A stretch of 64,000 nucleotides of DNA from an uncultured bacterium. Lineage in GTDB: Bacteria; Actinomycetota; Acidimicrobiia; Spongiisociales; UBA5794. The DNA is taken from NCBI GenBank assembly GCA_963801165.1, contig CAWDDT010000005.1, positions 576,001-640,000 of the forward strand. The letters are read 5' to 3'. Below are positions 1 through 64,000 of this stretch, one piece after another. Each line of letters begins with the position of its first letter. Position 1 is the stretch's first letter. Both the position numbers and the translations under genes were made by a program. The notes beneath the pieces were generated by a model that was given only the letters and a program-made list of their open reading frames with translations, made no database searches and was not told the DNA's origin.

Positions 1-838
1 CCCGGCGCTGGACGTGTGTGAAATGCTGGTAGGCGAACATGCCGCCGCCCGCGATCAGCAGAAGGCCGGTGACCAGGTAGGTCGCCCTGCCGGTCGCCAC
101 GTAGACCATGCTGATGAACAGCACGAACAGGAGCAGGGACGCACCGAGATCTCGCTGATAGACCAGGACCGCAAAGCTGGCACCGGCTGCGATGAGGATA
201 GGGCCGAGCTGGCGCGGCTCGGGGAGCCGGATCGGGCCGAGCTTGCGGCCGGTGGTGGACATTGCCAGGTGGCGATCGGCGAGATAGGAGGCGAGGAAGA
301 TGACGAGCAGGACCTTGGCAACCTCACCGGGTTGAAAGCTGAGCGAGCGGGACCCGACGGGTATGTCGAGACGGACCCAGAGCCGGGAGCCGTTGATCTC
401 CGCTCCGTGCAGCGGCCACGACTCGGGTAGCAGCGGCAGCAGCAGCAGGATCACCGCACCGGCGAGGAACAGGTAGCGGTAACGTCGGAGCATGCTCACG
501 CCTTCGTCGCGCAGAAGGACGAGAACCGCGACCGTCACCGCGGCGGCGAGCAGCAGCGACCAGCGTTGAATCGATGCGAGGTCCGTGTCGAGTCGGTAGA
601 TCTCGGTGAAGCCGATGGCGGTGAGAAAGGCGGCGATCGGGAATAGATACGGGTTGCCTTCGGGTGCCCACCGCCGCAGCGCCATGTGGATCGACCCGAA
701 GCTGAAGGCAAAGACGAGGAACGTCAACGCCACCTGCGCATCGAAGCCGCGGCCACCGGCAAAGTTGACCAGGGCAACGCCCATCGAGGCAACTACGGAA
801 GCGGCGGCCAGCAAGGCCGCCTCGGCGTTCCTGGTCAC
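1..838 (-). CDS. rodA: FtsW/RodA/SpoVE (SEDS) family protein, runs off the left window edge
   Basis: GTG overlaps the pstP stop (GTGA). Hand translation gives MTRNAEAALL...FQPGEVAK...RDLGASLL, with SEDS motifs, in the conserved fha-pstP-rodA context. Confidence 0.85.
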   Translation of the reverse strand, partial: MTRNAEAALLAAASVVASMGVALVNFAGGRGFDAQVALTFLVFAFSFGSIHMALRRWAPEGNPYLFPIAAFLTAIGFTEIYRLDTDLASIQRWSLLLAAAVTVAVLVLLRDEGVSMLRRYRYLFLAGAVILLLLPLLPESWPLHGAEINGSRLWVRLDIPVGSRSLSFQPGEVAKVLLVIFLASYLADRHLAMSTTGRKLGPIRLPEPRQLGPILIAAGASFAVLVYQRDLGASLLLFVLFISMVYVATGRATYLVTGLLLIAGGGMFAYQHFTHVQRR

Positions 839-1554
839 GAGGAGACGTCGACGACTGCGACGGTCGTGTTGTCGACGCCGCCGGCCGCGTTGGCGGCTTC
901 GACCAGCGACCACGCTGCCTCGGAAGGGGATGAGGCGCGTCGCGAGATGGCTTCGATGGTTGCATCGGACAGCATGGAATTGAGACCATCCGAGCAGATG
1001 ATCACCCGATCGTCCGGTTGCAGCTCGAGGTCGATCTCATCGACATCGACCGCGGAGGTGCCAATGACCCTGGTCACCAGGTTGCGGCGGGGATGGGTCT
1101 TGGCTTGCTCGGCGGTGATCTTGCCCATGGCAACGAGATCGGCAACGAGCGTGTGGTCTCTGGTGATTTGCCGAAGCTCGCCGGACCGCAGCAGATAGAG
1201 ACGGCTGTCCCCGATATGGGCAATGCCTGCGGTGCCATCGGGCAGGAAATGGCCCAGGGTGAGCGTCGTTCCCATACCGGAGAGGTTGTAGTCGCCCTCG
1301 ACAGCTCTCATGACCGCGTCGTTGCCCAGCCGTACCCTATCGCCCGGGGTGATGTCCGAGTCGGTCCCGGGCGCGACCGCGGCGTCGATGGCGATGCGTG
1401 AGGCGACTTCGCCGGCTACCGCACCGCCCATCCCGTCTGCGACCGCGACGATGACCGGCTCGTCGGTAGAGCCATCGGTGGTCGGGCGTACCGAGTCTTC
1501 ATTGCCGGTGCGAACAAGCCCGATGTGTGTTGCACTAGCCCAGGTGTATCTCAT
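835..1554 (-). CDS. pstP: PP2C-family Ser/Thr phosphatase
   Basis: Motifs RTGNED, VADGMGG, AHIGDSR, CSDGL and GGVDN. Start set at the ATG of MRYTW. Confidence 0.9.
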   Translation of the reverse strand: MRYTWASATHIGLVRTGNEDSVRPTTDGSTDEPVIVAVADGMGGAVAGEVASRIAIDAAVAPGTDSDITPGDRVRLGNDAVMRAVEGDYNLSGMGTTLTLGHFLPDGTAGIAHIGDSRLYLLRSGELRQITRDHTLVADLVAMGKITAEQAKTHPRRNLVTRVIGTSAVDVDEIDLELQPDDRVIICSDGLNSMLSDATIEAISRRASSPSEAAWSLVEAANAAGGVDNTTVAVVDVSS

Positions 1555-1723
1555 CACTCCACCCTGTTGCCGCCGGGTTGCCGGGGTCAACATATCGCCA
1601 AATCGAGATTGTGCCGGTACCCGGGAGCATACGCAACGACGCTGACGTGGTGCCCGGACTCAAGGACGGACGACACAGGCCGACAGTATGACATATAGGG
1701 TCGTATAGGAAGGTGTTGTTCCG

Positions 1724-3046
1724 ATGACCTTTGTGCCGCATTCCTGGAGGCAAGCAAGGGGGGGTTCCAACCCCGGCGATGCGGCGCGCCCTGGCAACCA
1801 GATTCATCCCGACGAGCTCTCGATGCTGCTCCGGATAACCGACGCGTGCTCGTCGGGGTCCAGTGTCGATAAAATCCTCGATTCGCTATATGACGAGATA
1901 CAAGCCCTGATCCCCTTCGACCGGCTCGAATACGCCGTCATCGACGACACCGGGCATACGCTGACCACGAAATGGTTCCGTGCGACGTACGACTCGGTGC
2001 TCCTGCCAATCGGAACCTCGTTTCGTCGGAGTCAGAGCGTCGCCACGGAGCCGAAATACCGGGTCACGACCATCGACAACGACATGCCTACCTATGCGCT
2101 GGATCGGCCGGCCAACCATCCGGTTTCTCTCCTTGTCCGCGAGGGCATCAAGTCGTCGCTGAGCTGCCCCCTCATCGTCGATGACGAGATGAAGGGCTTC
2201 CTCTTCTTCAACTGGCGCCGGCACGACGGGTACACGAAGCACCATGCCGATCTGATCCAACTGATCGCCGGGCACCTTGCCTCGGTGATCGAGCAGAGCC
2301 GGCTCAACGAGCAGCTCCAGGAGCGCAACGATCGTCTTCAGGAGTTGGAGCAATCGCGGCTCGAGTTCATCGCTTCGATCAGCCACGAGTTACGTACCCC
2401 GCTCACCGCCGTCGTTGGGTTTGCGTCGGAGATGCAGGATCGGGTGGGGGACTTCTCACCCGAGGAGCTGCGCCAGTTCGCCGGCGTCATTGCGGCACAG
2501 AGCAATGAGGTGGCGGGCATCGTGGAGGATTTGCTCGTTATCACCCGAGCCGAGGCGGGGCATCTCGCCGTGAACCCCGGGCCTGTGAACGTCGGGCTGG
2601 AGCTGAATGCCATACGTGCGTCCCTTCCAGACGACCGACCACAGCAGCGTCTGACCCTGGGTCTCAGCGAGGTAGTGGCCTGGGCCGATCCGCTCCGGGT
2701 GCGCCAGATCCTACGCAACCTGCTCTCGAACGCACAGCGTTACGGCGGCGACGACGTCAGGGTCTCGGTGACGGGATCGGATGAGCACGTTGCTGTTGTC
2801 GTTGCCGACGACGGGCCCGGCATTCCGGAGAGTGACCGTGAGGTTGTCTTCCAGGCGTACGGGCGGTCACACAGGTCTGAGAGCAAACCGGGGTCGATCG
2901 GGCTCGGTCTGACGGTATCCCGTTATCTTGCGGAGGCCATGGAAGGGAGTCTCGAGTACGAGCGGGCAGACGGCCTGACCCGGTTCCGCTTGACGCTACC
3001 TCGATACAATCCCGGTTCGAGCAGGTTCGAGCGGCGCTCTATCTGA
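1724..3046 (+). CDS. GAF-domain sensor histidine kinase (orphan)
   Basis: GAF-like N-terminus, H-box SHELRTPL, N-box NLLSNA, DDGPGI and GLGL boxes. Confidence 0.9.
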   Translation: MTFVPHSWRQARGGSNPGDAARPGNQIHPDELSMLLRITDACSSGSSVDKILDSLYDEIQALIPFDRLEYAVIDDTGHTLTTKWFRATYDSVLLPIGTSFRRSQSVATEPKYRVTTIDNDMPTYALDRPANHPVSLLVREGIKSSLSCPLIVDDEMKGFLFFNWRRHDGYTKHHADLIQLIAGHLASVIEQSRLNEQLQERNDRLQELEQSRLEFIASISHELRTPLTAVVGFASEMQDRVGDFSPEELRQFAGVIAAQSNEVAGIVEDLLVITRAEAGHLAVNPGPVNVGLELNAIRASLPDDRPQQRLTLGLSEVVAWADPLRVRQILRNLLSNAQRYGGDDVRVSVTGSDEHVAVVVADDGPGIPESDREVVFQAYGRSHRSESKPGSIGLGLTVSRYLAEAMEGSLEYERADGLTRFRLTLPRYNPGSSRFERRSI

Positions 3047-3452
3047 CCTCGAGGATCGTCTTGCCGATCTGCACCGCATCGCCCTTCTGAAGCGACGTCG
3101 GCACCGTCACCCTACGCCCGTTTACATACGTGCCGTTGGTTGAGCCGAGGTCGCTCAGCACCACCCCATCGTCCTGAACACCGATCCGGACGTGGAACTC
3201 GGAGGCATAGGCATCGTCGATGTAGATGTCCGCGTCCTCGCTGCGCCCGAGCACTGCAGGGGCGCCGATCGGGAAGCGCTGGCCGGCGATGGTGTCGGAG
3301 CGAACGACCACCAGCTCGCCTCCCTTCTTGGAGCGGCGCACCGATTGCGAAGGCCCGATGTGCGCACCGATCGACCGGCCTATCTGCCACAGGAACAGGT
3401 AGATCAGTGCGATGAAGATCAGCTTCAGCAGGTTGAGGAACAGAGCGGGCAA
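3039..3452 (-). CDS. fhaB: FHA domain protein with N-terminal TM (FhaB-like)
   Basis: LGRS...S..H...DLGSTNGT FHA motifs after a hydrophobic N-terminus. Confidence 0.85.
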   Translation of the reverse strand: MPALFLNLLKLIFIALIYLFLWQIGRSIGAHIGPSQSVRRSKKGGELVVVRSDTIAGQRFPIGAPAVLGRSEDADIYIDDAYASEFHVRIGVQDDGVVLSDLGSTNGTYVNGRRVTVPTSLQKGDAVQIGKTILEVR

Positions 3453-3460
3453 AATGCTTC

Positions 3461-4123
3461 CTACTCGACTCGTAGCGCGAATGTTGTCGGACCGAACGAC
3501 AGCATATCTCCCGAGCCCACCTCGATGGGTTCCGCCGCGACGTGGGCACCGTTCACCGTAGTCCCGTTGGCGGATCCCAGGTCGGCGAGCCAGAGCCTTC
3601 CTCCCTCACGGAATAGCACGGCTTGCAGGCGGGAGACTTCAGGTGAGTCGATAGCGACATCTGCGTCGTGGGATCGACCGATGGAAACACGGTTGTCGCG
3701 GAGCGGGTAGCGACGATCTCCGCGATGTTCGGCCAGCTCACCCCAGGCAGGGAGCTGTGCGGGGATGGATGCGGCGCTGCATTTTATGGAGCCGCGCCCG
3801 ACGCTGGCGTCGGGATTGAGCCTGACGGAGATCGGTCCTTTGGTACGCCAGCCGCGATCCTCCGCCGTCACCTCGAGCGTGTGGCTCAGCTCTCTCGTCA
3901 ACTCGGCGGTGTTGATGTCCGCCACGATGTCTGCTGCGCTCACCGATACGTCGAAATGGTTTGGGATGCTGGGGCCGGTGGCGTCGTCGGTGACCAGGAG
4001 GTCTGCCTGGCGTACCAGTCGATTGGCGAGATCGACGGGCTGCATCTTGCCGCGAAAGATCGCCGCCGAGAGGCCGTCGGCAAGCCGCTCCAGCCGTCTC
4101 TCCAGGTTGCGTGCGATACCCAC
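3461..4123 (-). CDS. fhaA: DUF3662 + FHA domain protein (FhaA-like)
   Basis: N-terminal LERRLE...FRG..QPVDL and C-terminal IGRS...SR...DLGSANGT. Confidence 0.85.
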   Translation of the reverse strand: MGIARNLERRLERLADGLSAAIFRGKMQPVDLANRLVRQADLLVTDDATGPSIPNHFDVSVSAADIVADINTAELTRELSHTLEVTAEDRGWRTKGPISVRLNPDASVGRGSIKCSAASIPAQLPAWGELAEHRGDRRYPLRDNRVSIGRSHDADVAIDSPEVSRLQAVLFREGGRLWLADLGSANGTTVNGAHVAAEPIEVGSGDMLSFGPTTFALRVE

Positions 4124-4157
4124 GATCAGGATTGTACGGACGGGCGTGGCTTATGGG

Positions 4158-5810
4158 TCAGGCTTGATCGGCGTCGACGTCGAGCGGGATCGACCCGTCA
4201 CGGCGGTGATAATCCTCGTGGGCCTCGACGAGGATGGTCCAGTTCTCGGGGCTCTCGACGTCGACGGCCACCATGTGCGTCGTCCTCGGCCGCCCCGTGA
4301 CGTCGAGGTGACGGGCATTGCGCAGGACGGCCGCGCTGGTGTCGTCGATGCGCCGATGCTGTGCCAGATGCTCTTCCCACGAGACGGTCAGGAACAGCTC
4401 GTAGAGACGGTGCGGGTTGGAGGCGTCGCGATATAGCCGCCACCTGTAGGCACCGGTGCGAAGTCGCACCAGCCGGATTTGCTGCATCACGGCGATGAAC
4501 TCATCGAGACGTCTGTGATCGATGTCCCACGTGGTTGTGATCAGCACCGGTCCGCCGATGGTGGTGACGTGGTCGGGCAGATCGCGGCGCTCCTCGAAGA
4601 TGGGTGAATCCACATCGTCGATCGCCGGTATCCGGAGAGCCGGCGCGACTACGAAACCCACCAGCGCACAGATCGCTCCGAGCAGCATGTAGGCGCCGTC
4701 GGCCCCGAGGTGATCAGCGATCCACCCGGCGAGGATCGACCCGAGCGGCAGCACCCCGACAAACGACAGGCTGTACAGGCTCATTGCCCGTCCCCGCACC
4801 CATTCGGGCGACATGAGCTGGGCGGTGGCGTTGAGGTTGGCGAGCACCCACACCCACGTGACGCCGGCGCACAGCAGCGTGAAAATCGCAACGATGTAGT
4901 TGCCGGCGAGACCGGTGCCGACCGAGGCCAATCCAAAGAGCCCTATCGAGATCGGGATGGTCCGTGCCCCGAAACGGTCCGACACGACGTGCCTGCTGAA
5001 ACCGCCGACGAGCGCGCCTAGCCCCATAGAACCCAGCAGGATCCCGTACCCCCCGGCACCACCGCCAAGCTCCTCGGTCCGGTTGGGGAGCATCGACTGG
5101 ACCACCGCGGAGGTCATCGCATACATCGCGGCCAGAGCAAGCAATCTCCTGAACGCGGGCGTGAAGCGAGCGAACCGCACCCCGAGCGCGATGGCGTTGA
5201 CCATGGAGCTTTCTTCGCGGTCGGGTGTCGGCATCACCCGGGCCAGTGAGATCAGAACGACGATGACCCCTAGGAACGAGAGCGAATTGAGGGCGAAGGC
5301 GAGTTCGGGCCCGGAGATCACGAGAATGGCGCCACCGATGGCAGGTCCGACGGCGCGGGCGACGTTGAACGCAACCGAGTTGAGGGCGACCGCGCTCGCC
5401 ACCATCCCGCGTGGCACGAGGTCGGGAATCGTCGCCTGCCACGCCGGCAGGTTGAATGCGAGCCCGACACCCATCAGCAAACCCAGAGTCAGCAGCATGA
5501 CGGGGGTGATGCGGCCCATGTGGGTGAGGATCGCCATTGCTGCAGCGGATGCCCCCATCGTCGTCTGGGCGACCACCAGTACCCAGCGGCGGTCGAACAT
5601 GTCGGCGAACGCCCCCGCGGCCAGCGACAGAAACAGAAGCGGAAGCGTCGATGAGGCTGCCATCAGCCCCACCCAGGTCGCAGAACCGGTCAGTTCGAGC
5701 ATCAGCCAGGATGCCGCCACCGTCTGGAGAAACGATCCGACGTTGGAGAAGATCGAGGCAACCCACAGTGTTCGGAAGCGGCGGATCTTGAGCGGAGCGA
5801 CGGTGGTCAT
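4158..5810 (-). CDS. MFS transporter with C-terminal soluble extension
   Basis: About 12 hydrophobic segments, G..AD.FDRR motif, C-terminal RLRTGAYRW...SWEEHLAQH. Start set at MTTVAP. Confidence 0.85.
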   Translation of the reverse strand: MTTVAPLKIRRFRTLWVASIFSNVGSFLQTVAASWLMLELTGSATWVGLMAASSTLPLLFLSLAAGAFADMFDRRWVLVVAQTTMGASAAAMAILTHMGRITPVMLLTLGLLMGVGLAFNLPAWQATIPDLVPRGMVASAVALNSVAFNVARAVGPAIGGAILVISGPELAFALNSLSFLGVIVVLISLARVMPTPDREESSMVNAIALGVRFARFTPAFRRLLALAAMYAMTSAVVQSMLPNRTEELGGGAGGYGILLGSMGLGALVGGFSRHVVSDRFGARTIPISIGLFGLASVGTGLAGNYIVAIFTLLCAGVTWVWVLANLNATAQLMSPEWVRGRAMSLYSLSFVGVLPLGSILAGWIADHLGADGAYMLLGAICALVGFVVAPALRIPAIDDVDSPIFEERRDLPDHVTTIGGPVLITTTWDIDHRRLDEFIAVMQQIRLVRLRTGAYRWRLYRDASNPHRLYELFLTVSWEEHLAQHRRIDDTSAAVLRNARHLDVTGRPRTTHMVAVDVESPENWTILVEAHEDYHRRDGSIPLDVDADQA

Positions 5811-5867
5811 CTGACCGATGAGTGTAAGCCCCGCATCCGCCCGGGTAGCAACGCCGACCGCGGTTCG

Positions 5868-5923
5868 TCCTTCCCCCCTCGTTCGGGCTGACGCACTGCC
5901 GGTCCCCCGGGGGTGGGGGATCA
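5868..5923 (-). repeat. REP-like palindromic repeat, same family as the 49.4-49.8 kb copies
   Basis: Reverse complement TGATCCCCCA..CC.GGGGGA...CGAGGGGGGAAGGA matches 49563-49620. Confidence 0.6.
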
Positions 5924-6121
5924 TTGTTGTTTTCCGGCGGTGGCCTGGTGGTGCCCCTCCCTTTGCGGGAGGGTCGAGGGAGCCATGACGCCGAGTTCGG
6001 CGAAGCTGAACTCGAACCTCAGCGAAGCTGAGGCAGCGACTGAGAGGAGTGGGCAACAGCGGCAAATGGGTGCTCCCCCGGGCGGGCGTCGTTGTATAGA
6101 GTCTGTTGCGTGCCTCCTCGT

Positions 6122-8488
6122 GTGATCACCCCACCGCCCGCCTACCTGTATCCACCGGATCCGTGGAGGATCGTCGAGACCCGCTTCTCCTCCGGCCACT
6201 TTGGCAGGGCTGAGACGTTCTTCGCCCTCAGCAATGGCTACCTCGGTGTGCGCGGGACGTTCGAGGAAGGTCGACCCGGGCTTTCGCCGGGGACATTCAT
6301 CAACGGCTTCCACGAGACCTGGCCGATCGTCCACGCTGAGGATGCATACGGCCTGGCGCGTACCGGTCAAACGATCGTGAACGTCCCCGACTTCACCCCG
6401 TTGAAGCTCTATGTGGACGACGAGCCGCTGTACCTGCCGGTCGCCCGGATGACGGACTATCGCAGGGTGCTCGACATGCAGGCAGGCACGTTGACCCGCG
6501 AGTTGGTGTGGTCGACACCATCGGGCAAGCATGTCCGGGTGCGCTCCTGCCGGGTCGTATCGCTGGAGTCGCGCCACGTTGCCGCGATCAGATACGAGGT
6601 GACGGTCCTCGGACACGCGGCACCGATTGTGATCTCGTCCGAGGTCGTCAACCGCCAGGATACCCAATCCGCTGAGGTGTCGCCTGAGGCCATGGACCCG
6701 CGGCTGGCGAAGACCTTCAGCGAGCGGGTGTGCAACGCGGTCGTTGTCGATCAAGTCGACAACCGGCTGCTGCTCGGATATCGCACAACCAACAGCAAGA
6801 TGACGCTCGGCCTTGCCATTGACCACATCATCGAGACCGAGAACGCCCACCGAAGCGAGATCGCAGTCGGACCGGACGAAGGCAAGCTCGTGCTCACCGT
6901 TGACGCTCAACCGGGCGTCCCCGTTCAGGTCACCAAATTCGCCGCGTTCCACACGTCGCGGTCCGTTGCCCCGGCCGAGCTCGTCGACCGTGCGGTGCGG
7001 AGCCTGGATCGCGCCGTCCGGGAAGGTTTCGATCATCTGCTGGACGAACAGCGCACCGAGCTCGATCGGTTCTGGGAGCACGCCGATGTGCGGGTGGATA
7101 CCGGCGGTGGCGACAGCGTTGCGCTCCAGCAGGCCGTGCGCTGGAACCTGTTCCAGCTCGCCCAGGCGACCTGGCGGGCGGAGGGGTCCGGGATCCCGGC
7201 CAAGGGCTTGACCGGCCAGGCGTACGAGGGACATTACTTCTGGGACACGGAGGTGTACGTGCTCCCGTTCCTGGCGTACACCCAGCCCCGGATTGCCCGC
7301 AACCTCCTGCGGTTTCGCTACTCGATGCTCGACCAGGCCCGCGAGCGGGCAAGCAAGGTCTCTCAGCGCGGTGCGTTGTTCCCATGGCGGACCATCAACG
7401 GTGAAGAAGCATCCGCCTACTACCAGGCCGGCACCGCCCAGTACCACATCAACGCAGATATTGCGTATGCGATCCGCAAGTACGTCGATGTGCGCGGGGA
7501 CTTTGCATTCCTCGAGGAGGTCGGTCAGATCCTCGTGGAGACGGCGCGGATGTGGGAGGACCTCGGCTTCTACGGCGATGACGGGCGGTTCCACCTCCAC
7601 GGCGTGACCGGGCCCGACGAGTACACGACGGTCGTGAACGACAACGCCTACACCAACCTGATGGCCCGTCTCAACCTCAACTACGCCGCGTCGGCCGTTC
7701 GCCGGATGGAGAAGGAGCGGCCCGACTCATACGCCGCGCTCGCCGCCGAGGTGGGGCTGCGGCCCGGTGAGGTCGAGGCGTGGGAGGCTGCCGCAGTTGC
7801 GATGTACGTGCCGTTCGATGAGACGCGCGGTATCAACCCTCAGGACGACACGTTTCTCGACCGGGAGGTGTGGGATCTGGAGGCAACTCCTCCCGATCGG
7901 TTCCCGTTGCTGCTCCACTATCACCCGCTGGTCATCTACCGCTTCCAGGTGCTCAAGCAGGCCGACATCGTGTTGGCGATGTTCCTACTCGGCAACGAGT
8001 TCGGCGTCGAGCAGAAGCGACGCAACTTCGACTACTACGATCCGCTGACCACCGGCGACTCGTCGTTGTCGGCGTCTGTGCAGAGCATCGTCGCTGCCGA
8101 GATCGGCAACGACTCCAAGGCGCTCGAGTACTTCGATTACGCGCTCATGATGGACCTCGGTGACGTCGCCGGGAACGTCTCTGACGGTGTGCACATCGCT
8201 TCGACCGGCGGCGTCTGGATGGCACTCGTTTTTGGCTTCGGTGGGGTGAGGGACTTCGACGGAGAGCTGTCCATCGACCCCCACCTCCCCGCAGTATGGG
8301 AGCGGATCGAGTTCAACATCCGCGTTCAGGATCGGCAGATCCGGGTGACGCTCAGCCACACCGAGGAGCGATACGTCGTGGAGGAGGGAGAGCCGCTCGA
8401 GGTGCAGATTCGCGGCGAGCGGCGTGTGCTTACGCCCGGGGAGCCACTGGTGCTTTCGGCGCCGGCGGCCGGTGGTCCGATGAGCTGA
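6122..8488 (+). CDS. Glycoside hydrolase family 65 (trehalose/maltose/kojibiose phosphorylase-like)
   Basis: ETFFALSNGYLGVRG, KGLTG..YEGHYFWDTE, GPDEY, KQAD and DSSLS motifs. Confidence 0.92.
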   Translation: MITPPPAYLYPPDPWRIVETRFSSGHFGRAETFFALSNGYLGVRGTFEEGRPGLSPGTFINGFHETWPIVHAEDAYGLARTGQTIVNVPDFTPLKLYVDDEPLYLPVARMTDYRRVLDMQAGTLTRELVWSTPSGKHVRVRSCRVVSLESRHVAAIRYEVTVLGHAAPIVISSEVVNRQDTQSAEVSPEAMDPRLAKTFSERVCNAVVVDQVDNRLLLGYRTTNSKMTLGLAIDHIIETENAHRSEIAVGPDEGKLVLTVDAQPGVPVQVTKFAAFHTSRSVAPAELVDRAVRSLDRAVREGFDHLLDEQRTELDRFWEHADVRVDTGGGDSVALQQAVRWNLFQLAQATWRAEGSGIPAKGLTGQAYEGHYFWDTEVYVLPFLAYTQPRIARNLLRFRYSMLDQARERASKVSQRGALFPWRTINGEEASAYYQAGTAQYHINADIAYAIRKYVDVRGDFAFLEEVGQILVETARMWEDLGFYGDDGRFHLHGVTGPDEYTTVVNDNAYTNLMARLNLNYAASAVRRMEKERPDSYAALAAEVGLRPGEVEAWEAAAVAMYVPFDETRGINPQDDTFLDREVWDLEATPPDRFPLLLHYHPLVIYRFQVLKQADIVLAMFLLGNEFGVEQKRRNFDYYDPLTTGDSSLSASVQSIVAAEIGNDSKALEYFDYALMMDLGDVAGNVSDGVHIASTGGVWMALVFGFGGVRDFDGELSIDPHLPAVWERIEFNIRVQDRQIRVTLSHTEERYVVEEGEPLEVQIRGERRVLTPGEPLVLSAPAAGGPMS

Positions 8489-8569
8489 CGGCGGCGGCAA
8501 TCCCTCTCGTCGTGTGACATGCCCCGCTGACCATCTGCCTCACGGAGGTGATACCATCCTGTCCCCCAC

Positions 8570-8652
8570 GGGCGAGTGGCGGAATGGCAGACGCGGAGGA
8601 TTCAGGTTCCTGTGAGGTAACACTCGTGAGGGTTCAAGTCCCTCCTCGCCCA
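8570..8652 (+). tRNA. tRNA-Leu(CAG)
   Basis: GGGCGAG/CTCGCCC acceptor stem, TTCAGGT anticodon loop, long variable arm, GGTTCAAGTC T-loop. Confidence 0.93.
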
Positions 8653-8809
8653 CACCGGTCGCCGGGTGCGACCCAACGGAGTTTGCTTTGCGAACTCTCG
8701 CACCGGGCCGAGCCTGGTCCAGGAACTGTCCTGCCAGGCTCACCGGTGGGCTTGTCAGCTCCCGCCGATCGGCGACCTCAGATCGCTCCGTCCATCCGGG
8801 TTCCATCAC

Positions 8810-9820
8810 ATGGCATATTCCGACTTCGCACCGCACCACCGCTGGCGGAGGCGGCGCAATGTCGTCCTCCTCATCGTGCTGGTCGTGATCATTGGCGTTG
8901 TGACTCTCGCGGTCAGGTATCGCACCGAGCGGCGCGAGAGCATCGACTACCTGGCGGTCGCTGCCGACATGGGTCGCAGCCATGCGGACATCGCGGACGA
9001 GCTCGGTATGTTGCTTCAGGGCCTGGGTGGTGGGGATCGGCCGGATATGGAGCTTCGGCTCGACACTATGGCAGGGAACGCCCGCCAGCTGGCGGACACG
9101 CTGGCAGAACAGGTCGTGCCCCGGCCGGTCTCCGAAGTCTCGGGTCTCATGGTCGTCGCCGCTTCGTCATGGGCGGACGGCATTGCCGACGTGGGTCAGG
9201 CGATCAATGCAATTCTCGATGGTGATGAGAGTGAAGGTACCGGCGACGCCAAACTCCGCAGTGCGTTCGATCTGATCCGGGTGGGGGACCGCGCCTACGC
9301 CCGTGGTGTGGCGGCGATGGCGAAGCTGGATCCGGAGATCGTTCCCACCGAGTTCCCTGATGTCTCGTATACGGAAGGTGTCTACGCTCCTCTGTACGAC
9401 GCAGCAGCGATCGCCGATCGGCTTCGCCAACAGGGCACGCTTGCCAAGCTGGTCGACGTCAAGCTGGTAGGCCTCACCGATCCGGAGCCGGTCAGCGAGT
9501 CGGACGCCGGGATCTGGACGATTCCAGCCTCGGACTCGCTGTCGTTGCAGGTGAAGGTCAGCAATACCGGCAACGTCACTGCCGAGAACATCACCGTACT
9601 TGTGACCCTCCAGCGCGTCGGCTCCGCCGAGACCATCGAGCCCGTCAGTCAGCTCATCCCGTCCATCGATCCGGGCCAGTCCGAGATCCTCGACTTCGAG
9701 AACCTCGCCGCCGAGCCCGGCGCCGTGTACTCGCTGACGGCAACCGCTACCGTCGCGGACGTCGAGGACCCAACGGACGACAACACATTCAGTCTGGTTT
9801 TCCAAAGGAACACGCAATGA
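8810..9820 (+). CDS. Membrane-anchored protein with C-terminal CARDB-like Ig domain
   Basis: Basic patch plus TM. C-terminal V.VSNTGN...DPG.S...D...DDN pattern. Confidence 0.6.
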   Translation: MAYSDFAPHHRWRRRRNVVLLIVLVVIIGVVTLAVRYRTERRESIDYLAVAADMGRSHADIADELGMLLQGLGGGDRPDMELRLDTMAGNARQLADTLAEQVVPRPVSEVSGLMVVAASSWADGIADVGQAINAILDGDESEGTGDAKLRSAFDLIRVGDRAYARGVAAMAKLDPEIVPTEFPDVSYTEGVYAPLYDAAAIADRLRQQGTLAKLVDVKLVGLTDPEPVSESDAGIWTIPASDSLSLQVKVSNTGNVTAENITVLVTLQRVGSAETIEPVSQLIPSIDPGQSEILDFENLAAEPGAVYSLTATATVADVEDPTDDNTFSLVFQRNTQ

Positions 9821-10260
9821 TCGAGATTGCCATGGCGGTTGCGATTGTCGCTCTGGTCGGCGTCATCGTCATTGCGGCGCAGACGTATGCGCTGCGGCGC
9901 CGTTTCAGCGCCATGCCGGCCGACCAGAACATCTTTGCGATCCTGCGGGGAATCGACAACGAGTTGGGCCGTCTCGACACCGCGAGCGCATCAATGGAGC
10001 CACGGTTGGCGAGGGCGGAGGCGATCCTTCCCCGCGCCATCGTCAACACAGGCATCGTCAACTACGACGCGTTCGGGGACATCGCCGGCAATCTGTCACG
10101 TTCGATGGCGCTGCTGAGTCTCAACGGCGATGGCGTGGTCCTCACGATCATGGTTGGCCGTCTCGACGTGCGTGTCTTCACCAAGGAAGTGCGTGGCTTC
10201 CGGGGGGTTGAGGAGCTCTCCCCCGAGGAGGATGAAGCGGTGGCCCGGGCGCGGGGTTAA
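9817..10260 (+). CDS. DUF4446-like protein
   Basis: N-terminal TM, YDAFGD.AG.LS.S.ALL...GDG and C-terminal LSPEE. Confidence 0.7.
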   Translation: MIEIAMAVAIVALVGVIVIAAQTYALRRRFSAMPADQNIFAILRGIDNELGRLDTASASMEPRLARAEAILPRAIVNTGIVNYDAFGDIAGNLSRSMALLSLNGDGVVLTIMVGRLDVRVFTKEVRGFRGVEELSPEEDEAVARARG

Positions 10261-10271
10261 CCTGCCGGGGC

Positions 10272-11525
10272 ATGATTGATCCACGTATTCTCCGAAACAC
10301 ACCGGAAGCACTCGAGACGTCGCTTCGTCGCCGCGGCATCGATCTCGACGTGGGTGCTCTGGTGGCTCTCGACGAGCGTCGCCGTGTCGAGCGTGCCGGC
10401 GCCGAGCAGATTCGGTCCGAACAGAGGGACGTGGGCAAGTCTGTCGCCGGGCTCCAGGGTGACGAGAAACAGGCCGCGATCGCCAGAGCGAGCGAGCTGT
10501 CGACCGCCTACAAGGAGGCGCTTGCAGTCGCCGACGCTGCCGATGAGGAGTTCAACGAGACGTGGGCGACGCTTCCCAACCTGGTCGATCCCACCGCAGC
10601 CGACGGCACCGCAGAGGAGGACGCCGAGACCCTGCGTACCTGGGGTGAGCCGCCGCAGGGCGAGTTCCTCGACCATGTCGAGCTGGGCGAGAAGCACGGG
10701 TTCCTCGACATCGAGCGCGCCTCGAAGGTCTCGGGGAGCCGGTTCGGCTACATCCTCGGGCCGCTCGTCCGTCTCGAGTTCGGTCTCGTCAACTACGCCC
10801 TCGACACGCTCGAGCCGCACGGTTTCATCCCGGTGCTGCCACCGGTGCTGGTGCGGGAGATGGCGTTGTACGGCACTGGTTTTTTCCCGGGAGACCGGGA
10901 GCAGGTGTACTCGCTGCCGGACGACGATCTATTTCTGGTTGGGACCTCGGAGGTGGCCCTGGCCGCGATGCATGCCGACGAGATCCTCGATCCCGAGGTG
11001 CTTCCGATGCGCTACGCCGGGTTCTCGACGTGTTTCCGCCGGGAGTCGGGCACCTACGGCAAGGACACGCGCGGCATCTTCCGGGTTCACCAGTTCGACA
11101 AAGTGGAGATGTTCTCGTTCGTTCATCCCGATACAGCCGGGGACGAGCACGACTTCCTGCTCGCCCGGGAGGAGGAACTGGTGCAGGGTCTCGGCATCCC
11201 ATACCGGGTGATGAACATCGCGGCTGGTGATCTGGGTGCGTCGGCCGCCAAGAAGTACGACATCGAGGCGTGGTTCCCCGGGCAGGGACGGTACCGGGAG
11301 ATCACTTCGACCTCGAACACAACCGACTACCAGGCACGCCGGCTCAAGATCCGGTTCCATGGTGATGAGGGCAACGAGCTGGTGCACACGCTCAATGGCA
11401 CCGCCATCGCCATGGGCCGCTGGCTGATCGCCATCGTCGAGAACTACCAGCAGCCGGATGGGACGATCCTGGTGCCCGACGTGCTCCGCAAGTACGTCGG
11501 CTTCGAAACGATCGGCGCGGTTTGA
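10272..11525 (+). CDS. serS: Serine--tRNA ligase
   Basis: GTSEV, CFRRESG.YGKDTRGIFRVHQFDKVEM, EITSTSN.TDYQARR and HTLNGT. Confidence 0.98.
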   Translation: MIDPRILRNTPEALETSLRRRGIDLDVGALVALDERRRVERAGAEQIRSEQRDVGKSVAGLQGDEKQAAIARASELSTAYKEALAVADAADEEFNETWATLPNLVDPTAADGTAEEDAETLRTWGEPPQGEFLDHVELGEKHGFLDIERASKVSGSRFGYILGPLVRLEFGLVNYALDTLEPHGFIPVLPPVLVREMALYGTGFFPGDREQVYSLPDDDLFLVGTSEVALAAMHADEILDPEVLPMRYAGFSTCFRRESGTYGKDTRGIFRVHQFDKVEMFSFVHPDTAGDEHDFLLAREEELVQGLGIPYRVMNIAAGDLGASAAKKYDIEAWFPGQGRYREITSTSNTTDYQARRLKIRFHGDEGNELVHTLNGTAIAMGRWLIAIVENYQQPDGTILVPDVLRKYVGFETIGAV

Positions 11526-12148
11526 GCAACGGGTCGGTCTTCACCGACATTGCCGGCAAGTACGACCGGATCAATCGCGTCCTGTCGCTTGGACGCGACC
11601 AGGCATGGCGGCGGCGAGTCGTCGACTTCCTGCCCGCCGGCAGGCTGCTCGATCTCGGTGCCGGCACCGGCGCCGCCAACCCGGTTTTCGGTGAAAGGGA
11701 GGTCGTCGCACTCGATCCGTCGCGGGCCATGCTGTCGCACAACACTGCCGGCAGGCGCATTGTCGCGGTGGGTGAGAGCCTGCCGTTCGACGATGACGCA
11801 TTCGATGCAGTGTTCTCTGCCTATGTGGTCCGCAACCTCGATTCGGTTGAGGGCACCGTCGCCGAAGCGGCCCGGGTGTTGCGCCCGGGTGGCCGGCTCG
11901 GCATCGTCGGACTGAGCCGTCCCCGCAACCGGTATGCGGCGGTGCTGCACCGCACCGGGTCGTCGCTGTTACTTCCGGTCGTGGGGACCCTCGCCGGCAA
12001 CCGCGACGAGTACGTCTATCTCAACCGCTCCCTGGACAAGCTGCCGCCGCCCGAGGAGATCTACGCCAGTACACCGCTGCGTCGGGTCGCTCTGTGGCGG
12101 ATGGGCCAGCTCGGTTTTGTCTACGGCGTTGTCTTGGAGAAGGTGTGA
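11522..12148 (+). CDS. Class I SAM-dependent methyltransferase (UbiE/MenG-like)
   Basis: F..IA.KYDRIN..LSLG.D..WR, LDLGAGTG and LPF.D..FD. Confidence 0.8.
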   Translation: MSNGSVFTDIAGKYDRINRVLSLGRDQAWRRRVVDFLPAGRLLDLGAGTGAANPVFGEREVVALDPSRAMLSHNTAGRRIVAVGESLPFDDDAFDAVFSAYVVRNLDSVEGTVAEAARVLRPGGRLGIVGLSRPRNRYAAVLHRTGSSLLLPVVGTLAGNRDEYVYLNRSLDKLPPPEEIYASTPLRRVALWRMGQLGFVYGVVLEKV

Positions 12149-12213
12149 TCCCCGGGCCGGACGTTTCTGTGCAGCGGAAACTCGAAGTTGTCCGGGCATT
12201 GATGTGTCAATGT

Positions 12214-12484
12214 GCCGTGCACCCGCCGTCGGGCGCGATGCGTGCGGCGCAGCCGGGGGGTCGACTCCAGCCAGGCTGCCCTGCGGCACCCGGGTACAAA
12301 CCGCTTAGGGCTGCTTCCTTCCGGACCTGACCCGGTTCACGGCGCCCCGCCGCGCAGGACCCAGCCATCAACATCGACACATCCCGGTGCTAGACCCGCA
12401 AACACCCCACCCTCGGGCGGGAATTCAGCCCCGCGTGAGAGGGTTTCGGGTTCAGGGCACCCCTAGCGCCCCACCTAGCACGGC
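12214..12484 (-). ncRNA. ffs: Signal recognition particle RNA, large (Alu-domain) type
   Basis: Minus strand has helix 8 GGGTCAGGTCCGGAAGGAAGCAGCCC. The ends GCCGTGC/GCACGGC pair. Length ~270 nt; near tadA and tRNA-Ser. Confidence 0.93.
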
Positions 12485-12557
12485 AAGGCGCAATGGTAAC
12501 CACTTCAGGAACGCTTTGAACAGCCGACGCCTTCGGAGTGCTAACTTCACATGCCCA

Positions 12558-12647
12558 GGAGGGATCGCATAGTTTGGCCTAGTGCGCGCGCCTGGAAAGC
12601 GCGTAAGCGGTTATCCCGCTTCGTGGGTTCAAATCCCACTCCCTCCG
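12558..12647 (+). tRNA. tRNA-Ser(GGA)
   Basis: GGAGGGA/TCCCTCC acceptor, CGCGC-CTGGAAA-GCGCG anticodon arm, long variable arm. Confidence 0.95.
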
Positions 12648-12781
12648 CGTTAGAAGCCCAGTACCAGGTGGGCTTCCAGGCGTCGACTCACGCTTCCACC
12701 TGGGAGGCTTGCCGCTGATTCGCGAGCGGAGCCCAGGCTGAGCCCGACCGAACGTAAAGAGGGGAGGGACGACGACTTCAC

Positions 12782-13744
12782 TTACGGGTTGCCGTGCGCA
12801 TAGAACGAGAGATATTCGGGAAGGTTCGATCGCCAGTAGCCGAAGCTGTGGGTGCCGTCGCGAACTTCGAGTCGCACGTCGACGCCGAGGTCTGACAGCA
12901 GCCGGGCCATTTCCTCTGTGGGCTCGAGGAAGCCCCACTCGTCCTGAGCCCCGACGTCGAGATAGACCGCCAGACCGGCGAGGTTTGCCTTCTCCGCGAT
13001 CAGGAAGGGGTCGCGAGTGTCGAGTGCTACGTCGGGCGGATACAGCCACGTGAAGTCGCGGTCGCGGATAAGAGCCGGCGAGTGGCCACCGACCCGGGAG
13101 AACAACCCGGGGTGGCGGAAGGCCAGATGGATGGCGGCGAAACCGCCCATGGAGATCCCGCCGACATACCGGTCGGCGCGGTCTGTAATCGTCTCGTAGT
13201 TGGTGTCGATGTAGTCGATGAGGTCGACGGCGAGGAAATCCTCGTAGTGGTTCCCGTCGTAGTGGACTAAAGGCCCGTTGGGCACTTCGACCAGCGCCGA
13301 CTCCTCGTTGTTCACCCCGAAGCTGTTGTCGATATCGGGCATCACGATGAGCAGAGGCCGTATCGAGCCGTCTGCGATCAGCTGGTCGGCGACGTCGGAT
13401 AGCCCGAGGTTGAGCCACATACGGTTGTTCTCTTGTTGGCCGTGGAGCAGGTACACGACAGGGAGAGGGCCGGAATCCGGGTAGCCGGCCGGCGTGTAGA
13501 TCGTCACCTCCTGATCGTGGCCGAGGGCGGCGCTCGGCACCGATACATCGAGTACCGACCCGAATTGCGGCTGCGATGTCGTTGTCGAAGAACTGGGAAG
13601 AGTGGTGGGCGAAGTTGGCTCTGTCGCGGTGGTGGGCGCGCTCGTGGCCGGCGGCTGAGTCGGCGTGGTTGTTGCCGCCTGGCCTGCGGCACATGCCACC
13701 ACGGCCACCGCAAGCATTGTGGTCGTCAGCTTTGTTCTGATCAT
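12782..13744 (-). CDS. Secreted/lipoprotein alpha/beta-hydrolase esterase
   Basis: Signal peptide with Cys, Thr-rich linker, YLLHG, GISMGG nucleophile elbow and H..YW. Confidence 0.85.
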   Translation of the reverse strand: MIRTKLTTTMLAVAVVACAAGQAATTTPTQPPATSAPTTATEPTSPTTLPSSSTTTSQPQFGSVLDVSVPSAALGHDQEVTIYTPAGYPDSGPLPVVYLLHGQQENNRMWLNLGLSDVADQLIADGSIRPLLIVMPDIDNSFGVNNEESALVEVPNGPLVHYDGNHYEDFLAVDLIDYIDTNYETITDRADRYVGGISMGGFAAIHLAFRHPGLFSRVGGHSPALIRDRDFTWLYPPDVALDTRDPFLIAEKANLAGLAVYLDVGAQDEWGFLEPTEEMARLLSDLGVDVRLEVRDGTHSFGYWRSNLPEYLSFYAHGNP

Positions 13745-13802
13745 GTCGCGATGATTGTCGTGGCTTCACATGCCAGCGCAAGGACCCGACTGTCGCGGTA
13801 AC

Positions 13803-14279
13803 GTGGCTTGTCTGATCGAGGAAGCAGCCATCGACTACGAAACACCAATGAAGCGAGCGCTGGTTGAGGCGCGTGCTGCCCAAGAGCACGACGATGTCCC
13901 GATTGGTGCCGTTCTCCTCGATGGCGGCGGTGCGGTTGTGGCTGCAGATCACAACCGCCGTGAGGAGCGGTCGGATGCCACCGCCCACGCCGAGATGCTC
14001 GTCCTGTCCGCGGCGTCGCAAGCCCGGGGGAACTGGCGGCTGGATGGCCACACCCTCGTCGTCACCCTCGAGCCGTGCCCGATGTGTGCCATGGCGGCAG
14101 TGTGGGCTCGGGTACAGCACATCGTGTATGCGGTCGCCGATCTCAAGGGCGGCGGGGTGTGGAGCCTCTACAACATCCCGCAGGACGAGCGACTCAACCA
14201 TCGCTGCGAGGTCACCGCCGGTGTCTGTGAGATCGAGTCGCGGCAATTGCTCGAGGGTTTCTTTGCAGAGCGCCGCTGA
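13803..14279 (+). CDS. tadA: tRNA adenosine deaminase (start uncertain)
   Basis: VPIGAV, AHAE, TLEPCPMC and LNH motifs. Confidence 0.9.
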   Translation: MACLIEEAAIDYETPMKRALVEARAAQEHDDVPIGAVLLDGGGAVVAADHNRREERSDATAHAEMLVLSAASQARGNWRLDGHTLVVTLEPCPMCAMAAVWARVQHIVYAVADLKGGGVWSLYNIPQDERLNHRCEVTAGVCEIESRQLLEGFFAERR

Positions 14280-16023
14280 TCGCCGTCGTCACCAGCGGGT
14301 CGGCGTCGGATGGTTTGCCGTCCTTGCGGTGGTACTCGCTGGTTGCACGTCCGCGAGCGTGCCGACGACGACTTCTGTGGTTTCCACCGTCACCTCGTCG
14401 ACAACCACGACGGCCTCGACAACGACTGCGGTCGCCGGCACGACCAGTACTCAGACCAGTACCACGGTTCCGGAACGCCAAGCCCATTGGATCACGGTCG
14501 CGGGTGATCGATTCGTTGACGCCCGGACAGGCTCAGAGTTCGTCCCCGTTGGCGTGAACCTCCTGATGAAGCTGGGTGGGGGCGGCCCCGACCGCATGTT
14601 CGAGGCTTACAACCCCGACTGGGTCGATGAGCAGCTGGACGGGATCGCCGCACTCGATTTCAACACTGTTCGTGTCTTCTTGGACATGTGCATGCAATGC
14701 ACGTCGACCAGTAGCGGCATTCGTGACGACTACCTGGACCACCTGGCCGATCTGCTCACCCGCATCGAGGCCCATGGGCTCGTCGTATTGCCCACCAGCA
14801 ACGATGTCCCGGACCCGGGCTACAGCGAACGTCTGCCCTGCTGCGAGCCGTTTGGCGGCTACCGCAACTCCCTGTACCTCACGTCGCAGGGGCACCAGAT
14901 TGCGTCCCAGTATTGGACCGATCTCATCACCGGTCTAGAGCAACGCGGCGCCCCCACCCACAACATCCTGGGCTGGGAGCTCGCCAACGAGCAGTTCGTG
15001 CTTCGTTCGGTCCCGCCGATCTCGCTGTCCGAAGGAACGGTGACAACTGCAGACGGGAAGACATACGACCTCACCGACGACTCCGCCGTTGCCGAGATGG
15101 TCACCAGCAACTTGCGCTCGTACATAACCGACGTCGGTGACACCGTCCGGAGTCTGGACCCTGGTGCCCTTGTCACCATGGGCTTCTTCTCTTCCGACCA
15201 GCCTGATGCCGGCCGGATTGCCAACGACGACAGATGGGTCGTCCCCGACGACATCCTTGCCGAGTCCACGCTCGATTTTGTCGACCTGCATGCCTATCCC
15301 GGCTTCGGGGGCAGATGGGATGCCATCGGTGCCGCGTTCGGCCTTACCGGCAAGACGTCCGACTTCCCCGTCATCCTCGGCGAGTTCGGCGCCTTCGAGG
15401 AGGCCTACCCGGACGCGGAGGATGGAGCGGCCGCGATGGCACGGTGGCAAGCAGCATCGTGTGACCACGGGTTCAGCGGCTGGCTGCTCTGGTTCTGGGG
15501 AGCGGACAAAGATGACGAGGTGATTCCCGTCGAGACCAACGACGCCGCCATCGCCCGGGCAATCTCGCCGCAGATCCGACCCGACCCCTGCGACGCAGGA
15601 CCGTACGAGAGCAGCAACTTCGCACTGGACCGCCCGGTCACGGCTTCGGCCCAGGAGAACGAGGAATACGGGGTGGCGAACCTCGTCGATGGCAGCGACG
15701 CGACGTGGTGGAGCGCAGGCGCCGAGCCACCGCAGTGGGCAGAGGTGGATCTGGAGCAAGATCGCACCGTTGCCAGAGCGGAGATCCTGATCGGGCATGT
15801 CTCTCCACCGGGTCCGCAGACACATCGCATTTGGGTGCGCGGTGCCGATGAGGACGGCCCGGGGACTCTCGCCGGGGAGGTAACGGCTGATGCGAAGAGC
15901 GGTGATGTGCTGGTCGTCGACTTCGACCCGATCCCCGGTGTGCGGTACGTGCGGGTGGAGACGGTATCCGCCGACGGCTGGGTGATTCTCCACGAGTTGC
16001 GGGTGTTCGGGCCGGAAGACTGA
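14263..16023 (+). CDS. Lipoprotein glycoside hydrolase (GH5-like) with C-terminal discoidin/F5-8 domain
   Basis: Lipobox LAGC, Thr-rich linker, FNTVRVF, WELANE and VILGEFG catalytic Glu motifs, C-terminal N.A..RPVTAS...DG...TWW. TTG start inferred. Confidence 0.75.
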   Translation: MQSAADRRRHQRVGVGWFAVLAVVLAGCTSASVPTTTSVVSTVTSSTTTTASTTTAVAGTTSTQTSTTVPERQAHWITVAGDRFVDARTGSEFVPVGVNLLMKLGGGGPDRMFEAYNPDWVDEQLDGIAALDFNTVRVFLDMCMQCTSTSSGIRDDYLDHLADLLTRIEAHGLVVLPTSNDVPDPGYSERLPCCEPFGGYRNSLYLTSQGHQIASQYWTDLITGLEQRGAPTHNILGWELANEQFVLRSVPPISLSEGTVTTADGKTYDLTDDSAVAEMVTSNLRSYITDVGDTVRSLDPGALVTMGFFSSDQPDAGRIANDDRWVVPDDILAESTLDFVDLHAYPGFGGRWDAIGAAFGLTGKTSDFPVILGEFGAFEEAYPDAEDGAAAMARWQAASCDHGFSGWLLWFWGADKDDEVIPVETNDAAIARAISPQIRPDPCDAGPYESSNFALDRPVTASAQENEEYGVANLVDGSDATWWSAGAEPPQWAEVDLEQDRTVARAEILIGHVSPPGPQTHRIWVRGADEDGPGTLAGEVTADAKSGDVLVVDFDPIPGVRYVRVETVSADGWVILHELRVFGPED

Positions 16024-16101
16024 AGACGTCGTTGCGAGCGACCGATGACAGTGCCGCGGGACTGGTTACAATCTCGCCGGTTGGCGACTCGATCGCCACG
16101 A

Positions 16102-16190
16102 GGAGAGATGGCCGAGCGGACGAAGGCGACGGTCTCGAAAACCGTTGAATCCTGTTTGGGGTTCCGTGGGTTCAAATCCCACTCTCTCCG
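16102..16190 (+). tRNA. tRNA-Ser(CGA)
   Basis: GGAGAGA/TCTCTCC acceptor and ACGGT-CTCGAAA-ACCGT anticodon arm. Confidence 0.95.
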
Positions 16191-16279
16191 CTCTCCTTCC
16201 CCCAGCCGAGCCGGGGGAAGGTACCCGGTGGCGCAGCCGCTAGGTGGTTCCGATCTGGGGGAAGCGCTCCACAGCTCAT

Positions 16280-16363
16280 GGAGGGATGGCCGAGCGGACG
16301 AAGGCGACGGTCTTGAAAACCGTTGAGGTAACACCTCCGTGGGTTCGAATCCCACTCCCTCCG
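16280..16363 (+). tRNA. tRNA-Ser(TGA), integration target
   Basis: GGAGGGA/TCCCTCC acceptor and ACGGT-CTTGAAA-ACCGT anticodon arm. Confidence 0.95.
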
Positions 16364-16364
16364 C
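16307..16364 (+). repeat. attL (3' part of tRNA-Ser)
   Basis: ACGGTCTTGAAAAC...CCCACTCCCTCCGC, repeated at 35961. Confidence 0.92.
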
Positions 16365-16367
16365 TTA

Positions 16368-16398
16368 GCGAAAAGCCCTGCTACACAGGGCTTCTCGC
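16368..16398. terminator. Hairpin between the tRNA and the integrase 3' end
   Basis: GCGAAAAGCCCTG-CTACA-CAGGGCTTCTCGC. Confidence 0.55.
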
Positions 16399-17601
16399 TG
16401 TATGCGAGTCGATCGGCAGCACCGCCGCAGCGGCCCCCGGGGCGCGCTCGGGGCGCGATAGGGGCGCGGGAGAATCGCTCGAGCTTTGATGGGGGCGCAT
16501 CTGGGGCGGTGTGGTGGCGGCGATGTAGCGACGGTCGAGCGCATCGGAGAGGGCATCGAGGTCGTCTTCGTAGAGGTGTCCGTATAGGTCGAGCGTCATC
16601 GCTGCTGAGGCGTGACCGAGCTGACGCTGTACCGCTTTGATGTTGGCGCCGGACGAGATCATGAGTGAGGCGGCGGTGCCGCGTAGGTCGTGGATGCGGA
16701 GTTGCTCGAGGCCTGCTGTTTCGATGGCCGGTACCCAGACGGCCTGCCGGAACGGGGAGGAGCGGAGTGGGCCGCCTTTTGGTGCGGTGAAGACGAGCCC
16801 GTCGTCGGTGATGGTGCCGAGGTGTGCGGCGAGACGATCGGCGAGGAATGCAGGCATGGTGACGAGACGCCGTTCGTGGGTTTTGGGTGTTCCCCACGAG
16901 AGACCCGACCCGAGTTCGGTTGCTGATTCGGCGATCTCGATGCGACGCCGCAGCAGGTGGATACGTGGTCGCCGCAAGGCGACGAGTTCGCCCCATCGCA
17001 TCCCGACCCATGCCAGGGTCTCGATGATGAGCCCGGATCCGGTCTGAGTGTTCTCGGCGGCTGCGGCGAGGGCGGTGACTTGTTCGGCGGTGAGGAAGCG
17101 CTGCTCGCGGCGCCGCACCGTCCGGACCTTCACCCCGGAGGTTGGGTCGCGGGCCAGGATCCCGTCGTTGACGGCCAGCTTGAGCGGTGCTGATAGGACT
17201 TGTTTGGCTTGTTTGATCCGTGACGCAGAGAGCCCGCCGGTGGTCATGTCGGCGATCCATTCCCGCACCATGGCCGGCGAGATGCGGTTGACCGGCAGAT
17301 CCCCGAACACGGGTAGCACGCGTGAGCGGAGCAGCGACTCGTACCCGGCCCGGGTTTTGGGTTTGATGTCCAACCCGGAGAGCCAGGCGTCGGCGGCTTC
17401 GGCGAGTGGGATGTCTCCGGCTTCGGGAGCGATCCAATCGCCCCGGTCGATTGACCCGAGCCTGGCAACCAGCCAACGGTCGGCGTCGACTTTCCGGTCG
17501 AAGCTACGAGAGCGGATGCGTCCGTCGGGACCTCGATAGCGGGCTCGCCAGCGTCTACCGGTTCGTCCCTGCCGGTCTTCGATCCAACCGGAGCGTCTCA
17601 T
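16381..17601 (-). CDS. Tyrosine recombinase / phage-type integrase
   Basis: GMRWGEL, HDLR, LGH and LDLY catalytic motifs. Arm-binding-like N-terminus WRARYR; SD before ATG 17601. Confidence 0.95.
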   Translation of the reverse strand: MRRSGWIEDRQGRTGRRWRARYRGPDGRIRSRSFDRKVDADRWLVARLGSIDRGDWIAPEAGDIPLAEAADAWLSGLDIKPKTRAGYESLLRSRVLPVFGDLPVNRISPAMVREWIADMTTGGLSASRIKQAKQVLSAPLKLAVNDGILARDPTSGVKVRTVRRREQRFLTAEQVTALAAAAENTQTGSGLIIETLAWVGMRWGELVALRRPRIHLLRRRIEIAESATELGSGLSWGTPKTHERRLVTMPAFLADRLAAHLGTITDDGLVFTAPKGGPLRSSPFRQAVWVPAIETAGLEQLRIHDLRGTAASLMISSGANIKAVQRQLGHASAAMTLDLYGHLYEDDLDALSDALDRRYIAATTPPQMRPHQSSSDSPAPLSRPERAPGAAAAVLPIDSHTARSPV

Positions 17602-17924
17602 AAGGTTCTCCCTCCCTACGTCTCGATGCTGCATCTACTCGTATCCATAACACGGAATCCGGTGTGGCGGGCTGTCGATCCATCGCCGGCCACAACTCTG
17701 AGACGGTATGACGGCGAGTTCACGTTTCTCATCATTGCTCATCATCTCTCATTAGTTTGCATTACTTATACACCATCAATGTTGTATAAGAGTTATGATA
17801 GTCGAAGGAACCGAACCCGTACCGAGAATTCTTTCATGACCCCAGCCACCAACCCGCAGCGACCCCTCAGATTCTTTGAGGACAGACGAGTGCACACCTG
17901 TGGTGACAGAGTGGAGGTGGCACT

Positions 17925-20672
17925 GTGACAGTGCGGGTGACGACGTTGAAGGGCAGCGACGCTGGTCGCTACTACACCGAGCAGCTCCCGTCGTACTACT
18001 TGGATGCGGGTGAGCCGCCGGGTCGCTGGTTCGGACACGGCGCCCGGATGCTCGGTCTCGACGGTGTCGTCGACGATGAGGCGTTCCTGGCGGTGATGGC
18101 CGGCCTGCATCCGACGACAGGGGAGCGGCTGGGTCGCCGCTTCGGCGACAGCTCGGTGCGGGGATTCGATGCCACGTTTTCGGCGCCGAAGTCGGTGTCG
18201 GTGCTGTTCGCCGTAGGCGACCAACAGTTGCGCCGGGAGGTGACCGAGGCGCACGACCGGGCAGTCGACGCGGTGCTCGACTGGATCGAGTCCCAAGCGC
18301 ATACGAGGTTGCGGTGGCGGGGGCATGTGGTGTGTGTCGACGCCGAGGGCATCATGGTCGGGGTGTTTCGTCAGCACACGAGTCGCCGCCTCGACCCGCA
18401 GTTGCATACCCATGCGGTGATCGCCAACCGAGTCAAGGCTCCGGATGGGCGCTGGTTGGCGCTCGATGCCCGCACCATCAAGATGGATCAGCGGACCCTG
18501 TCCAGCGTGTATCACGCCGGGCTGCGCGCCGAGCTGACCCGCCGCCTCGGAGTCCAATGGCACCAACCCGAAAACGGGATTGCCGAGATGGTCGGTGTCG
18601 ATGCGGACATACTGGCCGAGTTCTCCCAACGCAGCCGTGAAATGGAAGACCGGGTGGGTGAGAAACTGGACCGGTTCCGCATCGACCTCGACCGCGAGCC
18701 GACGCCTCGGGAACGATGGCGTCTGGAACGCGAAGCCGTGCTCGATAGTCGCCCCGCTAAGACTCACGATCACGCTGCGGGCGAGTTGCATGCCGGGTGG
18801 CGGACGCGGGCGGCCAATCTCGGTTTCGAGCCGCACGACCTCGTCAGTGGCACGCTGGGTCGGGTCCGGCGGGCGGCCGGCATCGACCAGGCGACGATGG
18901 CAGGAATGGTGGAGGGGGCGTTGGAGGCGTTGACGGATCGGCAGTCGACATGGCGTCCCGCCGAACTGGTCCGTGAGCTCGCCGCCCAAGTCCCCACCAA
19001 TGTCACCGTCGAACCCGAGCGTCTATGCGGGTTCCTGCAGGACCTCGCCAACCATGTCGCCGCTGACCGCTGTGTCGACCTGTCCCCACCAGTACCGTCT
19101 GGTGCCGTGCTGCGCCGTGACCGTCGTCCGATCAGCGAAGCCGCCGTCGACCGGGCCCTCACCACCCAAGCGATCCTTGAGGAGGAGGAACGGATCGTGG
19201 AATGGGCCGGGCGCCTGCGCCGCTTCGCCGACATGATCAACACCACACGTCGGGGTCTCGACACGCAGGGTTTGAGTGCGGGTCAGTCCGAAGCGTGTCG
19301 AGCAGCAGCAGGTGGGGCTCCGTTGGAGCTGATCGTCGGACCCGCCGGATCCGGCAAGACCACCGCCCTCGCACCCGCCGTCGCCCACCTACAACACCGC
19401 GGCGAGACGGTGTTCGGGGTGGCCCCGACTGCAGCAGCGGCCGAGGTGCTTGCCACCGAAACCACCATGACGGCCGACACATTGGACAAGCTCCTCTATG
19501 AACACTCCCGGCCCGACCGGTCACCACAACCGGTGTATGACTTGCCGAGGGGGTCGACGGTGATCGTCGATGAGGCCGGTACCGTGTCCACTCCGAAACT
19601 CGCCGCGCTCACCCGTCTCGCCGATGACAAGTTGTGGCGGGTGGTGATGGTGGGTGATCCCCGCCAGTTCTCCGCCGTTGGTCGGGGCGGCATGTTTACT
19701 CACCTCATCGACACCTGTGGTGCTATCGAACTCGACCACATCCACCGATTCGTCCACCAGTGGGAAGCCGACGCCACCCGACGACTCCGTACCGGAGATG
19801 TCTCCGTCCTAGCGCAGTATGAGCGTCACGGTCGCCTCCACGACGGCACCCCCGAGGTTATGGAGACAGCCATCGTGGACGCCTGGTACCAGGCGCGCCA
19901 AGAGGGCGAGTCGGTGGCGTTGATGGCCAACACCAACCACACCGTCAACCGGCTCAACCAGCACGCGCAACGAAGACGCATCGCCACCGGTGAGCTCGAC
20001 CCAAACAGGCCCGGCATCGACCTCGGCTGGCAGCGGCTGCTCGTCGGTGACGAAGTGGTCACCCGCCGCAACCAGCGCACTCTGCGTACCGACCACGGGG
20101 TCATGGTCAAGAACCGGGACCACTGGACCATCGAAGCCATCCACCCCGACGGTGCCGTCACCGTCACCGGACGAGCAGGCAGGGTGCGGCTACCCGCCGA
20201 CTACGCCTCCGAGGAACTCGAACTCGGGTATGCCCAAACCAGCCACGCCACCCAAGGCCGCACCGTAGACACCGGCCTCCTCCTCGTCGACGGCCCCATC
20301 GACAGCCGCGGCATCTACACACCGCTAACCCGCGGCCGAAACACAAACCACGCCTACGTCATCACCAACGAGAACCAGACGGCCGTGGACGTCCTGACCG
20401 AGGCGATCGTCCGGGACTGGATCGACCAACCCGCCATCACCCGAAGAACACGCCTCGAAGTCGACAAGGTCGTGGACCCCATGCTCGGACACAGCCAGCT
20501 CAGAGACGATCAGCAAGAAGTGACGCACCCCGATCGCTATGTCGGCAAGCCGGATCTCAGCTCCGACGACTACCAAACCTGGCAGAAGATCAACCGCAGC
20601 ATCGAAGCCGCCAAGCAACGTCAGGCCGCTGAGCGCAGCCGGAGCCGACAGACCCCCGGCATCGGCCGCTGA
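17925..20672 (+). CDS. MobF (TrwC/TraA-like) relaxase-helicase
   Basis: N-terminal YY..YY, FSAPKSVS, H..R..DPQLHTH (HUH), Walker A GPAGSGKT, DEAG, GDPRQ and YAQTSH.TQG.T. Confidence 0.95.
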   Translation: MTVRVTTLKGSDAGRYYTEQLPSYYLDAGEPPGRWFGHGARMLGLDGVVDDEAFLAVMAGLHPTTGERLGRRFGDSSVRGFDATFSAPKSVSVLFAVGDQQLRREVTEAHDRAVDAVLDWIESQAHTRLRWRGHVVCVDAEGIMVGVFRQHTSRRLDPQLHTHAVIANRVKAPDGRWLALDARTIKMDQRTLSSVYHAGLRAELTRRLGVQWHQPENGIAEMVGVDADILAEFSQRSREMEDRVGEKLDRFRIDLDREPTPRERWRLEREAVLDSRPAKTHDHAAGELHAGWRTRAANLGFEPHDLVSGTLGRVRRAAGIDQATMAGMVEGALEALTDRQSTWRPAELVRELAAQVPTNVTVEPERLCGFLQDLANHVAADRCVDLSPPVPSGAVLRRDRRPISEAAVDRALTTQAILEEEERIVEWAGRLRRFADMINTTRRGLDTQGLSAGQSEACRAAAGGAPLELIVGPAGSGKTTALAPAVAHLQHRGETVFGVAPTAAAAEVLATETTMTADTLDKLLYEHSRPDRSPQPVYDLPRGSTVIVDEAGTVSTPKLAALTRLADDKLWRVVMVGDPRQFSAVGRGGMFTHLIDTCGAIELDHIHRFVHQWEADATRRLRTGDVSVLAQYERHGRLHDGTPEVMETAIVDAWYQARQEGESVALMANTNHTVNRLNQHAQRRRIATGELDPNRPGIDLGWQRLLVGDEVVTRRNQRTLRTDHGVMVKNRDHWTIEAIHPDGAVTVTGRAGRVRLPADYASEELELGYAQTSHATQGRTVDTGLLLVDGPIDSRGIYTPLTRGRNTNHAYVITNENQTAVDVLTEAIVRDWIDQPAITRRTRLEVDKVVDPMLGHSQLRDDQQEVTHPDRYVGKPDLSSDDYQTWQKINRSIEAAKQRQAAERSRSRQTPGIGR

Positions 20673-20927
20673 CGACGGCCACGGAAGGTGGTATTCCCAT
20701 AACTGGCTACTCATCCAGATTGCCGGTTATCTCTCGCTTGTGGGCGCTCGATAACGCGCGCAGTGGCGACTGTTATGGGCGGCCTCGGCCTGAGGATGAA
20801 TCATGTCGAGTGTCTCATCGTCCCGCCCTCAACAATCCCAGGCGGGAAGTCCGCCGGTTCAGCTTCGAGATTGCCGTCCAGGTCGGTCGATAGAGTGTCA
20901 GATCATGGCACCACTCAGGATCACTTG

Positions 20928-21899
20928 ATGGACGCTACGGACCGCACGCGCATGGGGACGTTGATAAGGGACGCGGCCTACACGCTGAGCCACGTACGGC
21001 GAGGCTTCAATGACCCTCAGCTGGAGTCCCGCGGCGCAGACGATCTAGCGAATCTCGAAGTCCGGCGTGACGGCACGCCGTGGGGTGAGCTACCTGTTCG
21101 TACCTACATCTCAATCGTGTCGGGACTCGCCGCATTTGCTGTCGACCATCTGCACGCCTGCGCCCAGACAATGCTCGATGATGTCGACTTCGGTCCTGCA
21201 GTGACGGCCAGATCGGCCGTCGAGGCTGCAGGGCGAATGGTCTACCTGCTCGACCCCGACGCCGATGTTCGGACCCGGGTCGGCCGCGGCTATGGACTGC
21301 GCCTTCGCGGAGTTCGCGACACTGCAAACAATGTAGCCGCCCTCGCCGAGAGCGAACAGAAGAGCCGTAGTGCGCAGCTACCCACGGCCGACAGCGCGAC
21401 ACGCGCCGAGCTCGATGCAAATGCCGAGCGGCTGGCTACCGCAGTCGCCGATGCCAAGGCGAGTATCCAGCGCGTCATCGACCAGATGCGCGTGCTGGGG
21501 TTCAAGCCCCACCGCGACCCTAAGACGAGGGACTTGATCGGGATCGACGGCTTCGGTCAGCCAAGCGGACCAGAACTTGCGTACAAGGCACTCGCCCACC
21601 TTGACGTATCGGTGCTCGAACAGATGTACCCGGCGTGGTCATCCATTGCGCATTCTGCATACGACGCATTGCGCAATCACCTCGATGTAGTCGACGACGG
21701 GCACTCCCTAGCGCGGCTCGGCACCACAGACGCCAGCCGGATTGTCACTGCCGGCCTTGCCGCCGAGGCCGTTGTCCACGGGTGCGATATCGCGATCAGC
21801 TACTTCCGTGCCGATCCAGACATACGCCTGCGTCTCAACGCCGAAGTGCTTCCTGAGATCAGACGCCTCTTCATCGCTGCCGTAGACGGACAGGGATAA
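20928..21899 (+). CDS. Hypothetical protein, DUF5677-like
   Basis: ARSAVEAAG...YLLDP and Y..WS..AH motifs. Start uncertain. Confidence 0.5.
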   Translation: MDATDRTRMGTLIRDAAYTLSHVRRGFNDPQLESRGADDLANLEVRRDGTPWGELPVRTYISIVSGLAAFAVDHLHACAQTMLDDVDFGPAVTARSAVEAAGRMVYLLDPDADVRTRVGRGYGLRLRGVRDTANNVAALAESEQKSRSAQLPTADSATRAELDANAERLATAVADAKASIQRVIDQMRVLGFKPHRDPKTRDLIGIDGFGQPSGPELAYKALAHLDVSVLEQMYPAWSSIAHSAYDALRNHLDVVDDGHSLARLGTTDASRIVTAGLAAEAVVHGCDIAISYFRADPDIRLRLNAEVLPEIRRLFIAAVDGQG

Positions 21900-21962
21900 C
21901 AGCCGCGTCCGGTTGTCCACCTGGTGTCAGCCGTTGGGGGGACGGGGCGTTATCCTGCCGCG

Positions 21963-22550
21963 ATGGAGGCAACCCTCTTCCTGCTGACCGGGTTCCCCGG
22001 AACGGGGAAGCTCACGGTGGCTCGATCACTCGCCCAGCAGATCGAAGCGATCGGCGAAACGGTCCGTGTGGTCGACAATCATTGGATCAACAACCCCATC
22101 TTTGGGCTGGTCGCCCAAGACGGCATGACCCCCCTCCCGTGGACGGTCTGGGAGCGGGTCGGTGAGGTAGCCGAAGCAGTCATCCGCACCGTAGAAGAAC
22201 TAACCCCCCGAGGATGGCATGTCATCTTCACCGCCTACCTCGACGGTGTCACCGACACCGGGTACGCACCCCGCCTCGCAGCGGTCGCCGCGTCGCGGGG
22301 TTCTGTGTTCGTTCCGGTGCGGCTCTTGTGTGACCCAGAAGAGAACGCCAGAAGGATCGTTTCGTCCGAGCGGAGTGACCGCATGAAATCGATCGACCCC
22401 GGCGAGCCATTCCGGTTAGCAGCCGACGGTGAGCCCTACCACCCTGGCCACCCCAACACCCTGACCCTCGACATCACCGCCACACCACCCGACGACGCCG
22501 CGGCGAAGATCCTCACACACACGGTCGGAATCGCCGCTCGCCACGGGTAG
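21963..22550 (+). CDS. P-loop nucleotide-kinase-like (AAA_33-type) protein
   Basis: N-terminal LTGFPGTGKLT and R..S..R lid. Confidence 0.75.
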   Translation: MEATLFLLTGFPGTGKLTVARSLAQQIEAIGETVRVVDNHWINNPIFGLVAQDGMTPLPWTVWERVGEVAEAVIRTVEELTPRGWHVIFTAYLDGVTDTGYAPRLAAVAASRGSVFVPVRLLCDPEENARRIVSSERSDRMKSIDPGEPFRLAADGEPYHPGHPNTLTLDITATPPDDAAAKILTHTVGIAARHG

Positions 22551-23423
22551 CGCGCTCACCGTGAGCCGAAGACCGATCGGAACCTAGCCGGGCCACAGTC
22601 TGTCAAAGTCGTGCGTTTCAGCGTTCGTACGCTGCTCGGATCTGGCTCCCGATGACCCCGAGCTCAGCGCGGGTCGGCGCATCTTCCCAATCAGCGTCAA
22701 TCTTGCGGTCTGGGTATAGCAAGCCTCGCGTTGATTCATCCGCCCTCCTGGCCACCATCCTGAATCACCAAATAAGGGCCATATCGCACTGATCACCCAA
22801 CCACGCATATCGGCAGCTGCTGATCGGTTGGGTCGGTCACGGGAAGTGGTGGTTTCGGATCGCTGACGGGAGCAAGCAGATTGAGCCCGCTGCCTGCTAG
22901 CTCTGCCTATTTCGCAGGTTTTGGTGCCGGTTTCGTGGTGCCGGTGTTGTATTGGTGGAGTGCAGGTCGGTTCGGTTCCCGGTGAGGGGAAGGAACCATG
23001 ATGACAACCAAAGAAACCAGGTTCATGCCGGCGTTGTGGACTCCGGACATCGACTCGTTTGAGGTGCGCCAGGCTATCGCCGGTTTCCTGGCCGGATATG
23101 GTGAGATGACTCGTGAGGCCTACAGCTTGGATCTTCGGCAGTGGCTGAGGTGGTGCGACACCCATCAGCTGAAGGTGTTTGATGTGAAGCGGGCCCATAT
23201 CGAGTTGTTCGCCCGCAGTCTTGAGGCAGACGGCAAAGCGAGAGCCACCGTGGCTCGGCGTCTATCGACGGTGGCTGGGTTCTACCGATATTGCTTTGAG
23301 GAACAACTGATTCCTTTGTCGCCGGCGGTTCATGTGCGTCGACCCCGCGTCGACTACGAATCCAACACCACGGGATTGGATCGCAACGAGCTTGGCATGT
23401 TCTTAGTCCAAGCCGGACTCGCC

Positions 23424-24842
23424 GGGCCTGTCAGATGCTTTGTGTAAGTGGGGTGGCCTGACATAGTGGCCCTGGACGCGGGTGGCGTTTGGGGTCTGTG
23501 GAAGGACCCACTGATGATGATTGACAAGGACGAGGCGACGGAGGTGGCGAAGGCTGCTGCGACTCCGCTGGTGTCGGCTGAGGTGTTGGACGAGTTGATG
23601 GCTCGGGTCAATGATGAAGGAGCCGAGCTGTTGGGCCCTGAGGGGCTGTTGTCGCAGGTGACCAAGGCGGTGTTGGAACGGGCTTTGGATGAGGAACTGA
23701 CTGGCGAGTTGGGTTATGAGAAGCATGACCCGGCGGGTCGGGGTTCTGGTAACTCGCGGAACGGCACCAGTTCGAAGACGGTGTTGACCGATATCGGTGC
23801 TATCGATTTGGAGATACCTCGGGATCGGAACGGCGATTTCGAACCGAAGATCGTCCCTAAGGGCACGACCAGGTTGAAGGGCTTCAATGAGCGGATCATT
23901 GCGTTGTATGCCCGAGGGATGACGGTTCGTGATATCCGTTCTCATCTCGCAGAGATCTACGGGGTTGACGTGTCACCGGATCTGATCTCGAAAGTCACCG
24001 ACGCTGTGTGGGATGAACTCGAATCCTGGCGCAACCGGCCGCTGGATGCGGTGTATCCGATTGTCTATATCGACGCTCTGAACATCAAGATCCGAGACGG
24101 GATCGTCCAGAACCGCCCGGCCTATCTGGCCGTCGGAGTTGATTTGGAGGGCCGCAAACACGTCCTTGGGATCTGGATCGGCGACTCGAACGGTGAAGGC
24201 GCCAAGTTTTGGCTCAAAGTGCTTTCCGAACTCAAGAACCGCGGCGTCAACGACGTGTTGATCGTCGCCTGTGACGGTCTCAAGGGTCTCCCCGAATCGA
24301 TCGAAACCGTGTGGCCACAAGCAGTGATCCAGACATGTGTCGTGCATCTGCTGCGAGGTTCGTTCCGATACGCCTCATACAAAGACCGCAAGAAGATCGC
24401 CACCGCGCTCCGGCCGGTCTACCAGGCGACATCAAAGGAAGCCGCCGTCGAGGCGCTCGGCAACTTCGAAGACGATTACGGGACAAAGTATCCCGCCATC
24501 GTCAAGTTGTGGCGGGACGCTTGGGAAGAGTTCACCCCCTTCTTGGACTATCCGCCGGAGATCCGCCGAGTGGTTTACACCACCAACATGATCGAATCGA
24601 TCAACTACCAGCTACGGAAGGTCACCAAGAACCGGGGGCACTTCCCCACCGAGAAAGCAGCCCTCAAACTGCTTTATCTCGCGGTGCGTAACATCACTAC
24701 CAACAGAGGAGGTGACACCGGCACAGGAACATGGGGATGGAGCAAGTGCCTCAACGCACTCGCCATCTACTTCCCCGGACGATTCACCATCGTCTAACCA
24801 AAACCGAATGCCACCCACTTACACAAACGTGCTGACACCCCC
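23424..24842 (+). mobile_element. IS256-family insertion sequence (1419 bp)
   Basis: Terminal IRs GGG..TGTCAG....TTTGTGTAAGTGGG. 8-bp target duplication GACTCGCC at 23416-23423 and 24843-24850. Confidence 0.95.
23514..24797 (+). CDS. IS256 (mutator) transposase
   Basis: RNG...PRDRNG.FEP, LYARGM.VRDI, YIDA, CDGLKGL, QTCVVH and YTTN.IES. Confidence 0.96.
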   Translation: MMIDKDEATEVAKAAATPLVSAEVLDELMARVNDEGAELLGPEGLLSQVTKAVLERALDEELTGELGYEKHDPAGRGSGNSRNGTSSKTVLTDIGAIDLEIPRDRNGDFEPKIVPKGTTRLKGFNERIIALYARGMTVRDIRSHLAEIYGVDVSPDLISKVTDAVWDELESWRNRPLDAVYPIVYIDALNIKIRDGIVQNRPAYLAVGVDLEGRKHVLGIWIGDSNGEGAKFWLKVLSELKNRGVNDVLIVACDGLKGLPESIETVWPQAVIQTCVVHLLRGSFRYASYKDRKKIATALRPVYQATSKEAAVEALGNFEDDYGTKYPAIVKLWRDAWEEFTPFLDYPPEIRRVVYTTNMIESINYQLRKVTKNRGHFPTEKAALKLLYLAVRNITTNRGGDTGTGTWGWSKCLNALAIYFPGRFTIV

Positions 24843-25546
24843 GACTCGCCGGTGGGAGAGACCATGCTTTGGCTTGCCTGCTGGCGTTGAACGGGTTGCG
24901 GATTTCAGAAGCCCTCAACGCCGATATTGAGGATCTTGGGTTGGAACGCGGTCATCGCACCCTGACGGTCACTAGGAAGGGAGGCAAGATCGTCACCATC
25001 CCAATGGCACCCCGGACCGCAAGAGCCATCGACCTCTGTGTTGGTGGACGAGAGAACGGACCCATCTTCCTGAACCATGACGGCACCCGCCGCCTCGACC
25101 GGCACGCAGCTACCCGCATCTTCAAACGGCTTGCCAGGCACGAAGGGATTGAGAAGAACATCTCACCGCACTCGCTGCGGCACTCATTCATAACCGCCGC
25201 CCTCGATGCCGGTGTCGCTCTACGAGATGTCCAAGAGGCAGCATCCCACGCCGATCCCAGAACAACCATGCGCTACGACATGGCAAGACGATCACTAGAC
25301 CGGCACGCCACCTACATCGTCGCAACCTTCGTCGCCGGAGCCAGCCGATAGAACGCCCCGCTGGGCGTCGCCACCACCCACCGTGATGGCGCCGCGCCTA
25401 TCTGCCGGCTCGGGGACGCGAGTTGGTAGTCTATCCCGTAGCCGATCGGCGGGAAGAGCCGGGCGCCACTCGGCATCCGGCATATCACCTACCCAATACC
25501 ACGGCCTTGCGCGGCCCGTGGGGTACCCCGCCTCCGACGCTAGGTC

Positions 25547-26305
25547 CTAAGGCGAGCTGTTCACACCCGGGTCTTCGTTCGGGGGCGGAATGGGAATAGG
25601 CACGAGGTTGATTGTCTTACCTGGGACGTCGAGGCTGAAGCTGGCACACGGCCGTTCGTCAGTGGGTTCAGTCGCCACCACCATGCGCCACGTTGTCAGG
25701 TTATGGCTGTCTAGCAGTTGGTTGATCCGTTGCTGGGCATCGGCGATAGAGAGGCACTCCTCAGTATGGAACATGTCGACGAGGAGACTGATGAGTGCGG
25801 TGTTGTCATCTGGGGTGCGTGTTGGTTCGTGGTTGGCGAGGCCAAGTTCCTTGCACAGCGATTCATCGTGGCTTGGGAAGACCCACAGGGTGCCGGTGTC
25901 GTTGACGCATCCGACGAGTGAAGGGATTTCCCCTTTGTCTACCGATTCGGACTTGAGTGTGCCGTCTCGCCAGGGCTGCTCGCACGCAGCAACGGTCAGC
26001 GCTGGTGGGGCGGCGACCGCTTCTCGTGTCGAGTCGAGGGTGGTGGCTTCGTAGCAGACAACGACGCTGGGTTGTGTGGCTGGGCGGGCGAGGTAGTAGG
26101 CGGCAGCAACGCCGGCCAGTGCAGCGGCGGCTGCAATGGCTACGGTCAGGACTCGTCGTTTCCCTTGCGCCACAGTGGGAGTGTCCGCCTTGGCGGCCGC
26201 CTTGACACGCTGGCCGAAGTCCGATTCGGGGCCGGGCATGTCTTTGAGTGGCGCGGGATCGGACCGGCGCAGCATCTCGAACGGGTCTTCGTTATCTTTG
26301 GGCAC
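25547..26305 (-). CDS. Putative single-TM anti-sigma factor with Cys-rich extracytoplasmic domain
   Basis: DPFEMLRRSDPAP N-terminus, RR plus hydrophobic TM, six Cys. Overlaps the 3' end of the ECF sigma gene. Confidence 0.65.
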   Translation of the reverse strand: MPKDNEDPFEMLRRSDPAPLKDMPGPESDFGQRVKAAAKADTPTVAQGKRRVLTVAIAAAAALAGVAAAYYLARPATQPSVVVCYEATTLDSTREAVAAPPALTVAACEQPWRDGTLKSESVDKGEIPSLVGCVNDTGTLWVFPSHDESLCKELGLANHEPTRTPDDNTALISLLVDMFHTEECLSIADAQQRINQLLDSHNLTTWRMVVATEPTDERPCASFSLDVPGKTINLVPIPIPPPNEDPGVNSSP

Positions 26306-26927
26306 ACGCACCCCCTGATTCTCCCGGTTCGTCCCCTCGGCTTGTGTCTGATATGGATGTGTCCGCCTCACCAGGATTGTCGTCCGTCCCCAACCGGCTC
26401 AGCTGTTGCTCAAGGCGCTTGCGTGCCGAATAGCGGCGATCTCGCACTCTGTCGGGCCGAATGTCGAGGACGATTCCGATTTCGCTATTGCTGAGCCCTT
26501 CGAAAGCTGCGAGGCGTATGAGTTCTTGGTCTATTGGAGAAAGCTGCGCTAGCGCCAGCAAGATTGCGTCTGATCCCTCGCTGGAGGTGACCAGTTCGGC
26601 GGGATTGTCGCTGCGTTTCTGCCGCCAATCAGTTGTGAGGCGATCGACCAACCGGCGCCTACGGGATCGTGCACGGTGTTGGTTGGCGAGGACACGGCGA
26701 GCGACCCCGTACAGCCAAGCTATGTGTACGTCGGCGGAGCGCACCTGATGAAGCTTGCGCCAAGCGACCACATAGACCTCGGCCACTGCATCGTCGGCGT
26801 CCTCAGGAGTCGCCGCCCGCCTCCTGCAATAGGCAACGACCTGTCTGAAGGTTGCTGCATGAAGCTCGTCAAAGAACCGATCCGCTTGCAGGCTGGCTTC
26901 CCTCGCGGTGTTGTCTTTGGCAGCCAC
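26292..26927 (-). CDS. ECF RNA polymerase sigma factor
   Basis: DADDAVAEVYVVAWRK, WLYGVARRVLAN and region 4 EGLS..EIG.VL. Confidence 0.92.
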   Translation of the reverse strand: MAAKDNTAREASLQADRFFDELHAATFRQVVAYCRRRAATPEDADDAVAEVYVVAWRKLHQVRSADVHIAWLYGVARRVLANQHRARSRRRRLVDRLTTDWRQKRSDNPAELVTSSEGSDAILLALAQLSPIDQELIRLAAFEGLSNSEIGIVLDIRPDRVRDRRYSARKRLEQQLSRLGTDDNPGEADTSISDTSRGDEPGESGGACAQR

Positions 26928-26948
26928 GTCCCCCCTCAGGACGGCAGG

Positions 26949-27548
26949 TCATGTGATCCACACCGACGACACGTCGTTGTTCCATCCCGTGGCCATCGAT
27001 GTAGCCACATCGTACGCTTGAGTCTGACTTGTCGGATACCAGTCACCAGTGCCGCCGGCGAGATCAGCGAAGTACGCAGAGCATGCGCCGATTTTGAACG
27101 ACGACGTCTTCTGGTTGAAACCCGAATCCACAAGGTTGTACCACACTTGTCGGCCCCGGAGATAAAGAGCCGATCCCGTATAGGACGTGCCGTCGTAGAG
27201 ACGCACGGAGCTGGAGCAGTACGTCACACCCATCGTTGCAGCGTCCAGGTCTTGGTGAGGACGGGCTTCGACTTGCGGTAGCTTGCTCTCGAGCTCGGCG
27301 ATCCGCTTGTCCATCTCCACCTCGGTGCGGAAACACTCCGGTGTGTCGATGGCCGCTGGCCAGACCATGCACGCAGCGGCGCCCTCCCAATCACGGCTCA
27401 TGTCAATGAGCTCGCCCTCAAACAACGCCAGGGTCGCCTCTGCACTAGGCGGCGCTTCGTTCTCCGAAGCGGATGCCGTTGCCGGCGCCGCCATCACAAT
27501 GAACATGGCAATCGTCACAATCAAGCGAGTGATTCGTCGGTAATCCAT
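26949..27548 (-). CDS. Secreted protein with beta/gamma-crystallin / peptidase-inhibitor-I36-like C-terminal repeats
   Basis: Signal peptide (..ATA-SA), LYDGTSYTG, FNQKTSS and WNNDVSS motifs. Confidence 0.65.
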   Translation of the reverse strand: MDYRRITRLIVTIAMFIVMAAPATASASENEAPPSAEATLALFEGELIDMSRDWEGAAACMVWPAAIDTPECFRTEVEMDKRIAELESKLPQVEARPHQDLDAATMGVTYCSSSVRLYDGTSYTGSALYLRGRQVWYNLVDSGFNQKTSSFKIGACSAYFADLAGGTGDWYPTSQTQAYDVATSMATGWNNDVSSVWIT

Positions 27549-27602
27549 AGTCTGTGTCTCTCCTTTGCTAAACGGCGCCTGGCATCGCGCCGGCGCAGCA
27601 AC

Positions 27603-27631
27603 AGAACCACGCCTATCAGGATGTGTGTCCG
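27603..27631 (-). promoter_or_regulatory. Putative ECF promoter CGGACAC-N16-GGTTCT
   Basis: Upstream of the secreted gene; near-identical motif at 28553. Confidence 0.45.
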
Positions 27632-27746
27632 GGTACGGTCAAACGTCGGCGACATTTCTTAGCGAACCGACACTAATAACACGACCAGTTCTCTCAGGAG
27701 GTGACTCATCGCACAAGTAGTAGGGCTGTCGCTGAGCAGCAACGCC

Positions 27747-28307
27747 GTGTGCGCGCTGTCAGTGTCCACCCTCATTGCCAGTCAACACGGACTCATCGAT
27801 CACCTGCGCCAAACAGGAGTTCGGGTTGTTCCGGTTGCTCAAGGAAGGTCGTATCCGCCCTGGATTCATGTGATCGCGTGGGAGGAGCTGGCAGAATGGA
27901 AGGCCGAGGACACTCCCAGCCTGATCGTAATCGCGCAGCGGGCAGACGAGTCTGAGCAACGGTTAGCCGCCAAACTTGGTGCGGCGGCGCTGATCGCCGA
28001 CGATAGGTTACGCGAAGATTTCGCGTCGGTTATTCAGGCTGTGACGGCAGGCTTCTACCCGGTGCCCCTTCGCGTCGCTCCGAGTCTGGCATCCCGCATT
28101 GCCGTTCCCCCGGCCAGCATCGGGTTGGATGACGTCGCCATACTGAAGTACCTGCTGCAAGGGGCGACCGTTGCGGATGTCGCAGCTGAGATGGGATGCT
28201 CCGAGCGGCATGCCCGCCGCAAACTACGGACAGTATGGGATCAAATGGGGGTTAGTGGGCGCCGAGAAGGCCTTGCCGAAGCCGTACGGTGGGGACTGTC
28301 GCATTGA
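27747..28307 (+). CDS. LuxR/NarL-type HTH regulator with degenerate receiver-like N-terminus
   Basis: C-terminal G.TVADVA.EMG.SER..RR.L......MGV..R. Start uncertain. Confidence 0.7.
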   Translation: MCALSVSTLIASQHGLIDHLRQTGVRVVPVAQGRSYPPWIHVIAWEELAEWKAEDTPSLIVIAQRADESEQRLAAKLGAAALIADDRLREDFASVIQAVTAGFYPVPLRVAPSLASRIAVPPASIGLDDVAILKYLLQGATVADVAAEMGCSERHARRKLRTVWDQMGVSGRREGLAEAVRWGLSH

Positions 28308-28552
28308 GGTCTCGACAGCCTCATCCAGAGGATCGATACCCCGGTAGGTGCTACGTGGAGGCCAACCCGAAAACGGTCGGTTGTGTGCAAGGCTCACCGA
28401 GCCAGGTTCCTATCCGACCTAACGCTGGCGTCAACAGCCACCACCGGGATCCCGACTGCCACGCCTCGTATGGCACCTCGCTGCATCCCATCTCCTCTCG
28501 CCCCGACCTGGGCCGCCCGAGCTGAGGAAGGCGTCCGACAAACAGGGCTGTG

Positions 28553-28580
28553 CGGACACATAAGGATTGTCTGGGGCTCT
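28553..28580 (+). promoter_or_regulatory. Putative ECF promoter CGGACAC-N15-GGCTCT
   Basis: Upstream of the small secreted peptide gene. Confidence 0.45.
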
Positions 28581-28609
28581 CACAGTGGGAGCCCTGTTGG
28601 AAGGAGATG

Positions 28610-28927
28610 ATGGAAGTGGAGCTAGTCGTACGTCGTAGACTGCCAGCGCTCTTGCTTGCGTTGGCAATGCTCGTGGGGATGCTGGGCGTCACGGCCGGTC
28701 CCGCAGACGCGGTGGATTGCATCCGTGGTGACACGGTGAGCTACTCGAGCGATTGGGCTCGAACCGTCGATGTGAACGGCTATTGCGGCACTGTCGGCGC
28801 GAATCACAAATACGACCCGGTATGGAGCAGCAACAACTACTGGACCGGTTGGTATTACGGTGCCGACGTCGCCCAGACGCCGAGCACGGCGGAGCTGTAC
28901 CTACACGCACATTGGTCCAGTTCGTAG
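28610..28927 (+). CDS. Small secreted peptide (bacteriocin-like candidate)
   Basis: SD AAGGAG, Sec signal RRR...GPADA, ~70-aa mature part rich in W/Y with two Cys. Confidence 0.65.
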   Translation: MEVELVVRRRLPALLLALAMLVGMLGVTAGPADAVDCIRGDTVSYSSDWARTVDVNGYCGTVGANHKYDPVWSSNNYWTGWYYGADVAQTPSTAELYLHAHWSSS

Positions 28928-28932
28928 TTAGC

Positions 28933-29541
28933 ATGCGACTCGTGAGAAGCGTCGTTTTGCTTGGGCTAGTTGTCCTCGTTGCCGGTTGTTCAGGCAACGG
29001 GGACAACCCGTCTGTCCCGTCGTCGTCGGCCGTACCCGGAGAAGATATCCCGGGCCTCTATCAGGAGGCAGAAGCTGCGGGCGCCGACGAGAGCCAGCTT
29101 GCGGCACTTGCGGACGCTGTTGTCACCTTCGGTGAGTATGAGACGTCGATGCAGCAGACGTTTGCGTGCATCCGTGATGCTGGAGTTGAGGTGGTGGAAC
29201 TGGGGACGGACGAGTCACGCGGGTTCCCAATACTCAACTATGCGACGGCGGCCAGCGCCCCCGGCCTCACAGAGGCTGAGGTAGCGGCGGCTACCGAGGA
29301 TTGTATGGTGCGGTTTGGCAAGTTCGTGGATACAGCATGGCAGGTCTATAGCGATGAGGCTGTCGAGGCATCGGATGCTCGTTGGGATCGGGTGCGAGCA
29401 CCGCTTCTTGAGTGTCTCTCGGCGGCTGGAGAGGATCTCCCTCCGGATGCGTCGCGCACCGAGATGCTTGCGGCGTCGCAGCAGATCATGGATCGTGGCG
29501 GGGTGGATTGCCTGACCGAGGCTGACTTCTTCGGCGAGTAG
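28933..29541 (+). CDS. Lipoprotein with four conserved-looking Cys
   Basis: Lipobox VAGC, VTF.EY......AC...AG pattern. Confidence 0.75.
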   Translation: MRLVRSVVLLGLVVLVAGCSGNGDNPSVPSSSAVPGEDIPGLYQEAEAAGADESQLAALADAVVTFGEYETSMQQTFACIRDAGVEVVELGTDESRGFPILNYATAASAPGLTEAEVAAATEDCMVRFGKFVDTAWQVYSDEAVEASDARWDRVRAPLLECLSAAGEDLPPDASRTEMLAASQQIMDRGGVDCLTEADFFGE

Positions 29542-29564
29542 TAGGAGGCGACGACATCCGAGTT

Positions 29565-30587
29565 GTGCTGTTGTTCGTGACGCTGGTATTCCTGGTCCCA
29601 GGTGCGATCTTGGCTGCAATCGTGGTGGCAGGAAGCGATGACCCTTCTCCGCTGACGGGTGACGTCGCTTCGGAGCCGCTCGTTGTAGATGTGTCCGTCT
29701 CGAGTCGTCTTGACGAATACCGGGTCGCGCTCACTGTGAATAGTCTCCCGCCGGCAACGCTCAAGGCCGTAGGGCTGTCCGGTCGGATAACCGACGTCAA
29801 TGTTGCTTCTGGGGCAACGTTGACCTCCGGTGACCCGATTCTGGCAGTAGGTGACGTCGAGCGACTGGCCATGGTGGCCGACGGTCCGCTGTGGCGTGAC
29901 CTCGGCAGCGGCGACAACGGTGATGATGTCGAGAGGCTGCAGCGGTTCCTCACCGACCTTGGCTACGACACGAGTGGGGCGGACGGTTCCGTTGGTCCGA
30001 GCACGTTGGCAGCGATTCGAGCGTTCAACAACGACTACGGGTGGGGTCAGCCGTCGGGCCTGTTTCGTAGCGGTGCCGTCATCTGGATCGGGGCAACCGA
30101 CTTCGCTGTGGGCGAAGTGGCTGTCAAGACCGGAGATCTGATCGACGGCGGCCAAGAGCTCGCCATTGGCCCCGAATATGCCAAGTCGGTGACAGTGGCA
30201 GAACCGCCCAATGCCCCCAGGCAAACAGATGAGGACTACGTCCTGGTTGTAGAAGGCATTTCTGTTCCCTACGTACCGGGGTCGGACGTAATCGACGACT
30301 TCGATGACGCTCAAGCGGTGGCGAATGCAGTTGGTGACAGTGAGGAACCAGGCGGCGTCGTGCAACGCAATGAAGCTCGACAAGTCAAGGTCGTCCCCGC
30401 TACCGCGGTGGTGACGGATCAAGCAGGGGGACGATGTGTCTATGTCCCCGACGGATCTGGATTCCTCCCCGTTGCTGTGGAACCTATCGGCGGAGGCGTC
30501 GCCACTGTCGAGATAGACGCCTCGTTCAACCACGAAACCGTCCTCTCCAACCCGCGACAAGTTCTCGGGGCACCGACGTGCAGCTGA
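29565..30587 (+). CDS. Peptidoglycan-binding, membrane-fusion-like adaptor protein
   Basis: N-terminal TM, PLWRDL..G..G.DV..LQ..L..LGY...DG..GP.T..AI..F domain and VPATAV. Confidence 0.8.
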   Translation: MLLFVTLVFLVPGAILAAIVVAGSDDPSPLTGDVASEPLVVDVSVSSRLDEYRVALTVNSLPPATLKAVGLSGRITDVNVASGATLTSGDPILAVGDVERLAMVADGPLWRDLGSGDNGDDVERLQRFLTDLGYDTSGADGSVGPSTLAAIRAFNNDYGWGQPSGLFRSGAVIWIGATDFAVGEVAVKTGDLIDGGQELAIGPEYAKSVTVAEPPNAPRQTDEDYVLVVEGISVPYVPGSDVIDDFDDAQAVANAVGDSEEPGGVVQRNEARQVKVVPATAVVTDQAGGRCVYVPDGSGFLPVAVEPIGGGVATVEIDASFNHETVLSNPRQVLGAPTCS

Positions 30588-31216
30588 GCGCGACCGACAT
30601 CACACATCGATACGACCGCACAGCCTCACCGGTCCTCGACGACGTCACTCTTGAGGTGGGCCTTGGCGAGCGAGTAGCGGTGATGGGCCCGTCGGGCTCG
30701 GGCAAAACCACCCTGCTTGCGATCCTCGGCGGCATGCTCAAACCCACACACGGTCGTGCCGCCATTCACGTCGACGACGACCGAACCCTCTCGCCCGGCG
30801 GCTATGTAGCATGGGTACTCCAGACCAGCAACATCCTGCCCGACCGCTCCACCCTCGACAATGTCACTATCGGAGCCTTCGCCGCAGGTCAAAGACGACC
30901 TGCCGCGACACGCGAAGCCGGACATGCCCTCGGTTTGGTTGGCCTGTCCTCCCTTGCGACAAGGCCGGTGCGCCAACTCTCCGGAGGTGAGGTGCAACGA
31001 GTCGCCACCGCAAGGGCCATCGTTTCACGACGTCCGTTCATTCTCGCCGACGAGCCTACCGGCCAACTAGACCAGGCTACATCCGTACCGGTCCTTGATG
31101 CGCTCCTTGCTGACAGCGAGTCCAGAGGTGTGGTCGTTGTAACTCACGACCCTGCCGTCGCGCAGCGGTGCGATCGGATCTACCGGCTCGAGAACGCCCG
31201 ACTCGTGACGGCATGA
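30578..31216 (+). CDS. ABC transporter ATP-binding protein (MacB/LolD-like)
   Basis: GPSGSGKT, LSGGE.QR, ADEPTG.LD and VTHD. Confidence 0.92.
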   Translation: MQLSATDITHRYDRTASPVLDDVTLEVGLGERVAVMGPSGSGKTTLLAILGGMLKPTHGRAAIHVDDDRTLSPGGYVAWVLQTSNILPDRSTLDNVTIGAFAAGQRRPAATREAGHALGLVGLSSLATRPVRQLSGGEVQRVATARAIVSRRPFILADEPTGQLDQATSVPVLDALLADSESRGVVVVTHDPAVAQRCDRIYRLENARLVTA

Positions 31217-32352
31217 CTCGCACTCCGAACCCCGCACCTCGTCAGCGTTGGCCCCTAACAGCTGCGGTTGGAGAGGGAGTACGCAACGCGGCCCACGGCC
31301 GGACTTCTACCGCAGTGCTCTTGTTATTGATCGGCTGGGGAATCGGAGCACTCGCAAGCCTCGACGCCCGCAACGTAAACCAAATAGTCATCGAGGAACA
31401 GCAGTTCGTAGACGCCGGGGGTCGGGTTCTCGTCGCAGAAACACCCACCGGCGTAGACCGGCAGCGCTGCGACGCTCTCAACTCAAGTACCGGCGTGGTC
31501 GCGGCAACGGCCGTATCCCGTCTAACTGTCTTCTATGAGATCAGAGCCCTTCCCGGCAGCCAGGTCGCCGTCATCACCGCGACCAGCGGGATCGCCGGGT
31601 TTGTCGCCAATGCTGCTCCGGTCGGAACTCAAGCAGCATTGACTCCCCAACTCACAGAACGAATCGGAATCGGACCCGGCGAATCTATCGAACTAGTCGA
31701 ACCGAACCAACGCTCCGGACCAGTGACCACGAACGACACCGTTCCAGCAGAACCGCTCACCATCGGTCCAGCAGTAGATCTTGCTCTACTTGGTGACACC
31801 TACAACACCGGGGTGCTGATCCCGGCCGCTCCGATCGGGGTCGCGGATGCATGTTACGTTTGGGCTGAACCCAGCCACCTGGAAGCTCTCTCGGCGGCGC
31901 TCCCCGCACTACTCGTCCGTGATGGTGAAGAGGCTACCGTCCGACCGCGGCTCTTCGAAGGCGAGTTCACGGTGGACTACCAACGCCAGTACGACTCCCG
32001 AACGCTCCGTTATGGCTGGATCTTCGGGGCTGTCGTCCTCACCCTCGTATGGCAGCTACTCACCTGGACGCGCCGATCCCGGGACGCCCTATACGCCAGC
32101 GTCGGTGCTGATGCTTCTACTCGAGCGACAATAAGACTCACCGAGTGGATCGTGGTAGCAACTACAGGAGGTGTGTGGGCCACAGCAATAGGCATCCTGC
32201 TCGCAACTCACGGCGAAGTCCCGACCGACATTGCTTGGGAGTTCGTTGTCCGGCAGGTCGTAGCAACCCTCGCCGCCAGCACAGCATTGATTACTGTAAC
32301 GGGACTGCTTTGGCGGCGAGCATCGGTTCTCGCGGCACTCAAAGACAAATAG
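31213..32352 (+). CDS. ABC transporter permease (MacB/FtsX-like)
   Basis: One N-terminal TM, large extracellular loop, three C-terminal TMs; coupled to the ATPase. Confidence 0.7.
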   Translation: MTRTPNPAPRQRWPLTAAVGEGVRNAAHGRTSTAVLLLLIGWGIGALASLDARNVNQIVIEEQQFVDAGGRVLVAETPTGVDRQRCDALNSSTGVVAATAVSRLTVFYEIRALPGSQVAVITATSGIAGFVANAAPVGTQAALTPQLTERIGIGPGESIELVEPNQRSGPVTTNDTVPAEPLTIGPAVDLALLGDTYNTGVLIPAAPIGVADACYVWAEPSHLEALSAALPALLVRDGEEATVRPRLFEGEFTVDYQRQYDSRTLRYGWIFGAVVLTLVWQLLTWTRRSRDALYASVGADASTRATIRLTEWIVVATTGGVWATAIGILLATHGEVPTDIAWEFVVRQVVATLAASTALITVTGLLWRRASVLAALKDK

Positions 32353-32384
32353 CCGGCAAAGGCGCTGTCCAGCGCACCACCACG

Positions 32385-32585
32385 TCACCGGAGAAAACGG
32401 CGCCAGTGCCCAAGCGCCACACCAACGATGACAGCCGCTGCACACACAAAGGCAACAACGTTCCTCCGAAAGCGCCTCCGTAGCCATTCGCCCCGAGAAA
32501 CAACCTCAGATAGCGGGACCGAAAGACCGGATGCACGAGCAGTCGCGTTCCTAAGATGCGAAACGAGCCGTTCCTCAAATGCCAT
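32385..32585 (-). pseudogene. Truncated anti-sigma-like N-terminus
   Basis: MAFEERLVSHLRNATARA...LSEVVSRG..LRRRFRR plus TM, then an early stop. Confidence 0.4.
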
Positions 32586-32768
32586 GTCGTCTGCTTCATG
32601 TCCATGAACGCCCGAAGGCCCCGCAACGTTCCGTCCCCGAAACGGAATCGGCAGTCCCGCACCCGAAGCGTGGATATCGTAGGTTATCCGTGTTGGGCCA
32701 GGAGGGGTCCGAAGTCGCGATGCAGCGTCGCGTCCTGAAGCTGCGGCGAAACCGTCCCCGATCGCGAG

Positions 32769-32826
32769 ATATGGGCGATATCGCACCAAATACTGCGTGC
32801 GAGATATCGGCACTTCTGCGAGCGGG
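32769..32826. repeat. Repeated site A
   Basis: Left half matches 22772-22789. GTGCGAGATATCGGCAC is identical to 34433-34449. Confidence 0.65.
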
Positions 32827-32893
32827 CTGGTGAATGCTCGGTGTGGTCGGAAGGGCGAGCCAGGCAATTGGGCGATTGGCGGTATTGGTTCGG

Positions 32894-33304
32894 CTATGGG
32901 CGCAGTTCGAGGAAGCCGGCGGCTGCGAAGTCCTGGTCGAATGCGAGAGCTTCGCGGAGGCGACGGTCGCGCATGACTTGGAAGCTGGTGGCATCGACAA
33001 ACGAGTAGGTGCGTTCGTCGTGTTTGCGGAGCCATTCCCATGCCTTGTCCTCTTGCTCGGAGGTGACGCGATGAACGGTGAGTTTGGCCTGCTCGTCGAG
33101 GGCATCAATCCGGTCGATGAACCCGACCGCGGTGGTGTGTCCATCCTTGCGTCGTAGGAAGGTCCAGGTTTCACCCACAATGAGGTTGGTGGTGAGTACT
33201 TGTTCGTTGGGTCCGAGATGATCTAGCAGCGCCACCGCATCATCGTGTCGTCCGTCGCCGGGCAGTGACCAGGCAACCCACCAGCTGGTGTCGGCGAACT
33301 TCAC
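32894..33304 (-). CDS. vapC: VapC PIN-domain toxin
   Basis: FADTS, E, SFVDA and FD.DF acidic PIN residues. Confidence 0.9.
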   Translation of the reverse strand: MKFADTSWWVAWSLPGDGRHDDAVALLDHLGPNEQVLTTNLIVGETWTFLRRKDGHTTAVGFIDRIDALDEQAKLTVHRVTSEQEDKAWEWLRKHDERTYSFVDATSFQVMRDRRLREALAFDQDFAAAGFLELRP

Positions 33305-33531
33305 GAGTCGTACACGACCCGGTCGATCTCGCCTGGCTCAACCGACGCGTCTGGTGAGGCGAAACCGGCCAGGCGATGCCAAGGATCTTCCGCCGTATCG
33401 TCGTCCTGTTCGGGTAGGACGGCAGCCAATCCGCGGCGAATGAGCTCTGACTTGGAAATGCCACGCCTTTTCGCTTCGGTGGCGGCCTCTGCGTCGAGTT
33501 CGTCGGGGATCGTGATAGTGATCGTTTTCAT
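33301..33531 (-). CDS. vapB: CopG/RHH antitoxin (VapB)
   Basis: MKTITITIPDEL...A..RGISKSELIR; overlaps vapC. Confidence 0.88.
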   Translation of the reverse strand: MKTITITIPDELDAEAATEAKRRGISKSELIRRGLAAVLPEQDDDTAEDPWHRLAGFASPDASVEPGEIDRVVYDS

Positions 33532-33592
33532 ACCGACATCATACATACCAGCTGTGTCGTTGTATACATAGCTGACTCCGAGGCTGGCCCGA

Positions 33593-33660
33593 GATCAACA
33601 ATTCTGTTGCGAGAACGCTCACTTCGAACGGTGATCGAGATCGGCACGTCCGAGTGCGGG
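33593..33660. repeat. Repeated site B
   Basis: 42/55 identity to site C without gaps. Confidence 0.7.
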
Positions 33661-33691
33661 CGGGCGGCCACTCCGAGTCGTCACGAGCGGG

Positions 33692-34099
33692 TTAGTGGTC
33701 TGGGTGGGGGACAGCGATGACGGTGAGTCCGTCGATACCTGTGAAGTCACGTGGGTTGCACGTGTGTAGAGGTAGATCGTTGGCAACGGCGATGGCTGCA
33801 ATCATCGCGTCGTAAGCACGGGCTGCTGGTTTGCGTCCTGCTCGGCGCAACGCAGCAGCGACCTGGCCGAAGCTACGAGCGGCGGTAGCGTCGAAGGGGA
33901 GAGGGTCGAAGTCGGCTTCGGCTTGCTGGAGGTGTGCTTGCCGGGCGGCTCGTTCTTCTTCGGTCGAAGCTACCAGTGGTCCCACCGAGAGCTCGGCGAG
34001 TGTGATCGCGGTTATCACCGGCTCGGCGGGGAGCGGGTCTGTCTCTTGGAGACGTCCGAGCAGGATGAGTGTGCTGGTGTCGAGTATTCCGCGTGCCAT
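33692..34099 (-). CDS. vapC: VapC PIN-domain toxin
   Basis: LDTS, TLAEL..G, D.MIAA.A and T.N..DF. Confidence 0.92.
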   Translation of the reverse strand: MARGILDTSTLILLGRLQETDPLPAEPVITAITLAELSVGPLVASTEEERAARQAHLQQAEADFDPLPFDATAARSFGQVAAALRRAGRKPAARAYDAMIAAIAVANDLPLHTCNPRDFTGIDGLTVIAVPHPDH

Positions 34100-34102
34100 G
34101 GG

Positions 34103-34339
34103 CTAGAGGGCGGGGTCGAGGATCTGGTCGACGTCTTGGCGCAACCGGTCTGGGTCTAGGGCGGGGAGGCTTCGCCGTCGCCCGATCGCGGCGCCTAGCG
34201 ACATGGGTTCGCGGCCGAGGGGGCGGAGTTCGGCGACGGGCTTGCCTGATCGAGTGATGGTTAGTCGTTCGCCTTTTGCGGCGCGGTCGACCACGTCGCC
34301 GCCATGGTTGCGTAGCTCGCGGATTGATACTTCTGACAT
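34103..34339 (-). CDS. Phd/YefM-family antitoxin
   Basis: VSIRELRN...V......GE...ITR.GKPVA.L.P. Confidence 0.9.
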   Translation of the reverse strand: MSEVSIRELRNHGGDVVDRAAKGERLTITRSGKPVAELRPLGREPMSLGAAIGRRRSLPALDPDRLRQDVDQILDPAL

Positions 34340-34347
34340 ACCCGAAT

Positions 34348-34365
34348 CGTATCACGCGTGATACG
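34348..34365. promoter_or_regulatory. TA operator palindrome CGTATCACGCGTGATACG
   Basis: Perfect 18-bp palindrome just upstream of the antitoxin start. Confidence 0.65.
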
Positions 34366-34394
34366 GCTATGGAAGACACGCAACCAGCCACGCC

Positions 34395-34462
34395 GATCAA
34401 CAATTCTGCAGCAGGAACACGCACTTCACGCGGTGCGAGATATCGGCACCTACAGGATCGGG
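34395..34462. repeat. Repeated site C
   Basis: GATCAACAATTCTG...CACTTC...CGGTG...ATCGGCAC-N9-CGGG shared with B; right half shared with A. Confidence 0.7.
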
Positions 34463-34522
34463 TGGCCGAACACCCAACGTGACGATCGTCACTGGCGAGG
34501 CGTCCCGCCCCCGACGACGACC

Positions 34523-35485
34523 TCATGAGACTCTGGCGCCTTTACGGATGTTGCACCGCAGGTGAGCGGTCCACACGTTGTCCTCAACATGTCGGCCACC
34601 GGCGGCCAACGGGAGTCGGTGGTCCAGGGATGGGCTCTGGGGGTCGGGGTGACGGAGAGCGCGGTCGACGGGGCAGTGACAGAGTTGGCAGGTCCAACTG
34701 TCACGCTCGTAGATGGCGATCGGGTCGATGCGGTCAACCCCTCCGTCTGTTCCGGCCATGCGCTGCCGTCGTGCGTGGCGAGCAGTTGAGGCGGACGCAC
34801 GGTTCAGGGCCTTAGAGCGTTGGGAGAATGCCGAAGTCCATAGCGTCGGGATCTCCTCGGCCACGCAGATCGGGGCGGACCAGGAGTAGCTCCGGCCGTC
34901 CTCATCGAGGTCTCGGAAGGTCTCCCACGTCCAGATCCAGCGCTTACCTTCGTGGGTGAAGAAGGTCCGGACTGGGATCTGGTCCCCGGCGGGATCGAGA
35001 CACAGGAACCAGATGCCGCCGACTAGGCCGTCGGTCGTTGCGCCGACGATTGCGTGAGCCCGGGTGTTGTGGTGCAGACACACCGCCGCCTCGTGTTCCT
35101 CGTCACCGAGGAGATAGGGCTCACGGGGCAGGTACAGCGTCACCGAGCCATGGCGCTCGACCACATCGCCAACGAGTGGTGCCCAGCCGAGGAACTCGTA
35201 TGGGAACTCGGCAGCTGGATCAGTGCCGAAGACCACGCCGCCCGGATCATGCACCAGGGGGGTCGGTGTCGGCGTCGTCAGCGTGCCGCGGGTTACGCTG
35301 CGCCTGAGACGCCGGCGGAGGTTCGCGTTGCACTGGGGCGAGCACACGTGCCGGTCGCGCTGCTTCCAGTAGGCGCCGGGCGGGATGGGCAAACCGCATT
35401 GGACGCAGGGTTCCCCACCGGTTGCTCGTCCGTCGGGATGGAGTAGTTGCTCGTCATGCCATTCCCAGTAGGTGGAGTCGCCCAT
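34523..35485 (-). CDS. HNH endonuclease with N-terminal zinc-binding region
   Basis: CxxC...CSxxC N-terminus and C-terminal RD...CQLC...DH..P...GG.H...N....H..CN..K. Confidence 0.85.
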   Translation of the reverse strand: MGDSTYWEWHDEQLLHPDGRATGGEPCVQCGLPIPPGAYWKQRDRHVCSPQCNANLRRRLRRSVTRGTLTTPTPTPLVHDPGGVVFGTDPAAEFPYEFLGWAPLVGDVVERHGSVTLYLPREPYLLGDEEHEAAVCLHHNTRAHAIVGATTDGLVGGIWFLCLDPAGDQIPVRTFFTHEGKRWIWTWETFRDLDEDGRSYSWSAPICVAEEIPTLWTSAFSQRSKALNRASASTARHARRQRMAGTDGGVDRIDPIAIYERDSWTCQLCHCPVDRALRHPDPQSPSLDHRLPLAAGGRHVEDNVWTAHLRCNIRKGARVS

Positions 35486-35519
35486 GCGACCAGTATCGCG
35501 TCTAGGCGTCGGCGCACAA

Positions 35520-35776
35520 GGGCGCTGGTGGCTCTTCTCGGGGCGTCGAGCGAGCACGAGGGCCGCGGGCTCGGCGCCGGTCTCCTCGCCGACGCCATCA
35601 GCCGGGCGGCGCAGCTCGGCACCGAGATCGGATGCCGGGGCTTGCTGGTTCACGCCGAGACACCTCAGGCCCGCGACTTCTACCTCTATCTCATCCCCGA
35701 GTTCGAGCCGTCACCGACCGACGCCCTCCATCTCGTCTTGCTCATGAAGGACATCCTCAGAACCCTCCACGACTGA
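35520..35776 (+). pseudogene. 3' fragment of a GNAT acetyltransferase toxin (TacT/AtaT-like)
   Basis: HEGRGLG..LL.DA...A......G..GLLVHA....A..FY....FEPSPTD..HL..LMKD; N-terminal half absent. Confidence 0.7.
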
Positions 35777-35960
35777 CGCCCGGCCGTGAGCACGGCGAGC
35801 AGTCTTCCGCATCTCGGGGCGCGCTGGGGGCGCGGGAGAATGAAAAACGATGCAAACCACTGGGAGATGACCAATGATGATGAGTGGTCGAAAACCTCTG
35901 TGCCATAACGGTTTTCGGCATTATCGCCAGCTATTTGGCGACTTCCGAGAAACGCCCCGA

Positions 35961-36018
35961 ACGGTCTTGAAAACCGTTGAGGTAATACCTCCGTGGGTTC
36001 GAATCCCACTCCCTCCGC
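35961..36018 (+). repeat. attR (duplicated tRNA-Ser 3' part)
   Basis: 57/58 identical to 16307-16364. Confidence 0.92.
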
Positions 36019-36170
36019 CAGCGAAAAGTCCTGCTACACAGGGCTTTTCACTGCATGCGGGTCGATCGTTAGCACCGCACCAGCAGGCCCGATTGGCGCG
36101 CGGGGCAGCTCCGAACCCTGCATCGGGGGGCCTATCGACGTATGACAATTCGTGATACCATGCCCCCGGC

Positions 36171-36410
36171 ATGGCTCGAGCAATATCTGTACGACTCGAC
36201 GATGAAGCGCTTCACGCTCTAGGCCAGCTCGAAGCGGCTGGCATGACCCGTTCCGAAGCGATCCGGGCGGCATTGGTTGAGGCTGCGTCGCGACGCCGCG
36301 AAAAACAGGCGCTGGCAGCGGAAGTTGCCGCTCTCGAAGCCGACGAAGATGACCGGGCCGAGATGGCGGCAGTGGCCGACCTCATGGAGAGCCTCCGTGC
36401 AGCGGGGTGA
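36171..36410 (+). CDS. RHH antitoxin (MazE-type partner)
   Basis: AISVRLDD...G.TRSEAIR.AL; overlaps the toxin gene. Confidence 0.85.
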   Translation: MARAISVRLDDEALHALGQLEAAGMTRSEAIRAALVEAASRRREKQALAAEVAALEADEDDRAEMAAVADLMESLRAAG

Positions 36411-36714
36411 CATCTTTGACCTGCGGCTCCCTAAGGGAGTCGATCATGAACAGCGCGGGAAGCGCTTTGGCGTGGTGGTGCAATCGGATGCGTTTCTTCC
36501 GCGGTCGGTGATTTTGGTTGCCCCGACTTCCGCGAGCGCCAAGGCAGCATCGTTCCGGCCTGAGATCGAGATCGAAGGCTCATCGACCCGGGTTCTTGTT
36601 GAACAAGTCGGCGGAGTCGATATCAACCGGCTCGGAGACCTAGCCGGTCACCTCACTTCGGAAGAACAATGGGGTATCGACAACGCTCTGCTAACGGTTC
36701 TCGGACTGACCTAG
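36397..36714 (+). CDS. mazF: MazF/PemK family toxin
   Basis: RGDI.......HEQ.G.R..VVVQSD...VAPTS...EQ. Confidence 0.9.
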   Translation: MQRGDIFDLRLPKGVDHEQRGKRFGVVVQSDAFLPRSVILVAPTSASAKAASFRPEIEIEGSSTRVLVEQVGGVDINRLGDLAGHLTSEEQWGIDNALLTVLGLT

Positions 36715-36719
36715 CCGAG

Positions 36720-36941
36720 CCGACCACCAAGTCCCGGGCGGAAACGAGTTGGTGTCGAGTTCCCTGCATCAACAAGCTACAGCAACAACTAGACCGGTGC
36801 GGGCGGTATCAGCCCGGGGACCGGTCCTCGTCAACAACCGACACGATCACAAGACGTGCTGTCGATATCGACCCACCAAAGCAGCCGACCGATGTTTCCT
36901 ATGTCTCGCGACATGCCGTTCCCATGTCCTGAAACAGAGCA
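36720..36941 (+). mobile_element. Highly degenerate IS481-like remnant
   Basis: Fragments LQQQLDR and DIDP. Tandem ATGTC....ACA repeats at the right end resemble actinobacterial IS481 termini. Confidence 0.3.
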
Positions 36942-37059
36942 CCACTCCGTCCGTAGTAGAAGCCCAGCATCAGCTGGGCTTCTACTGGTCTTCGGTTGAT
37001 GGGATAGAGAATGGCGGTCGCCGGTCTGGCTTGTGATTCTGCGTCCCTGGCGCCGGTCC

Positions 37060-38763
37060 TCAGTCGCCGCTCTGTAGGGCGTGGAGGTCTGCCACGACGC
37101 GATTCGAGAGTTCGGTGACCGTCTGATAGGCCCGGTCTGCACCTGCGTTGTCGCCTGAGGTCTTTGCGGTGATGACCGCATGGATCTGCTCGTGGAGGGA
37201 TTGATGGTTCTGCTCCAGCGACTTCATCTCAGGTCGATTGCCGTAAGTCTTGATACCCATGCTGTAGAGCCATAGTCCCAACTCGCAGTCGGTGTGGGAG
37301 GCGACATCCTCTCGGTGGAGCTCTTCTGTGCCCCGCAGGTAGTCACGGATTCGTGCCTTCCATGCCTGGTGAGCGGATATTGCTGCAGCGAAGTCCAGAG
37401 AGCCGTCTCCGAATGTGAAGCCGCGGAGCGCGGCTGCCAGCTCACGTGAGCTCTTTGCGAGGTCCTGAGCGGTGTGCCCAATCTCTGTGGAGGATGCGGC
37501 CAGTTCCTCCGACGACGCTGCTACCTCCTCCGCGGTAGCCGAGTTCGATTCGGCGACAACAACGAGGTCCTTGACGGCAAGCCCGATCGACTCCGTGGAT
37601 CCGGAGATCGAAGTCGTCGCCGTACTGAGCTCGCGGACCCTGGTTTCCATCGAGGTCACCGCGTCGACAATGTTGCTAAAAGCGCTTCCGGCGTCGCCGA
37701 TGATTTGAGCGCCCTGGTCCACATCTGCCTGGCCCGAGCCGGTAGCCCGCTTGGCGTCGGCGACCGATTCTCGGATCGACCCCACCAGATCCGCGATCTG
37801 CTCGGTCGATCGCGCCGACTCTTCGGCAAGAGCTTTCACCTCGGCGGCAACGACAGCGAAGCCGCGACCGGCATCGCCGGCGCGCGCAGCTTCGATGGCG
37901 GCGTTCAGGGCAAGAAGGTTGGTCTGCTCTGCTATCGACCGTATCAGGTCGACTATCTCCTCCACCTTGGTGGAACGACTGCCCAACTCGAGGACGGTGT
38001 CGGCGACATCCCGAAACGAGGACGTAATTCGCTCCATCGCCCCGATTGCCTCATTGAGCTTCGCCTTCCCAGACTCCGCCGTCTCCTCCGCCTGCTGGGA
38101 TGTGTCGAGAACCTGGCGAACGGCCTCTACCGCGGCGGTGACGGTTTGCCCGATATCGGCCACGTGATTGGCCACCCGGTCCGTGACCGCCGCCTGGGAC
38201 ACGGCGCCGTCCGCCACGGAGGTGATCGCATTCGCTACTTCGTTGGAAGCCTGTTTCGATTCGTCGGATGCCTCTGCCAGCGCGTCGGAGCCATCTTGAA
38301 CCCGACGACTGATATCGGCTGCCAGCCCGATGATGGACCGCAGGCCCACGGTCATCTCGTCGAACGCGCCGCTGAGGTCGGATAGAGCACTGCTAATGTC
38401 GCCCGAGACGTCGGAAATCGTCGCCTCGTCAAAGTCGATCTGGGCGTTGAGGTTCCCCCTCGCCACATCCCGGATTGCCCCGACGAGCTTCTCTATCTCA
38501 CTCGACAGTGCTTGTCCGCTTGCGGCCGAGGAGCTGCCGGCGATTCTCTGCAACACCAAGACGCGGATCAGCATGATCCCAAGGCCGGTGACCAGAGACG
38601 CAGCTAGTACCGCCGTCCAGGTGATGCTCCGACCAGCGATCAGGTAGGCTACCCCTGGTGTGATCAGCAACGGGGCGAAGCCGGCGGCACGCAGCCATGC
38701 ACGCACACCGCTCGGATATTCACGTCCAGAAGCCCCCCGACTCGGTCGATCACCCACACTCAT
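37060..38763 (-). CDS. Methyl-accepting chemotaxis protein with C-terminal CZB zinc-binding domain
   Basis: Two TMs, HAMP-like region, [20 protein letters not shown], then H..WK...C.LG.W...H..LH. Confidence 0.92.
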
Positions 38764-38883
38764 AAAGGCTCCAGCCTGTAGATTCTGGCGCTTCCGGTGT
38801 GGAAAGCCCATATCTCGTGTCGGCACCATGCCACGATCGTTAAGAAATCCAGATGAGAACCCCACACTGAGTGATGCCACTGA

Positions 38884-39012
38884 GAAAAAGCCGCGCGGCG
38901 GCTCATGGGAAAGAGTCGCCGCGCATGGTGCGGGACGCGGCGCCCGGCCCGTCTCGACCCGGGAAGGTGGCCGGGCCGGGCACCGCGTCTTTTTTGCCGG
39001 GTGAGTTTCACC
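38884..39012 (-). ncRNA. Candidate structured sRNA with C-rich anti-SD loops
   Basis: Three hairpins, a 3' U-tract and an upstream ECF-like promoter. One loop is complementary to the RBS at 39095-39111. Confidence 0.55.
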
Positions 39013-39017
39013 CCGTT

Positions 39018-39045
39018 ATTGCCCGATGCCGGGATTCAGGTTCCG
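39018..39045 (-). promoter_or_regulatory. Putative ECF promoter CGGAACC-N14-GGGCAAT (leftward)
   Basis: Same motif and spacing as 39055-39082. Confidence 0.65.
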
Positions 39046-39054
39046 ACTGGCTGA

Positions 39055-39082
39055 CGGAACCCGAATCCGGGGGGCGGGCAAT
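39055..39082 (+). promoter_or_regulatory. Putative ECF promoter CGGAACC-N14-GGGCAAT (rightward)
   Basis: GGAAC -35 typical of ECF promoters, upstream of the operon encoding the ECF. Confidence 0.65.
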
Positions 39083-39114
39083 TGAAGGAAAGGCCGATCC
39101 GGGAAGGTGGCGAG

Positions 39115-39666
39115 ATGTTTGGTTCGAAGAGAACTATCGCGGTCTTGTTCATGGTTGTTGTTGCGGTGCTGGCAGGTGTCGGGACTGCCGCGGGCGCCGA
39201 GCCTGCCGATGAGCATTGTGTCGTCGAGGTCATCGATCAGTTGGATACGGGCGAATTCGTGCTCTCCGATCCGGTCTGTTTCGGCACGTTCGCTGAGGCA
39301 GCGTGGTTCGCCTCGTCGGGTGCGGTTGCTCTCGACAGCGACGTTACACCCGCCGATCTGGCGCACCTGCCTGTGATCGCCGTCGTCCTCTCGACGTTCA
39401 CACTCGGGGTCCACTACGACGGGTACAGCGGTGGCGGCTCCTCGATCAGCGTCGTCGGCTCATCTTGCTCCGGGGGATATTGGAATACACCGCCGGCGTG
39501 GGACAACCGGATCTCATCGACGTGGAACGGCTGCTATCGGGTCAAGCACCACGATCACCCGGCCATGGGAGGCGCCTACCGGTCGACGGTCGGCACCGGC
39601 TCGGTCCACAACGTTCCGTCGGCGTTGGACAACAAGGCGGAGTCCATCTCCTACTGGAGTAGCTGA
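39115..39666 (+). CDS. Secreted protein with crystallin/I36-like repeats
   Basis: Signal peptide (..AGA-E), HC.V...CF.TF.EA prodomain, WDNRISS and LDNKAES motifs. Confidence 0.7.
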   Translation: MFGSKRTIAVLFMVVVAVLAGVGTAAGAEPADEHCVVEVIDQLDTGEFVLSDPVCFGTFAEAAWFASSGAVALDSDVTPADLAHLPVIAVVLSTFTLGVHYDGYSGGGSSISVVGSSCSGGYWNTPPAWDNRISSTWNGCYRVKHHDHPAMGGAYRSTVGTGSVHNVPSALDNKAESISYWSS

Positions 39667-39696
39667 GCCCGAGGGTAGACCGGCGAGAATGACGTA

Positions 39697-40284
39697 GTGG
39701 AGGACATGAACGACGGCGAGGTGATGCGATCGTCTGTTGACGATCCCGCCGCGTTCCATATCGTGTTCGACCGTTATCACGCCCGGATTTTCTCGTATCT
39801 GGCAGCACGAGTAGGGCCGTCCGACGCCGAGGATCTCGCCAGCGAGGTCTTTGTTGCCGCGTTCCGGCAACGGGCGAAGTTCCGGGAAGACGCGGTCAGC
39901 GCCGCGCCGTGGCTGTACGGGATCGCGGCAAATCTCGCGCGGCGGCACCACCGATCGAAAGCACGTCGTCGGCGCGCCCACGGCCGGGCGCCGGCCGATG
40001 GCGGCATCTGGTTCGATCCCGACCGCGATGCGCAGATTGACGCCGCCCGCCGGATCGAGCTACTCCGCAGCGAGCTCAACCGGCTCCGCGAGAAAGACCG
40101 CGAGGTCCTGTTTCTCTATGCGTTGGCGGACCTCTCCTATGCCGAGATCGCCGAAGCGCTCGACATCCCGGTAGGGACGGTGCGCTCACGGCTGTCACGT
40201 ACGCGGGAGAGGCTCCGGAACCTATTACCCGACGAGGGGAAAGACAAGGGTGAGGGTACCGCCGAGTACGGGGGAGGTGAATGA
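39697..40284 (+). CDS. ECF RNA polymerase sigma factor
   Basis: AEDLASEVF..AF, PWLYGIA.N and LSYAEIAEAL.IP.GTVRSRL.R. Confidence 0.95.
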   Translation: MEDMNDGEVMRSSVDDPAAFHIVFDRYHARIFSYLAARVGPSDAEDLASEVFVAAFRQRAKFREDAVSAAPWLYGIAANLARRHHRSKARRRRAHGRAPADGGIWFDPDRDAQIDAARRIELLRSELNRLREKDREVLFLYALADLSYAEIAEALDIPVGTVRSRLSRTRERLRNLLPDEGKDKGEGTAEYGGGE

Positions 40285-41276
40285 TGACAGCAGAACGCGA
40301 TCCGCTTCGGGACATATTCGACGGTCTTGTCGATATGAGGCAGCCGACGCCCGGCCAAACCGAATCAGCGCGACAGACTCTGGTTGCGGTCATTCAATCA
40401 ACCCCCGCCCGTAGGCAGCCACGGCTCCGTCGCCTCGTCCCGGCTGCCGCCGTGGCTGTTATTGCCCTCGTGATCGCTTTGGTCGCGGCAGCGCCGTGGA
40501 GCCGTACGCCCGCAGAGGCTTTCCTCGGAGAGATTGCCGAAGCGGCTCGAACTATCTCGCCCCAGGAGATGCCCGAGGGTTCGTACATCTACTTCGTCAG
40601 GAACGAGGTGATCTTGACAGGGAAGGACGAGCCGATTGGGAATACCCTGGTGGACATTGACTACTTGCTTCCCGATCGGACTGAGAACTGGTGGCAGGGC
40701 CAGACGGTAGAGAGCAAGACGAGCGTGGGTGAGCCGATCTTCTTCAGCCCGGAAGATAAGGCCACCTACTATGACAACGGAGTGGACCAGATCGATGCGG
40801 TGGGTCAGACGAGGACTCAGACACTGACGGGTGTCGCGGACTGGGTGGGCGAGACTGATTGGTCGATCGACCCGGATCAGCTGGCCATCCAGATGAGGGA
40901 GGCAGCGGAGGCAGACCACGGCGAACAACCGATCGACGTCAAGATGATGAATCTGGCAGCCAGGATCCTCGATCCGAAGCTTGTGGCCCCACCGGCGCTA
41001 CGTGCCGCGGTTCTAGACGTCCTGGGGACGCTCGATCTCGACCAAGCCCGGCTCGACGGTGGACGTGTTTCGGCTTCGACCACGTACGAGGATCGCTACT
41101 ACGGGACCGTCACCATGGAGCTCGTTTTCGACGGCGACGGCTACCTGGTCGGTCGGCAGGAGACGACAACGACCGGCGACCGGGAAGGGTCCATCCCTCC
41201 GGGCACGTCGTATGCAACTATCACGTACTCGCCGCCGGTGAGTGTTGCCGCACCGGGAGTTCGGCCTTCTCCATGA
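40281..41276 (+). CDS. Single-TM anti-sigma-like protein (CU044_5270-like)
   Basis: Overlaps the sigma stop; RR plus TM, G.YIY, W..DP..L and PP.LRAA...VL. Confidence 0.7.
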   Translation: MMTAERDPLRDIFDGLVDMRQPTPGQTESARQTLVAVIQSTPARRQPRLRRLVPAAAVAVIALVIALVAAAPWSRTPAEAFLGEIAEAARTISPQEMPEGSYIYFVRNEVILTGKDEPIGNTLVDIDYLLPDRTENWWQGQTVESKTSVGEPIFFSPEDKATYYDNGVDQIDAVGQTRTQTLTGVADWVGETDWSIDPDQLAIQMREAAEADHGEQPIDVKMMNLAARILDPKLVAPPALRAAVLDVLGTLDLDQARLDGGRVSASTTYEDRYYGTVTMELVFDGDGYLVGRQETTTTGDREGSIPPGTSYATITYSPPVSVAAPGVRPSP

Positions 41277-41378
41277 GGTCCAGCCTTCGGCATGAGTTGT
41301 CGCCGGTTGAATTGAGCAAAGTTCTATATATACTAGAATAATATAGAGTTTGCTCCCGGTTCCCGAAAGGTTGGAATC

Positions 41379-42512
41379 ATGAAGAGGTTCGTCCCGACGG
41401 TAGCGCTTTGCTGTCTGGTTGCCTCGTGCGCGGACTCCGGTGGTCCGGCGACGACAACTTCATCCACGCCGTCATCATCAACCACAGCCACGACGACGAC
41501 CGTCGCGACCACGACAACCACCCAGGCACCGCCCTCGACGGCAGCGCCGGCAGAAGCGGTGAGGGAGGTCACCTTCATGTCGGGAGACCTCGAGCTGTCC
41601 GGCACCCTGCGGCTCCCGGAAGAGGGCAACGCTCCCGGGGTGGTCCTCATTCACGGGAGCGGTCCGAACACCCGCGACGAGGCGGTGAGCGGGCAGATCA
41701 ACATGAGCTTCGGTTTCGAGATCCCCGTCTTCGTCGAGCTCGGAGATGCTCTCCAGCAGGCCGGATTTGCGGTTCTCACTTACGACAAAAGGACGTGCGG
41801 CCCCTTCAACGGATGCGGCGACAACGGCTATCCGGTTCCGGGCGACGATCTGGTCATCGACGATTTTGTCGCCGACGCGGGGGCCGCGGTTGCGTTCCTC
41901 CGAGAGCAGCCGGAGGTTGACCCGTTCCGGGTCTCGGTCGTTGGCCACAGCCAGGGCGGCGAGTTCATACCCGTGTTGCTGCAGGCCGATCCCAAACTGG
42001 CAAGCGGGGCGATGCTGTCCGGCCCCTACCGGCCCATCGATCAGCTGATTGAGTTCCAGTACACGTCGTCAATCGACCTGCTGGAGTCCCTCGGCATGAC
42101 AAAGGATCAGGCGATGGCTGCGCCGGGGATGTCGGATCTGGCGGCGACCTTGGAGGGTCTGCGACAGATCCGCGATGGGAGCGACGAAGCTGTGGCCGGG
42201 GTGTCTGCGACCTTCTGGAACAGCTGGTTCGACCTCGACGAGGCGAAGCTGAATGCGGCGGCAAACCTCACCCAGCCGGTTCTCGTAGTCGGTGGCGACT
42301 ACGACTGGAACGTGCCGCCCGAGGAGGCCCAGTCCTGGGACCAGTTGTTCACCGAGTCCGGGGTCGCGCACACAACGGCGATCCTGGACTGCGTAACCCA
42401 TGCGCTCAACTGCGTGACTGAGACAGATCTCACCGCGATCTCGGCCGACGACATCGGCGCACATGTGGCGGATGGGGTGACCAGCGCACTCATTGAGTTC
42501 TTGTCGCGATAG
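41379..42512 (+). CDS. Lipoprotein alpha/beta hydrolase
   Basis: Lipobox VASC, Thr linker, HGSGP..RD, YDKR and GHSQG. Confidence 0.88.
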   Translation: MKRFVPTVALCCLVASCADSGGPATTTSSTPSSSTTATTTTVATTTTTQAPPSTAAPAEAVREVTFMSGDLELSGTLRLPEEGNAPGVVLIHGSGPNTRDEAVSGQINMSFGFEIPVFVELGDALQQAGFAVLTYDKRTCGPFNGCGDNGYPVPGDDLVIDDFVADAGAAVAFLREQPEVDPFRVSVVGHSQGGEFIPVLLQADPKLASGAMLSGPYRPIDQLIEFQYTSSIDLLESLGMTKDQAMAAPGMSDLAATLEGLRQIRDGSDEAVAGVSATFWNSWFDLDEAKLNAAANLTQPVLVVGGDYDWNVPPEEAQSWDQLFTESGVAHTTAILDCVTHALNCVTETDLTAISADDIGAHVADGVTSALIEFLSR

Positions 42513-42521
42513 TCGAACCGG

Positions 42522-42860
42522 TTAGTCGGTGACCTCTGCCCAGTCGTCGTTGCTGCGGAACAGCCCCGCGGTGAGCCGGTGGAATGTCTCCCGCGGAGAC
42601 TCCTCAGCGGGCGCGAAACGGTGATTGCGTAGCACCTCGGTGCCCGCGGCCACCAGCACCATATATCCGGTTAGGGCAAAGACGATGTTGACGGAAAAGA
42701 GCATCACCAGGAAAACGCCGAGCATCGTGGCGAGCGCAAGACGCACCCGCTGTGCCATGGGCAGGCTGGGACCGGCGTTCATCCTGGCGACGAACGCCGC
42801 ATCGCTTTCGGCGAAGTCGGCTTCGAGCGCTTCGAGAATCTCGATTTCTTCACGGTTCAT
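42522..42860 (-). CDS. DUF3040-like membrane protein
   Basis: E..IL..LE......D..F...M followed by two TMs. Confidence 0.65.
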   Translation of the reverse strand: MNREEIEILEALEADFAESDAAFVARMNAGPSLPMAQRVRLALATMLGVFLVMLFSVNIVFALTGYMVLVAAGTEVLRNHRFAPAEESPRETFHRLTAGLFRSNDDWAEVTD

Positions 42861-42929
42861 GTTCAGCCTCTTGGTGGCGCTGCAGTCCCTGTCGGCACGA
42901 GGCGCCACCACGAAAGCCAAACGCACGGT

Positions 42930-44240
42930 CTACCTCGGGTCGGTCACCTGGCCCAGGAAGAGCATCTCCCCGGTGCTGTTGTGCTCGATCCAGAACAGGA
43001 AAGGCCGGTTGGCGGTGAACGTGACCGGCTCGCCGACCTGCGCCGATGTCAGACCGACGATGAGAGCAGTGGCTGCGGCCGCCTCGGTCCCACTCTCATC
43101 GACGCCGATGAATGTCTTGTGGAATGCATCCGAGACGTAGAGCTGCTCGGCGGTGGTGATCCCGCTGAGATCCGCCGCCGTGGGGTCGAACGCCTGGACC
43201 ATCCCCAGCTCTTCAAGCGCCTGCTTGAGAGGGACGTCGGAGTCGATCTGGAACGAGGGCACGGACACGTTGACCTCGGCGCTGTCCCAGGCAATGGCGA
43301 GATCAGCGGCCGTGAGCTTGTCGACGAGGTTGGCCAGGGAGCCGTTCTTCGGGATGGCGACGACCATCGAGGCATCACCCGAATACGGCAGCCGGACTGC
43401 TGCGAACAGGTCGTTCGACGCGTACTCGGTGTGGATGGTCTCGTGCATCATCGGCACCGTCACCTCTTCACCACCGGTCAGGGTGAACGGGTCGTTCGTT
43501 GTCGAATCCTTTGCGAACTGGGTTTCCCAGTTGGCGTAGAACCAGATGGCGTTGACCAGTGCCAGCCGGGTGCTTGGGTCGATTGCTCCCTCGGGGACCA
43601 GATCCTTGATCCGCTCCTCCGTGGCGTCCTCGACCCAGGAATTGATGGCGTCCCTCGCCGCCTCAGGGTCACCACTGAAGTCCACCAGCCGCAGCCCCGC
43701 GCCGTACTGGGATGCCAGGACCTCGAGGTAGTCGTCGAGGAACGGGAAGCCGCCCTGACCCCAGGCCGAGTTGGCCGGGTTGATGGTGAACGGCTGTCGC
43801 TCGTCGTCCGGACCCGCCGGTTCCGGCGCGGCGCTCAGGGCTGTCTCGATGGCGTTGCGAACCGCATGCAGCGTGTCATCCGGAACGTCGAGGTGGAGCA
43901 CTGCCGCGATCTCCTCTGCGGTGGTGCCTTTCGCCCCCGGGTACAGCATGCTGAGAGCGGTGGCAATCGAGTACGGCGAGAGCATCAGGTTCTCGCCGCC
44001 GGCAGTCGCCCGCAAGAGGTCGAGCCCGAAGGCGGCGTCACCGGCGGTTACTGCGGCGATGTCGGCCTCGGTTGCCGAAGGCGTGGCGCGGGGCACATCA
44101 AGACTTGCCAGCTCACCCTTCTGGAACGGGATGGTCGATGCTGTGGGCTGGGGGCTGGTGGTGGTTGGGGCCGACCGGCCGGTGGACCCGCATCCGGCGA
44201 CCAGCAGTACTGCGGTGGTCAGGATTACCAGGCGACGCAC
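42930..44240 (-). CDS. Serpin-family lipoprotein
   Basis: Lipobox VAGC, SPYSI..AL.M...GA.G.T, NAIWF...W...F, hinge ESGTEAAAAT and F.ANRPFLF.I. Confidence 0.95.
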   Translation of the reverse strand: MRRLVILTTAVLLVAGCGSTGRSAPTTTSPQPTASTIPFQKGELASLDVPRATPSATEADIAAVTAGDAAFGLDLLRATAGGENLMLSPYSIATALSMLYPGAKGTTAEEIAAVLHLDVPDDTLHAVRNAIETALSAAPEPAGPDDERQPFTINPANSAWGQGGFPFLDDYLEVLASQYGAGLRLVDFSGDPEAARDAINSWVEDATEERIKDLVPEGAIDPSTRLALVNAIWFYANWETQFAKDSTTNDPFTLTGGEEVTVPMMHETIHTEYASNDLFAAVRLPYSGDASMVVAIPKNGSLANLVDKLTAADLAIAWDSAEVNVSVPSFQIDSDVPLKQALEELGMVQAFDPTAADLSGITTAEQLYVSDAFHKTFIGVDESGTEAAAATALIVGLTSAQVGEPVTFTANRPFLFWIEHNSTGEMLFLGQVTDPR

Positions 44241-44321
44241 TATGTCCACCTTTCCGGGATCTGCGACGTGCTCACCGTTTTGGACGCTGTGTGCCACCGT
44301 CGGGGTTCCCGCAGGGGGCAG

Positions 44322-44801
44322 CTATTCGATCACCGTACGAACGCGCCCGGTGGCTACGTCGAAAATCATGCCCGTGATTCGTTCCCTGTAGGGAAGGAGT
44401 GGCGTCGAGCGAAGCTGTGCGACACCCCGGGCCAGCTCCATCTCCAGATCCGTGAAGTCGTGGACGTTGAAGCCGATACGCTGACCGGTCTCCGCTTCGA
44501 GCCGCTGCTTCTCGGTGGTGGCCGGATAGGCCAACGCTCCGCAATCAGTGTGCATGATGACAACGACCTGGTCGGTGCCGTAGTACTGCGAGACCATCAG
44601 TGAGCGGATCGCATCATCCGACACCACGCCGCCACCGTTGCGGATGACGTGGTAGTCGCCGGGGGCGCCGCCGAGGATCAGCTCGGGCTGGATGCGCGAG
44701 TCGATACAGGTGAGGACTGCGGCGTGTCGCCGCGGTGCCCTGGGGAGACCGCCCCCTGCTGCTGCACGGGCCTGACGGATCAGATCTTCGCTACCGGTCA
44801 T
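44322..44801 (-). CDS. Beta-class carbonic anhydrase (short type)
   Basis: CIDSR, IRNGGG and HTDC zinc ligands. Confidence 0.88.
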   Translation of the reverse strand: MTGSEDLIRQARAAAGGGLPRAPRRHAAVLTCIDSRIQPELILGGAPGDYHVIRNGGGVVSDDAIRSLMVSQYYGTDQVVVIMHTDCGALAYPATTEKQRLEAETGQRIGFNVHDFTDLEMELARGVAQLRSTPLLPYRERITGMIFDVATGRVRTVIE

Positions 44802-44811
44802 GGCATCAATC

Positions 44812-45492
44812 CTAGAAGCGGCGTTGCCCACCCGCGAAGGGCGGTTCGGAGCCTGCCCGGAACTCGTCGATGTTTGGCCCGCCCAGCGCGTTGCGTCGTT
44901 CGACGCCAATCCTGTAGGTGAAGTACAGAAGGGGAAGGATCGTCGGCCACGAGGTCACCGTCTTCCAAACGGCAAGGATTGCCGGCTGCTCGTTGAGGTA
45001 AAGCCACAGCGAGACGCCGCCCCGCACCGCGAAATAGGCGAACCAGTACCACGACACAAAGCTGTAGGCGGGACGCACGTCGGGCCGCCAGTACCAGCGG
45101 AGCGGCCAGCGCCGGTATGCCCAGCTCGTCCAGGCAGCCAGCGGTCGTTTGACGAGAATCGAGAGCAGGGTTCCGAGCGCCCAACCGCCCGTCGAGACGA
45201 TGCCTGGGAGGAAGTAGTCCTCCGCTCTGCCGGAGCGGACCGCCAGAAAAGCTGCGAGGACGACGGCCGCGATCCCCGCGATGGCGTAGATGACCTGCTG
45301 CCCGCGTTTGATACGCCAGATCGCGACAACCGACCCCGCCGCGATAGCCAGAAATGCGCCGAGACGCACATTCCACAGGGCGTTCACGGCGACAAATAGC
45401 AGCGGGGGCGCAAACGAGTCCCCGAGGGTGCGGTCGCCGACAAAGAGGCTCCGGATCTCCTCGCGGATGTCGTCGCTGACGGTATCGGTCAC
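44812..45492 (-). CDS. DUF3159-like membrane protein
   Basis: DS..PP.LFV, G.AEDYFLPG and SI.V.RPL. Confidence 0.7.
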   Translation of the reverse strand: MTDTVSDDIREEIRSLFVGDRTLGDSFAPPLLFVAVNALWNVRLGAFLAIAAGSVVAIWRIKRGQQVIYAIAGIAAVVLAAFLAVRSGRAEDYFLPGIVSTGGWALGTLLSILVKRPLAAWTSWAYRRWPLRWYWRPDVRPAYSFVSWYWFAYFAVRGGVSLWLYLNEQPAILAVWKTVTSWPTILPLLYFTYRIGVERRNALGGPNIDEFRAGSEPPFAGGQRRF

Positions 45493-45736
45493 AGCAGCAG
45501 GGTATACCTCGTTCGCTCCCACGGGGGAGGAGGAATTCATCCTCCCTCTGGGAGGATCGACGGGCGCGGAGACCAGGTCGAGGTGGGCCTTGCGAATCGG
45601 CCCAGACCCGTAAGAGGTGTGCAACCCAGATCGTTCAGAAAGCTGCTGAGATCGACCCCTTCGCCACCAAAGACGCTTGCATCCCGTGGATTGAGGATTT
45701 CGACGGAACCGGCCCCGTGCGCCTTGCTCGAATTAA

Positions 45737-45750
45737 TTGACTAAAGTCAA
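45737..45750. promoter_or_regulatory. Operator palindrome TTGACT-AA-AGTCAA
   Basis: Perfect inverted repeat directly upstream of the MarR-GNAT gene. Confidence 0.65.
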
Positions 45751-45755
45751 GCATT

Positions 45756-46637
45756 ATGGTCTCACCCCTGATGCAGCTGCGGTCTTTCAACCGGAGCTTC
45801 ACGCGGCAGATAGGCGTGCTCGACGACAGCTTCCTCGGGCGAGGAAGGCCGCTCAGCTTGGCGCGTCTCATTTTCGAGATCGGGTTACACGGTCGGCCGG
45901 TAGCCGAGCTGCGTGACGCTCTCGAGCTGGACGCGGGATATCTGAGCCGCATGTTGCATGCTCTGGAGGAGGACGGGTTGGTCGAGCTGGTCGACGACAG
46001 CAGCGACCGGCGGCGGCGGATCGCCGTCCTGACTCGCAAGGGTGCCGCCGAATGGCGCCATCTCGACAACAGCTCGGACGCGGCCGTACAGGCGATCCTG
46101 GCACCGCTAACGGAGAGACAGCGAGAGCTTTTATCCGACGCTCTCGCCACCGCGGAGAAGCTGCTGACCGCAGCCACCGTCCACTTCGACGAGATCGAGG
46201 TAACCCACCAGACGGCGCGCTGGGCCATCGATCGATACTTCTCGGAGCTCGATACAAGGTTCCCAACCGGGTTCGACGGGAATGCTTACCGCGACGAGGA
46301 CGCCGAGAAGCTGCGGCCACCCGACGGGCATTTTGTCGTCGTGCGCAGCGACACGAGAACGCTCGGATGCGGTGGGGTGCAGACTCTCGAGCCGGGTCTG
46401 GGAGAGATCAAGAGAATGTGGATCGAGCCGTCGATGCGCGGTGCGGGGCTGGGGCGAAGGCTCCTCGAGCACCTCGAGGATCGGCTCGTAGCAATGGGCA
46501 ACAGCGTCATCCGGCTCGACACGAACAGTGTGCTGACAGAGGCGCTCGCGCTCTACCACTCGAGCGGCTACGTCGAGATAGAGCGCTACAACGACAACCC
46601 CTACGCCCGCCACTGGTTCGAGAAGCGGTTCGGCTGA
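45756..46637 (+). CDS. MarR-HTH/GNAT bifunctional protein
   Basis: LR.FNR.FT..IG.L...LD.GYLSR, then E.KRMW....RG.GLG..LL and YNDNPYA. Confidence 0.9.
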   Translation: MVSPLMQLRSFNRSFTRQIGVLDDSFLGRGRPLSLARLIFEIGLHGRPVAELRDALELDAGYLSRMLHALEEDGLVELVDDSSDRRRRIAVLTRKGAAEWRHLDNSSDAAVQAILAPLTERQRELLSDALATAEKLLTAATVHFDEIEVTHQTARWAIDRYFSELDTRFPTGFDGNAYRDEDAEKLRPPDGHFVVVRSDTRTLGCGGVQTLEPGLGEIKRMWIEPSMRGAGLGRRLLEHLEDRLVAMGNSVIRLDTNSVLTEALALYHSSGYVEIERYNDNPYARHWFEKRFG

Positions 46638-46641
46638 CGCC

Positions 46642-47949
46642 CTATGTCGCCGTGACCTCAGCCGGGAGACTCGGCTCGGCGGCCACCACCGGGGGCAGGG
46701 TGACGGTGAACACGGTCCACCCGTCCCTGCGACCGTATTTGAGGTCACCACCCATCAACCGGGTGAGGGTACGCGACACCGCCAACCCGAGACCGATGGA
46801 TCCGCGCTCTTCTTTCGGGGCGTGGGCCCGCTGGTAGGGCTCGAAAATCCGTTCGGCATCGCCGGCAACGATGCCGGACCCGTTGTCTGCGACCTCGACA
46901 TAAGGGCGTCCCGACTCCTCGCCGATGGTGACCCGGATCGTCTTCCCGCCGTAGCGCGCTGCATTGATCAGCAGGTTCCGGACGACCTGCTTGACACGTA
47001 CAGGGTCGGCCAGCGCTCTGGCGTCTCCGCTGACCAACTCGACCCGACCATGGACAGCGGTCGTGACACCGACTGTGTCGGCGGCCAGGGGGCCTAGAGC
47101 CAGGTCCTTGGGAAAGACAGCGACCTCCCCGATATCGGACCTGGCTGCGACGAGTAGGTCCTCGACTATGCGGGCGACCTCATCCGCTTCGCTGGCGATC
47201 ATGCGGTGAAACTCCTGCAGGTCCTCGGGAGAGAAGCGCGCCGTCGGCGACCCCAGTTCGTGGGCCAACCCGATTACTGCAGTCAGCGGCGTACGCAACT
47301 CATGAGAGACAGATGCGACGAAGCGGTCCTTTGACTCGATGAGCTGTTCCAGCCGGGCGTTGCTGACACGGAGCGCATGCGCCGCCTGGCTTCTCTCCTC
47401 CTCGGCTCTGCGAAGCTCGGCGATGACCTTGGCGACGACGAGCGTGATCGCACCGGCGAAGAACGTAACCGACGAGATCTCGATGATGACGCGGGCCCGC
47501 GGTTCAAATGGAGCATTGAAGCCCTCGCGCATCCACCAGAGGCTGAAACCGATCCAGGTGACCGCGAACAATCCCACCCATTTGACGTTGCGACTCGATA
47601 CGAGCACCGAGGCGACCACAGCGTAGAAACAGAAGGCGGTGGCGGTAACAACGGGGATGCTCATGGTGAGGGTGGCCAGGGCGATTCCCGCACCGTCGAT
47701 GAGCAGCGTCATTCCGCCGGGATCCTGCCGGTGTCTGCGCACATAGAAGGCGTGCAAGAACGATGCGGCAGCCGCGATCTGAACGCCCGGGCCGCGTGGA
47801 AATCCGGTAACGAAACCCACCGCCATCGAGATCACAACAGCCGCTGTCATGATGCGAAGCCGGATCTGCTCGTAGAACAGCGCGAGGTCGGACCGGGTGG
47901 CACTCTGCGTGCCTGGTCGAACCGGCCATGACTCGGTGTCGGCTTCCAT
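46642..47949 (-). CDS. Membrane sensor histidine kinase (orphan)
   Basis: Multiple TMs, SHELRTPL, NLL.NA, DNGSGI and GLGL. Confidence 0.9.
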   Translation of the reverse strand: MEADTESWPVRPGTQSATRSDLALFYEQIRLRIMTAAVVISMAVGFVTGFPRGPGVQIAAAASFLHAFYVRRHRQDPGGMTLLIDGAGIALATLTMSIPVVTATAFCFYAVVASVLVSSRNVKWVGLFAVTWIGFSLWWMREGFNAPFEPRARVIIEISSVTFFAGAITLVVAKVIAELRRAEEERSQAAHALRVSNARLEQLIESKDRFVASVSHELRTPLTAVIGLAHELGSPTARFSPEDLQEFHRMIASEADEVARIVEDLLVAARSDIGEVAVFPKDLALGPLAADTVGVTTAVHGRVELVSGDARALADPVRVKQVVRNLLINAARYGGKTIRVTIGEESGRPYVEVADNGSGIVAGDAERIFEPYQRAHAPKEERGSIGLGLAVSRTLTRLMGGDLKYGRRDGWTVFTVTLPPVVAAEPSLPAEVTAT

Positions 47950-47981
47950 GGTTTCTCAATCGGTTCGCTCCGGGCGGGGCT

Positions 47982-48626
47982 TTAGCCGCTGCCGGGATAG
48001 TCGACCACGAAGTCCGCATTGCGGCGCGAGCCGGCGATGAGCATGGCGTTCACCTGGTCCGACTCGCGGACGTGGCGCTCGGCATGTTGCCGGGTCTTGC
48101 CGAACTCGACGTGGCGTCTGATGAGCCGATCGATCCGGACCTCCTCATCGAGGTCGAGATAAATGGTCAGGCTGAGCAGGTTGCGCAGCTCGTTCCAGGG
48201 ATGGATATCGAGCAGAAGGTAGTTGCCCTCGGTCAGTACGAGCCGATCGTCCGGCGTCACCGGGATTGCCGCTGCGATCGAGTCTTCGATGGATCGGTCG
48301 AACTGGGGCGCAAAGACGACCTCGTCCGGGCTCTGTTTGAAGATCCGGCGAATCGTTGCCACGTAGCCCCAGGCGTCGAATGTGTAATGGGCGCCCTTGC
48401 GGTGCAGCAGCTCCATCGACTCGAGGTACTTGTGTGCCAGGTGGAACCCGTCCATTCCCACGATGGGTGGGGAAGGGGTGAATCGGGCCGCCAGCTCCTC
48501 GGTGAACGTCGACTTGCCCACCCCGGGAGCGCCGGTGATGCCGACGATGCATCTCTCCCCGCGGGCAAGTCGATGTTCCAGATGCCGGGTGAGCGTGTCG
48601 ATGTCGCTTTCGGCCGGTTCGGTCAC
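47982..48626 (-). CDS. Pantothenate/nucleoside kinase-like (YggC-type) P-loop protein
   Basis: GAPGVGKST, MDGFH, RKGA..TFD and EGNYLL. Confidence 0.85.
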   Translation of the reverse strand: MTEPAESDIDTLTRHLEHRLARGERCIVGITGAPGVGKSTFTEELAARFTPSPPIVGMDGFHLAHKYLESMELLHRKGAHYTFDAWGYVATIRRIFKQSPDEVVFAPQFDRSIEDSIAAAIPVTPDDRLVLTEGNYLLLDIHPWNELRNLLSLTIYLDLDEEVRIDRLIRRHVEFGKTRQHAERHVRESDQVNAMLIAGSRRNADFVVDYPGSG

Positions 48627-48654
48627 CAGGTTCCTCTTGCCGCTAGAGGCAAGA

Positions 48655-49044
48655 TTAGGACTGGTCGCGATCCAACCTCAGGGAGGCCGAATTCATGCAG
48701 AATCGCTCCCCGGTCGGGCGGGGGCCATCGGGGAAGACATGACCGAGGTGGGCACCACAGGTGGCGCACGTTGCCTCGACACGCGTCATCCCGTGGCTGC
48801 GGTCGACGACGCGGTTGACCTTCTCAGGGTCGATGGCCTCCCAGAAGCTCGGCCAACCGCTCCCCGAGTCGTACTTGGTGTCGCTCGAAAACAGCGAGGT
48901 GTCACAGACGACGCAGCGATATGTGCCCGGGTCTTTCGTGTTCCAGTACTCGCCGGTAAAGGCACGCTCGGTGCCTGCTTCCTGGGTCACGTTGTATTGA
49001 AGCGGGCTAAGCCGCTGGCGCAAATCAACTTCCTTGAATTCCAC
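48655..49044 (-). CDS. msrB: Peptide-methionine (R)-S-oxide reductase
   Basis: GTERAFTG, SG.GWPSF, HLGHVF.DGP and R.C.NS. Confidence 0.96.
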   Translation of the reverse strand: MEFKEVDLRQRLSPLQYNVTQEAGTERAFTGEYWNTKDPGTYRCVVCDTSLFSSDTKYDSGSGWPSFWEAIDPEKVNRVVDRSHGMTRVEATCATCGAHLGHVFPDGPRPTGERFCMNSASLRLDRDQS

Positions 49045-49258
49045 ATTCGCTCCTTTTCGTTCATCAAGTAAACACGGCACTCGCCGTCTTTGGTCCGGGA
49101 AATGTCCGTGTTCCCAAGCTGTTAATGATCGGCTTGCCTCTGTCCTCGCCGCATCCGTCTGTGTGCGGTTGCGCTGGCGCTCGCCCTCCTGCCGGGCGGG
49201 ATGTGCGGAGAATGCAGCTGATCGCACCATCCTGCGACCTGATAACCTCTCTCTACCC

Positions 49259-49352
<94 letters not shown>

Positions 49353-49364
49353 CTCGAACCCGAG

Positions 49365-49761
49365 GACCCCATCCGGGGGGATCGGGCGGCCCTCCCGGGC
49401 CGTCCGAGGGGGCAAGGGCGCGCGGCGGTGGCCGTTGGTTTTGTCCCCCTCCCGGTCCAGCCCCTCCCTGCGGTCGGGTCTGGCCCCGCCCTCCCGCAAG
49501 GGGAGGGCTACTGCTCGCTTGACCGCCGATCGGGTGTACCAGCGGCGATTGCGGGTGAGTAGTGATCCCCCAATTCCGGGGGGATCGGGCGGCCTCCCGG
49601 GCCGTCCGAGGGGGGAAGGATCAGCGGTGGTCGCTGTCGGTTTTTCTCTTCCGGGTCGAGGCGTCAGCTGCGCTTGGCGGTCGGGTCTGGCGTCGACAAT
49701 TAGTGATCCCCCCATTTCGGGGGGATCGGGCGGCCTCCCGGGCCGTCCGAGGGGGGAAGGA
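49365..49761 (+). repeat. Three REP-like palindromic repeats (49365, 49563, 49704)
   Basis: GATCCCCC..GGGGGATCGGGCGGCCTCCCGGGCCGTCCGAGGGGG.AAGG units. Confidence 0.8.
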
Positions 49762-49796
49762 TCGGCGGCGCTCGCACCGGATTCGTAGTCGTCCGT

Positions 49797-49837
49797 ACGA
49801 CAAGGAAACGGACCCGAAAGGCCCGTTTCCTTGTCGT
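49797..49837. terminator. Strong hairpin, probable terminator
   Basis: ACGACAAGGAAACGG...CCGTTTCCTTGTCGT inverted repeat just after the MCP stop. Confidence 0.7.
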
Positions 49838-49872
49838 CGAGAGGAGTCTCGATCTGTTGTTGCCGGTACGAA

Positions 49873-52185
49873 TCAGCCGACCTGGAAGCGGTCCAGAGTC
49901 GTGATCAACTGGGCGGAGGAGTCCGATAGCTGACCGGCCTGGCCTCCCAGCTCCACTGCTGCGGCGGTTGCCTCCTCGGACGAGGCGGCAACCTGCTCGG
50001 CCACGGCGCTGTTGGACTGAGCGAGGGCCGCCAGTTCCTTGGTGTCGTTCGCAATCTGGTGGGCGGCATCTTCGATCCGCCCGGTTGCGGACTCAACGTT
50101 GTGCGCCCGTGTGTCGATCTCATCGACCGAGGCGGCGATCGTGCGGAAGCTCTCACCGGCCGAATCGACCACGGTGGACCCGTTCTCGATCTGGACCCTG
50201 CCGTCGTTTGCTGAGCGGACGGTTGTCGCCACTCCGGTCTTCATGTCGCCGACGATCGATGCAATCCGCTCGGTCGAGGAAGCCGATTCTTCGGCGAGCG
50301 ACTTGACCTCGGAGGCGACCACGGCAAACCCGCGGCCAAGCTCACCGGCACGGGCGGCCTCGATCGCTGCGTTCAACGCCAGCAAGTTGGTCTGCTCGGC
50401 GATGGAGCGGATCAGGTCGACGATCTCCTCGACCTGGACGAACTGGCCGTCGAGAGTGGTGACCGAGTTGGATACATCACCGAATGCGTGTGTGATGGCT
50501 TCCATCGCCCTGGTTGCCTGGTCGATCAGGTCGAGACCGCTCGTGGCCTCGTTACGGGCCGTCGTCGACGCGTCGACCACGCTCCGCGATGCCTGGGCTG
50601 CGACATCTACCTCGGTGCTGATCCTGTCGACCGCCTGGAGGAGGCTGTCTGAGATGTTCGCCTGTGAGGTGGCGGCCTCGGCGACCGAGGAGATGGCGGT
50701 GGCAACTTCTTCGGCAACCTGTGCCGACTCCTTCGAACCACCGCTCACGGAATTAGACGCTAGGTCGACGTTGCCGGCGACGGAACGGGCGTCACCGACG
50801 ACCTGACGGAGCGAGGCGACCATGCGGGCTAGAGCATGTCCGAGAACGTCGCTGTCGCCGACCGGTTGGTGCTCGATACGGAGGTCACCGGACGCAACCC
50901 GCTCCGCGGACTCGGCCGCGTAGGCCATGTATTGGACGGTACCTTCGAAGGCTACGACCATGTCGCCGAGCTCGTCATTCCGGCTCACATCGAGGTCGAT
51001 GTTGGTATCGCCGGACGCCAGACGCTGCGCAGCCGCGGCGACGGTCTTGATCGGCTTGCCGAACCGTCGGGCGAACCAGATGCCTGCCCCTGCTACGAGG
51101 AGGGCAATGACGAGCGAGGTCAGGATGAGCTGCCTGGTGAGCGAGCCAACCGAAGCCAGGGCCTCGGCGGTGTCGTCTTCAACGATCAGCGCGTAGGTGT
51201 TGCCGAACACGTCAACCGGCTGGTAGGCCGACAGCGTTTGGACGCCGCGGTAGTTGGTAGAGACCTCGACGCCTGTGTCCCCGGCAAAGGCGTTGGAGAC
51301 CTCGTCGGTCTCGACCTTCGTCTCGAGGATGGTGTTGTCGGATGAGAACCGGCTCTGGGTGCGCATCAAACCGTCGCTACCAACCAGGTACGCCTCACCT
51401 GTTTCCCCCAGACCCGAGGTGCTCTGCATGATCTGTGCGATCTGGTCGAGGGGCATCTGGAAGGCGAGGACGCCGACGGGCTCGGAGCCGCCGTCGTAAA
51501 TCGGCGATGCTACGAAGGCAGCCGGATCACCGTTGGACGGTGCGTAGCGGGCGTAATCTGTCCAGTAGACCTCGCCCTCGGGAAGAGCCATGGCGCCGCG
51601 GTAGACGTCACCGAGACCGGTGTCGGCGTAGGGCCCGTTGATGAGGTTGGTGCCAAAGTCGTCTTCCTTGAAGACGGTATAGACACAGTTGCCTTCGGTG
51701 TCGAACAGGAACACGTCGTAGTAATCGAACTGGACCTGGAACTGGCGGAACCAGGGGTGGTAGGTGGCCGAGTCGGCGGACCAGGCGGTGCCGTCCCCGG
51801 CGTCTACCAGGTCTCCAACCGTACCCCGGTAGGCGGTCCGCACCGTGTCGGCACCGACCGCGGCGAAGCTGTCGGCGAACTCGATGAGAGCCCCCCGGGT
51901 CTGGTCGCTGGACGCGACGGTGATCGCCTGATTGGCGATCGTGTCCGAGTACCTCGTGATCGTTTCCGCCCTGCTCGCCGCAACGCCCATCAGCCCGTTG
52001 CCGGCCGAGTCGGTGAGGGCGCCCGAGGCGGCACGGACCGACATCGTTCCGGCTATGGCGATCGGGACAATGGCGGCCGCCACCACAGCTGCCGCGATCT
52101 TCATCGTTAGTGAAACGCGGTGGTCCCCAAACGCGCCCTTGATCCTCTGAATCACGTGTGTGCTCCTAATAGCCGATTCGGTCAA
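49873..52185 (-). CDS. Methyl-accepting chemotaxis protein (Cache sensor, HAMP)
   Basis: Two TMs around YYD.FL.D..G..VY.V.KE.DFGT, GLG.TGE.YLVG, HAMP DELG and [12 protein letters not shown]. Start uncertain. Confidence 0.93.
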
Positions 52186-52287
52186 CCCAGTCGGCCGTTG
52201 CTACGAGCTTGTTAGCCATCGGCTCGGTGATTTTTCTGCCCGGCAGTGGTCTCGGCAGGGTCGCAAAAGCGCTTACCCTGAGTCTCG

Positions 52288-53526
52288 ATGACGCGTCGTG
52301 TTGTGATCGTGGGTGGCGGTTTCGCGGGGTTGACTACGGCCCAGCGGCTCGCTCGCGCCGATGTTGTGATCACCTTGATCGATCGAACCAACTACCACCT
52401 CTTTCAGCCGCTGCTCTACCAGGTGGCGACCGGCGGCCTGTCACCGGCCGACATCGCATCTCCCATCCGCTATGTCCTGCGACGGCAAGACAACGTCAAG
52501 GTCATCCAGGACACGGTGCGCGAGATTCGCGCCGACGAGGTCGTGACTGATACTGCGACGATCGGTTTCGATGAGTTGATCGTCGCCACCGGAGCCACTC
52601 ATCACTACTTCGGCCACGACGAGTGGGAGCACGATGCACCCGGGCTGAAAACGCTGGCCGATGCCACCGGGCTGAGGGCCCAGATCCTCGGTGCGTTTGA
52701 AACGGCGGAGCGCACCGGTTGCGCCGCGCTCACGTTTCTTGTTGTGGGTGCTGGGCCGACCGGCGTCGAAATGGCCGGCGCCATTGCCGAGATGGCTCAT
52801 CACGCCCTGCGGCGCGACTTCCGTGACATCGACCCGTCCGCCGCCCGAATACTGTTGGTGGAGGCGGGGCAGAGGGTCCTGTCGGCATTCCCCGAGGACT
52901 TGTCTCGCAAGGCGGAGCAACAGCTCGTCGGCCTCGGGGTCGAGGTGATGACCGGATGGCAGGTCTCAGAAGTCGATGAGGGACGGGCGGTCCTCCGCAG
53001 TGGTGACGAGGAGCGCGTACTGAACCCCCAAGCCATCGTGTGGGCCGCCGGGGTCAAAGCCTCGAGCCTGGGTTCGGCGCTGGTGCCACTTGGCGCCACT
53101 CTCGATCGCTCGGGTCGTGTGGCGGTGAATCCCGACCTCACGATCCCCGGTCATCGCAATATCCACGTGGTCGGTGACCTGGCTGCGGTCACCTCCGGCG
53201 GAAAGCCGGTCCCGGGAGTAGCTCCCGCTGCGATGCAGATGGGCAGGTATGTCGCCGACGTCATCCGGGGTGAGAGGTCAGGACCGTTCCGCTATCGCAA
53301 CAAGGGCAACCTGGCAACGATCGGGCGCAGTGCCGGTGTTGCGGATTTCGGCAGGGTTCGCTTCTCCGGATTCCCCGCATGGGCCGCCTGGTTGGGTGTT
53401 CACATCTTCTTTCTCATAGGCTTCGAGAACCGGTTGCTCGTGATGATCCAATGGGCATGGAACTATGTGGGCAGGAGTCGTTCCGCTCGCCTGGTGATGC
53501 GCCACGAACCGGTCGAAGGAGACTGA
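52288..53526 (+). CDS. ndh: Type II NADH:quinone oxidoreductase
   Basis: VIVGGGFAG, FQPLLYQVATG, GAGPTGVEMAG, WAAGV and GD.A. Confidence 0.92.
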   Translation: MTRRVVIVGGGFAGLTTAQRLARADVVITLIDRTNYHLFQPLLYQVATGGLSPADIASPIRYVLRRQDNVKVIQDTVREIRADEVVTDTATIGFDELIVATGATHHYFGHDEWEHDAPGLKTLADATGLRAQILGAFETAERTGCAALTFLVVGAGPTGVEMAGAIAEMAHHALRRDFRDIDPSAARILLVEAGQRVLSAFPEDLSRKAEQQLVGLGVEVMTGWQVSEVDEGRAVLRSGDEERVLNPQAIVWAAGVKASSLGSALVPLGATLDRSGRVAVNPDLTIPGHRNIHVVGDLAAVTSGGKPVPGVAPAAMQMGRYVADVIRGERSGPFRYRNKGNLATIGRSAGVADFGRVRFSGFPAWAAWLGVHIFFLIGFENRLLVMIQWAWNYVGRSRSARLVMRHEPVEGD

Positions 53527-53552
53527 TCAGCCTCCCAAAATGCCCGGACGGT

Positions 53553-54152
53553 TCACACGGTGTTCGGGTCGGCGTGGTCGTCACCCTCACCGGCAAAGCG
53601 GTAGGCACCGGAGCGCAAACGTTGCGCAAAATCGATTGCCCAGTGTCGTTCGCTCTCGAGACGCGCCTCCTCGAGAAGAAAGACCTCAACGACGTGGTCC
53701 GGCCTGTCCGGGTGGGTGGTGTATTCCTGTCGGGTGAAACGCTGTGCGTTGCCGAGACCCTCGAGGGCGTTCGCCCGGTGGTCCATCGCCGCCACTACCT
53801 CCTCGCGGGGCAGGGCCCACATGAACGAAAGGCCGGCGCGCAGGCTGGTGGGATCTGAGCTGTCGATGTCCCACAGGTGATCACGAAGGAGAATCCGGAA
53901 TTCACTCTCGCCGTCAGCGGTGAGTCGATAGGTCGTCTTGGCGGGCCGATTGCCCTCGGCGTCGGTGGCTACCTCGGTCACAAACCCGGCTCGCTCTAGG
54001 GAGCGGAGAGCGTTGTAGATGGAACCGGGGTTGATCCTCGCCCATTCGTCGGCATGCCAGGACAACAGCTCGCGACGGACGAAATAGCCGTGTACGGGTT
54101 GGAATATGCGGGTGACACCGAGCACGAGAAGACGCGTCGTATTCAAAGCCAC
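53553..54152 (-). CDS. PadR family transcriptional regulator
   Basis: P.HGY...GSIY.AL..L...G...Y..T..G. Confidence 0.9.
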   Translation of the reverse strand: MALNTTRLLVLGVTRIFQPVHGYFVRRELLSWHADEWARINPGSIYNALRSLERAGFVTEVATDAEGNRPAKTTYRLTADGESEFRILLRDHLWDIDSSDPTSLRAGLSFMWALPREEVVAAMDHRANALEGLGNAQRFTRQEYTTHPDRPDHVVEVFLLEEARLESERHWAIDFAQRLRSGAYRFAGEGDDHADPNTV

Positions 54153-54233
54153 ACCGGGCCTCCGTGTCGACGATCAATGACGATCCCCTTGCCAATGCGA
54201 TAGAGCCGGGCTAGTGTCATAGTCCTTCTTGAT

Positions 54234-54249
54234 TATTCAACGTTGAATA
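54234..54249. promoter_or_regulatory. Operator palindrome TATTCAACGTTGAATA
   Basis: Perfect 16-bp palindrome between divergent padR and the ABC operon. Confidence 0.7.
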
Positions 54250-54308
54250 TATCGGGTTTGACTGTTGTTTGCAACAGTATCGCAGCCAATCTGCACCAGG
54301 AGGTTCAA

Positions 54309-55271
54309 ATGATGATCGAAGCAAGGGGTCTGTCCCGCACCTTCCGCACCAGACACGACGACGTCGAAGCAGTGCGCGGTGTTGACCTCGATGTGACCGA
54401 AGGCGAGATCGTTGGTTTCCTCGGCCCCAACGGCGCTGGAAAGACCACTACCCTGCGCATGCTGACGACTTTGCTCGAGCCGACGTCGGGGACGGCAACG
54501 GTTGCCGGCTGCGACCTTGCCAAAGATCCGGTCGGCGTCCGGCGACGTATCGGCTACGTGCCCCAGAGTGGCACCACCTACCCGGAAGCACTTGCCGGCG
54601 AGGAGTTGGTTGATCACGCCCGCATGTACGGCATCACCACCGGGGTTGCCCGTACTCGCGGTCACGAGCTGATGGATCGTTTCGAATTGGACGGCGTCTG
54701 GGATCGCAAGTGCAGGACCCTGTCGGGCGGTCAACGTCGCCGCCTCGACATCGCCATGGGGTTGATTCACCAGCCGGGTCTCATCTTCCTCGATGAGCCG
54801 ACAACGGGTCTCGACCCGCAGGCGCGGGCGAACCTGTGGGTTCACATACGCAACCTGCGTGATGCGCTCGGGGCCACGGTGTTCATTACCACGCACTATC
54901 TCGAAGAGGCGGACGCCCTGTGCGATCGCATCCTCGTAATCGACCACGGCGAGATTGTCGCCAGGGGGACTCCCGAAGAGCTCAAGCAACGGGTCTCCGG
55001 GGACACCGTGGAGTTGACTATGGCGAACACCGCCGCGGTCGCCACCGCCGTTCGCGTTGCCTCGGCCCTTCCCGGTGCCGATGAGCCCGACACGGATGGC
55101 ACCACTGTGCGGTTCCACGTGCCACACGGAGGCCAGGTGCTTCCGGCGTTGCTGCGTCAGCTCGACGGTGACGGGGCCGAGCCGCTTGCCGTCGGCGTTC
55201 GTAGGCCGACACTCGACGACGTCTTTCTCACCCTGACCGGCCGATCGCTGCGCGAAGAGCCGGCAGCCTGA
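54309..55271 (+). CDS. DrrA-like ABC ATP-binding protein
   Basis: GPNGAGKTT, LSGGQ, DEPTTGLD and PTLDDVFL.LTG. Confidence 0.93.
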   Translation: MMIEARGLSRTFRTRHDDVEAVRGVDLDVTEGEIVGFLGPNGAGKTTTLRMLTTLLEPTSGTATVAGCDLAKDPVGVRRRIGYVPQSGTTYPEALAGEELVDHARMYGITTGVARTRGHELMDRFELDGVWDRKCRTLSGGQRRRLDIAMGLIHQPGLIFLDEPTTGLDPQARANLWVHIRNLRDALGATVFITTHYLEEADALCDRILVIDHGEIVARGTPEELKQRVSGDTVELTMANTAAVATAVRVASALPGADEPDTDGTTVRFHVPHGGQVLPALLRQLDGDGAEPLAVGVRRPTLDDVFLTLTGRSLREEPAA

Positions 55272-55291
55272 TCTCGACCCTGGAGGTAATC

Positions 55292-56053
55292 ATGCGTTTT
55301 CTCACCGACACCTGGATTGTCTTCTCCCGGGCCATGAGGCTTTCGGTTCGCAACCCCATCTGGGTGATCCTCGGGTTGATCCAGCCCATCTTGTACTTGT
55401 CGCTGTTCGGTCCGCTGCTCAAGCCGGTAGCGGAGTCTCCCGGGTTCCCGCCGGGTGACCCGTGGCAAGTGTTCGTTCCCGGACTCTTGGTCCAACTCGG
55501 CATCTTCGGAGCCGCCTTCGTAGGGTTCGGTCTCGTTGCTGAGTATCGGGCCGGCGTCGTCGAGCGGATGCGGGTGACCCCGGCGTCGCGGCTATCGCTG
55601 TTGCTGGGCAGAGTGATGCGCGATGTGATCGTTCTCCTGGTGCAGGGCACCATCCTCATCGGTGCAGCCTTGATCTTCGGCTTGCGCGCTCCCCTGGCCA
55701 GCCTGATCGTGGGCCTCGCGGTGGTGGGCGCACTCGGAGCGTCCTTTTCGGCGCTGTCGTATGCCGCCGCGCTGACCCTGAAGAGCGAGGACGCCCTGGC
55801 GCCGTTGCTCAACGGGCTGGCGGTCCCGACCCTGCTGCTGTCCGGGATCCTGCTGCCGATGAGCCTGGCTCCCCGCTGGCTGGAGCTCGTGTCCGACTTC
55901 AACCCGATCAAGCACATCGTCGACGGCATCCGCCAGATCTTCCTCGGCGAGGTCTTCACCGGTGTGGTCGGCTGGGGAGTATTACTGACGGCGGCGATGA
56001 TCGCGGTCGGTCTGGCCGTGGGTGCCCGCACCTTCCAGAAGGAGACCAGCTGA
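55292..56053 (+). CDS. ABC-2 type permease
   Basis: Six TMs, G..ER..VTP and NP...VD..R. Confidence 0.9.
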   Translation: MRFLTDTWIVFSRAMRLSVRNPIWVILGLIQPILYLSLFGPLLKPVAESPGFPPGDPWQVFVPGLLVQLGIFGAAFVGFGLVAEYRAGVVERMRVTPASRLSLLLGRVMRDVIVLLVQGTILIGAALIFGLRAPLASLIVGLAVVGALGASFSALSYAAALTLKSEDALAPLLNGLAVPTLLLSGILLPMSLAPRWLELVSDFNPIKHIVDGIRQIFLGEVFTGVVGWGVLLTAAMIAVGLAVGARTFQKETS

Positions 56054-56055
56054 GC

Positions 56056-56928
56056 TCAGCCCTCGGCCCCGGCGGCTACCTCGGCTGGGTCGCCGATGAG
56101 GAGAAGGTAGCCGTCTTCGATGGTTGGGGCGATGGTGGTTGCGCCGACTGGTGGTGGGCCTATGTGGCGGTAGTGGCCTTCTCCGGTGCGCCAGGCGACG
56201 GCGACGTTAGGGTCCCGCTCGTCTGAGGTCCACACCCGGCCGGCGGCGGTGTCGGTGAGCTGGCGGGGGGTGCCCCGGAACAGGATCCGGCCGCGGTCCA
56301 TGACGAGGACCGCCTTGCACAGAGCGGCGATGTCGTCCGTTTGGTGGCTGGACAGCAGCACGGTGCGATCCTCACCGAGCCGGGAGATCATGTCGCGAAA
56401 CCGGAGCCGCTGCTCGGGGTCGAGCCCCGCCGTCGGCTCGTCGAGGATGAGCAGGTCGGGGTCACCGATGAGTGATTGGGCGAGGGCGACTCGGCGCCGC
56501 ATCCCGCCAGACAGGGTGCGGATCTTCTTGTGTGCTTTGTCGCCGAGCTCGACGAGATCGATCACACGCCGCACCTCGTCGCGGCGTGTCTTGCGGTCGG
56601 TCAGCTCCTTCAAGATGGCGACGTAGTCGACGAACTCGAACACGGTGAAGTTGCGATGGAACCCCGGTTCCTGAGGCATGTAGCCGAGACGCTGGCGAAT
56701 CTGAGTCCGCTCCCGCACCCTGGCAGGGTTCCGCCCCAGCAGCGCCACGTCTCCTGAGTCGGGGGCGAGGATGGTGGCGGCGATCCGCAGCAAGGTCGTC
56801 TTGCCGGCGCCGTTGGGACCGAGCAGCCCGGTGACCCCGTCACCGATCTCAGCATCGATGCCACCCAGCGCGATGGTGCTGCCGAAGCTCTTGGCAACGC
56901 CCGTGAACTGGCAGGTTGTATCGGACAT
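56056..56928 (-). CDS. ABC transporter ATP-binding protein
   Basis: GPNGAGKTT, LSGGM, DEPTAGLD and PT.EDGYL. Confidence 0.93.
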   Translation of the reverse strand: MSDTTCQFTGVAKSFGSTIALGGIDAEIGDGVTGLLGPNGAGKTTLLRIAATILAPDSGDVALLGRNPARVRERTQIRQRLGYMPQEPGFHRNFTVFEFVDYVAILKELTDRKTRRDEVRRVIDLVELGDKAHKKIRTLSGGMRRRVALAQSLIGDPDLLILDEPTAGLDPEQRLRFRDMISRLGEDRTVLLSSHQTDDIAALCKAVLVMDRGRILFRGTPRQLTDTAAGRVWTSDERDPNVAVAWRTGEGHYRHIGPPPVGATTIAPTIEDGYLLLIGDPAEVAAGAEG

Positions 56929-56945
56929 GGTGTTCCTCCGGGTGG

Positions 56946-58841
56946 TCATGGGCAGGTGGGGTATGGCTGATCGCCGAGCGTCGCTGTGTCACCGAGCCAC
57001 AACGGATACGCGGCGATGGACTCGGTGTAGTCGGCCGGGTCGAGCCCGGCGCGCAGTATCCACTCCTCGGGCGTGGGCGGCAGCTCGAGGTCAAAAGCTG
57101 CGACGATTGCATCGACAGAGGTTGCCGGGTCGGTCCATTCGGTCCAGTTCTGTCGCAGCGCCACCTCCACCTGCTCGTGGGGGAGGTCGAGCAGCTGGGC
57201 GGCGAGATCCGTCGCCGTTGGCGACCCGAGAACCCCGGCAGCCCAGTCCCGGTCACCGTAGAAGCCGTACTGGATCCACCCGAGTGCGTTCCACGGGACG
57301 GCTGGTACCGCAGCCCGATCATCATCGGGTTGATACTCGGCGAGCGCTCGGGAGGCGTCGAGCGAAGCGGCGGGACCGTGGAGGCGGATCTCCCTGTAGA
57401 TACCGGCGAGCTTGGGACTAGCCTGCGCGGCCAACCAGGCCGCCACCACCTCGCGGGCCTGGCCCTCGGCGTCGCAAGCGACCGTGATGGGATGCGGGCT
57501 GGCCTGCCGGGCTGTCGCGCCGCCTGCTGTCTTCGAAGACGCTGCGGACTGGGAGTCGCTCGGTATCGGGTCCGATTGGGTGGTCTTTGCCGGGCCGGCG
57601 GTGCTGCTCTCGACTTCGATAGGGGCAACCGGCAGACCCACCGCCCGGATGGCGACGCCGATCGCCAGCGGGGCACGGTCTGGCAGGTAGAGCGTCTCGC
57701 CAACCCGAACCGGCCGCGGGTCGGTGATGGGGCTGTCGAACAGCGTGTCGGCGCGGTCCCTCAATATCTGCATCGTGGGGTCGCTTTCCCCGGGGAATTC
57801 GTCAAAGAGCTGCGAGGGGTACGGGTGGTGCCACTGCTCCACCAGTAGTGCGGGACGATCAGCGGTCGGGATGGGGGCGACGACAGCGCCGATGGTGCTG
57901 TCCCACCAGTCGATCCAGCGCTCATAGCCGGGGAACACCTGATAGGTGACCCCGTTGCGCTCGACCGTGACCCAGTACGACGACGGGTTGGTGATCTGAT
58001 CCCAGACCTTGTTCGCCTGGGTGTCGGTGGGTGGCTTCGCCTGGACAACGCCACCGGATACAAGCAGCACGATCCCGAGGCCAACGGTCCCGAGGGGTGC
58101 CATCCGGGGCCCGTGCCGCAGAACGGAGATAGCTCCTATCAGAGCGGCCGCCCCGACTAGATAGGCGACATGTGCCCATGTCGGTCGAATCCAGAGATCG
58201 AAGCCGCCGTACCACAGCACGGTGTGCCACCAGGAGAACCAGTGTCTGGTTCCCGGGGCGTCTTGGAGGGCGATCTGGACGGCGGCGACGAGACCGAGAC
58301 CGATGAGGCCGCCGAAGCGGTTGGGGAGCCAGGTGCCGGCAGCGACCCCGGCGAGAGCGGCGATCCCGACGACGAGTGGACCGATCAGCAACTCGCCGAG
58401 ATTGGGGCTGCCGGTCCCGCCCAGCAGGTACAGGTAGACCGTGTAGACGGTGACCATCACGACGGCCAGCGGGACGACGACCAGCGACCCGAGCAGGTGG
58501 CCCAGGGTGCGGGCTCGGAGCGCGGCAGGCGCCGGCTCCTCGATCTCCAGCGTCCCGTGTCGTTGTGCCCGTGAAGTCTGCAGCTGCGCCACCAGCAGGG
58601 CGGCGCCGGACAGTGGCGCAAGCCCGAGGCCCACATAGGTCGAGTAGCCGCCGAGGTGGGGGAGTTGGTCCCGGTTGAACGACCACAGCAGGTACAGGCA
58701 GGCCGCGACTCCGATCCAGATGAGCGGATGGCGCAACGTCGACCTCGCCTCATGTCGTGCCAGCGTCGGCCAGACCCGGCCGTGCCTCGCCGCCGGTTCG
58801 CCGGGAGCGACACCGGTGCGCGGTGCGGTGGTGACCGTCAT
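56946..58841 (-). CDS. Membrane protein (ABC permease-like, with extracellular domain)
   Basis: Multi-TM N-terminal half, soluble C-terminal half; coupled within the operon. Confidence 0.65.
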   Translation of the reverse strand: MTVTTAPRTGVAPGEPAARHGRVWPTLARHEARSTLRHPLIWIGVAACLYLLWSFNRDQLPHLGGYSTYVGLGLAPLSGAALLVAQLQTSRAQRHGTLEIEEPAPAALRARTLGHLLGSLVVVPLAVVMVTVYTVYLYLLGGTGSPNLGELLIGPLVVGIAALAGVAAGTWLPNRFGGLIGLGLVAAVQIALQDAPGTRHWFSWWHTVLWYGGFDLWIRPTWAHVAYLVGAAALIGAISVLRHGPRMAPLGTVGLGIVLLVSGGVVQAKPPTDTQANKVWDQITNPSSYWVTVERNGVTYQVFPGYERWIDWWDSTIGAVVAPIPTADRPALLVEQWHHPYPSQLFDEFPGESDPTMQILRDRADTLFDSPITDPRPVRVGETLYLPDRAPLAIGVAIRAVGLPVAPIEVESSTAGPAKTTQSDPIPSDSQSAASSKTAGGATARQASPHPITVACDAEGQAREVVAAWLAAQASPKLAGIYREIRLHGPAASLDASRALAEYQPDDDRAAVPAVPWNALGWIQYGFYGDRDWAAGVLGSPTATDLAAQLLDLPHEQVEVALRQNWTEWTDPATSVDAIVAAFDLELPPTPEEWILRAGLDPADYTESIAAYPLWLGDTATLGDQPYPTCP

Positions 58842-59542
58842 CAGCTGCTCCTTCCCAGGGCCGGGACGCGAACGGCACCCCGGCTGGTTCCACTGATCCC
58901 GTATGCAATGCCGGCCCATGTCACCGTGGCGAGAACTGCCCAGCGGCGGTGGCCATCCACCCACGCCAGCCACATCGCCGATGGTGTCTCACCTGCCGCC
59001 GGGGCGATGGCAGGTGAGGGGAAGAACGACCACCGTTCGGGCAGCAACAGCAGTACAACCACCGCGGTCAGCAGTGATATCGCCGCGGCCATGCCACCTG
59101 CCTCCCGCCCCGTTCGCATGACGAGGACGGCGATCACCCACACAATGCCCACCAGAGCTGTGAACTCGAGCGTCAGGGATGTCCGGGGCAGCGCACGCAT
59201 CCCGCCCTCGGCGACCGTTCCCAGCCCTGTATTCATCCAGGAGAGAAACACCCACCAGCCGGCGGCAACCACGGGCAGGGTGACGACGAGGCGGGCAAGG
59301 CGCTGCAGGGACAGAGGCACCGGCTTGCCGTCGAGCAGGCTGACGGCCGGATCGTCGAACACGAACGCCGCCGATGCCGCAAACGCCACGCCACCGACAC
59401 GGAGCCCGAACACGAGATCGTCCGGATACGGGTTGCGGCGGGACGCCGCAAGGGCGAAGGCGCCGGCCAAACCAAGCCCGAGATGCCACCACGGGATGAG
59501 CCGCACGGTGCGGGCCACCACCCTTGGGAAGGTGCGGATCAT
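58841..59542 (-). CDS. Membrane protein (ABC permease-like)
   Basis: About six TMs and A.F.FDDPA; overlaps its neighbours. Confidence 0.6.
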   Translation of the reverse strand: MIRTFPRVVARTVRLIPWWHLGLGLAGAFALAASRRNPYPDDLVFGLRVGGVAFAASAAFVFDDPAVSLLDGKPVPLSLQRLARLVVTLPVVAAGWWVFLSWMNTGLGTVAEGGMRALPRTSLTLEFTALVGIVWVIAVLVMRTGREAGGMAAAISLLTAVVVLLLLPERWSFFPSPAIAPAAGETPSAMWLAWVDGHRRWAVLATVTWAGIAYGISGTSRGAVRVPALGRSS

Positions 59543-60357
59543 CGGGACACCTCGAAGGTGTCCCGGCGGGCCGCCAGCACTACCACTGCAGCGACGAGCA
59601 GCGCCGCAAACACGAGCTGCCCGCTCCAACCGAACTCGATGAGTGCGTTCGGGCCGAGCTCGATTGCGCCTATCCCGGCAACCCAGACCAGAACCGACCC
59701 GGCTGCGGCGGTGAGCGGCGAGACAAAGGTGCTCATGGCCAGTGTGGTCGCGGCCAGTGCCAGTGCCGGCAGGATCCAGGCCGCCGTCATCAGCCCGGCG
59801 TCGGGGAGCAGCAACGCCATCACAAACGCCAGGCTCATCGATGCGGTCACCACCGCAACCGTCCGGATCAGGAGCAAACGGAAACCGTGGAACGGAGAGG
59901 CCACCGCCACTTCGTGGGCGGGATCACCAACCGGGCCAAACGCTACGGCCACACCGGCCACCGGCACTACAGGAGCCAGCAGCAGGAACAGGAACAAGTC
60001 CGGCCGGGCACCGGTCGTCCCCGGATCGGTGTTCCATGCGATGGCCAGGGCGAAACCCAACACGGCTGTCACGGCGACCAGCCATGGGACGGTGAGCGAC
60101 GGGGTCGCCCCAGAAGCCTGCGCCAGGTGCTCGGGAACACCGGTGGCGACCAGCAGCCGCTCGATCGGGTGACGCCGCGGCGTGTCGATGTCATCGAGCG
60201 TCGACCGCCAGATCTCGTCGAGCCGGCTCCGGTCGGCGAGCGCGGTGCGACGACAGGCATCGCAGCCGGCGACGTGGGTCTCGATGGACCATGCCTGAGA
60301 AGTAGGGAGCCCGCGGGAGTAGGCCTGTAGCTGCTCGGAGGAGGGGTGCCAGGTCAT
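59539..60357 (-). CDS. zf-HC2 (ZAS) anti-sigma membrane protein
   Basis: H...L..Y...ETHVAGCDACR (HxxxCxxC) plus multiple TMs. Confidence 0.88.
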   Translation of the reverse strand: MTWHPSSEQLQAYSRGLPTSQAWSIETHVAGCDACRRTALADRSRLDEIWRSTLDDIDTPRRHPIERLLVATGVPEHLAQASGATPSLTVPWLVAVTAVLGFALAIAWNTDPGTTGARPDLFLFLLLAPVVPVAGVAVAFGPVGDPAHEVAVASPFHGFRLLLIRTVAVVTASMSLAFVMALLLPDAGLMTAAWILPALALAATTLAMSTFVSPLTAAAGSVLVWVAGIGAIELGPNALIEFGWSGQLVFAALLVAAVVVLAARRDTFEVSR

Positions 60358-60884
60358 GTCGCCAGGTCCTCTCGAAGCAAGCGGCGAGCCCGCATCATCC
60401 GCGTCTTGACGGTGCCTGCCGGTATGCCGAGCAGCGATGCGGTTTCCCGGGCGGTGAGCCCGTCGAGCACCATCGCCTGTACCACGGCCTTCAGCTCGGG
60501 CGACAACCGATCGAGGGCGGTACCGGCGTCGCTGTGCTCGATCCCGATCAGGACCTCGTCTTCGGCGGAGGCGACGACACCGGGTTTGATGAACTCGGCG
60601 ACGGTCTCCCAGCGTGAGCGGCGACGTACCCGGTCGAGCATGCGGCGGAAGGCGATACCCCACAGCCAGGCGGCGACGTCGCCGGAGCGCTGGTACGCCG
60701 ACGGCTTGCGCCACACCGCAACGAACGTGTCCTGCACCGCCTCGTTCACGATGTCCGCATCCCCGCAGCGACGCGACAGCCGTACCACCAACCACCCGGC
60801 GTGCCGTTCATACAGCTCACGTAGCGCAGCTCGATCCCGGTCGGCGATGGCCGCCAGTAGTTCGATGTCGGTTGATGCCCACAC
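60354..60884 (-). CDS. ECF sigma factor
   Basis: AL.ELY.RH, QDTF..VW, WLWGIA and GIP.GTVKTR..RAR. Confidence 0.93.
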   Translation of the reverse strand: MWASTDIELLAAIADRDRAALRELYERHAGWLVVRLSRRCGDADIVNEAVQDTFVAVWRKPSAYQRSGDVAAWLWGIAFRRMLDRVRRRSRWETVAEFIKPGVVASAEDEVLIGIEHSDAGTALDRLSPELKAVVQAMVLDGLTARETASLLGIPAGTVKTRMMRARRLLREDLAT

Positions 60885-60915
60885 CCATACTGTCGCAGCT
60901 CACCGCCGCAACGGT

Positions 60916-63429
60916 TCATGCAATCGGGCGCAGCATCTGGGCGGTTGGGGGGCGACGAGAGAACAGCGCACCGACCGCACCGGCTATCAGAGGGAGCATG
61001 ATGCCGACGACGGCGAACGCAAGCCAGGGCACGACGAACGGATAGTCCTGTCTGGACGCCAACTGGATCAGCGTGACCGGGAGAAACCCGGCAGGGATCG
61101 CCAGCCACCCCGCCAGGCCTGTGAGCAGCATCGCCCGATACCCGGCGACGAATCGTCTGGTGTTGGGAGCGGAGCCGACCGCGGTGAGGATGGCCCGATC
61201 CCGGCGTGACTCGGCTGAGACGAGTGCAACGGCGACGGCGATTATGGCCAGGGCGATCACCGCTGCAAAGCCGAGCAATGCTGCGCGGAACAGACCGGAG
61301 TCGAATTGGGTATCGGCGAAGCCGAACACGGTTAGCCCGGCAAACTGGGACGCCAATGTCTTGGCTGCGGCGAGTTGCTCGTCGGTGATCGGGGCGGCGG
61401 CACGCACAATTGTCCGGTACGGCGGGTCTGCGATGAGGCCGAGCTCGGACGCCCTTTCAGGGGAGATGATCACCGTCGGGATGTCGCCCCCGCGTTCGCT
61501 ATACAGCCCGGGCGAAGCCGCCACGGCGGGAATATCGAGGTATGCGGGGTCGAATGCTGTGCCACCGGTGGGATCCTCGAGGTGCGCAACTCCGTTTTCC
61601 ACTATTCCGTCGACCAGCACCACCGCGTCTCCTGCCTCGAGATCGTCCGTGAAGGCCTCGCCATGCACGGCGTACAGCAGGTCCGGGCCACCGATGTAGA
61701 GATTCTGCGATACGGTCATGTCGTAGGTCGTGTCGCCCTCAACGTACTCCTGTGTCGCCCCGCGTACGTATGCCGGCATGTCGCCGAAATCCGGCGGCAG
61801 GTTCCAAGCGGTAGAGAAGGAGGCATACCGAGCGGAGGCTGCAACCGCCCCCGGCAGGACCTCGTTCTCGAGCCGGTTCAGATATGCCGCAGCAGCGGGG
61901 TCGTCGGAACCGTCCGGCGCCACCGATAGTGACACCACAAGCTGGTCGCGCGCCAGATACGGGACACGGTCTTCCCGGGTGTCGGAAGACAGGGTCGCCG
62001 TGGCCACCGCGATCGGCAGGATCAGCGCAACTGTGGCGGCGGCGACGGCGGCACCGGTACGACGCCCGTGGCGGCTGGTGTCGCGGGCCGCAATGCGCGC
62101 AGCAAGGGGAAGCCGGGAGGCGGTTCGACCGATGAGCGTCACCAACAGAGGGATGGTGATCAGGAACCCAACAATGGTGAGGCCCGGTCCGGCGAAGAGC
62201 CCCAGGTCGGAGTGGGAGATCGTTCCCCACACGGTGATCGTTATACCTACGGCGATACCGATTAAACCCAACCTGGCGAACGACCCCGGTGACCGCGGGG
62301 ATGGGGTCCGGCCGGCGAGCGCATCCATCGCGGCGATCCGGGTCGCGGCGCGAGCCGGGCCACTGGCAGCCAGCAACGAAGTCGCCGTACCGAGAACGAC
62401 GGCACCGACCGGCAGCAGCCAGGGTACCGAGAGGGGCCCGGCGATCCGGTTACCGAGGCGGTCGAGAAAGCTGGTCGACGCCAACCACAGGCCGAACCCG
62501 AGCCCGGCCCCCACGCCAACCAGCGATCCGACCAAACCGAGGAGAAGACCACCGGCGCGGACGAGCGCTTTGACGTGCCTCGCTTCGGCACCGGACGCCC
62601 CGATTATCCCGATGGTGCGCAGGATCCGACGAGTGCCGACGACGAAGGCTGCGGTCGCGATCAGCCCCGTTTCCGCCAGCACGAGCGCGGCGAGACCGAA
62701 TGGCACGCCGAGAAAGACCAACGAAGACGTCGTGTCCAGCGCCGCATCGGCCCGGCGCTGGTAGCCGAGATTGAGCGCATCTGCGACGGCGGGGGCGGCC
62801 GTGTCGGACATTCCGGTCGGAAGATCGAGATAGACGCCCACCTCGTACGCATCGGGTGTGGTGGTGAGCGAGCCCGGCGGAACGATGGCGACGGGGAAAC
62901 TGAGATCCTCGGGTCTGATCACCGTGCCGACGACTGTGTACGAGATGTGTCCATCGCTTAGCTCGATCGTTTCGCCGAGCTCGACTCCGAAACGCTCGAG
63001 CACCGATGGTTCTACCGCGATCTCATCGGGCACAGCCGGGGCTCGCCCGCTTTCGACCTGGTAAATAGGCCCGAGAATCGGATCGGAGGGATCGATATCC
63101 TCGACGAGGACGAACTCGTAGGATCCGTTGACGATCGTTTCGGTGTCCCATTCATAGCGGACCGAGCCAATGGCGCCGGGGAGCCGGGCTTGCACATCGG
63201 CGAGGGCGAGCGGCTCACCCTGCGACAGCAAGGCAAAGTCGGCGCTACCCATCTCGCCTGTGGCGCTGTCCTCCGCAGTCGGAGTGATTGTGGCCATAAC
63301 GGCAGCGCCCACGGTCAACCCCATGATGGGCAGGGCGATCATGGCGACGACCAGCAGGCTCCGCCACCGGTTGCGCTTGATGTCGCGCCAGGCCATGCGG
63401 GTCAACGCCCGGCGCGCCGCCGGCTTCAC
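60916..63429 (-). CDS. FtsX-like ABC permease (two permease modules)
   Basis: RS.L...MI.LP, GR.P....E, two TM clusters and R.....L.AVG. Confidence 0.85.
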   Translation of the reverse strand: MKPAARRALTRMAWRDIKRNRWRSLLVVAMIALPIMGLTVGAAVMATITPTAEDSATGEMGSADFALLSQGEPLALADVQARLPGAIGSVRYEWDTETIVNGSYEFVLVEDIDPSDPILGPIYQVESGRAPAVPDEIAVEPSVLERFGVELGETIELSDGHISYTVVGTVIRPEDLSFPVAIVPPGSLTTTPDAYEVGVYLDLPTGMSDTAAPAVADALNLGYQRRADAALDTTSSLVFLGVPFGLAALVLAETGLIATAAFVVGTRRILRTIGIIGASGAEARHVKALVRAGGLLLGLVGSLVGVGAGLGFGLWLASTSFLDRLGNRIAGPLSVPWLLPVGAVVLGTATSLLAASGPARAATRIAAMDALAGRTPSPRSPGSFARLGLIGIAVGITITVWGTISHSDLGLFAGPGLTIVGFLITIPLLVTLIGRTASRLPLAARIAARDTSRHGRRTGAAVAAATVALILPIAVATATLSSDTREDRVPYLARDQLVVSLSVAPDGSDDPAAAAYLNRLENEVLPGAVAASARYASFSTAWNLPPDFGDMPAYVRGATQEYVEGDTTYDMTVSQNLYIGGPDLLYAVHGEAFTDDLEAGDAVVLVDGIVENGVAHLEDPTGGTAFDPAYLDIPAVAASPGLYSERGGDIPTVIISPERASELGLIADPPYRTIVRAAAPITDEQLAAAKTLASQFAGLTVFGFADTQFDSGLFRAALLGFAAVIALAIIAVAVALVSAESRRDRAILTAVGSAPNTRRFVAGYRAMLLTGLAGWLAIPAGFLPVTLIQLASRQDYPFVVPWLAFAVVGIMLPLIAGAVGALFSRRPPTAQMLRPIA

Positions 63430-64000
63430 GTGAGGCTTCCATCGAGCAGAGAGTCGGGACCGTCGACACCTACGGCCTCGTCGACCATCCGACCGTCGCG
63501 GAGAAACACAATGCGGTCGGCCCAGGCGGCGAAACGGGCGTCGTGGGTCACCAAGATCGCCGACCCTCCTGCATCGCAATGACGCCGCATCATCCGCAGC
63601 ACGGTCTCACCGGTCATAGAGTCGAGCGCACCGGTCGGCTCGTCGGCCAGCAGCACCACCCGGTCACCGACGATCGCTCTGGCGATGGCAACCCGCTGCT
63701 GCTCGCCACCCGACAGCTCCTCGGGAAAGCGGTCGGCGAGATCCCGCAACTCCACCGCTTCGAGTGCGTCGAGCGCCGCCCGGCGGGCCGCCCGGCGATG
63801 GGTACCATCGAGTTCCAGCGGCAGCGACACGTTCTCGGCGGCGGTCAGGCCTTCGATGAGGTTGTACTGCTGGAAGACGTACCCGATCCGGATTCGCCGC
63901 AGCCTCGCCAGCTCCGAGTACGACAGCGAAGCCAGGTCGGTGCCCTCCACCTCGACCACGCCATCGGTTGGCCGATCGAGACCACCGGCGAGGGAGAGGA
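63426..64000 (-). CDS. ABC ATP-binding protein (LolD-like), 5' end outside the window
   Basis: IGYVFQ.YNL, LSGGEQQR, ADEPTGALD and VTHD. Confidence 0.92.
   Translation of the reverse strand, partial: LSLAGGLDRPTDGVVEVEGTDLASLSYSELARLRRIRIGYVFQQYNLIEGLTAAENVSLPLELDGTHRRAARRAALDALEAVELRDLADRFPEELSGGEQQRVAIARAIVGDRVVLLADEPTGALDSMTGETVLRMMRRHCDAGGSAILVTHDARFAAWADRIVFLRDGRMVDEAVGVDGPDSLLDGSLT

Follow-up and report, generated by a model that had tools for sequence, protein, structure and literature searches.

The window, i.e. the entire 64-kb stretch of DNA analyzed here, comes from a soil Acidimicrobiia bacterium and includes a genomic island of ∼19.8 kb at a tRNA-Ser(tga) gene (16280-16364, plus strand; identified with ARAGORN). 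The island is delimited by an attL repeat (16307-16454, plus strand) and, at its right end, by attR (35961..36106, plus strand), a repeat of the 3' half of the tRNA-Ser gene and its flank (BLAST of 16251-16480 against the window, 87% over 149 nt at 35961-36106). The backbone of the island encodes a TrwC-type relaxase/helicase of 915 aa (17925..20672, plus strand; Pfam TrwC, 4.9e-83, and AAA_30, 5e-52), and the island integrase, with 417 aa, belongs to the tyrosine recombinases of the long phage/ICE type (16381..17634, minus strand; ORF list and a PF00589 match at C5:592570-593097). The same island carries a distinct, split recombinase gene, four copies of a repeat and the gene cassettes that these copies bound.

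The split gene consists of a 5' part encoding a SAM-like core-binding domain (22998..23425, plus strand; Pfam Phage_int_SAM_1, 2.8e-11), which aligns with intact orthologues of 308 aa, and a 3' part encoding the catalytic domain (24843..25351, plus strand; Pfam Phage_integrase, 9.7e-25), which is 86-96% identical to intact orthologues from the same genus. The two parts are separated by an IS256-family insertion sequence with inverted ends (23426..24842, plus strand; transposase 23448-24797, Transposase_mut, 1.5e-121), flanked by a 10-bp direct repeat, GACTCGCCGG, the target duplication (23416-23425 and 24843-24852). The first-pass annotation proposed that the 308-aa recombinase runs the system, but this broken copy of the gene is the only one in the genome, so that the local array is probably frozen unless an enzyme arrives in trans. 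The 308-aa protein is a two-domain, ‘simple' tyrosine recombinase, with XerD (1a0p, 9e-17) and archaeal XerA/XerC-like proteins as the closest structural relatives by sequence. It reaches neither the XerC nor the XerD family cut-off (131.5 vs 335.15 bits and 137.6 vs 329.6 bits, respectively), and an intact orthologue scores 74.1 bits against the integron integrase model TIGR02249, with a cut-off of 265.

A nhmmer profile iterated on the whole genome matches the window, at E ≤ 0.01, in four places only, all on the plus strand, with E-values from 3.5e-07 to 1.4e-16: site 0 (22764..22850, E 3.5e-07), with the core hexamer CGGCAG at 22811-22816, 187 nt upstream of the recombinase start; site A (32758..32847, E 1.4e-12), with CGGCAC at 32808-32813; site B (33592..33680, E 1.4e-16), with CGGCAC at 33642-33647; and site C (34394..34481, E 1.4e-14), with CGGCAC at 34444-34449. 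Re-reading of the window reproduces every sequence feature on which the claim of four related, co-oriented sites had been based: the pattern ATA.GGGC.ATATCGCAC-N17-ATATCGGCA in sites 0 and A, the 17-mer GTGCGAGATATCGGCAC common to sites A and C, and the continuation ATCGGCAC-N9-CGGG in A, B and C alike. In a repeat search of the window, sites B and C form an ungapped alignment of 79 nt with 71% identity.

Pfam searches also agree with the initial reading of the genes as a single toxin-antitoxin (TA) operon in each interval and an HNH gene after site C, all on the minus strand. Cassette 1 (32808..33641, 834 bp core to core) encodes a PIN toxin (32894-33304) and an RHH antitoxin (33301-33546); cassette 2 (33642..34443, 802 bp core to core) encodes a PIN toxin (33692-34099) and a Phd/YefM antitoxin (34103-34339). 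These pairs of adjacent small genes belong to type II antitoxin and toxin families, and their activity is predicted from Pfam. The 376-aa HNH-domain protein (34523..35653, minus strand; Pfam HNH, 1.2e-05) is encoded in the interval that separates site C from the conserved right end of the island, and the 5' end of its gene along with the next ∼200 nt is common to other copies of the island.

The four sites are members of a much larger family. The same profile detects 39 copies of a directional repeat of ∼90 nt in the genome, far in excess of chance, in about a dozen places, mostly within integrase-bearing islands, instead of the single small locus beside one recombinase that had been implied. 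Most of the sites form arrays with a spacing of 0.6-1.2 kb (573-1160 bp), and the strand is uniform within each array, as it is among the four sites of the window; one array, C4:177482-182970, consists of seven sites on one strand. In the logo of 120 distinct sites, the hexamer CGGCAC occupies approximately positions 51-56, each base being 92-98% conserved, and its flanks are roughly symmetric, with short arms, C..GA. on the left and.TC..G on the right (pairs A49/T58 and C45/G63). Beyond the arms, scattered invariant bases extend about 50 bp leftwards and 35 bp rightwards, and these outer parts are presumably accessory binding sites. Given the symmetry of the logo, the arms of sites in a sister clade (see below) and the ends of homology on the hexamer, the core can be counted as inverted arms around a putative exchange region of 6-8 bp. 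The core fits the dif/lox-type layout of tyrosine recombinase sites, with the asymmetric hexamer as the predicted strand-exchange region.

The content of the intervals is mixed: single small genes or TA operons, in either orientation relative to the sites. The Pfam families include PIN/RHH, PIN/Phd, MazF, ParE/Phd, RHH and VanZ (TA activity being predicted), many of the small cassette proteins belong to no Pfam family, and Doc/Phd operons adjoin the outermost site of two arrays. Near-identical cassettes recur, with different neighbours, in other genomes as well as in the metagenome of a separate study. A 98% identical copy of cassette 1 (G005:C5:287846-288637) starts from about 32806, with a differing left half-site in front of it, and a 92% identical copy of cassette 2 lies among different neighbours in G003:C23. 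In contigs of run X7 from the marsh metagenome of another study, the match to the window begins at 33642, the first C of the site B hexamer, and ends at 34449, the last C of the site C hexamer. Likewise, G014:C8 contains a 97% identical copy of the cassette at L001:7080-8247; the matching stretch opens with the first C of the cassette's own core, CGTCAC, and closes with the last C of the CGGCAC that follows. Homology between C4:419033-419807 and G003 is broken off at profile columns 51 and 55-56. The right-hand ends of homology scatter (profile columns 6, 34, 55 and 67), so a clean core-to-core unit is not universal. An IS110-family element is inserted at the core of two different sites. Mapping of contigs, which cannot reveal rare circles, showed no joints. 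The reuse of cassettes next to other neighbours and the breaks of homology at the core bear out the proposal that the sites bound single cassettes. The left half of a site is that of the left cassette, and the part from CGGCAC rightwards is that of the right cassette. Site A, singled out initially as a left-half/right-half hybrid, indeed has this appearance but not a special status, every site normally being a hybrid. Judging from these comparisons of sequences, the cassettes are units of one gene or TA operon between hexamers, swappable within the genomic islands of this bacterium.

If the repeats were a shared regulatory element of TA operons, acting as promoter, operator or terminator, or else a structured RNA or a MITE/REP-like repeat, alternatives of the kind that the first-pass annotation itself had named as refuting, this could account for the fact that many flanked genes are TA operons and that sites in the window are each located 46-55 nt upstream of an antitoxin start; the scattered invariant bases, too, could be protein-binding or RNA positions. 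However, the repeats flank unrelated antitoxins (RHH and Phd) as well as non-TA genes (VanZ, unknown proteins and the recombinase), in both gene orientations, and homologous cassettes elsewhere start and stop on the hexamer, whereas a regulatory element should move intact along with the gene that it serves. With RNAalifold, neither strand has a consensus structure, mutual information across the 120 sites reveals no long-range covariation, and Rfam has no match at E < 0.1 in 22000-36000. A MITE is at odds with the directionality of the repeat, which has no terminal inverted repeats of its own. Together, these alternatives appear improbable.

Even more improbable is that the arrays are integrase-less integron arrays (CALIN) and the repeats are attC sites. 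Co-oriented sites, single short cassettes and abundant TA operons do resemble those of sedentary chromosomal integrons, and so does the likeness of the sites within the genome. But no integron integrase was detected in the whole genome (best TIGR02249 score, 66.6 bits against a cut-off of 265), the 24 full sites have no conserved hairpin (alifold energy 0 on both strands), single-strand z-scores for 10 sites on both strands range from -2.63 to +1.49, with 3 of the 20 below -2, and the exchange point is located in the middle of the repeat, not in a terminal GTT box. Furthermore, the host belongs to Actinomycetota, a group for which the relevant passages of Cury et al. 2016 (PMC4889954) give complete integrons as lacking in all Actinobacteria genomes examined there. 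Without a conserved hairpin, covariation or an integron integrase, the repeats and their arrays appear to be neither an integron nor a TA operator nor a MITE. The initial statement that the sites match neither the attC nor the dif consensus stands for attC, but the architecture of the core is of the dif/lox type.

TrwC, the relaxase of plasmid R388, is capable of recombination between two oriT copies, and the repeats could conceivably serve a relaxase as oriT-like sites, with cassettes made by relaxase-mediated site-specific recombination. Of the nine TrwC loci in the genome, seven are no more than 10 kb from a site, and the window array itself belongs to a TrwC island. Nevertheless, 21 of the 39 sites are near no TrwC locus, the conserved hairpin expected beside a nic site is missing from the sites, and the symmetry of the core about its 6-bp hexamer is in keeping with tyrosine recombinases; we regard this explanation, too, as very improbable.

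The distribution of the sites was surveyed with a sequence-only model trained on 27 sites of this genome. At E ≤ 0.001, the model matches 36 of 41 related genomes (the unpublished genomes G027 and G038 being counted among the 36), including every one of the 14 further genomes in the genus. In a sample spanning the class, with a cut-off of E ≤ 1e-6, 21 of 151 genomes are positive, namely G000 and 20 of the 36 others of the window's own order, with no match in the 114 genomes from other orders.

The linkage of the sites to the recombinase gene is apparent from a ranked sample of 80 homologue loci from other species. Sites are present at 13 of these, all of them among the 14 that rank highest; the one site-less locus among the 14 is a 3.6-kb contig with just 8 nt upstream of the gene. 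The sites occur on both sides of the recombinase gene, and 51 of the 52 neighbouring matches are on its strand. Where a site is located directly upstream of the recombinase, the conserved leader of the gene starts at CGGCAC: at five loci (L053-L056 and L058), differing left half-sites end in CGGCAC, and the sequence that begins there (CTCCAGCGCTACCT...) is conserved along with the gene. On the 3' side, homology between loci ends soon after the stop codon, which implies that the recombinase gene is no fixed cassette. The 66 loci of homologues at ≤75% identity have zero matches with this site model; sister-clade loci contain GCCCATAW-CGGCAC-YTATGSGC sites, with palindromic arms around the same hexamer; these arms read CATAA/TTATG, like the inner arms of dif. 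In a quick tree, the types of upstream motif track the recombinase clades, the motifs having been defined post hoc, by eye, on the same loci.

The proposal that the 308-aa recombinase runs the cassette system thus holds with regard to the physical tie, whereas the role of the enzyme is deduced from it. A recombinase gene (an orthologue at ≥75%) was found in 10 of the 41 genomes, in some cases just as fragments, and 26 of the 31 genomes in which it was not found carry sites, among them G007 with 28 (95% complete) and G016 with 29 (93% complete), so that the sites persist, or are served, without this gene. One rival reading we consider rather unlikely, though the most credible of the rivals: the sites are real but are worked by the host XerC/XerD, as proposed for Acinetobacter pdif modules and IMEX elements, or by a long island integrase, and the 308-aa enzyme is either mere cargo or part of a module for multimer resolution with the same core. 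The order-wide conservation of the sites would be expected of a conserved host factor, and two Xer-type genes are present (C6:365905 and C10:159516). As for the islands, many arrays have an integrase of 400-470 aa at a distance of 4-10 kb (in this genome, most arrays are that close to integrases other and longer than the 308-aa enzyme), and TrwC relaxase loci are near 18 of the 39 sites. Against the host enzymes, the site at C6:196551, presumably the chromosomal dif by its consensus (GCCCATAA-TCCACG-TTATGTATAGT), has another central hexamer and arms unlike the GAGAT and.TC..CG arms of the cassette sites. Against the island integrases, several kinds adjoin arrays and none is common to all. The position of the recombinase gene behind CGGCAC, both in its own clade and in the sister clade with other arms, fits a cognate enzyme-site pair.

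On balance, we favour the reading that sites 0, A, B and C are the recombination sites of a gene-cassette system. Given the linkage, the most likely enzyme is the 308-aa Xer-like recombinase, which is encoded within arrays immediately after a core. A cassette comprises, from hexamer to hexamer, a right half-site, one gene or TA operon and a left half-site; two sites in direct orientation would recombine to free a circle with one complete site, and this circle could re-enter any other site, so that arrays would be built inside genomic islands. TA operons would pile up because cells that lose them are poisoned.

In the literature searched, no prior description of such a system was found, and it is apparently a non-integron counterpart of integrons. 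The two share arrays in which co-oriented sites each delimit a single short cassette, numerous TA cassettes, the presence of the same cassette in different arrays and genomes, arrays that often lack a nearby recombinase gene, as in CALINs, and site-specific insertion of IS110-family elements in the sites, similar insertions also targeting integron attC sites. Unlike in integrons, the recombinase is plain Xer-like, not IntI (74 bits vs 265), the sites have no hairpin and exchange maps to the mid-repeat hexamer, the cassette genes point either way, and the recombinase gene is co-oriented and inside the arrays, whereas the integron integrase is divergent at a fixed attI platform. The pdif modules of Acinetobacter, as portrayed in the parts of the literature drawn upon here, are similarly short and often TA-encoding, have Xer-type core sites at their ends and are shuffled from one replicon to another, but are described on plasmids, whereas the sites analyzed here are in chromosomal islands. 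The pdif modules are flanked by sites in alternating or opposite orientation and are attributed to the host XerC/XerD; in the present system, the sites are without exception direct repeats, are about 90 bp long including conserved accessory parts, and are accompanied by a dedicated recombinase gene. With XerH/difH, XerS/difSL, XerA and Cre, the system shares a two-domain tyrosine recombinase and inverted arms around an asymmetric 6-bp centre and, with single-recombinase Xer/dif and Cre/loxP, a site directly upstream of the recombinase gene, loxP lying just upstream of cre. The 308-aa protein is, however, far under both the XerC and the XerD family cut-offs and, in contrast to Xer/dif resolution with one dif per replicon, there are 39 sites in this genome, which, unlike those of the Xer/dif and Cre/loxP resolution systems, bound cargo cassettes.

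All four related sites described in the first-pass annotation are found on direct reading of the sequence, on the plus strand: site 0 (22764-22850), site A (32758-32847), site B (33592-33680) and site C (34394-34481), with the core hexamer CGGCAC (CGGCAG in site 0). Their described features hold as well: sites 0 and A have in common the motif ATA.GGGC.ATATCGCAC-N17-ATATCGGCA, the 17-mer GTGCGAGATATCGGCAC is found in both A and C, the sequence continues with ATCGGCAC-N9-CGGG in each of A, B and C, and the likeness between B and C extends over an alignment of 79 nt with 71% identity. As had also been claimed, there is one toxin-antitoxin operon per interval, identified by Pfam as PIN/RHH between A and B (cassette 1, 32808-33641) and as PIN/Phd-YefM between B and C (cassette 2, 33642-34443), and site C is followed by the gene for an HNH protein (Pfam), with both operons and the HNH gene on the minus strand. 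The gene for the Xer-like tyrosine recombinase (22998-23425 and 24843-25351, plus strand) is interrupted by an IS256-family element at 23426-24842, with a 10-bp target duplication; its intact orthologues in related genomes encode 308 amino acids. ORFs of 449 amino acids, equal in length to the IS256-family transposase of the window, adjoin other site clusters of the same genome (C10:23916-25265 and C6:650746-652095, where C denotes a contig).

The whole locus lies within an island of ∼19.8 kb inserted at tRNA-Ser(tga), flanked by attL (16307-16454) and attR (35961-36106), which are 87% identical over 149 nt, and encoding a 417-aa integrase (16381-17634, minus strand) and a TrwC relaxase (17925-20672). 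The window contains four tRNA-Ser genes and one tRNA-Leu gene (8570-16364 and 49259-49351), with three of the tRNA-Ser genes located just upstream of the island. The region 16280-36106 is one of several related islands that combine a tRNA-Ser-type attachment site, an integrase of ∼410 aa and TrwC, the other loci in this genome being C4:172-183k, C13:163-174k, C13:63-72k and C6:333-338k. In the fetched locus L001, the last, partial site meets the conserved ∼200-nt island right end at CGGTGAGCAG, a junction that resembles an entry site of the backbone.

The core motif recurs in the genome beyond the window. Iterated nhmmer searches with a profile built from A, B, C and three of these further copies converge on 39 sites of ∼90 nt each, site 0 included, most of which belong to same-strand clusters, among them a seven-site array at C4:177482-182970 with a spacing of 573-1160 bp and further arrays at C4:413554-419807, C9:375481-378625, C6:17806-18609 and C7:40475-41292. 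A sequence-only covariance model trained on 27 sites of this genome matches 36 of 41 related genomes at E ≤ 0.001 (34 of 39 without two unpublished genomes, G027 and G038, both positive); within these 41, all 14 other members of the genus and 22 of the 24 other members of the family are positive. In an even sample across the class, with E ≤ 1e-6, 21 of 151 genomes are positive, namely the genome of the window and 20 of the 36 others of its order, and none of the 114 genomes from the other orders has a site match.

A logo of 120 distinct sites places CGGCAC in columns 51-56 of the site profile, conserved at 92-98%, with A49 and T58 positioned symmetrically about it and C45 and G63 nearly so. 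Near-invariant bases occur on both sides of the hexamer: to the left, AGA in columns 1-3, C5, C8, T12, C19, A23, C25 and C29, and to the right, CGG in 66-68, AC in 79-80 and GT in 86-87. RNAalifold detects no conserved secondary structure of the sites, mutual information reveals no long-range covariation among them, and single-strand folding of ten sites, each in both strands and set against shuffles, yields z-scores from -2.63 to +1.49, with 3 of 20 below -2. In layout, the site corresponds to a double-stranded core for a tyrosine recombinase flanked by accessory parts, and not to an attC hairpin. The sole Rfam match in 22000-36000 is a chance, snoRNA-like one (E 0.12). A tRNA-like nature of the right half of the site was considered and dropped after inspection by eye, and ARAGORN finds no tRNA at the sites.

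A Pfam survey of nine arrays (129 ORFs, plus 61 chosen ORFs) shows that the intervals between sites hold single small genes or toxin-antitoxin operons, with MazF, RHH, ParE/Phd, PIN/RHH and VanZ among the families represented, along with many proteins that belong to no family; in two arrays, Doc/Phd operons adjoin the outermost site. The site might be a promoter or operator shared by toxin-antitoxin operons, but this explanation is disfavoured because the genes of the intervals are varied and occur on both strands relative to the site, and the antitoxins of the two operons in the window, RHH versus Phd, are unrelated.

The cassettes of the window recur in other genomes with different neighbours. 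Cassette 1 is 98% identical in genome G005: the match begins at ∼32806, where site A has its hexamer, and ends after 6 nt of site B, and the left half-site in front of it differs. For cassette 2, genome G003 has a copy with 92% identity among different cassettes, in which high identity starts with the CGGCAC of site B and lasts until about column 34 of site C. In contigs of a marsh metagenome from another study (run X7), matches to the window start at 33642 and stop at 34449, respectively the first C of the site B hexamer and the last C of the site C hexamer, CGGCAC in both, and a contig from another run (X2) tracks the window until 33652 and then enters a different right half-site. The cassette L001:7080-8247 has a 97% identical copy in genome G014, the match opening with the first base of its core, CGTCAC, and closing with the last base of the following CGGCAC, and in a fourth cassette pair, homology breaks at columns 51 and 55-56. 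Less clean right-hand ends, at columns 6, 34 and 67, are also seen, and a block-wise correlation of pairwise identities, aimed at locating the exchange point, produced only values near zero. Site A had been taken for a hybrid of a left and a right half; the hybrid look is borne out but is not special to A, being true of every site, so that in each the left half belongs to the cassette on the left, and the sequence from CGGCAC onwards to the cassette on the right. Because the cassette matches begin or end at the hexamer, this hybrid composition is the rule. The reading of the sites as boundaries of mobile cassettes is well supported. The left end of the site (AGATCA.CAA.T) is similar to the core (AGATCGGCAC.T), and given that the match to G005 breaks at column 6, this suggests that the left end may occasionally act as a secondary exchange point. 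No joints of circular or deleted forms were found in the contigs of four runs (X2, X4, X5 and X7), where rare forms would not appear.

Two copies of an IS110-family element, 83% identical over ∼1.5 kb (C7:41228-42929 and C13:71870-73374), interrupt two different sites at an identical position, directly at the CGGCAC core; on the left, ..GA(A/C)CG is joined to AAGCCTCTTTGTG, and the C7 site resumes with CGGCAC past the element. This suggests a core-targeting IS; IS1111-attC elements in integrons are similarly targeted. A full-length site at C4:414910-414999 has CGAAGC where CGGCAC is expected; the altered hexamer resembles the left end of the IS110-family element and could be a scar or a variant core.

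The intact 308-aa recombinase scores 137.6 bits with the XerD model (cut-off 329.6), 131.5 with XerC (335.15) and 74.1 with the integron integrase model (265), and its closest solved relative by sequence is XerD (1a0p). A search of the genome for an integron integrase found none (best match, 66.6 bits). There are ∼18 other tyrosine recombinases in this genome and no close paralogues of the 308-aa enzyme, the next best matches having 29-36% identity, save one 42-aa stretch at 50%. Orthologues with at least 75% identity are present in 10 of the 41 sampled genomes, including the unpublished G027, some as fragments only. The sole copy in the genome of the window is broken, and the local array is therefore probably inactive unless the enzyme is supplied in trans.

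Among the 80 homologue loci fetched from other species, 13 have sites, and these are 13 of the 14 top-ranked, the remaining one being a 3.6-kb contig with just 8 nt upstream; 51 of the 52 site matches in those loci are on the strand of the recombinase, and loci of the genus, examined separately, display the same linkage. In L053-L056 and L058, left half-sites of differing sequence each end in CGGCAC, ∼110-160 nt upstream of where the protein match begins, and from CGGCAC on, CTCCAGCGCTACCT... is conserved along with the gene; in the window, the core of site 0 is 187 nt upstream of the start codon. Downstream, homology between loci ends shortly past the stop codon; given the upstream conservation from CGGCAC, the conserved module thus consists of core, leader and recombinase gene. 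One contig, L058, carries two recombinase copies (8922-9776 and ∼13565-14364), each preceded by a left half-site of its own.

We infer that the 308-aa enzyme runs the cassette system from this linkage and from site variants that appear to track enzyme clades. Several observations count against this enzyme: sites are still present in 26 of 31 genomes in which no recombinase gene was detected, arrays lie near other integrases, and seven of nine TrwC loci have a site within 10 kb; 21 of the 39 sites are not near TrwC.

In a sister clade (L069, L070, L071 and L078), the sites are GCCCATAW-CGGCAC-YTATGSGC, the hexamer being unchanged and its arms palindromic. The complete Acidimicrobiia chromosome L078 encodes a homologue with 71% identity surrounded by five such sites, at -622, -101, +888, +2259 and +3188 as counted from where the recombinase match begins, the two upstream copies direct and the three downstream copies inverted, an arrangement that could mediate DNA inversion instead of excision. 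In another clade (L075, L083, L090, L103 and L111), a repeat of 18-36 nt is located ∼130-190 nt upstream of the gene and, inverted, just past the recombinase match, so that gene and repeats look like a compact unit of ∼1.1 kb. The types of upstream motif follow the recombinase clades in a quick tree, which is only a lead because the motifs had been drawn up by eye from those very loci. Across the 66 homologue loci at ≤75% identity, the site model trained on the genome of the window has no match, self-BLAST of upstream regions reveals short repeats only, in some loci, and CGGCAC with complementary arms is not enriched over control hexamers (same-strand matches within 400 nt upstream: 3 for CGGCAC and 3, 1 and 1 for the controls), the palindromic-arm CGGCAC type being confined to one clade. 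The genome of the window also contains a single dif-like sequence, GCCCATAA-TCCACG-TTATGTATAGT (C6:196551-196576), which, judged by the dif consensus, is a candidate chromosomal dif; its centre and arms are unlike the cassette sites of the genus.

The chances appear to be about even that Acidimicrobiales possess a second, independently evolved gene-capture system, integron-like and built from a plain Xer-like recombinase together with double-stranded sites of ∼90 bp that have a dif-like core, CGGCAC, for exchange, in which the enzyme is its own cargo and cassettes are traded. With its gene behind a site within arrays, the enzyme would travel as mobile cargo of the system that it serves, core-to-core cassettes of toxin-antitoxin genes and small uncharacterized genes would be exchanged among genomic islands, species and habitats, and sister enzyme clades elsewhere in Actinomycetota may drive related systems through site variants of their own. 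If so, the capture of cassettes arose more than once in evolution, in this case with a recombinase clade and a type of site unlike those of integrons, across an order of abundant soil and sediment bacteria; site model and recombinase would be a searchable signature for metagenome cassettes missed by integron tools, and a compact recombinase with a defined ∼20-bp core would be a possible genetic tool for Actinomycetota. The system may also help explain the pile-up of toxin-antitoxin operons in genomic islands.

Integrons are the textbook site-specific gene-capture platform. The cassette system works in a similar way but fails the tests that define an integron, namely those for the family of the integrase, for sites that form hairpins, for the point of exchange and for the layout of the platform. 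Passages of Cury et al. 2016 (PMC4889954) report no complete integrons in any Actinobacteria genome examined there, and according to passages of Smyshlyaev et al. 2021, mobile ‘simple' tyrosine recombinases belong to a few other subgroups. Full-text searches of the literature found no account of these sites or this enzyme as a cassette system; relevant lists may exist in supplementary files. The pdif modules, as portrayed in abstracts, resemble the system in having a Xer-type core around toxin-antitoxin-rich modules and differ in the orientation, location and length of the sites, and the sites described here are accompanied by a recombinase of their own.

What the first reader, a model, noticed from the sequence alone, without database searches (positions are those of the whole stretch)
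38884..39117. Back-to-back ECF promoters and a divergent sRNA that base-pairs with the RBS of the co-induced gene
Seen: CGGAACC-N14-GGGCAAT occurs twice in inverted orientation, 9 bp apart (minus 39045-39018, plus 39055-39082). The leftward copy points into ~130 nt with three hairpins ending in a U-tract at 38889-38885. The 20-nt loop of the large hairpin (38952-38971) reads GCCACCUUCCCGGGUCGAGA on the minus strand. This pairs over 17 nt (one G:U) with CGAUCCGGGAAGGUGGC at 39095-39111, the SD region of the secreted gene starting at 39115. The second loop is also C-rich (UUUCCCAU). Established: GGAAC -35 elements are typical of ECF sigmas, and C-rich loops act as anti-SD seeds in known sRNAs. 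Inference: one ECF induces both the operon and an sRNA that throttles translation of its first gene, an incoherent feed-forward loop. I know of no description of this module.
Basis: partly seen in the sequence, partly recalled or inferred. Interest (0 to 1): 0.9.

Follow-up and report, generated by a model that had tools for sequence, protein, structure and literature searches.

The report
Sigma-factor operon with its own anti-ribosome-site RNA
Beside a stress-type sigma factor operon of an uncultured Acidimicrobiia bacterium lies a probable small RNA, driven by a copy of the operon's own promoter, whose hairpin loop matches the ribosome-binding site of the operon's first gene, and the same co-varying arrangement recurs in many related species.

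Summary
The window shows back-to-back CGGAACC-N14-GGGCAAT elements, a leftward 133-nt three-hairpin stretch ending in U5, and a 20-nt loop complementary over 17 nt (one G:U) to the ribosome-binding site (RBS) of the secreted-protein gene at 39115.

Downstream lie an ECF sigma gene and an anti-sigma-like gene. The host is an Acidimicrobiia MAG.

The architecture recurs in homologous operons. In 34 of 57 loci the RBS is repeated upstream at score >=10 (7 of 570 shuffles), and 34 of 38 repeats at score >=9 lie in a hairpin loop. About ten different loop/RBS sequences co-vary.

A matrix trained only on other species' rightward promoters scores this window's leftward promoter highest in its whole genome. 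The left neighbours differ between loci, so this is not an MCP leader. No Rfam family matches.

No transcript evidence could be obtained, stem G:U counts do not identify the strand, and repression is inferred.

Verdict: a real, conserved, probably undescribed ECF-linked anti-RBS small RNA, a new variant of a known kind.

The parts
39054..39084 (+). Rightward ECF-type promoter of the operon. The -35 is GGAACC at 39056-39061, and the -10 region CGGGCAAT ends at 39082. The predicted start is about 39085-39091, giving a 5' UTR of about 25-30 nt.
   Evidence: Exact motif. It scores 11.5 bits under a matrix built from 16 rightward promoters of other species, against 2.5 for the 99th percentile of shuffles. 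The start site is inferred, not mapped.
39016..39046 (-). Leftward ECF-type promoter (TCGGAACC...CGGGCAATAA) facing the hairpins. The predicted start is about 39016-39012.
   Evidence: It scores 24.6 bits and is the best site in the whole 4.55-Mb genome on both strands, with a matrix that did not include this locus.
38885..39014 (-). Predicted small RNA of about 125-130 nt. It has a 5' hairpin (39012-39000), an A6 tract (38995-38990), the main hairpin (38989-38934) and a terminator-like hairpin (38924-38893) followed by U5 (38889-38885).
   Evidence: Fold of -77.1 kcal/mol, z = -5.4. A covariance model built from 11 hairpins of other species has its best hit in a 2-kb stretch at 38929-38993 on the minus strand: 21.7 bits, E = 0.0039, with filters off. 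No transcript data exist.
38952..38971 (-). 20-nt apical loop carrying the anti-RBS sequence GCCACCUUCCCGGGUCG.
   Evidence: Its mean unpaired probability is 0.50, with UCCC fully exposed.
39095..39111 (+). Target site in the mRNA leader, covering the Shine-Dalgarno region 4 nt before the ATG.
   Evidence: 17 bp including one G:U, -38.8 kcal/mol. The 13-mer CCGGGAAGGTGGC occurs only at these two places in the genome.
39115..39666 (+). First gene of the operon: a secreted 183-aa protein with conserved cysteines and no confident family.
   Evidence: No Pfam or NCBIfam hit. Conserved alignment A1. 7 of 15 homologues hit Inhibitor_I36 weakly, best E = 0.19. Metatranscriptome contigs cover 39107-39394.
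39697..40284 (+). ECF sigma factor gene.
   Evidence: Sigma70_r2 (8.9e-14), Sigma70_r4_2 (1.2e-16) and TIGR02937 at 86.4 bits against a cut-off of 42.9.
40281..41276 (+). Probable membrane anti-sigma factor. Its start overlaps the sigma gene's stop.
   Evidence: CU044_5270 family at 2.5e-11, which is 43.9 bits and below the cut-off of 100. A homologue follows the sigma gene in 51 of 61 loci.
37060..38764 (-). Neighbouring methyl-accepting chemotaxis gene (MCPsignal + CZB). It is not part of the conserved module, but could receive read-through from the leftward promoter.
   Evidence: Pfam. No MCP homologue lies beside any of 61 homologous loci. The ATG at 38764 has a GGAG 5 nt upstream.

Best explanation
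The operon secreted protein - ECF sigma - anti-sigma is preceded by two back-to-back promoters of one ECF type. I infer that the operon's own sigma recognises both.

The rightward promoter makes the operon mRNA, with a leader of about 25-30 nt. The leftward promoter makes a small non-coding RNA. Its GC-rich hairpin presents a roughly 20-nt loop that is the Watson-Crick/wobble complement of the leader's Shine-Dalgarno region and the nucleotides just upstream of it.

Loop-to-leader pairing (17 bp here) would occlude the ribosome-binding site of the first gene, and possibly expose the mRNA to decay. The sigma factor would then switch on a product and its specific brake together. That is an incoherent feed-forward loop on the secreted protein and, if the whole mRNA is destabilised, a negative feedback on the self-amplifying sigma operon.

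Status of each step:
- Shown here: the sequence anatomy; conservation; loop/RBS co-variation; promoter similarity and orientation.
- Inferred: transcription of the RNA; sigma dependence; repression; circuit logic.
For: 1. Recurrence. Of 57 homologous loci with enough upstream sequence, 38, 34 and 27 repeat their own RBS upstream at score >=9, >=10 and >=11. Shuffled RBSs give 42, 7 and 2 of 570. The same RBS against coding sequence gives 9, 4 and 2 of 55.

2. Hairpin context. 34 of 38 repeats lie in the loop of a helix of at least 12 bp, against 90 of 486 random positions in the same regions. Stems have 14-35 pairs and quite different sequences.

3. Co-variation. About ten loop/RBS types occur, for example CGACCTGTGGAGG, CCGGGAAGGTGGC, TGGAGGTTGGTA, CGTCGATGAAGGAG and GAACAAAGGACGGCAA.
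- Cognate identity score 11.5 against 6.7 for non-cognate pairs (n = 31).
- With one representative per type, duplex energy is -28.9 against -17.6 kcal/mol, the cognate is best in 8 of 11 rows, and 0 of 20000 permutations do as well.
- The types follow the clades of the protein tree.

4. Orientation from mismatches. Inside the repeats, 15 mismatches are G:U or U:G in the orientation minus-strand RNA: plus-strand mRNA. Only 4 are A:C or C:A.

5. Promoter.
- A matrix from 16 rightward promoters finds a leftward site above the 99th percentile of shuffles in 19 of 30 loci.
- In 13 of those 19 the site ends 0-10 nt before the hairpin.
- The window's leftward site is the top hit of its genome.

6. 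Tandem arrays. Loci L079 and L075 have 3-4 and 2 tandem anti-RBS hairpins behind one leftward promoter.

7. Stem covariation in the type-A subfamily.
- 93.3% of cells are paired against 78.7% in shuffles.
- 10 of 14 pairs show compensatory changes.
- There are 10 G:U cells against 2 A:C.

8. Linkage. Sigma follows the secreted-protein gene in 58 of 61 loci. The covariance model hit only beside this operon: 12 loci, and 1 of 151 genomes of the order.
Against: - No RNA evidence. Three metatranscriptome contig sets cover only 39107-39394 at depth 2-3.
- Stems are uninformative on strand over all 31 hairpins: 68 G:U on the minus strand against 76 on the plus strand, and the minus strand is more stable in only 11 of 31.
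- No U-tract follows the hairpin on the minus strand in most loci (mean 2.3 T in 12 nt), so the 3' ends are undefined. In the window the main hairpin plus T6 looks like a terminator on the + strand.
- In the full 31 x 31 energy matrix the cognate is best or tied in only 10 rows, because related loci share types.
- 16 of 35 repeat mismatches are non-pairing transversions, mostly at the ends of the alignments.
- The type-A covariance model misses the window's hairpin with default filters and gives only 21.7 bits with filters off.
- 23 of 57 loci score below 10. The fixed-spacing matrix misses 11 of 30 leftward sites.
- The stem-pair counts come from an alignment fitted to the model's structure.
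Confidence: 0.7

Rival explanations
1. The hairpins are made on the + strand and act as RBS mimics. Their loops expose GGA-containing, Shine-Dalgarno-like sequences that bind CsrA or another RBS-binding factor. They would work either as a CsrB/RsmZ-like sponge or as the upstream half of a two-site CsrA operator on a long leader.
For: - On the + strand every loop carries the SD-like GGA motif.
- The genome encodes CsrA at 92.9 bits.
- L079 and L075 have arrays of 2-4 such hairpins, which recalls multi-hairpin sponges. That resemblance is recalled, not tested.
- In the window the main hairpin is followed by T6 on the + strand.
- Stem G:U counts do not exclude the + strand.
Against: - CsrA-type recognition needs GGA in a loop (recalled). 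It does not need 11-17 nt of identity with one particular RBS that changes from clade to clade.
- Mismatches favour G:U in the antisense orientation, 15 to 4.
- The only conserved promoter next to the hairpins points leftward and ends 0-10 nt before them in 13 of 19 loci.
- The operon's own promoter lies between the hairpin and the RBS, so the two sites are not on the short ECF-driven mRNA.
Confidence: 0.1
2. In this window the leftward transcript is chiefly the 5' leader or attenuator of the chemotaxis receptor gene (37060-38764), with hairpin 3 plus U5 acting as a regulated terminator. The match to the neighbouring RBS would be secondary.
For: - The MCP gene starts 120 nt downstream of the U-tract on the same strand, and no separate sigma-70-type promoter was detected.
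- Read-through would place the MCP under the ECF sigma.
Against: - None of 61 homologous loci has an MCP neighbour.
- Left neighbours vary, and 18 of 45 called lie on the + strand (crude caller).
- The hairpin with its anti-RBS loop travels with the operon, not with the left gene.
- This rival can at most be an added, window-specific role.
Confidence: 0.05
3. The two identical + strand segments are DNA operators for one sequence-specific DNA-binding regulator, and the palindromic stem is incidental.
For: Two copies of one 13-17-bp sequence near a promoter region would fit a pair of operators, and co-evolution with a lineage-specific regulator could mimic co-variation (inference only).
Against: - One copy always lies in the loop of a 14-35-bp GC-rich hairpin (34 of 38). 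The other always covers the Shine-Dalgarno sequence 4-10 nt before the start codon.
- The wobble bias and the compensatory stem changes are RNA signatures.
- No candidate regulator other than the sigma/anti-sigma pair is conserved in the locus.
Confidence: 0.04
4. The hairpins are only intrinsic terminators or insulators, and the loop/RBS similarity is chance or a leftover of local duplication.
For: - The stems are GC-rich, and the window has T6 on the + strand and U5 after hairpin 3 on the minus strand.
- In several loci the hairpin lies downstream of a + strand gene.
Against: - The similarity is far beyond chance: 34 of 57 loci against 7 of 570 shuffles at score >=10.
- It is kept through about ten sequence replacements, which a passive remnant would not survive.
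- Most loci lack U-tracts on either strand other than the complement of the -10 element.
- Arrays of 3-4 hairpins are not needed for termination.
Confidence: 0.03

Closest known systems
ECF (sigma-E) regulon small RNAs of Proteobacteria: MicA, RybB, MicL, MicV; likewise SabS of Acinetobacter SigAb
   Same: - An ECF-type promoter drives a small RNA that forms the repressing arm of the sigma response by pairing at the translation initiation regions of mRNAs.
[quoted passage not shown]
- For MicV I saw only the abstract in the listing.
   Different: - Those RNAs are encoded elsewhere in the genome and target outer-membrane or lipoprotein mRNAs. They also use Hfq and single-stranded 5' seeds (recalled).
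- Here the RNA gene is glued back-to-back to the sigma operon's own promoter, and its target is the first gene of that operon.
- The seed is a hairpin loop, and no Hfq gene was found.
- There is no sequence or structure homology: no Rfam hit.
6C (B11) small RNA of Actinobacteria
   Same: It belongs to the same phylum, is chaperone-independent, and uses C-rich hairpin loops that pair with G-rich, SD-like mRNA segments (PMC6486639; title and abstract seen in the listing).
   Different: - 6C is one conserved sequence family with many targets.
- Here each locus has its own loop matched to one neighbouring RBS.
- There is no Rfam 6C hit in the window at E <= 10, or in 17 homologous loci at gathering score.
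Regulator-driven antisense or sRNA brakes on a co-induced operon, such as PhoP-dependent AmgR against mgtC in Salmonella (recalled, not looked up)
   Same: One transcription factor activates both an mRNA and an RNA that counteracts it, giving an incoherent feed-forward loop.
   Different: - AmgR is a true overlapping antisense RNA under a two-component regulator.
- Here the RNA does not overlap its target. It pairs through a short loop and is linked to an ECF sigma.
CsrB/RsmZ-type multi-hairpin sponges and CsrA operators
   Same: Hairpins whose loops, read on the + strand, display GGA/SD-like motifs, sometimes in tandem arrays. CsrA is present.
   Different: The promoter orientation, the wobble bias and the locus-specific extended identity with a single RBS are not features of that system.

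Membership tests
ECF-sigma-dependent base-pairing sRNA (functional class) | An ECF-type -35/-10 promoter directly upstream of the RNA | tested here: met
   The leftward site scores 24.6 bits and is the top hit of the genome. A leftward site is found in 19 of 30 homologous loci.
ECF-sigma-dependent base-pairing sRNA (functional class) | Transcription depends on the sigma factor | not testable with these tools
   This needs reporter assays or in vitro transcription.
ECF-sigma-dependent base-pairing sRNA (functional class) | A discrete small transcript with defined ends | tested here: inconclusive
   The window has a terminator-like hairpin plus U5. Most other loci lack a U-tract. No reads cover the region.
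ECF-sigma-dependent base-pairing sRNA (functional class) | Conserved complementarity to a target translation initiation region | tested here: met
   17 bp in the window. 34 of 57 loci at score >=10. Co-variation across about ten types.
ECF-sigma-dependent base-pairing sRNA (functional class) | Hfq as chaperone (proteobacterial members) | tested here: not met
   No Hfq family match in the 98%-complete genome.
Rfam families MicA, RybB, MicL, 6C and all others | A match to the family's covariance model | tested here: not met
   The window 37500-40500 at E <= 10 gives only chance-level hits. 17 homologous loci at gathering score give only tRNAs.
CsrA-binding RNA (sponge or operator) | GGA in hairpin loops on the transcribed strand, and CsrA present | tested here: inconclusive
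   GGA is present on the + strand and CsrA is present. The conserved promoter, however, drives the opposite strand.
Intrinsic terminator | A GC-rich stem followed directly by a U-tract | tested here: inconclusive
   In the window the main hairpin has T6 on the + strand and hairpin 3 has U5 on the minus strand. The consensus scan reports 0 sites. There is no U-tract in most homologues.
Autoregulated ECF sigma / anti-sigma operon | Sigma-70 regions 2 and 4, an adjacent anti-sigma gene, and a conserved promoter upstream | tested here: met
   Domains. The anti-sigma assignment is weak, at 43.9 bits against a cut-off of 100. Sigma follows in 58 of 61 loci and the anti-sigma homologue in 51 of 61. 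Rightward promoter consensus.

The most novel reading that the evidence does not exclude
This ECF group carries a built-in fourth component: a promoter-sharing hairpin RNA that is 'addressed' to the ribosome-binding site of its own operon. The RNA and its address have co-evolved into many mutually distinct pairs across Acidimicrobiia, sometimes amplified into multi-hairpin arrays. This would be a natural set of self-limiting sigma/sRNA modules that works without Hfq.
Probability: 0.6. Interest if true: 0.72.

Novelty: new variant of a known kind. Interest (0 to 1): 0.65.

Why it matters
ECF sigma operons usually amplify themselves. How that positive feedback is kept in check, beyond the anti-sigma factor, is known for only a few model species.

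A promoter-sharing anti-RBS RNA attached to the operon would be a compact, genetically portable brake. It would also be a first candidate regulatory RNA family for Acidimicrobiia, a class with almost no RNA biology. My two-term search for 'Acidimicrobiia' plus 'sRNA' returned three unrelated papers.

The many co-varying loop/RBS pairs make clear, cheap predictions for compensatory-mutation tests. They could also serve as naturally distinct sRNA-target pairs alongside the ECF toolkits already used in synthetic biology.

The regulated secreted protein has no assigned function, so the physiological signal remains open.

Tried and rejected
- **DNA search in relatives.** A search with the intergenic region in 40 relatives found only the query itself. 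Homologous loci had to be reached through the secreted protein.
- **RNA evidence.** Three salt-marsh metatranscriptome contig sets hold only 39107-39394. That says nothing about the small RNA.
- **Consensus folding.** RNAalifold on MAFFT alignments of all hairpins gave no consensus structure, because the stems were misaligned. I replaced this with a covariance model seeded on 5 and then 11 type-A hairpins.
- **Reach of the covariance model.** The model does not reach the other types with default filters.
- **Stem G:U strand test.** Uninformative.
- **U-tract test.** Confounded, because the T-rich + flank is the complement of the leftward -10 element.
- **Genome-wide scan.** A scan of this genome for other repeat-in-hairpin plus start-codon pairs found no second case.
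- **Third motif copy.** The third exact motif copy lies inside a coding region and has no downstream gene on that strand. I treat it as chance.
- **Secreted protein.**
  - No PDB sequence relative.
  - Only weak Inhibitor_I36 hints.
  - Structure prediction and the Atlas were unavailable.
- **Literature.** Six searches and passages of two papers gave no description of this module. Supplementary files were not consulted.

Full report
**What is in the window**

- Two copies of CGGAACC-N14-GGGCAAT face away from each other, 9 bp apart (39045-39018 on the minus strand, 39055-39082 on the plus strand).
- Leftward of them lies a stretch of about 130 nt. On the minus strand it folds into three hairpins and ends in U5.
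- The middle hairpin has an 18-bp stem and a 20-nt loop. The loop is complementary over 17 nt, with one G:U, to 39095-39111, the Shine-Dalgarno region of the gene starting at 39115.
- The operon encodes a secreted 183-aa protein with no confident family, an ECF sigma factor, and an overlapping CU044_5270-like protein that is probably the anti-sigma factor.
- The genome is a 13-contig Acidimicrobiia MAG. The taxon comes from the record titles of the homologous loci.

**Is it more than chance?**

- The repeat scores 14, against a maximum of 9 in 100 shuffles.
- None of 3000 random genomic 56-mers pairs with the loop as well as the leader does (-38.8 kcal/mol).
- Among 813 genome-wide cases of an SD-like 10-mer repeated 60-800 nt upstream of a start codon, this site has by far the strongest enclosing hairpin (-41.5 against -32.7).
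- The exact promoter pattern occurs three times in the genome. The third copy is inside a coding region.

**Comparative evidence**

The intergenic DNA has no detectable homologue in 40 relatives. The secreted protein does:

- 17 of 61 related genomes, counting the window's own, have a match.
- 65 loci were found in one-genome-per-species contigs. All but a few titles name Acidimicrobiia or Actinomycetota.
- Start codons could be set in 61 of those loci, and 57 have at least 200 nt upstream.
- Sigma follows the secreted-protein gene in 58 of 61 loci, and the anti-sigma homologue in 51 of 61. No locus has an MCP neighbour.

How often each locus's own RBS region (-30 to +3) recurs upstream:

| Score threshold | Observed loci | Shuffled RBS | Same RBS against coding sequence |
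|---|---|---|---|
| >=9 | 38 of 57 | 42 of 570 | 9 of 55 |
| >=10 | 34 of 57 | 7 of 570 | 4 of 55 |
| >=11 | 27 of 57 | 2 of 570 | 2 of 55 |

- The repeat usually lies 128-165 nt before the start codon.
- In 34 of 38 cases it lies in the loop of a helix of at least 12 bp, against 90 of 486 random positions.
- The stems share little sequence between clades.

**Co-variation**

- The repeated sequence is not merely GGAGG. About ten types occur, and they follow the clades of a quick protein tree.
- Cognate loop/RBS identity averages 11.5, against 6.7 for non-cognate pairs (n = 31).
- In that full matrix the cognate has the best energy in only 10 of 31 rows, because related loci share a type.
- With one representative per type, the cognate is best in 8 of 11 rows. 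The mean is -28.9 against -17.6 kcal/mol, and none of 20000 permutations reaches it.
- Several loci with low identity scores still have a leftward promoter and a hairpin that pairs with the RBS through G:U-rich or gapped duplexes.

**Which strand is the RNA?**

For the minus strand:

- Of the mismatches inside the repeats, 15 are G:U or U:G when the minus-strand RNA is paired with the plus-strand mRNA. Four are A:C or C:A, and 16 are other non-pairing combinations, mostly at the ends of the alignments.
- A 31-nt matrix built only from 16 rightward promoters (consensus GGAACC-N13-TCGGCnAATAA) finds a leftward site above the 99th percentile of shuffles in 19 of 30 loci.
- That site ends 0-10 nt before the hairpin in 13 of those 19, so the hairpin would start at or near the 5' end of the transcript.
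- The window was not in the training set. Its leftward site (24.6 bits) is still the best hit in its whole genome, and its rightward site scores 11.5 bits.
- In L079 and L075 a single leftward promoter precedes 3-4 and 2 tandem hairpins with the same loop.
- In the type-A covariance-model alignment there are 10 G:U cells against 2 A:C. 10 of 14 pairs show compensatory changes, and 93.3% of cells are paired against 78.7% in shuffles. That alignment is fitted to the model, so these numbers lean towards the structure.

Neutral or against:

- Over all 31 hairpins, G:U counts and fold energies do not favour either strand.
- There is no U-tract after the hairpin on the minus strand in most loci.
- In the window the main hairpin plus T6 looks like a + strand terminator.
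- No RNA reads cover the region.

**Relation to known RNAs**

- Rfam 15 has no match in the window or in 17 homologous loci.
- A covariance model of 11 type-A hairpins hits only hairpins beside this operon: 12 loci, and 1 of 151 genomes of the order.
- Run on the window without filters, its best hit is the main hairpin on the minus strand (21.7 bits, E = 0.0039). With default filters it misses it.
- The window's RNA is therefore an architectural relative of the others, and at most a distant sequence relative.

**Mechanism**

The operon's sigma factor drives two divergent promoters. One gives the mRNA, and the other gives a hairpin RNA whose loop masks the RBS of the first gene.

Because the leader is only about 25-30 nt long, the duplex would cover most of it, so effects on mRNA stability are also plausible. 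No Hfq gene was found, which fits loop-mediated, chaperone-independent pairing as reported for the actinobacterial 6C RNA (PMC6486639; abstract in the listing).

Whether the circuit limits the secreted protein alone (feed-forward) or also limits the sigma (feedback) cannot be decided from sequence. Sigma has its own start 30 nt after the first gene's stop.

**Rivals**

- **RBS mimic or CsrA site on the + strand.** This is the most serious rival, because the genome has CsrA and the + strand loops carry GGA. It does not predict clade-specific identity of 11-17 nt with one RBS, the wobble bias or the leftward promoter.
- **MCP leader.** This fails as a general explanation, but read-through into the MCP gene remains possible in this window.
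- **Pure terminators or DNA operators.** Neither explains the co-variation or the RNA signatures.

**Novelty**

ECF-driven small RNAs are a known kind (PMC12153292, passages read). In six literature searches I found no description of any of the following:

- a promoter-sharing RNA placed back-to-back with the sigma operon;
- such an RNA aimed at that operon's first gene;
- its co-variation across a bacterial class;
- any sRNA family in Acidimicrobiia.

Supplementary files were not seen. I rate it a new variant of a known kind, well supported by comparison but without expression or functional data.

Noticed in passing
L079 (about -400 to -900 from the start codon) and L075 (-140 to -400): A single leftward ECF-type promoter is followed by 3-4 (L079) or 2 (L075) tandem hairpins about 125 nt apart. 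All carry the same anti-RBS loop core, and their stems differ by compensatory changes.
   Followed up: partly
G000 contig C5:552170-552670 (locus L021), with same-genus loci L009 and L015: A paralogue of the secreted protein lies 24 kb upstream of the window. It has one rightward GTGAACC...TCAAAGTGCAGTGAGTCA element conserved in three genomes of the genus, but no hairpin or anti-RBS partner.
   Followed up: partly
G000 contig C11:429832-429987: A csrA gene is present (92.9 bits), while no Hfq family match was found. This is notable for an actinobacterial-phylum genome that also carries chemotaxis genes.
   Followed up: no
G000 C7:161163-161284, C11:294559-294786, C12:4553-4737: Recurrent REP-like palindromic elements (a GGGGGGATCGGACGGCC...GGCCGTCCGAGGGGGGAAGGAC type) turned up in the genome-wide repeat scan.
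   Followed up: no
G000 contig C4:552355-552382: A third exact CGGAACC-N14-GGGCAAT lies inside the 3' end of an aminotransferase-like ORF, with no gene downstream on that strand. It is probably chance.
   Followed up: partly
window 34523-35653 (-) and 42930-44297 (-): An HNH-endonuclease-domain protein and a secreted serpin flank the region. An alpha/beta-hydrolase lipoprotein (41379-42512) follows the anti-sigma gene.
   Followed up: no
L023 (about -300 from the start codon): A second leftward ECF-type motif lies beyond the hairpin, followed by a small extra hairpin that repeats part of the first promoter. The high 'far side' control score of 18.4 bits may be this site.
   Followed up: no
window 39115-39666 and alignment A1: The secreted protein family has four invariant cysteines and a conserved GSSCSGGYWN...NRISS..NGC core. 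7 of 15 members hit the peptidase-inhibitor family I36 weakly (best E = 0.19).
   Followed up: partly
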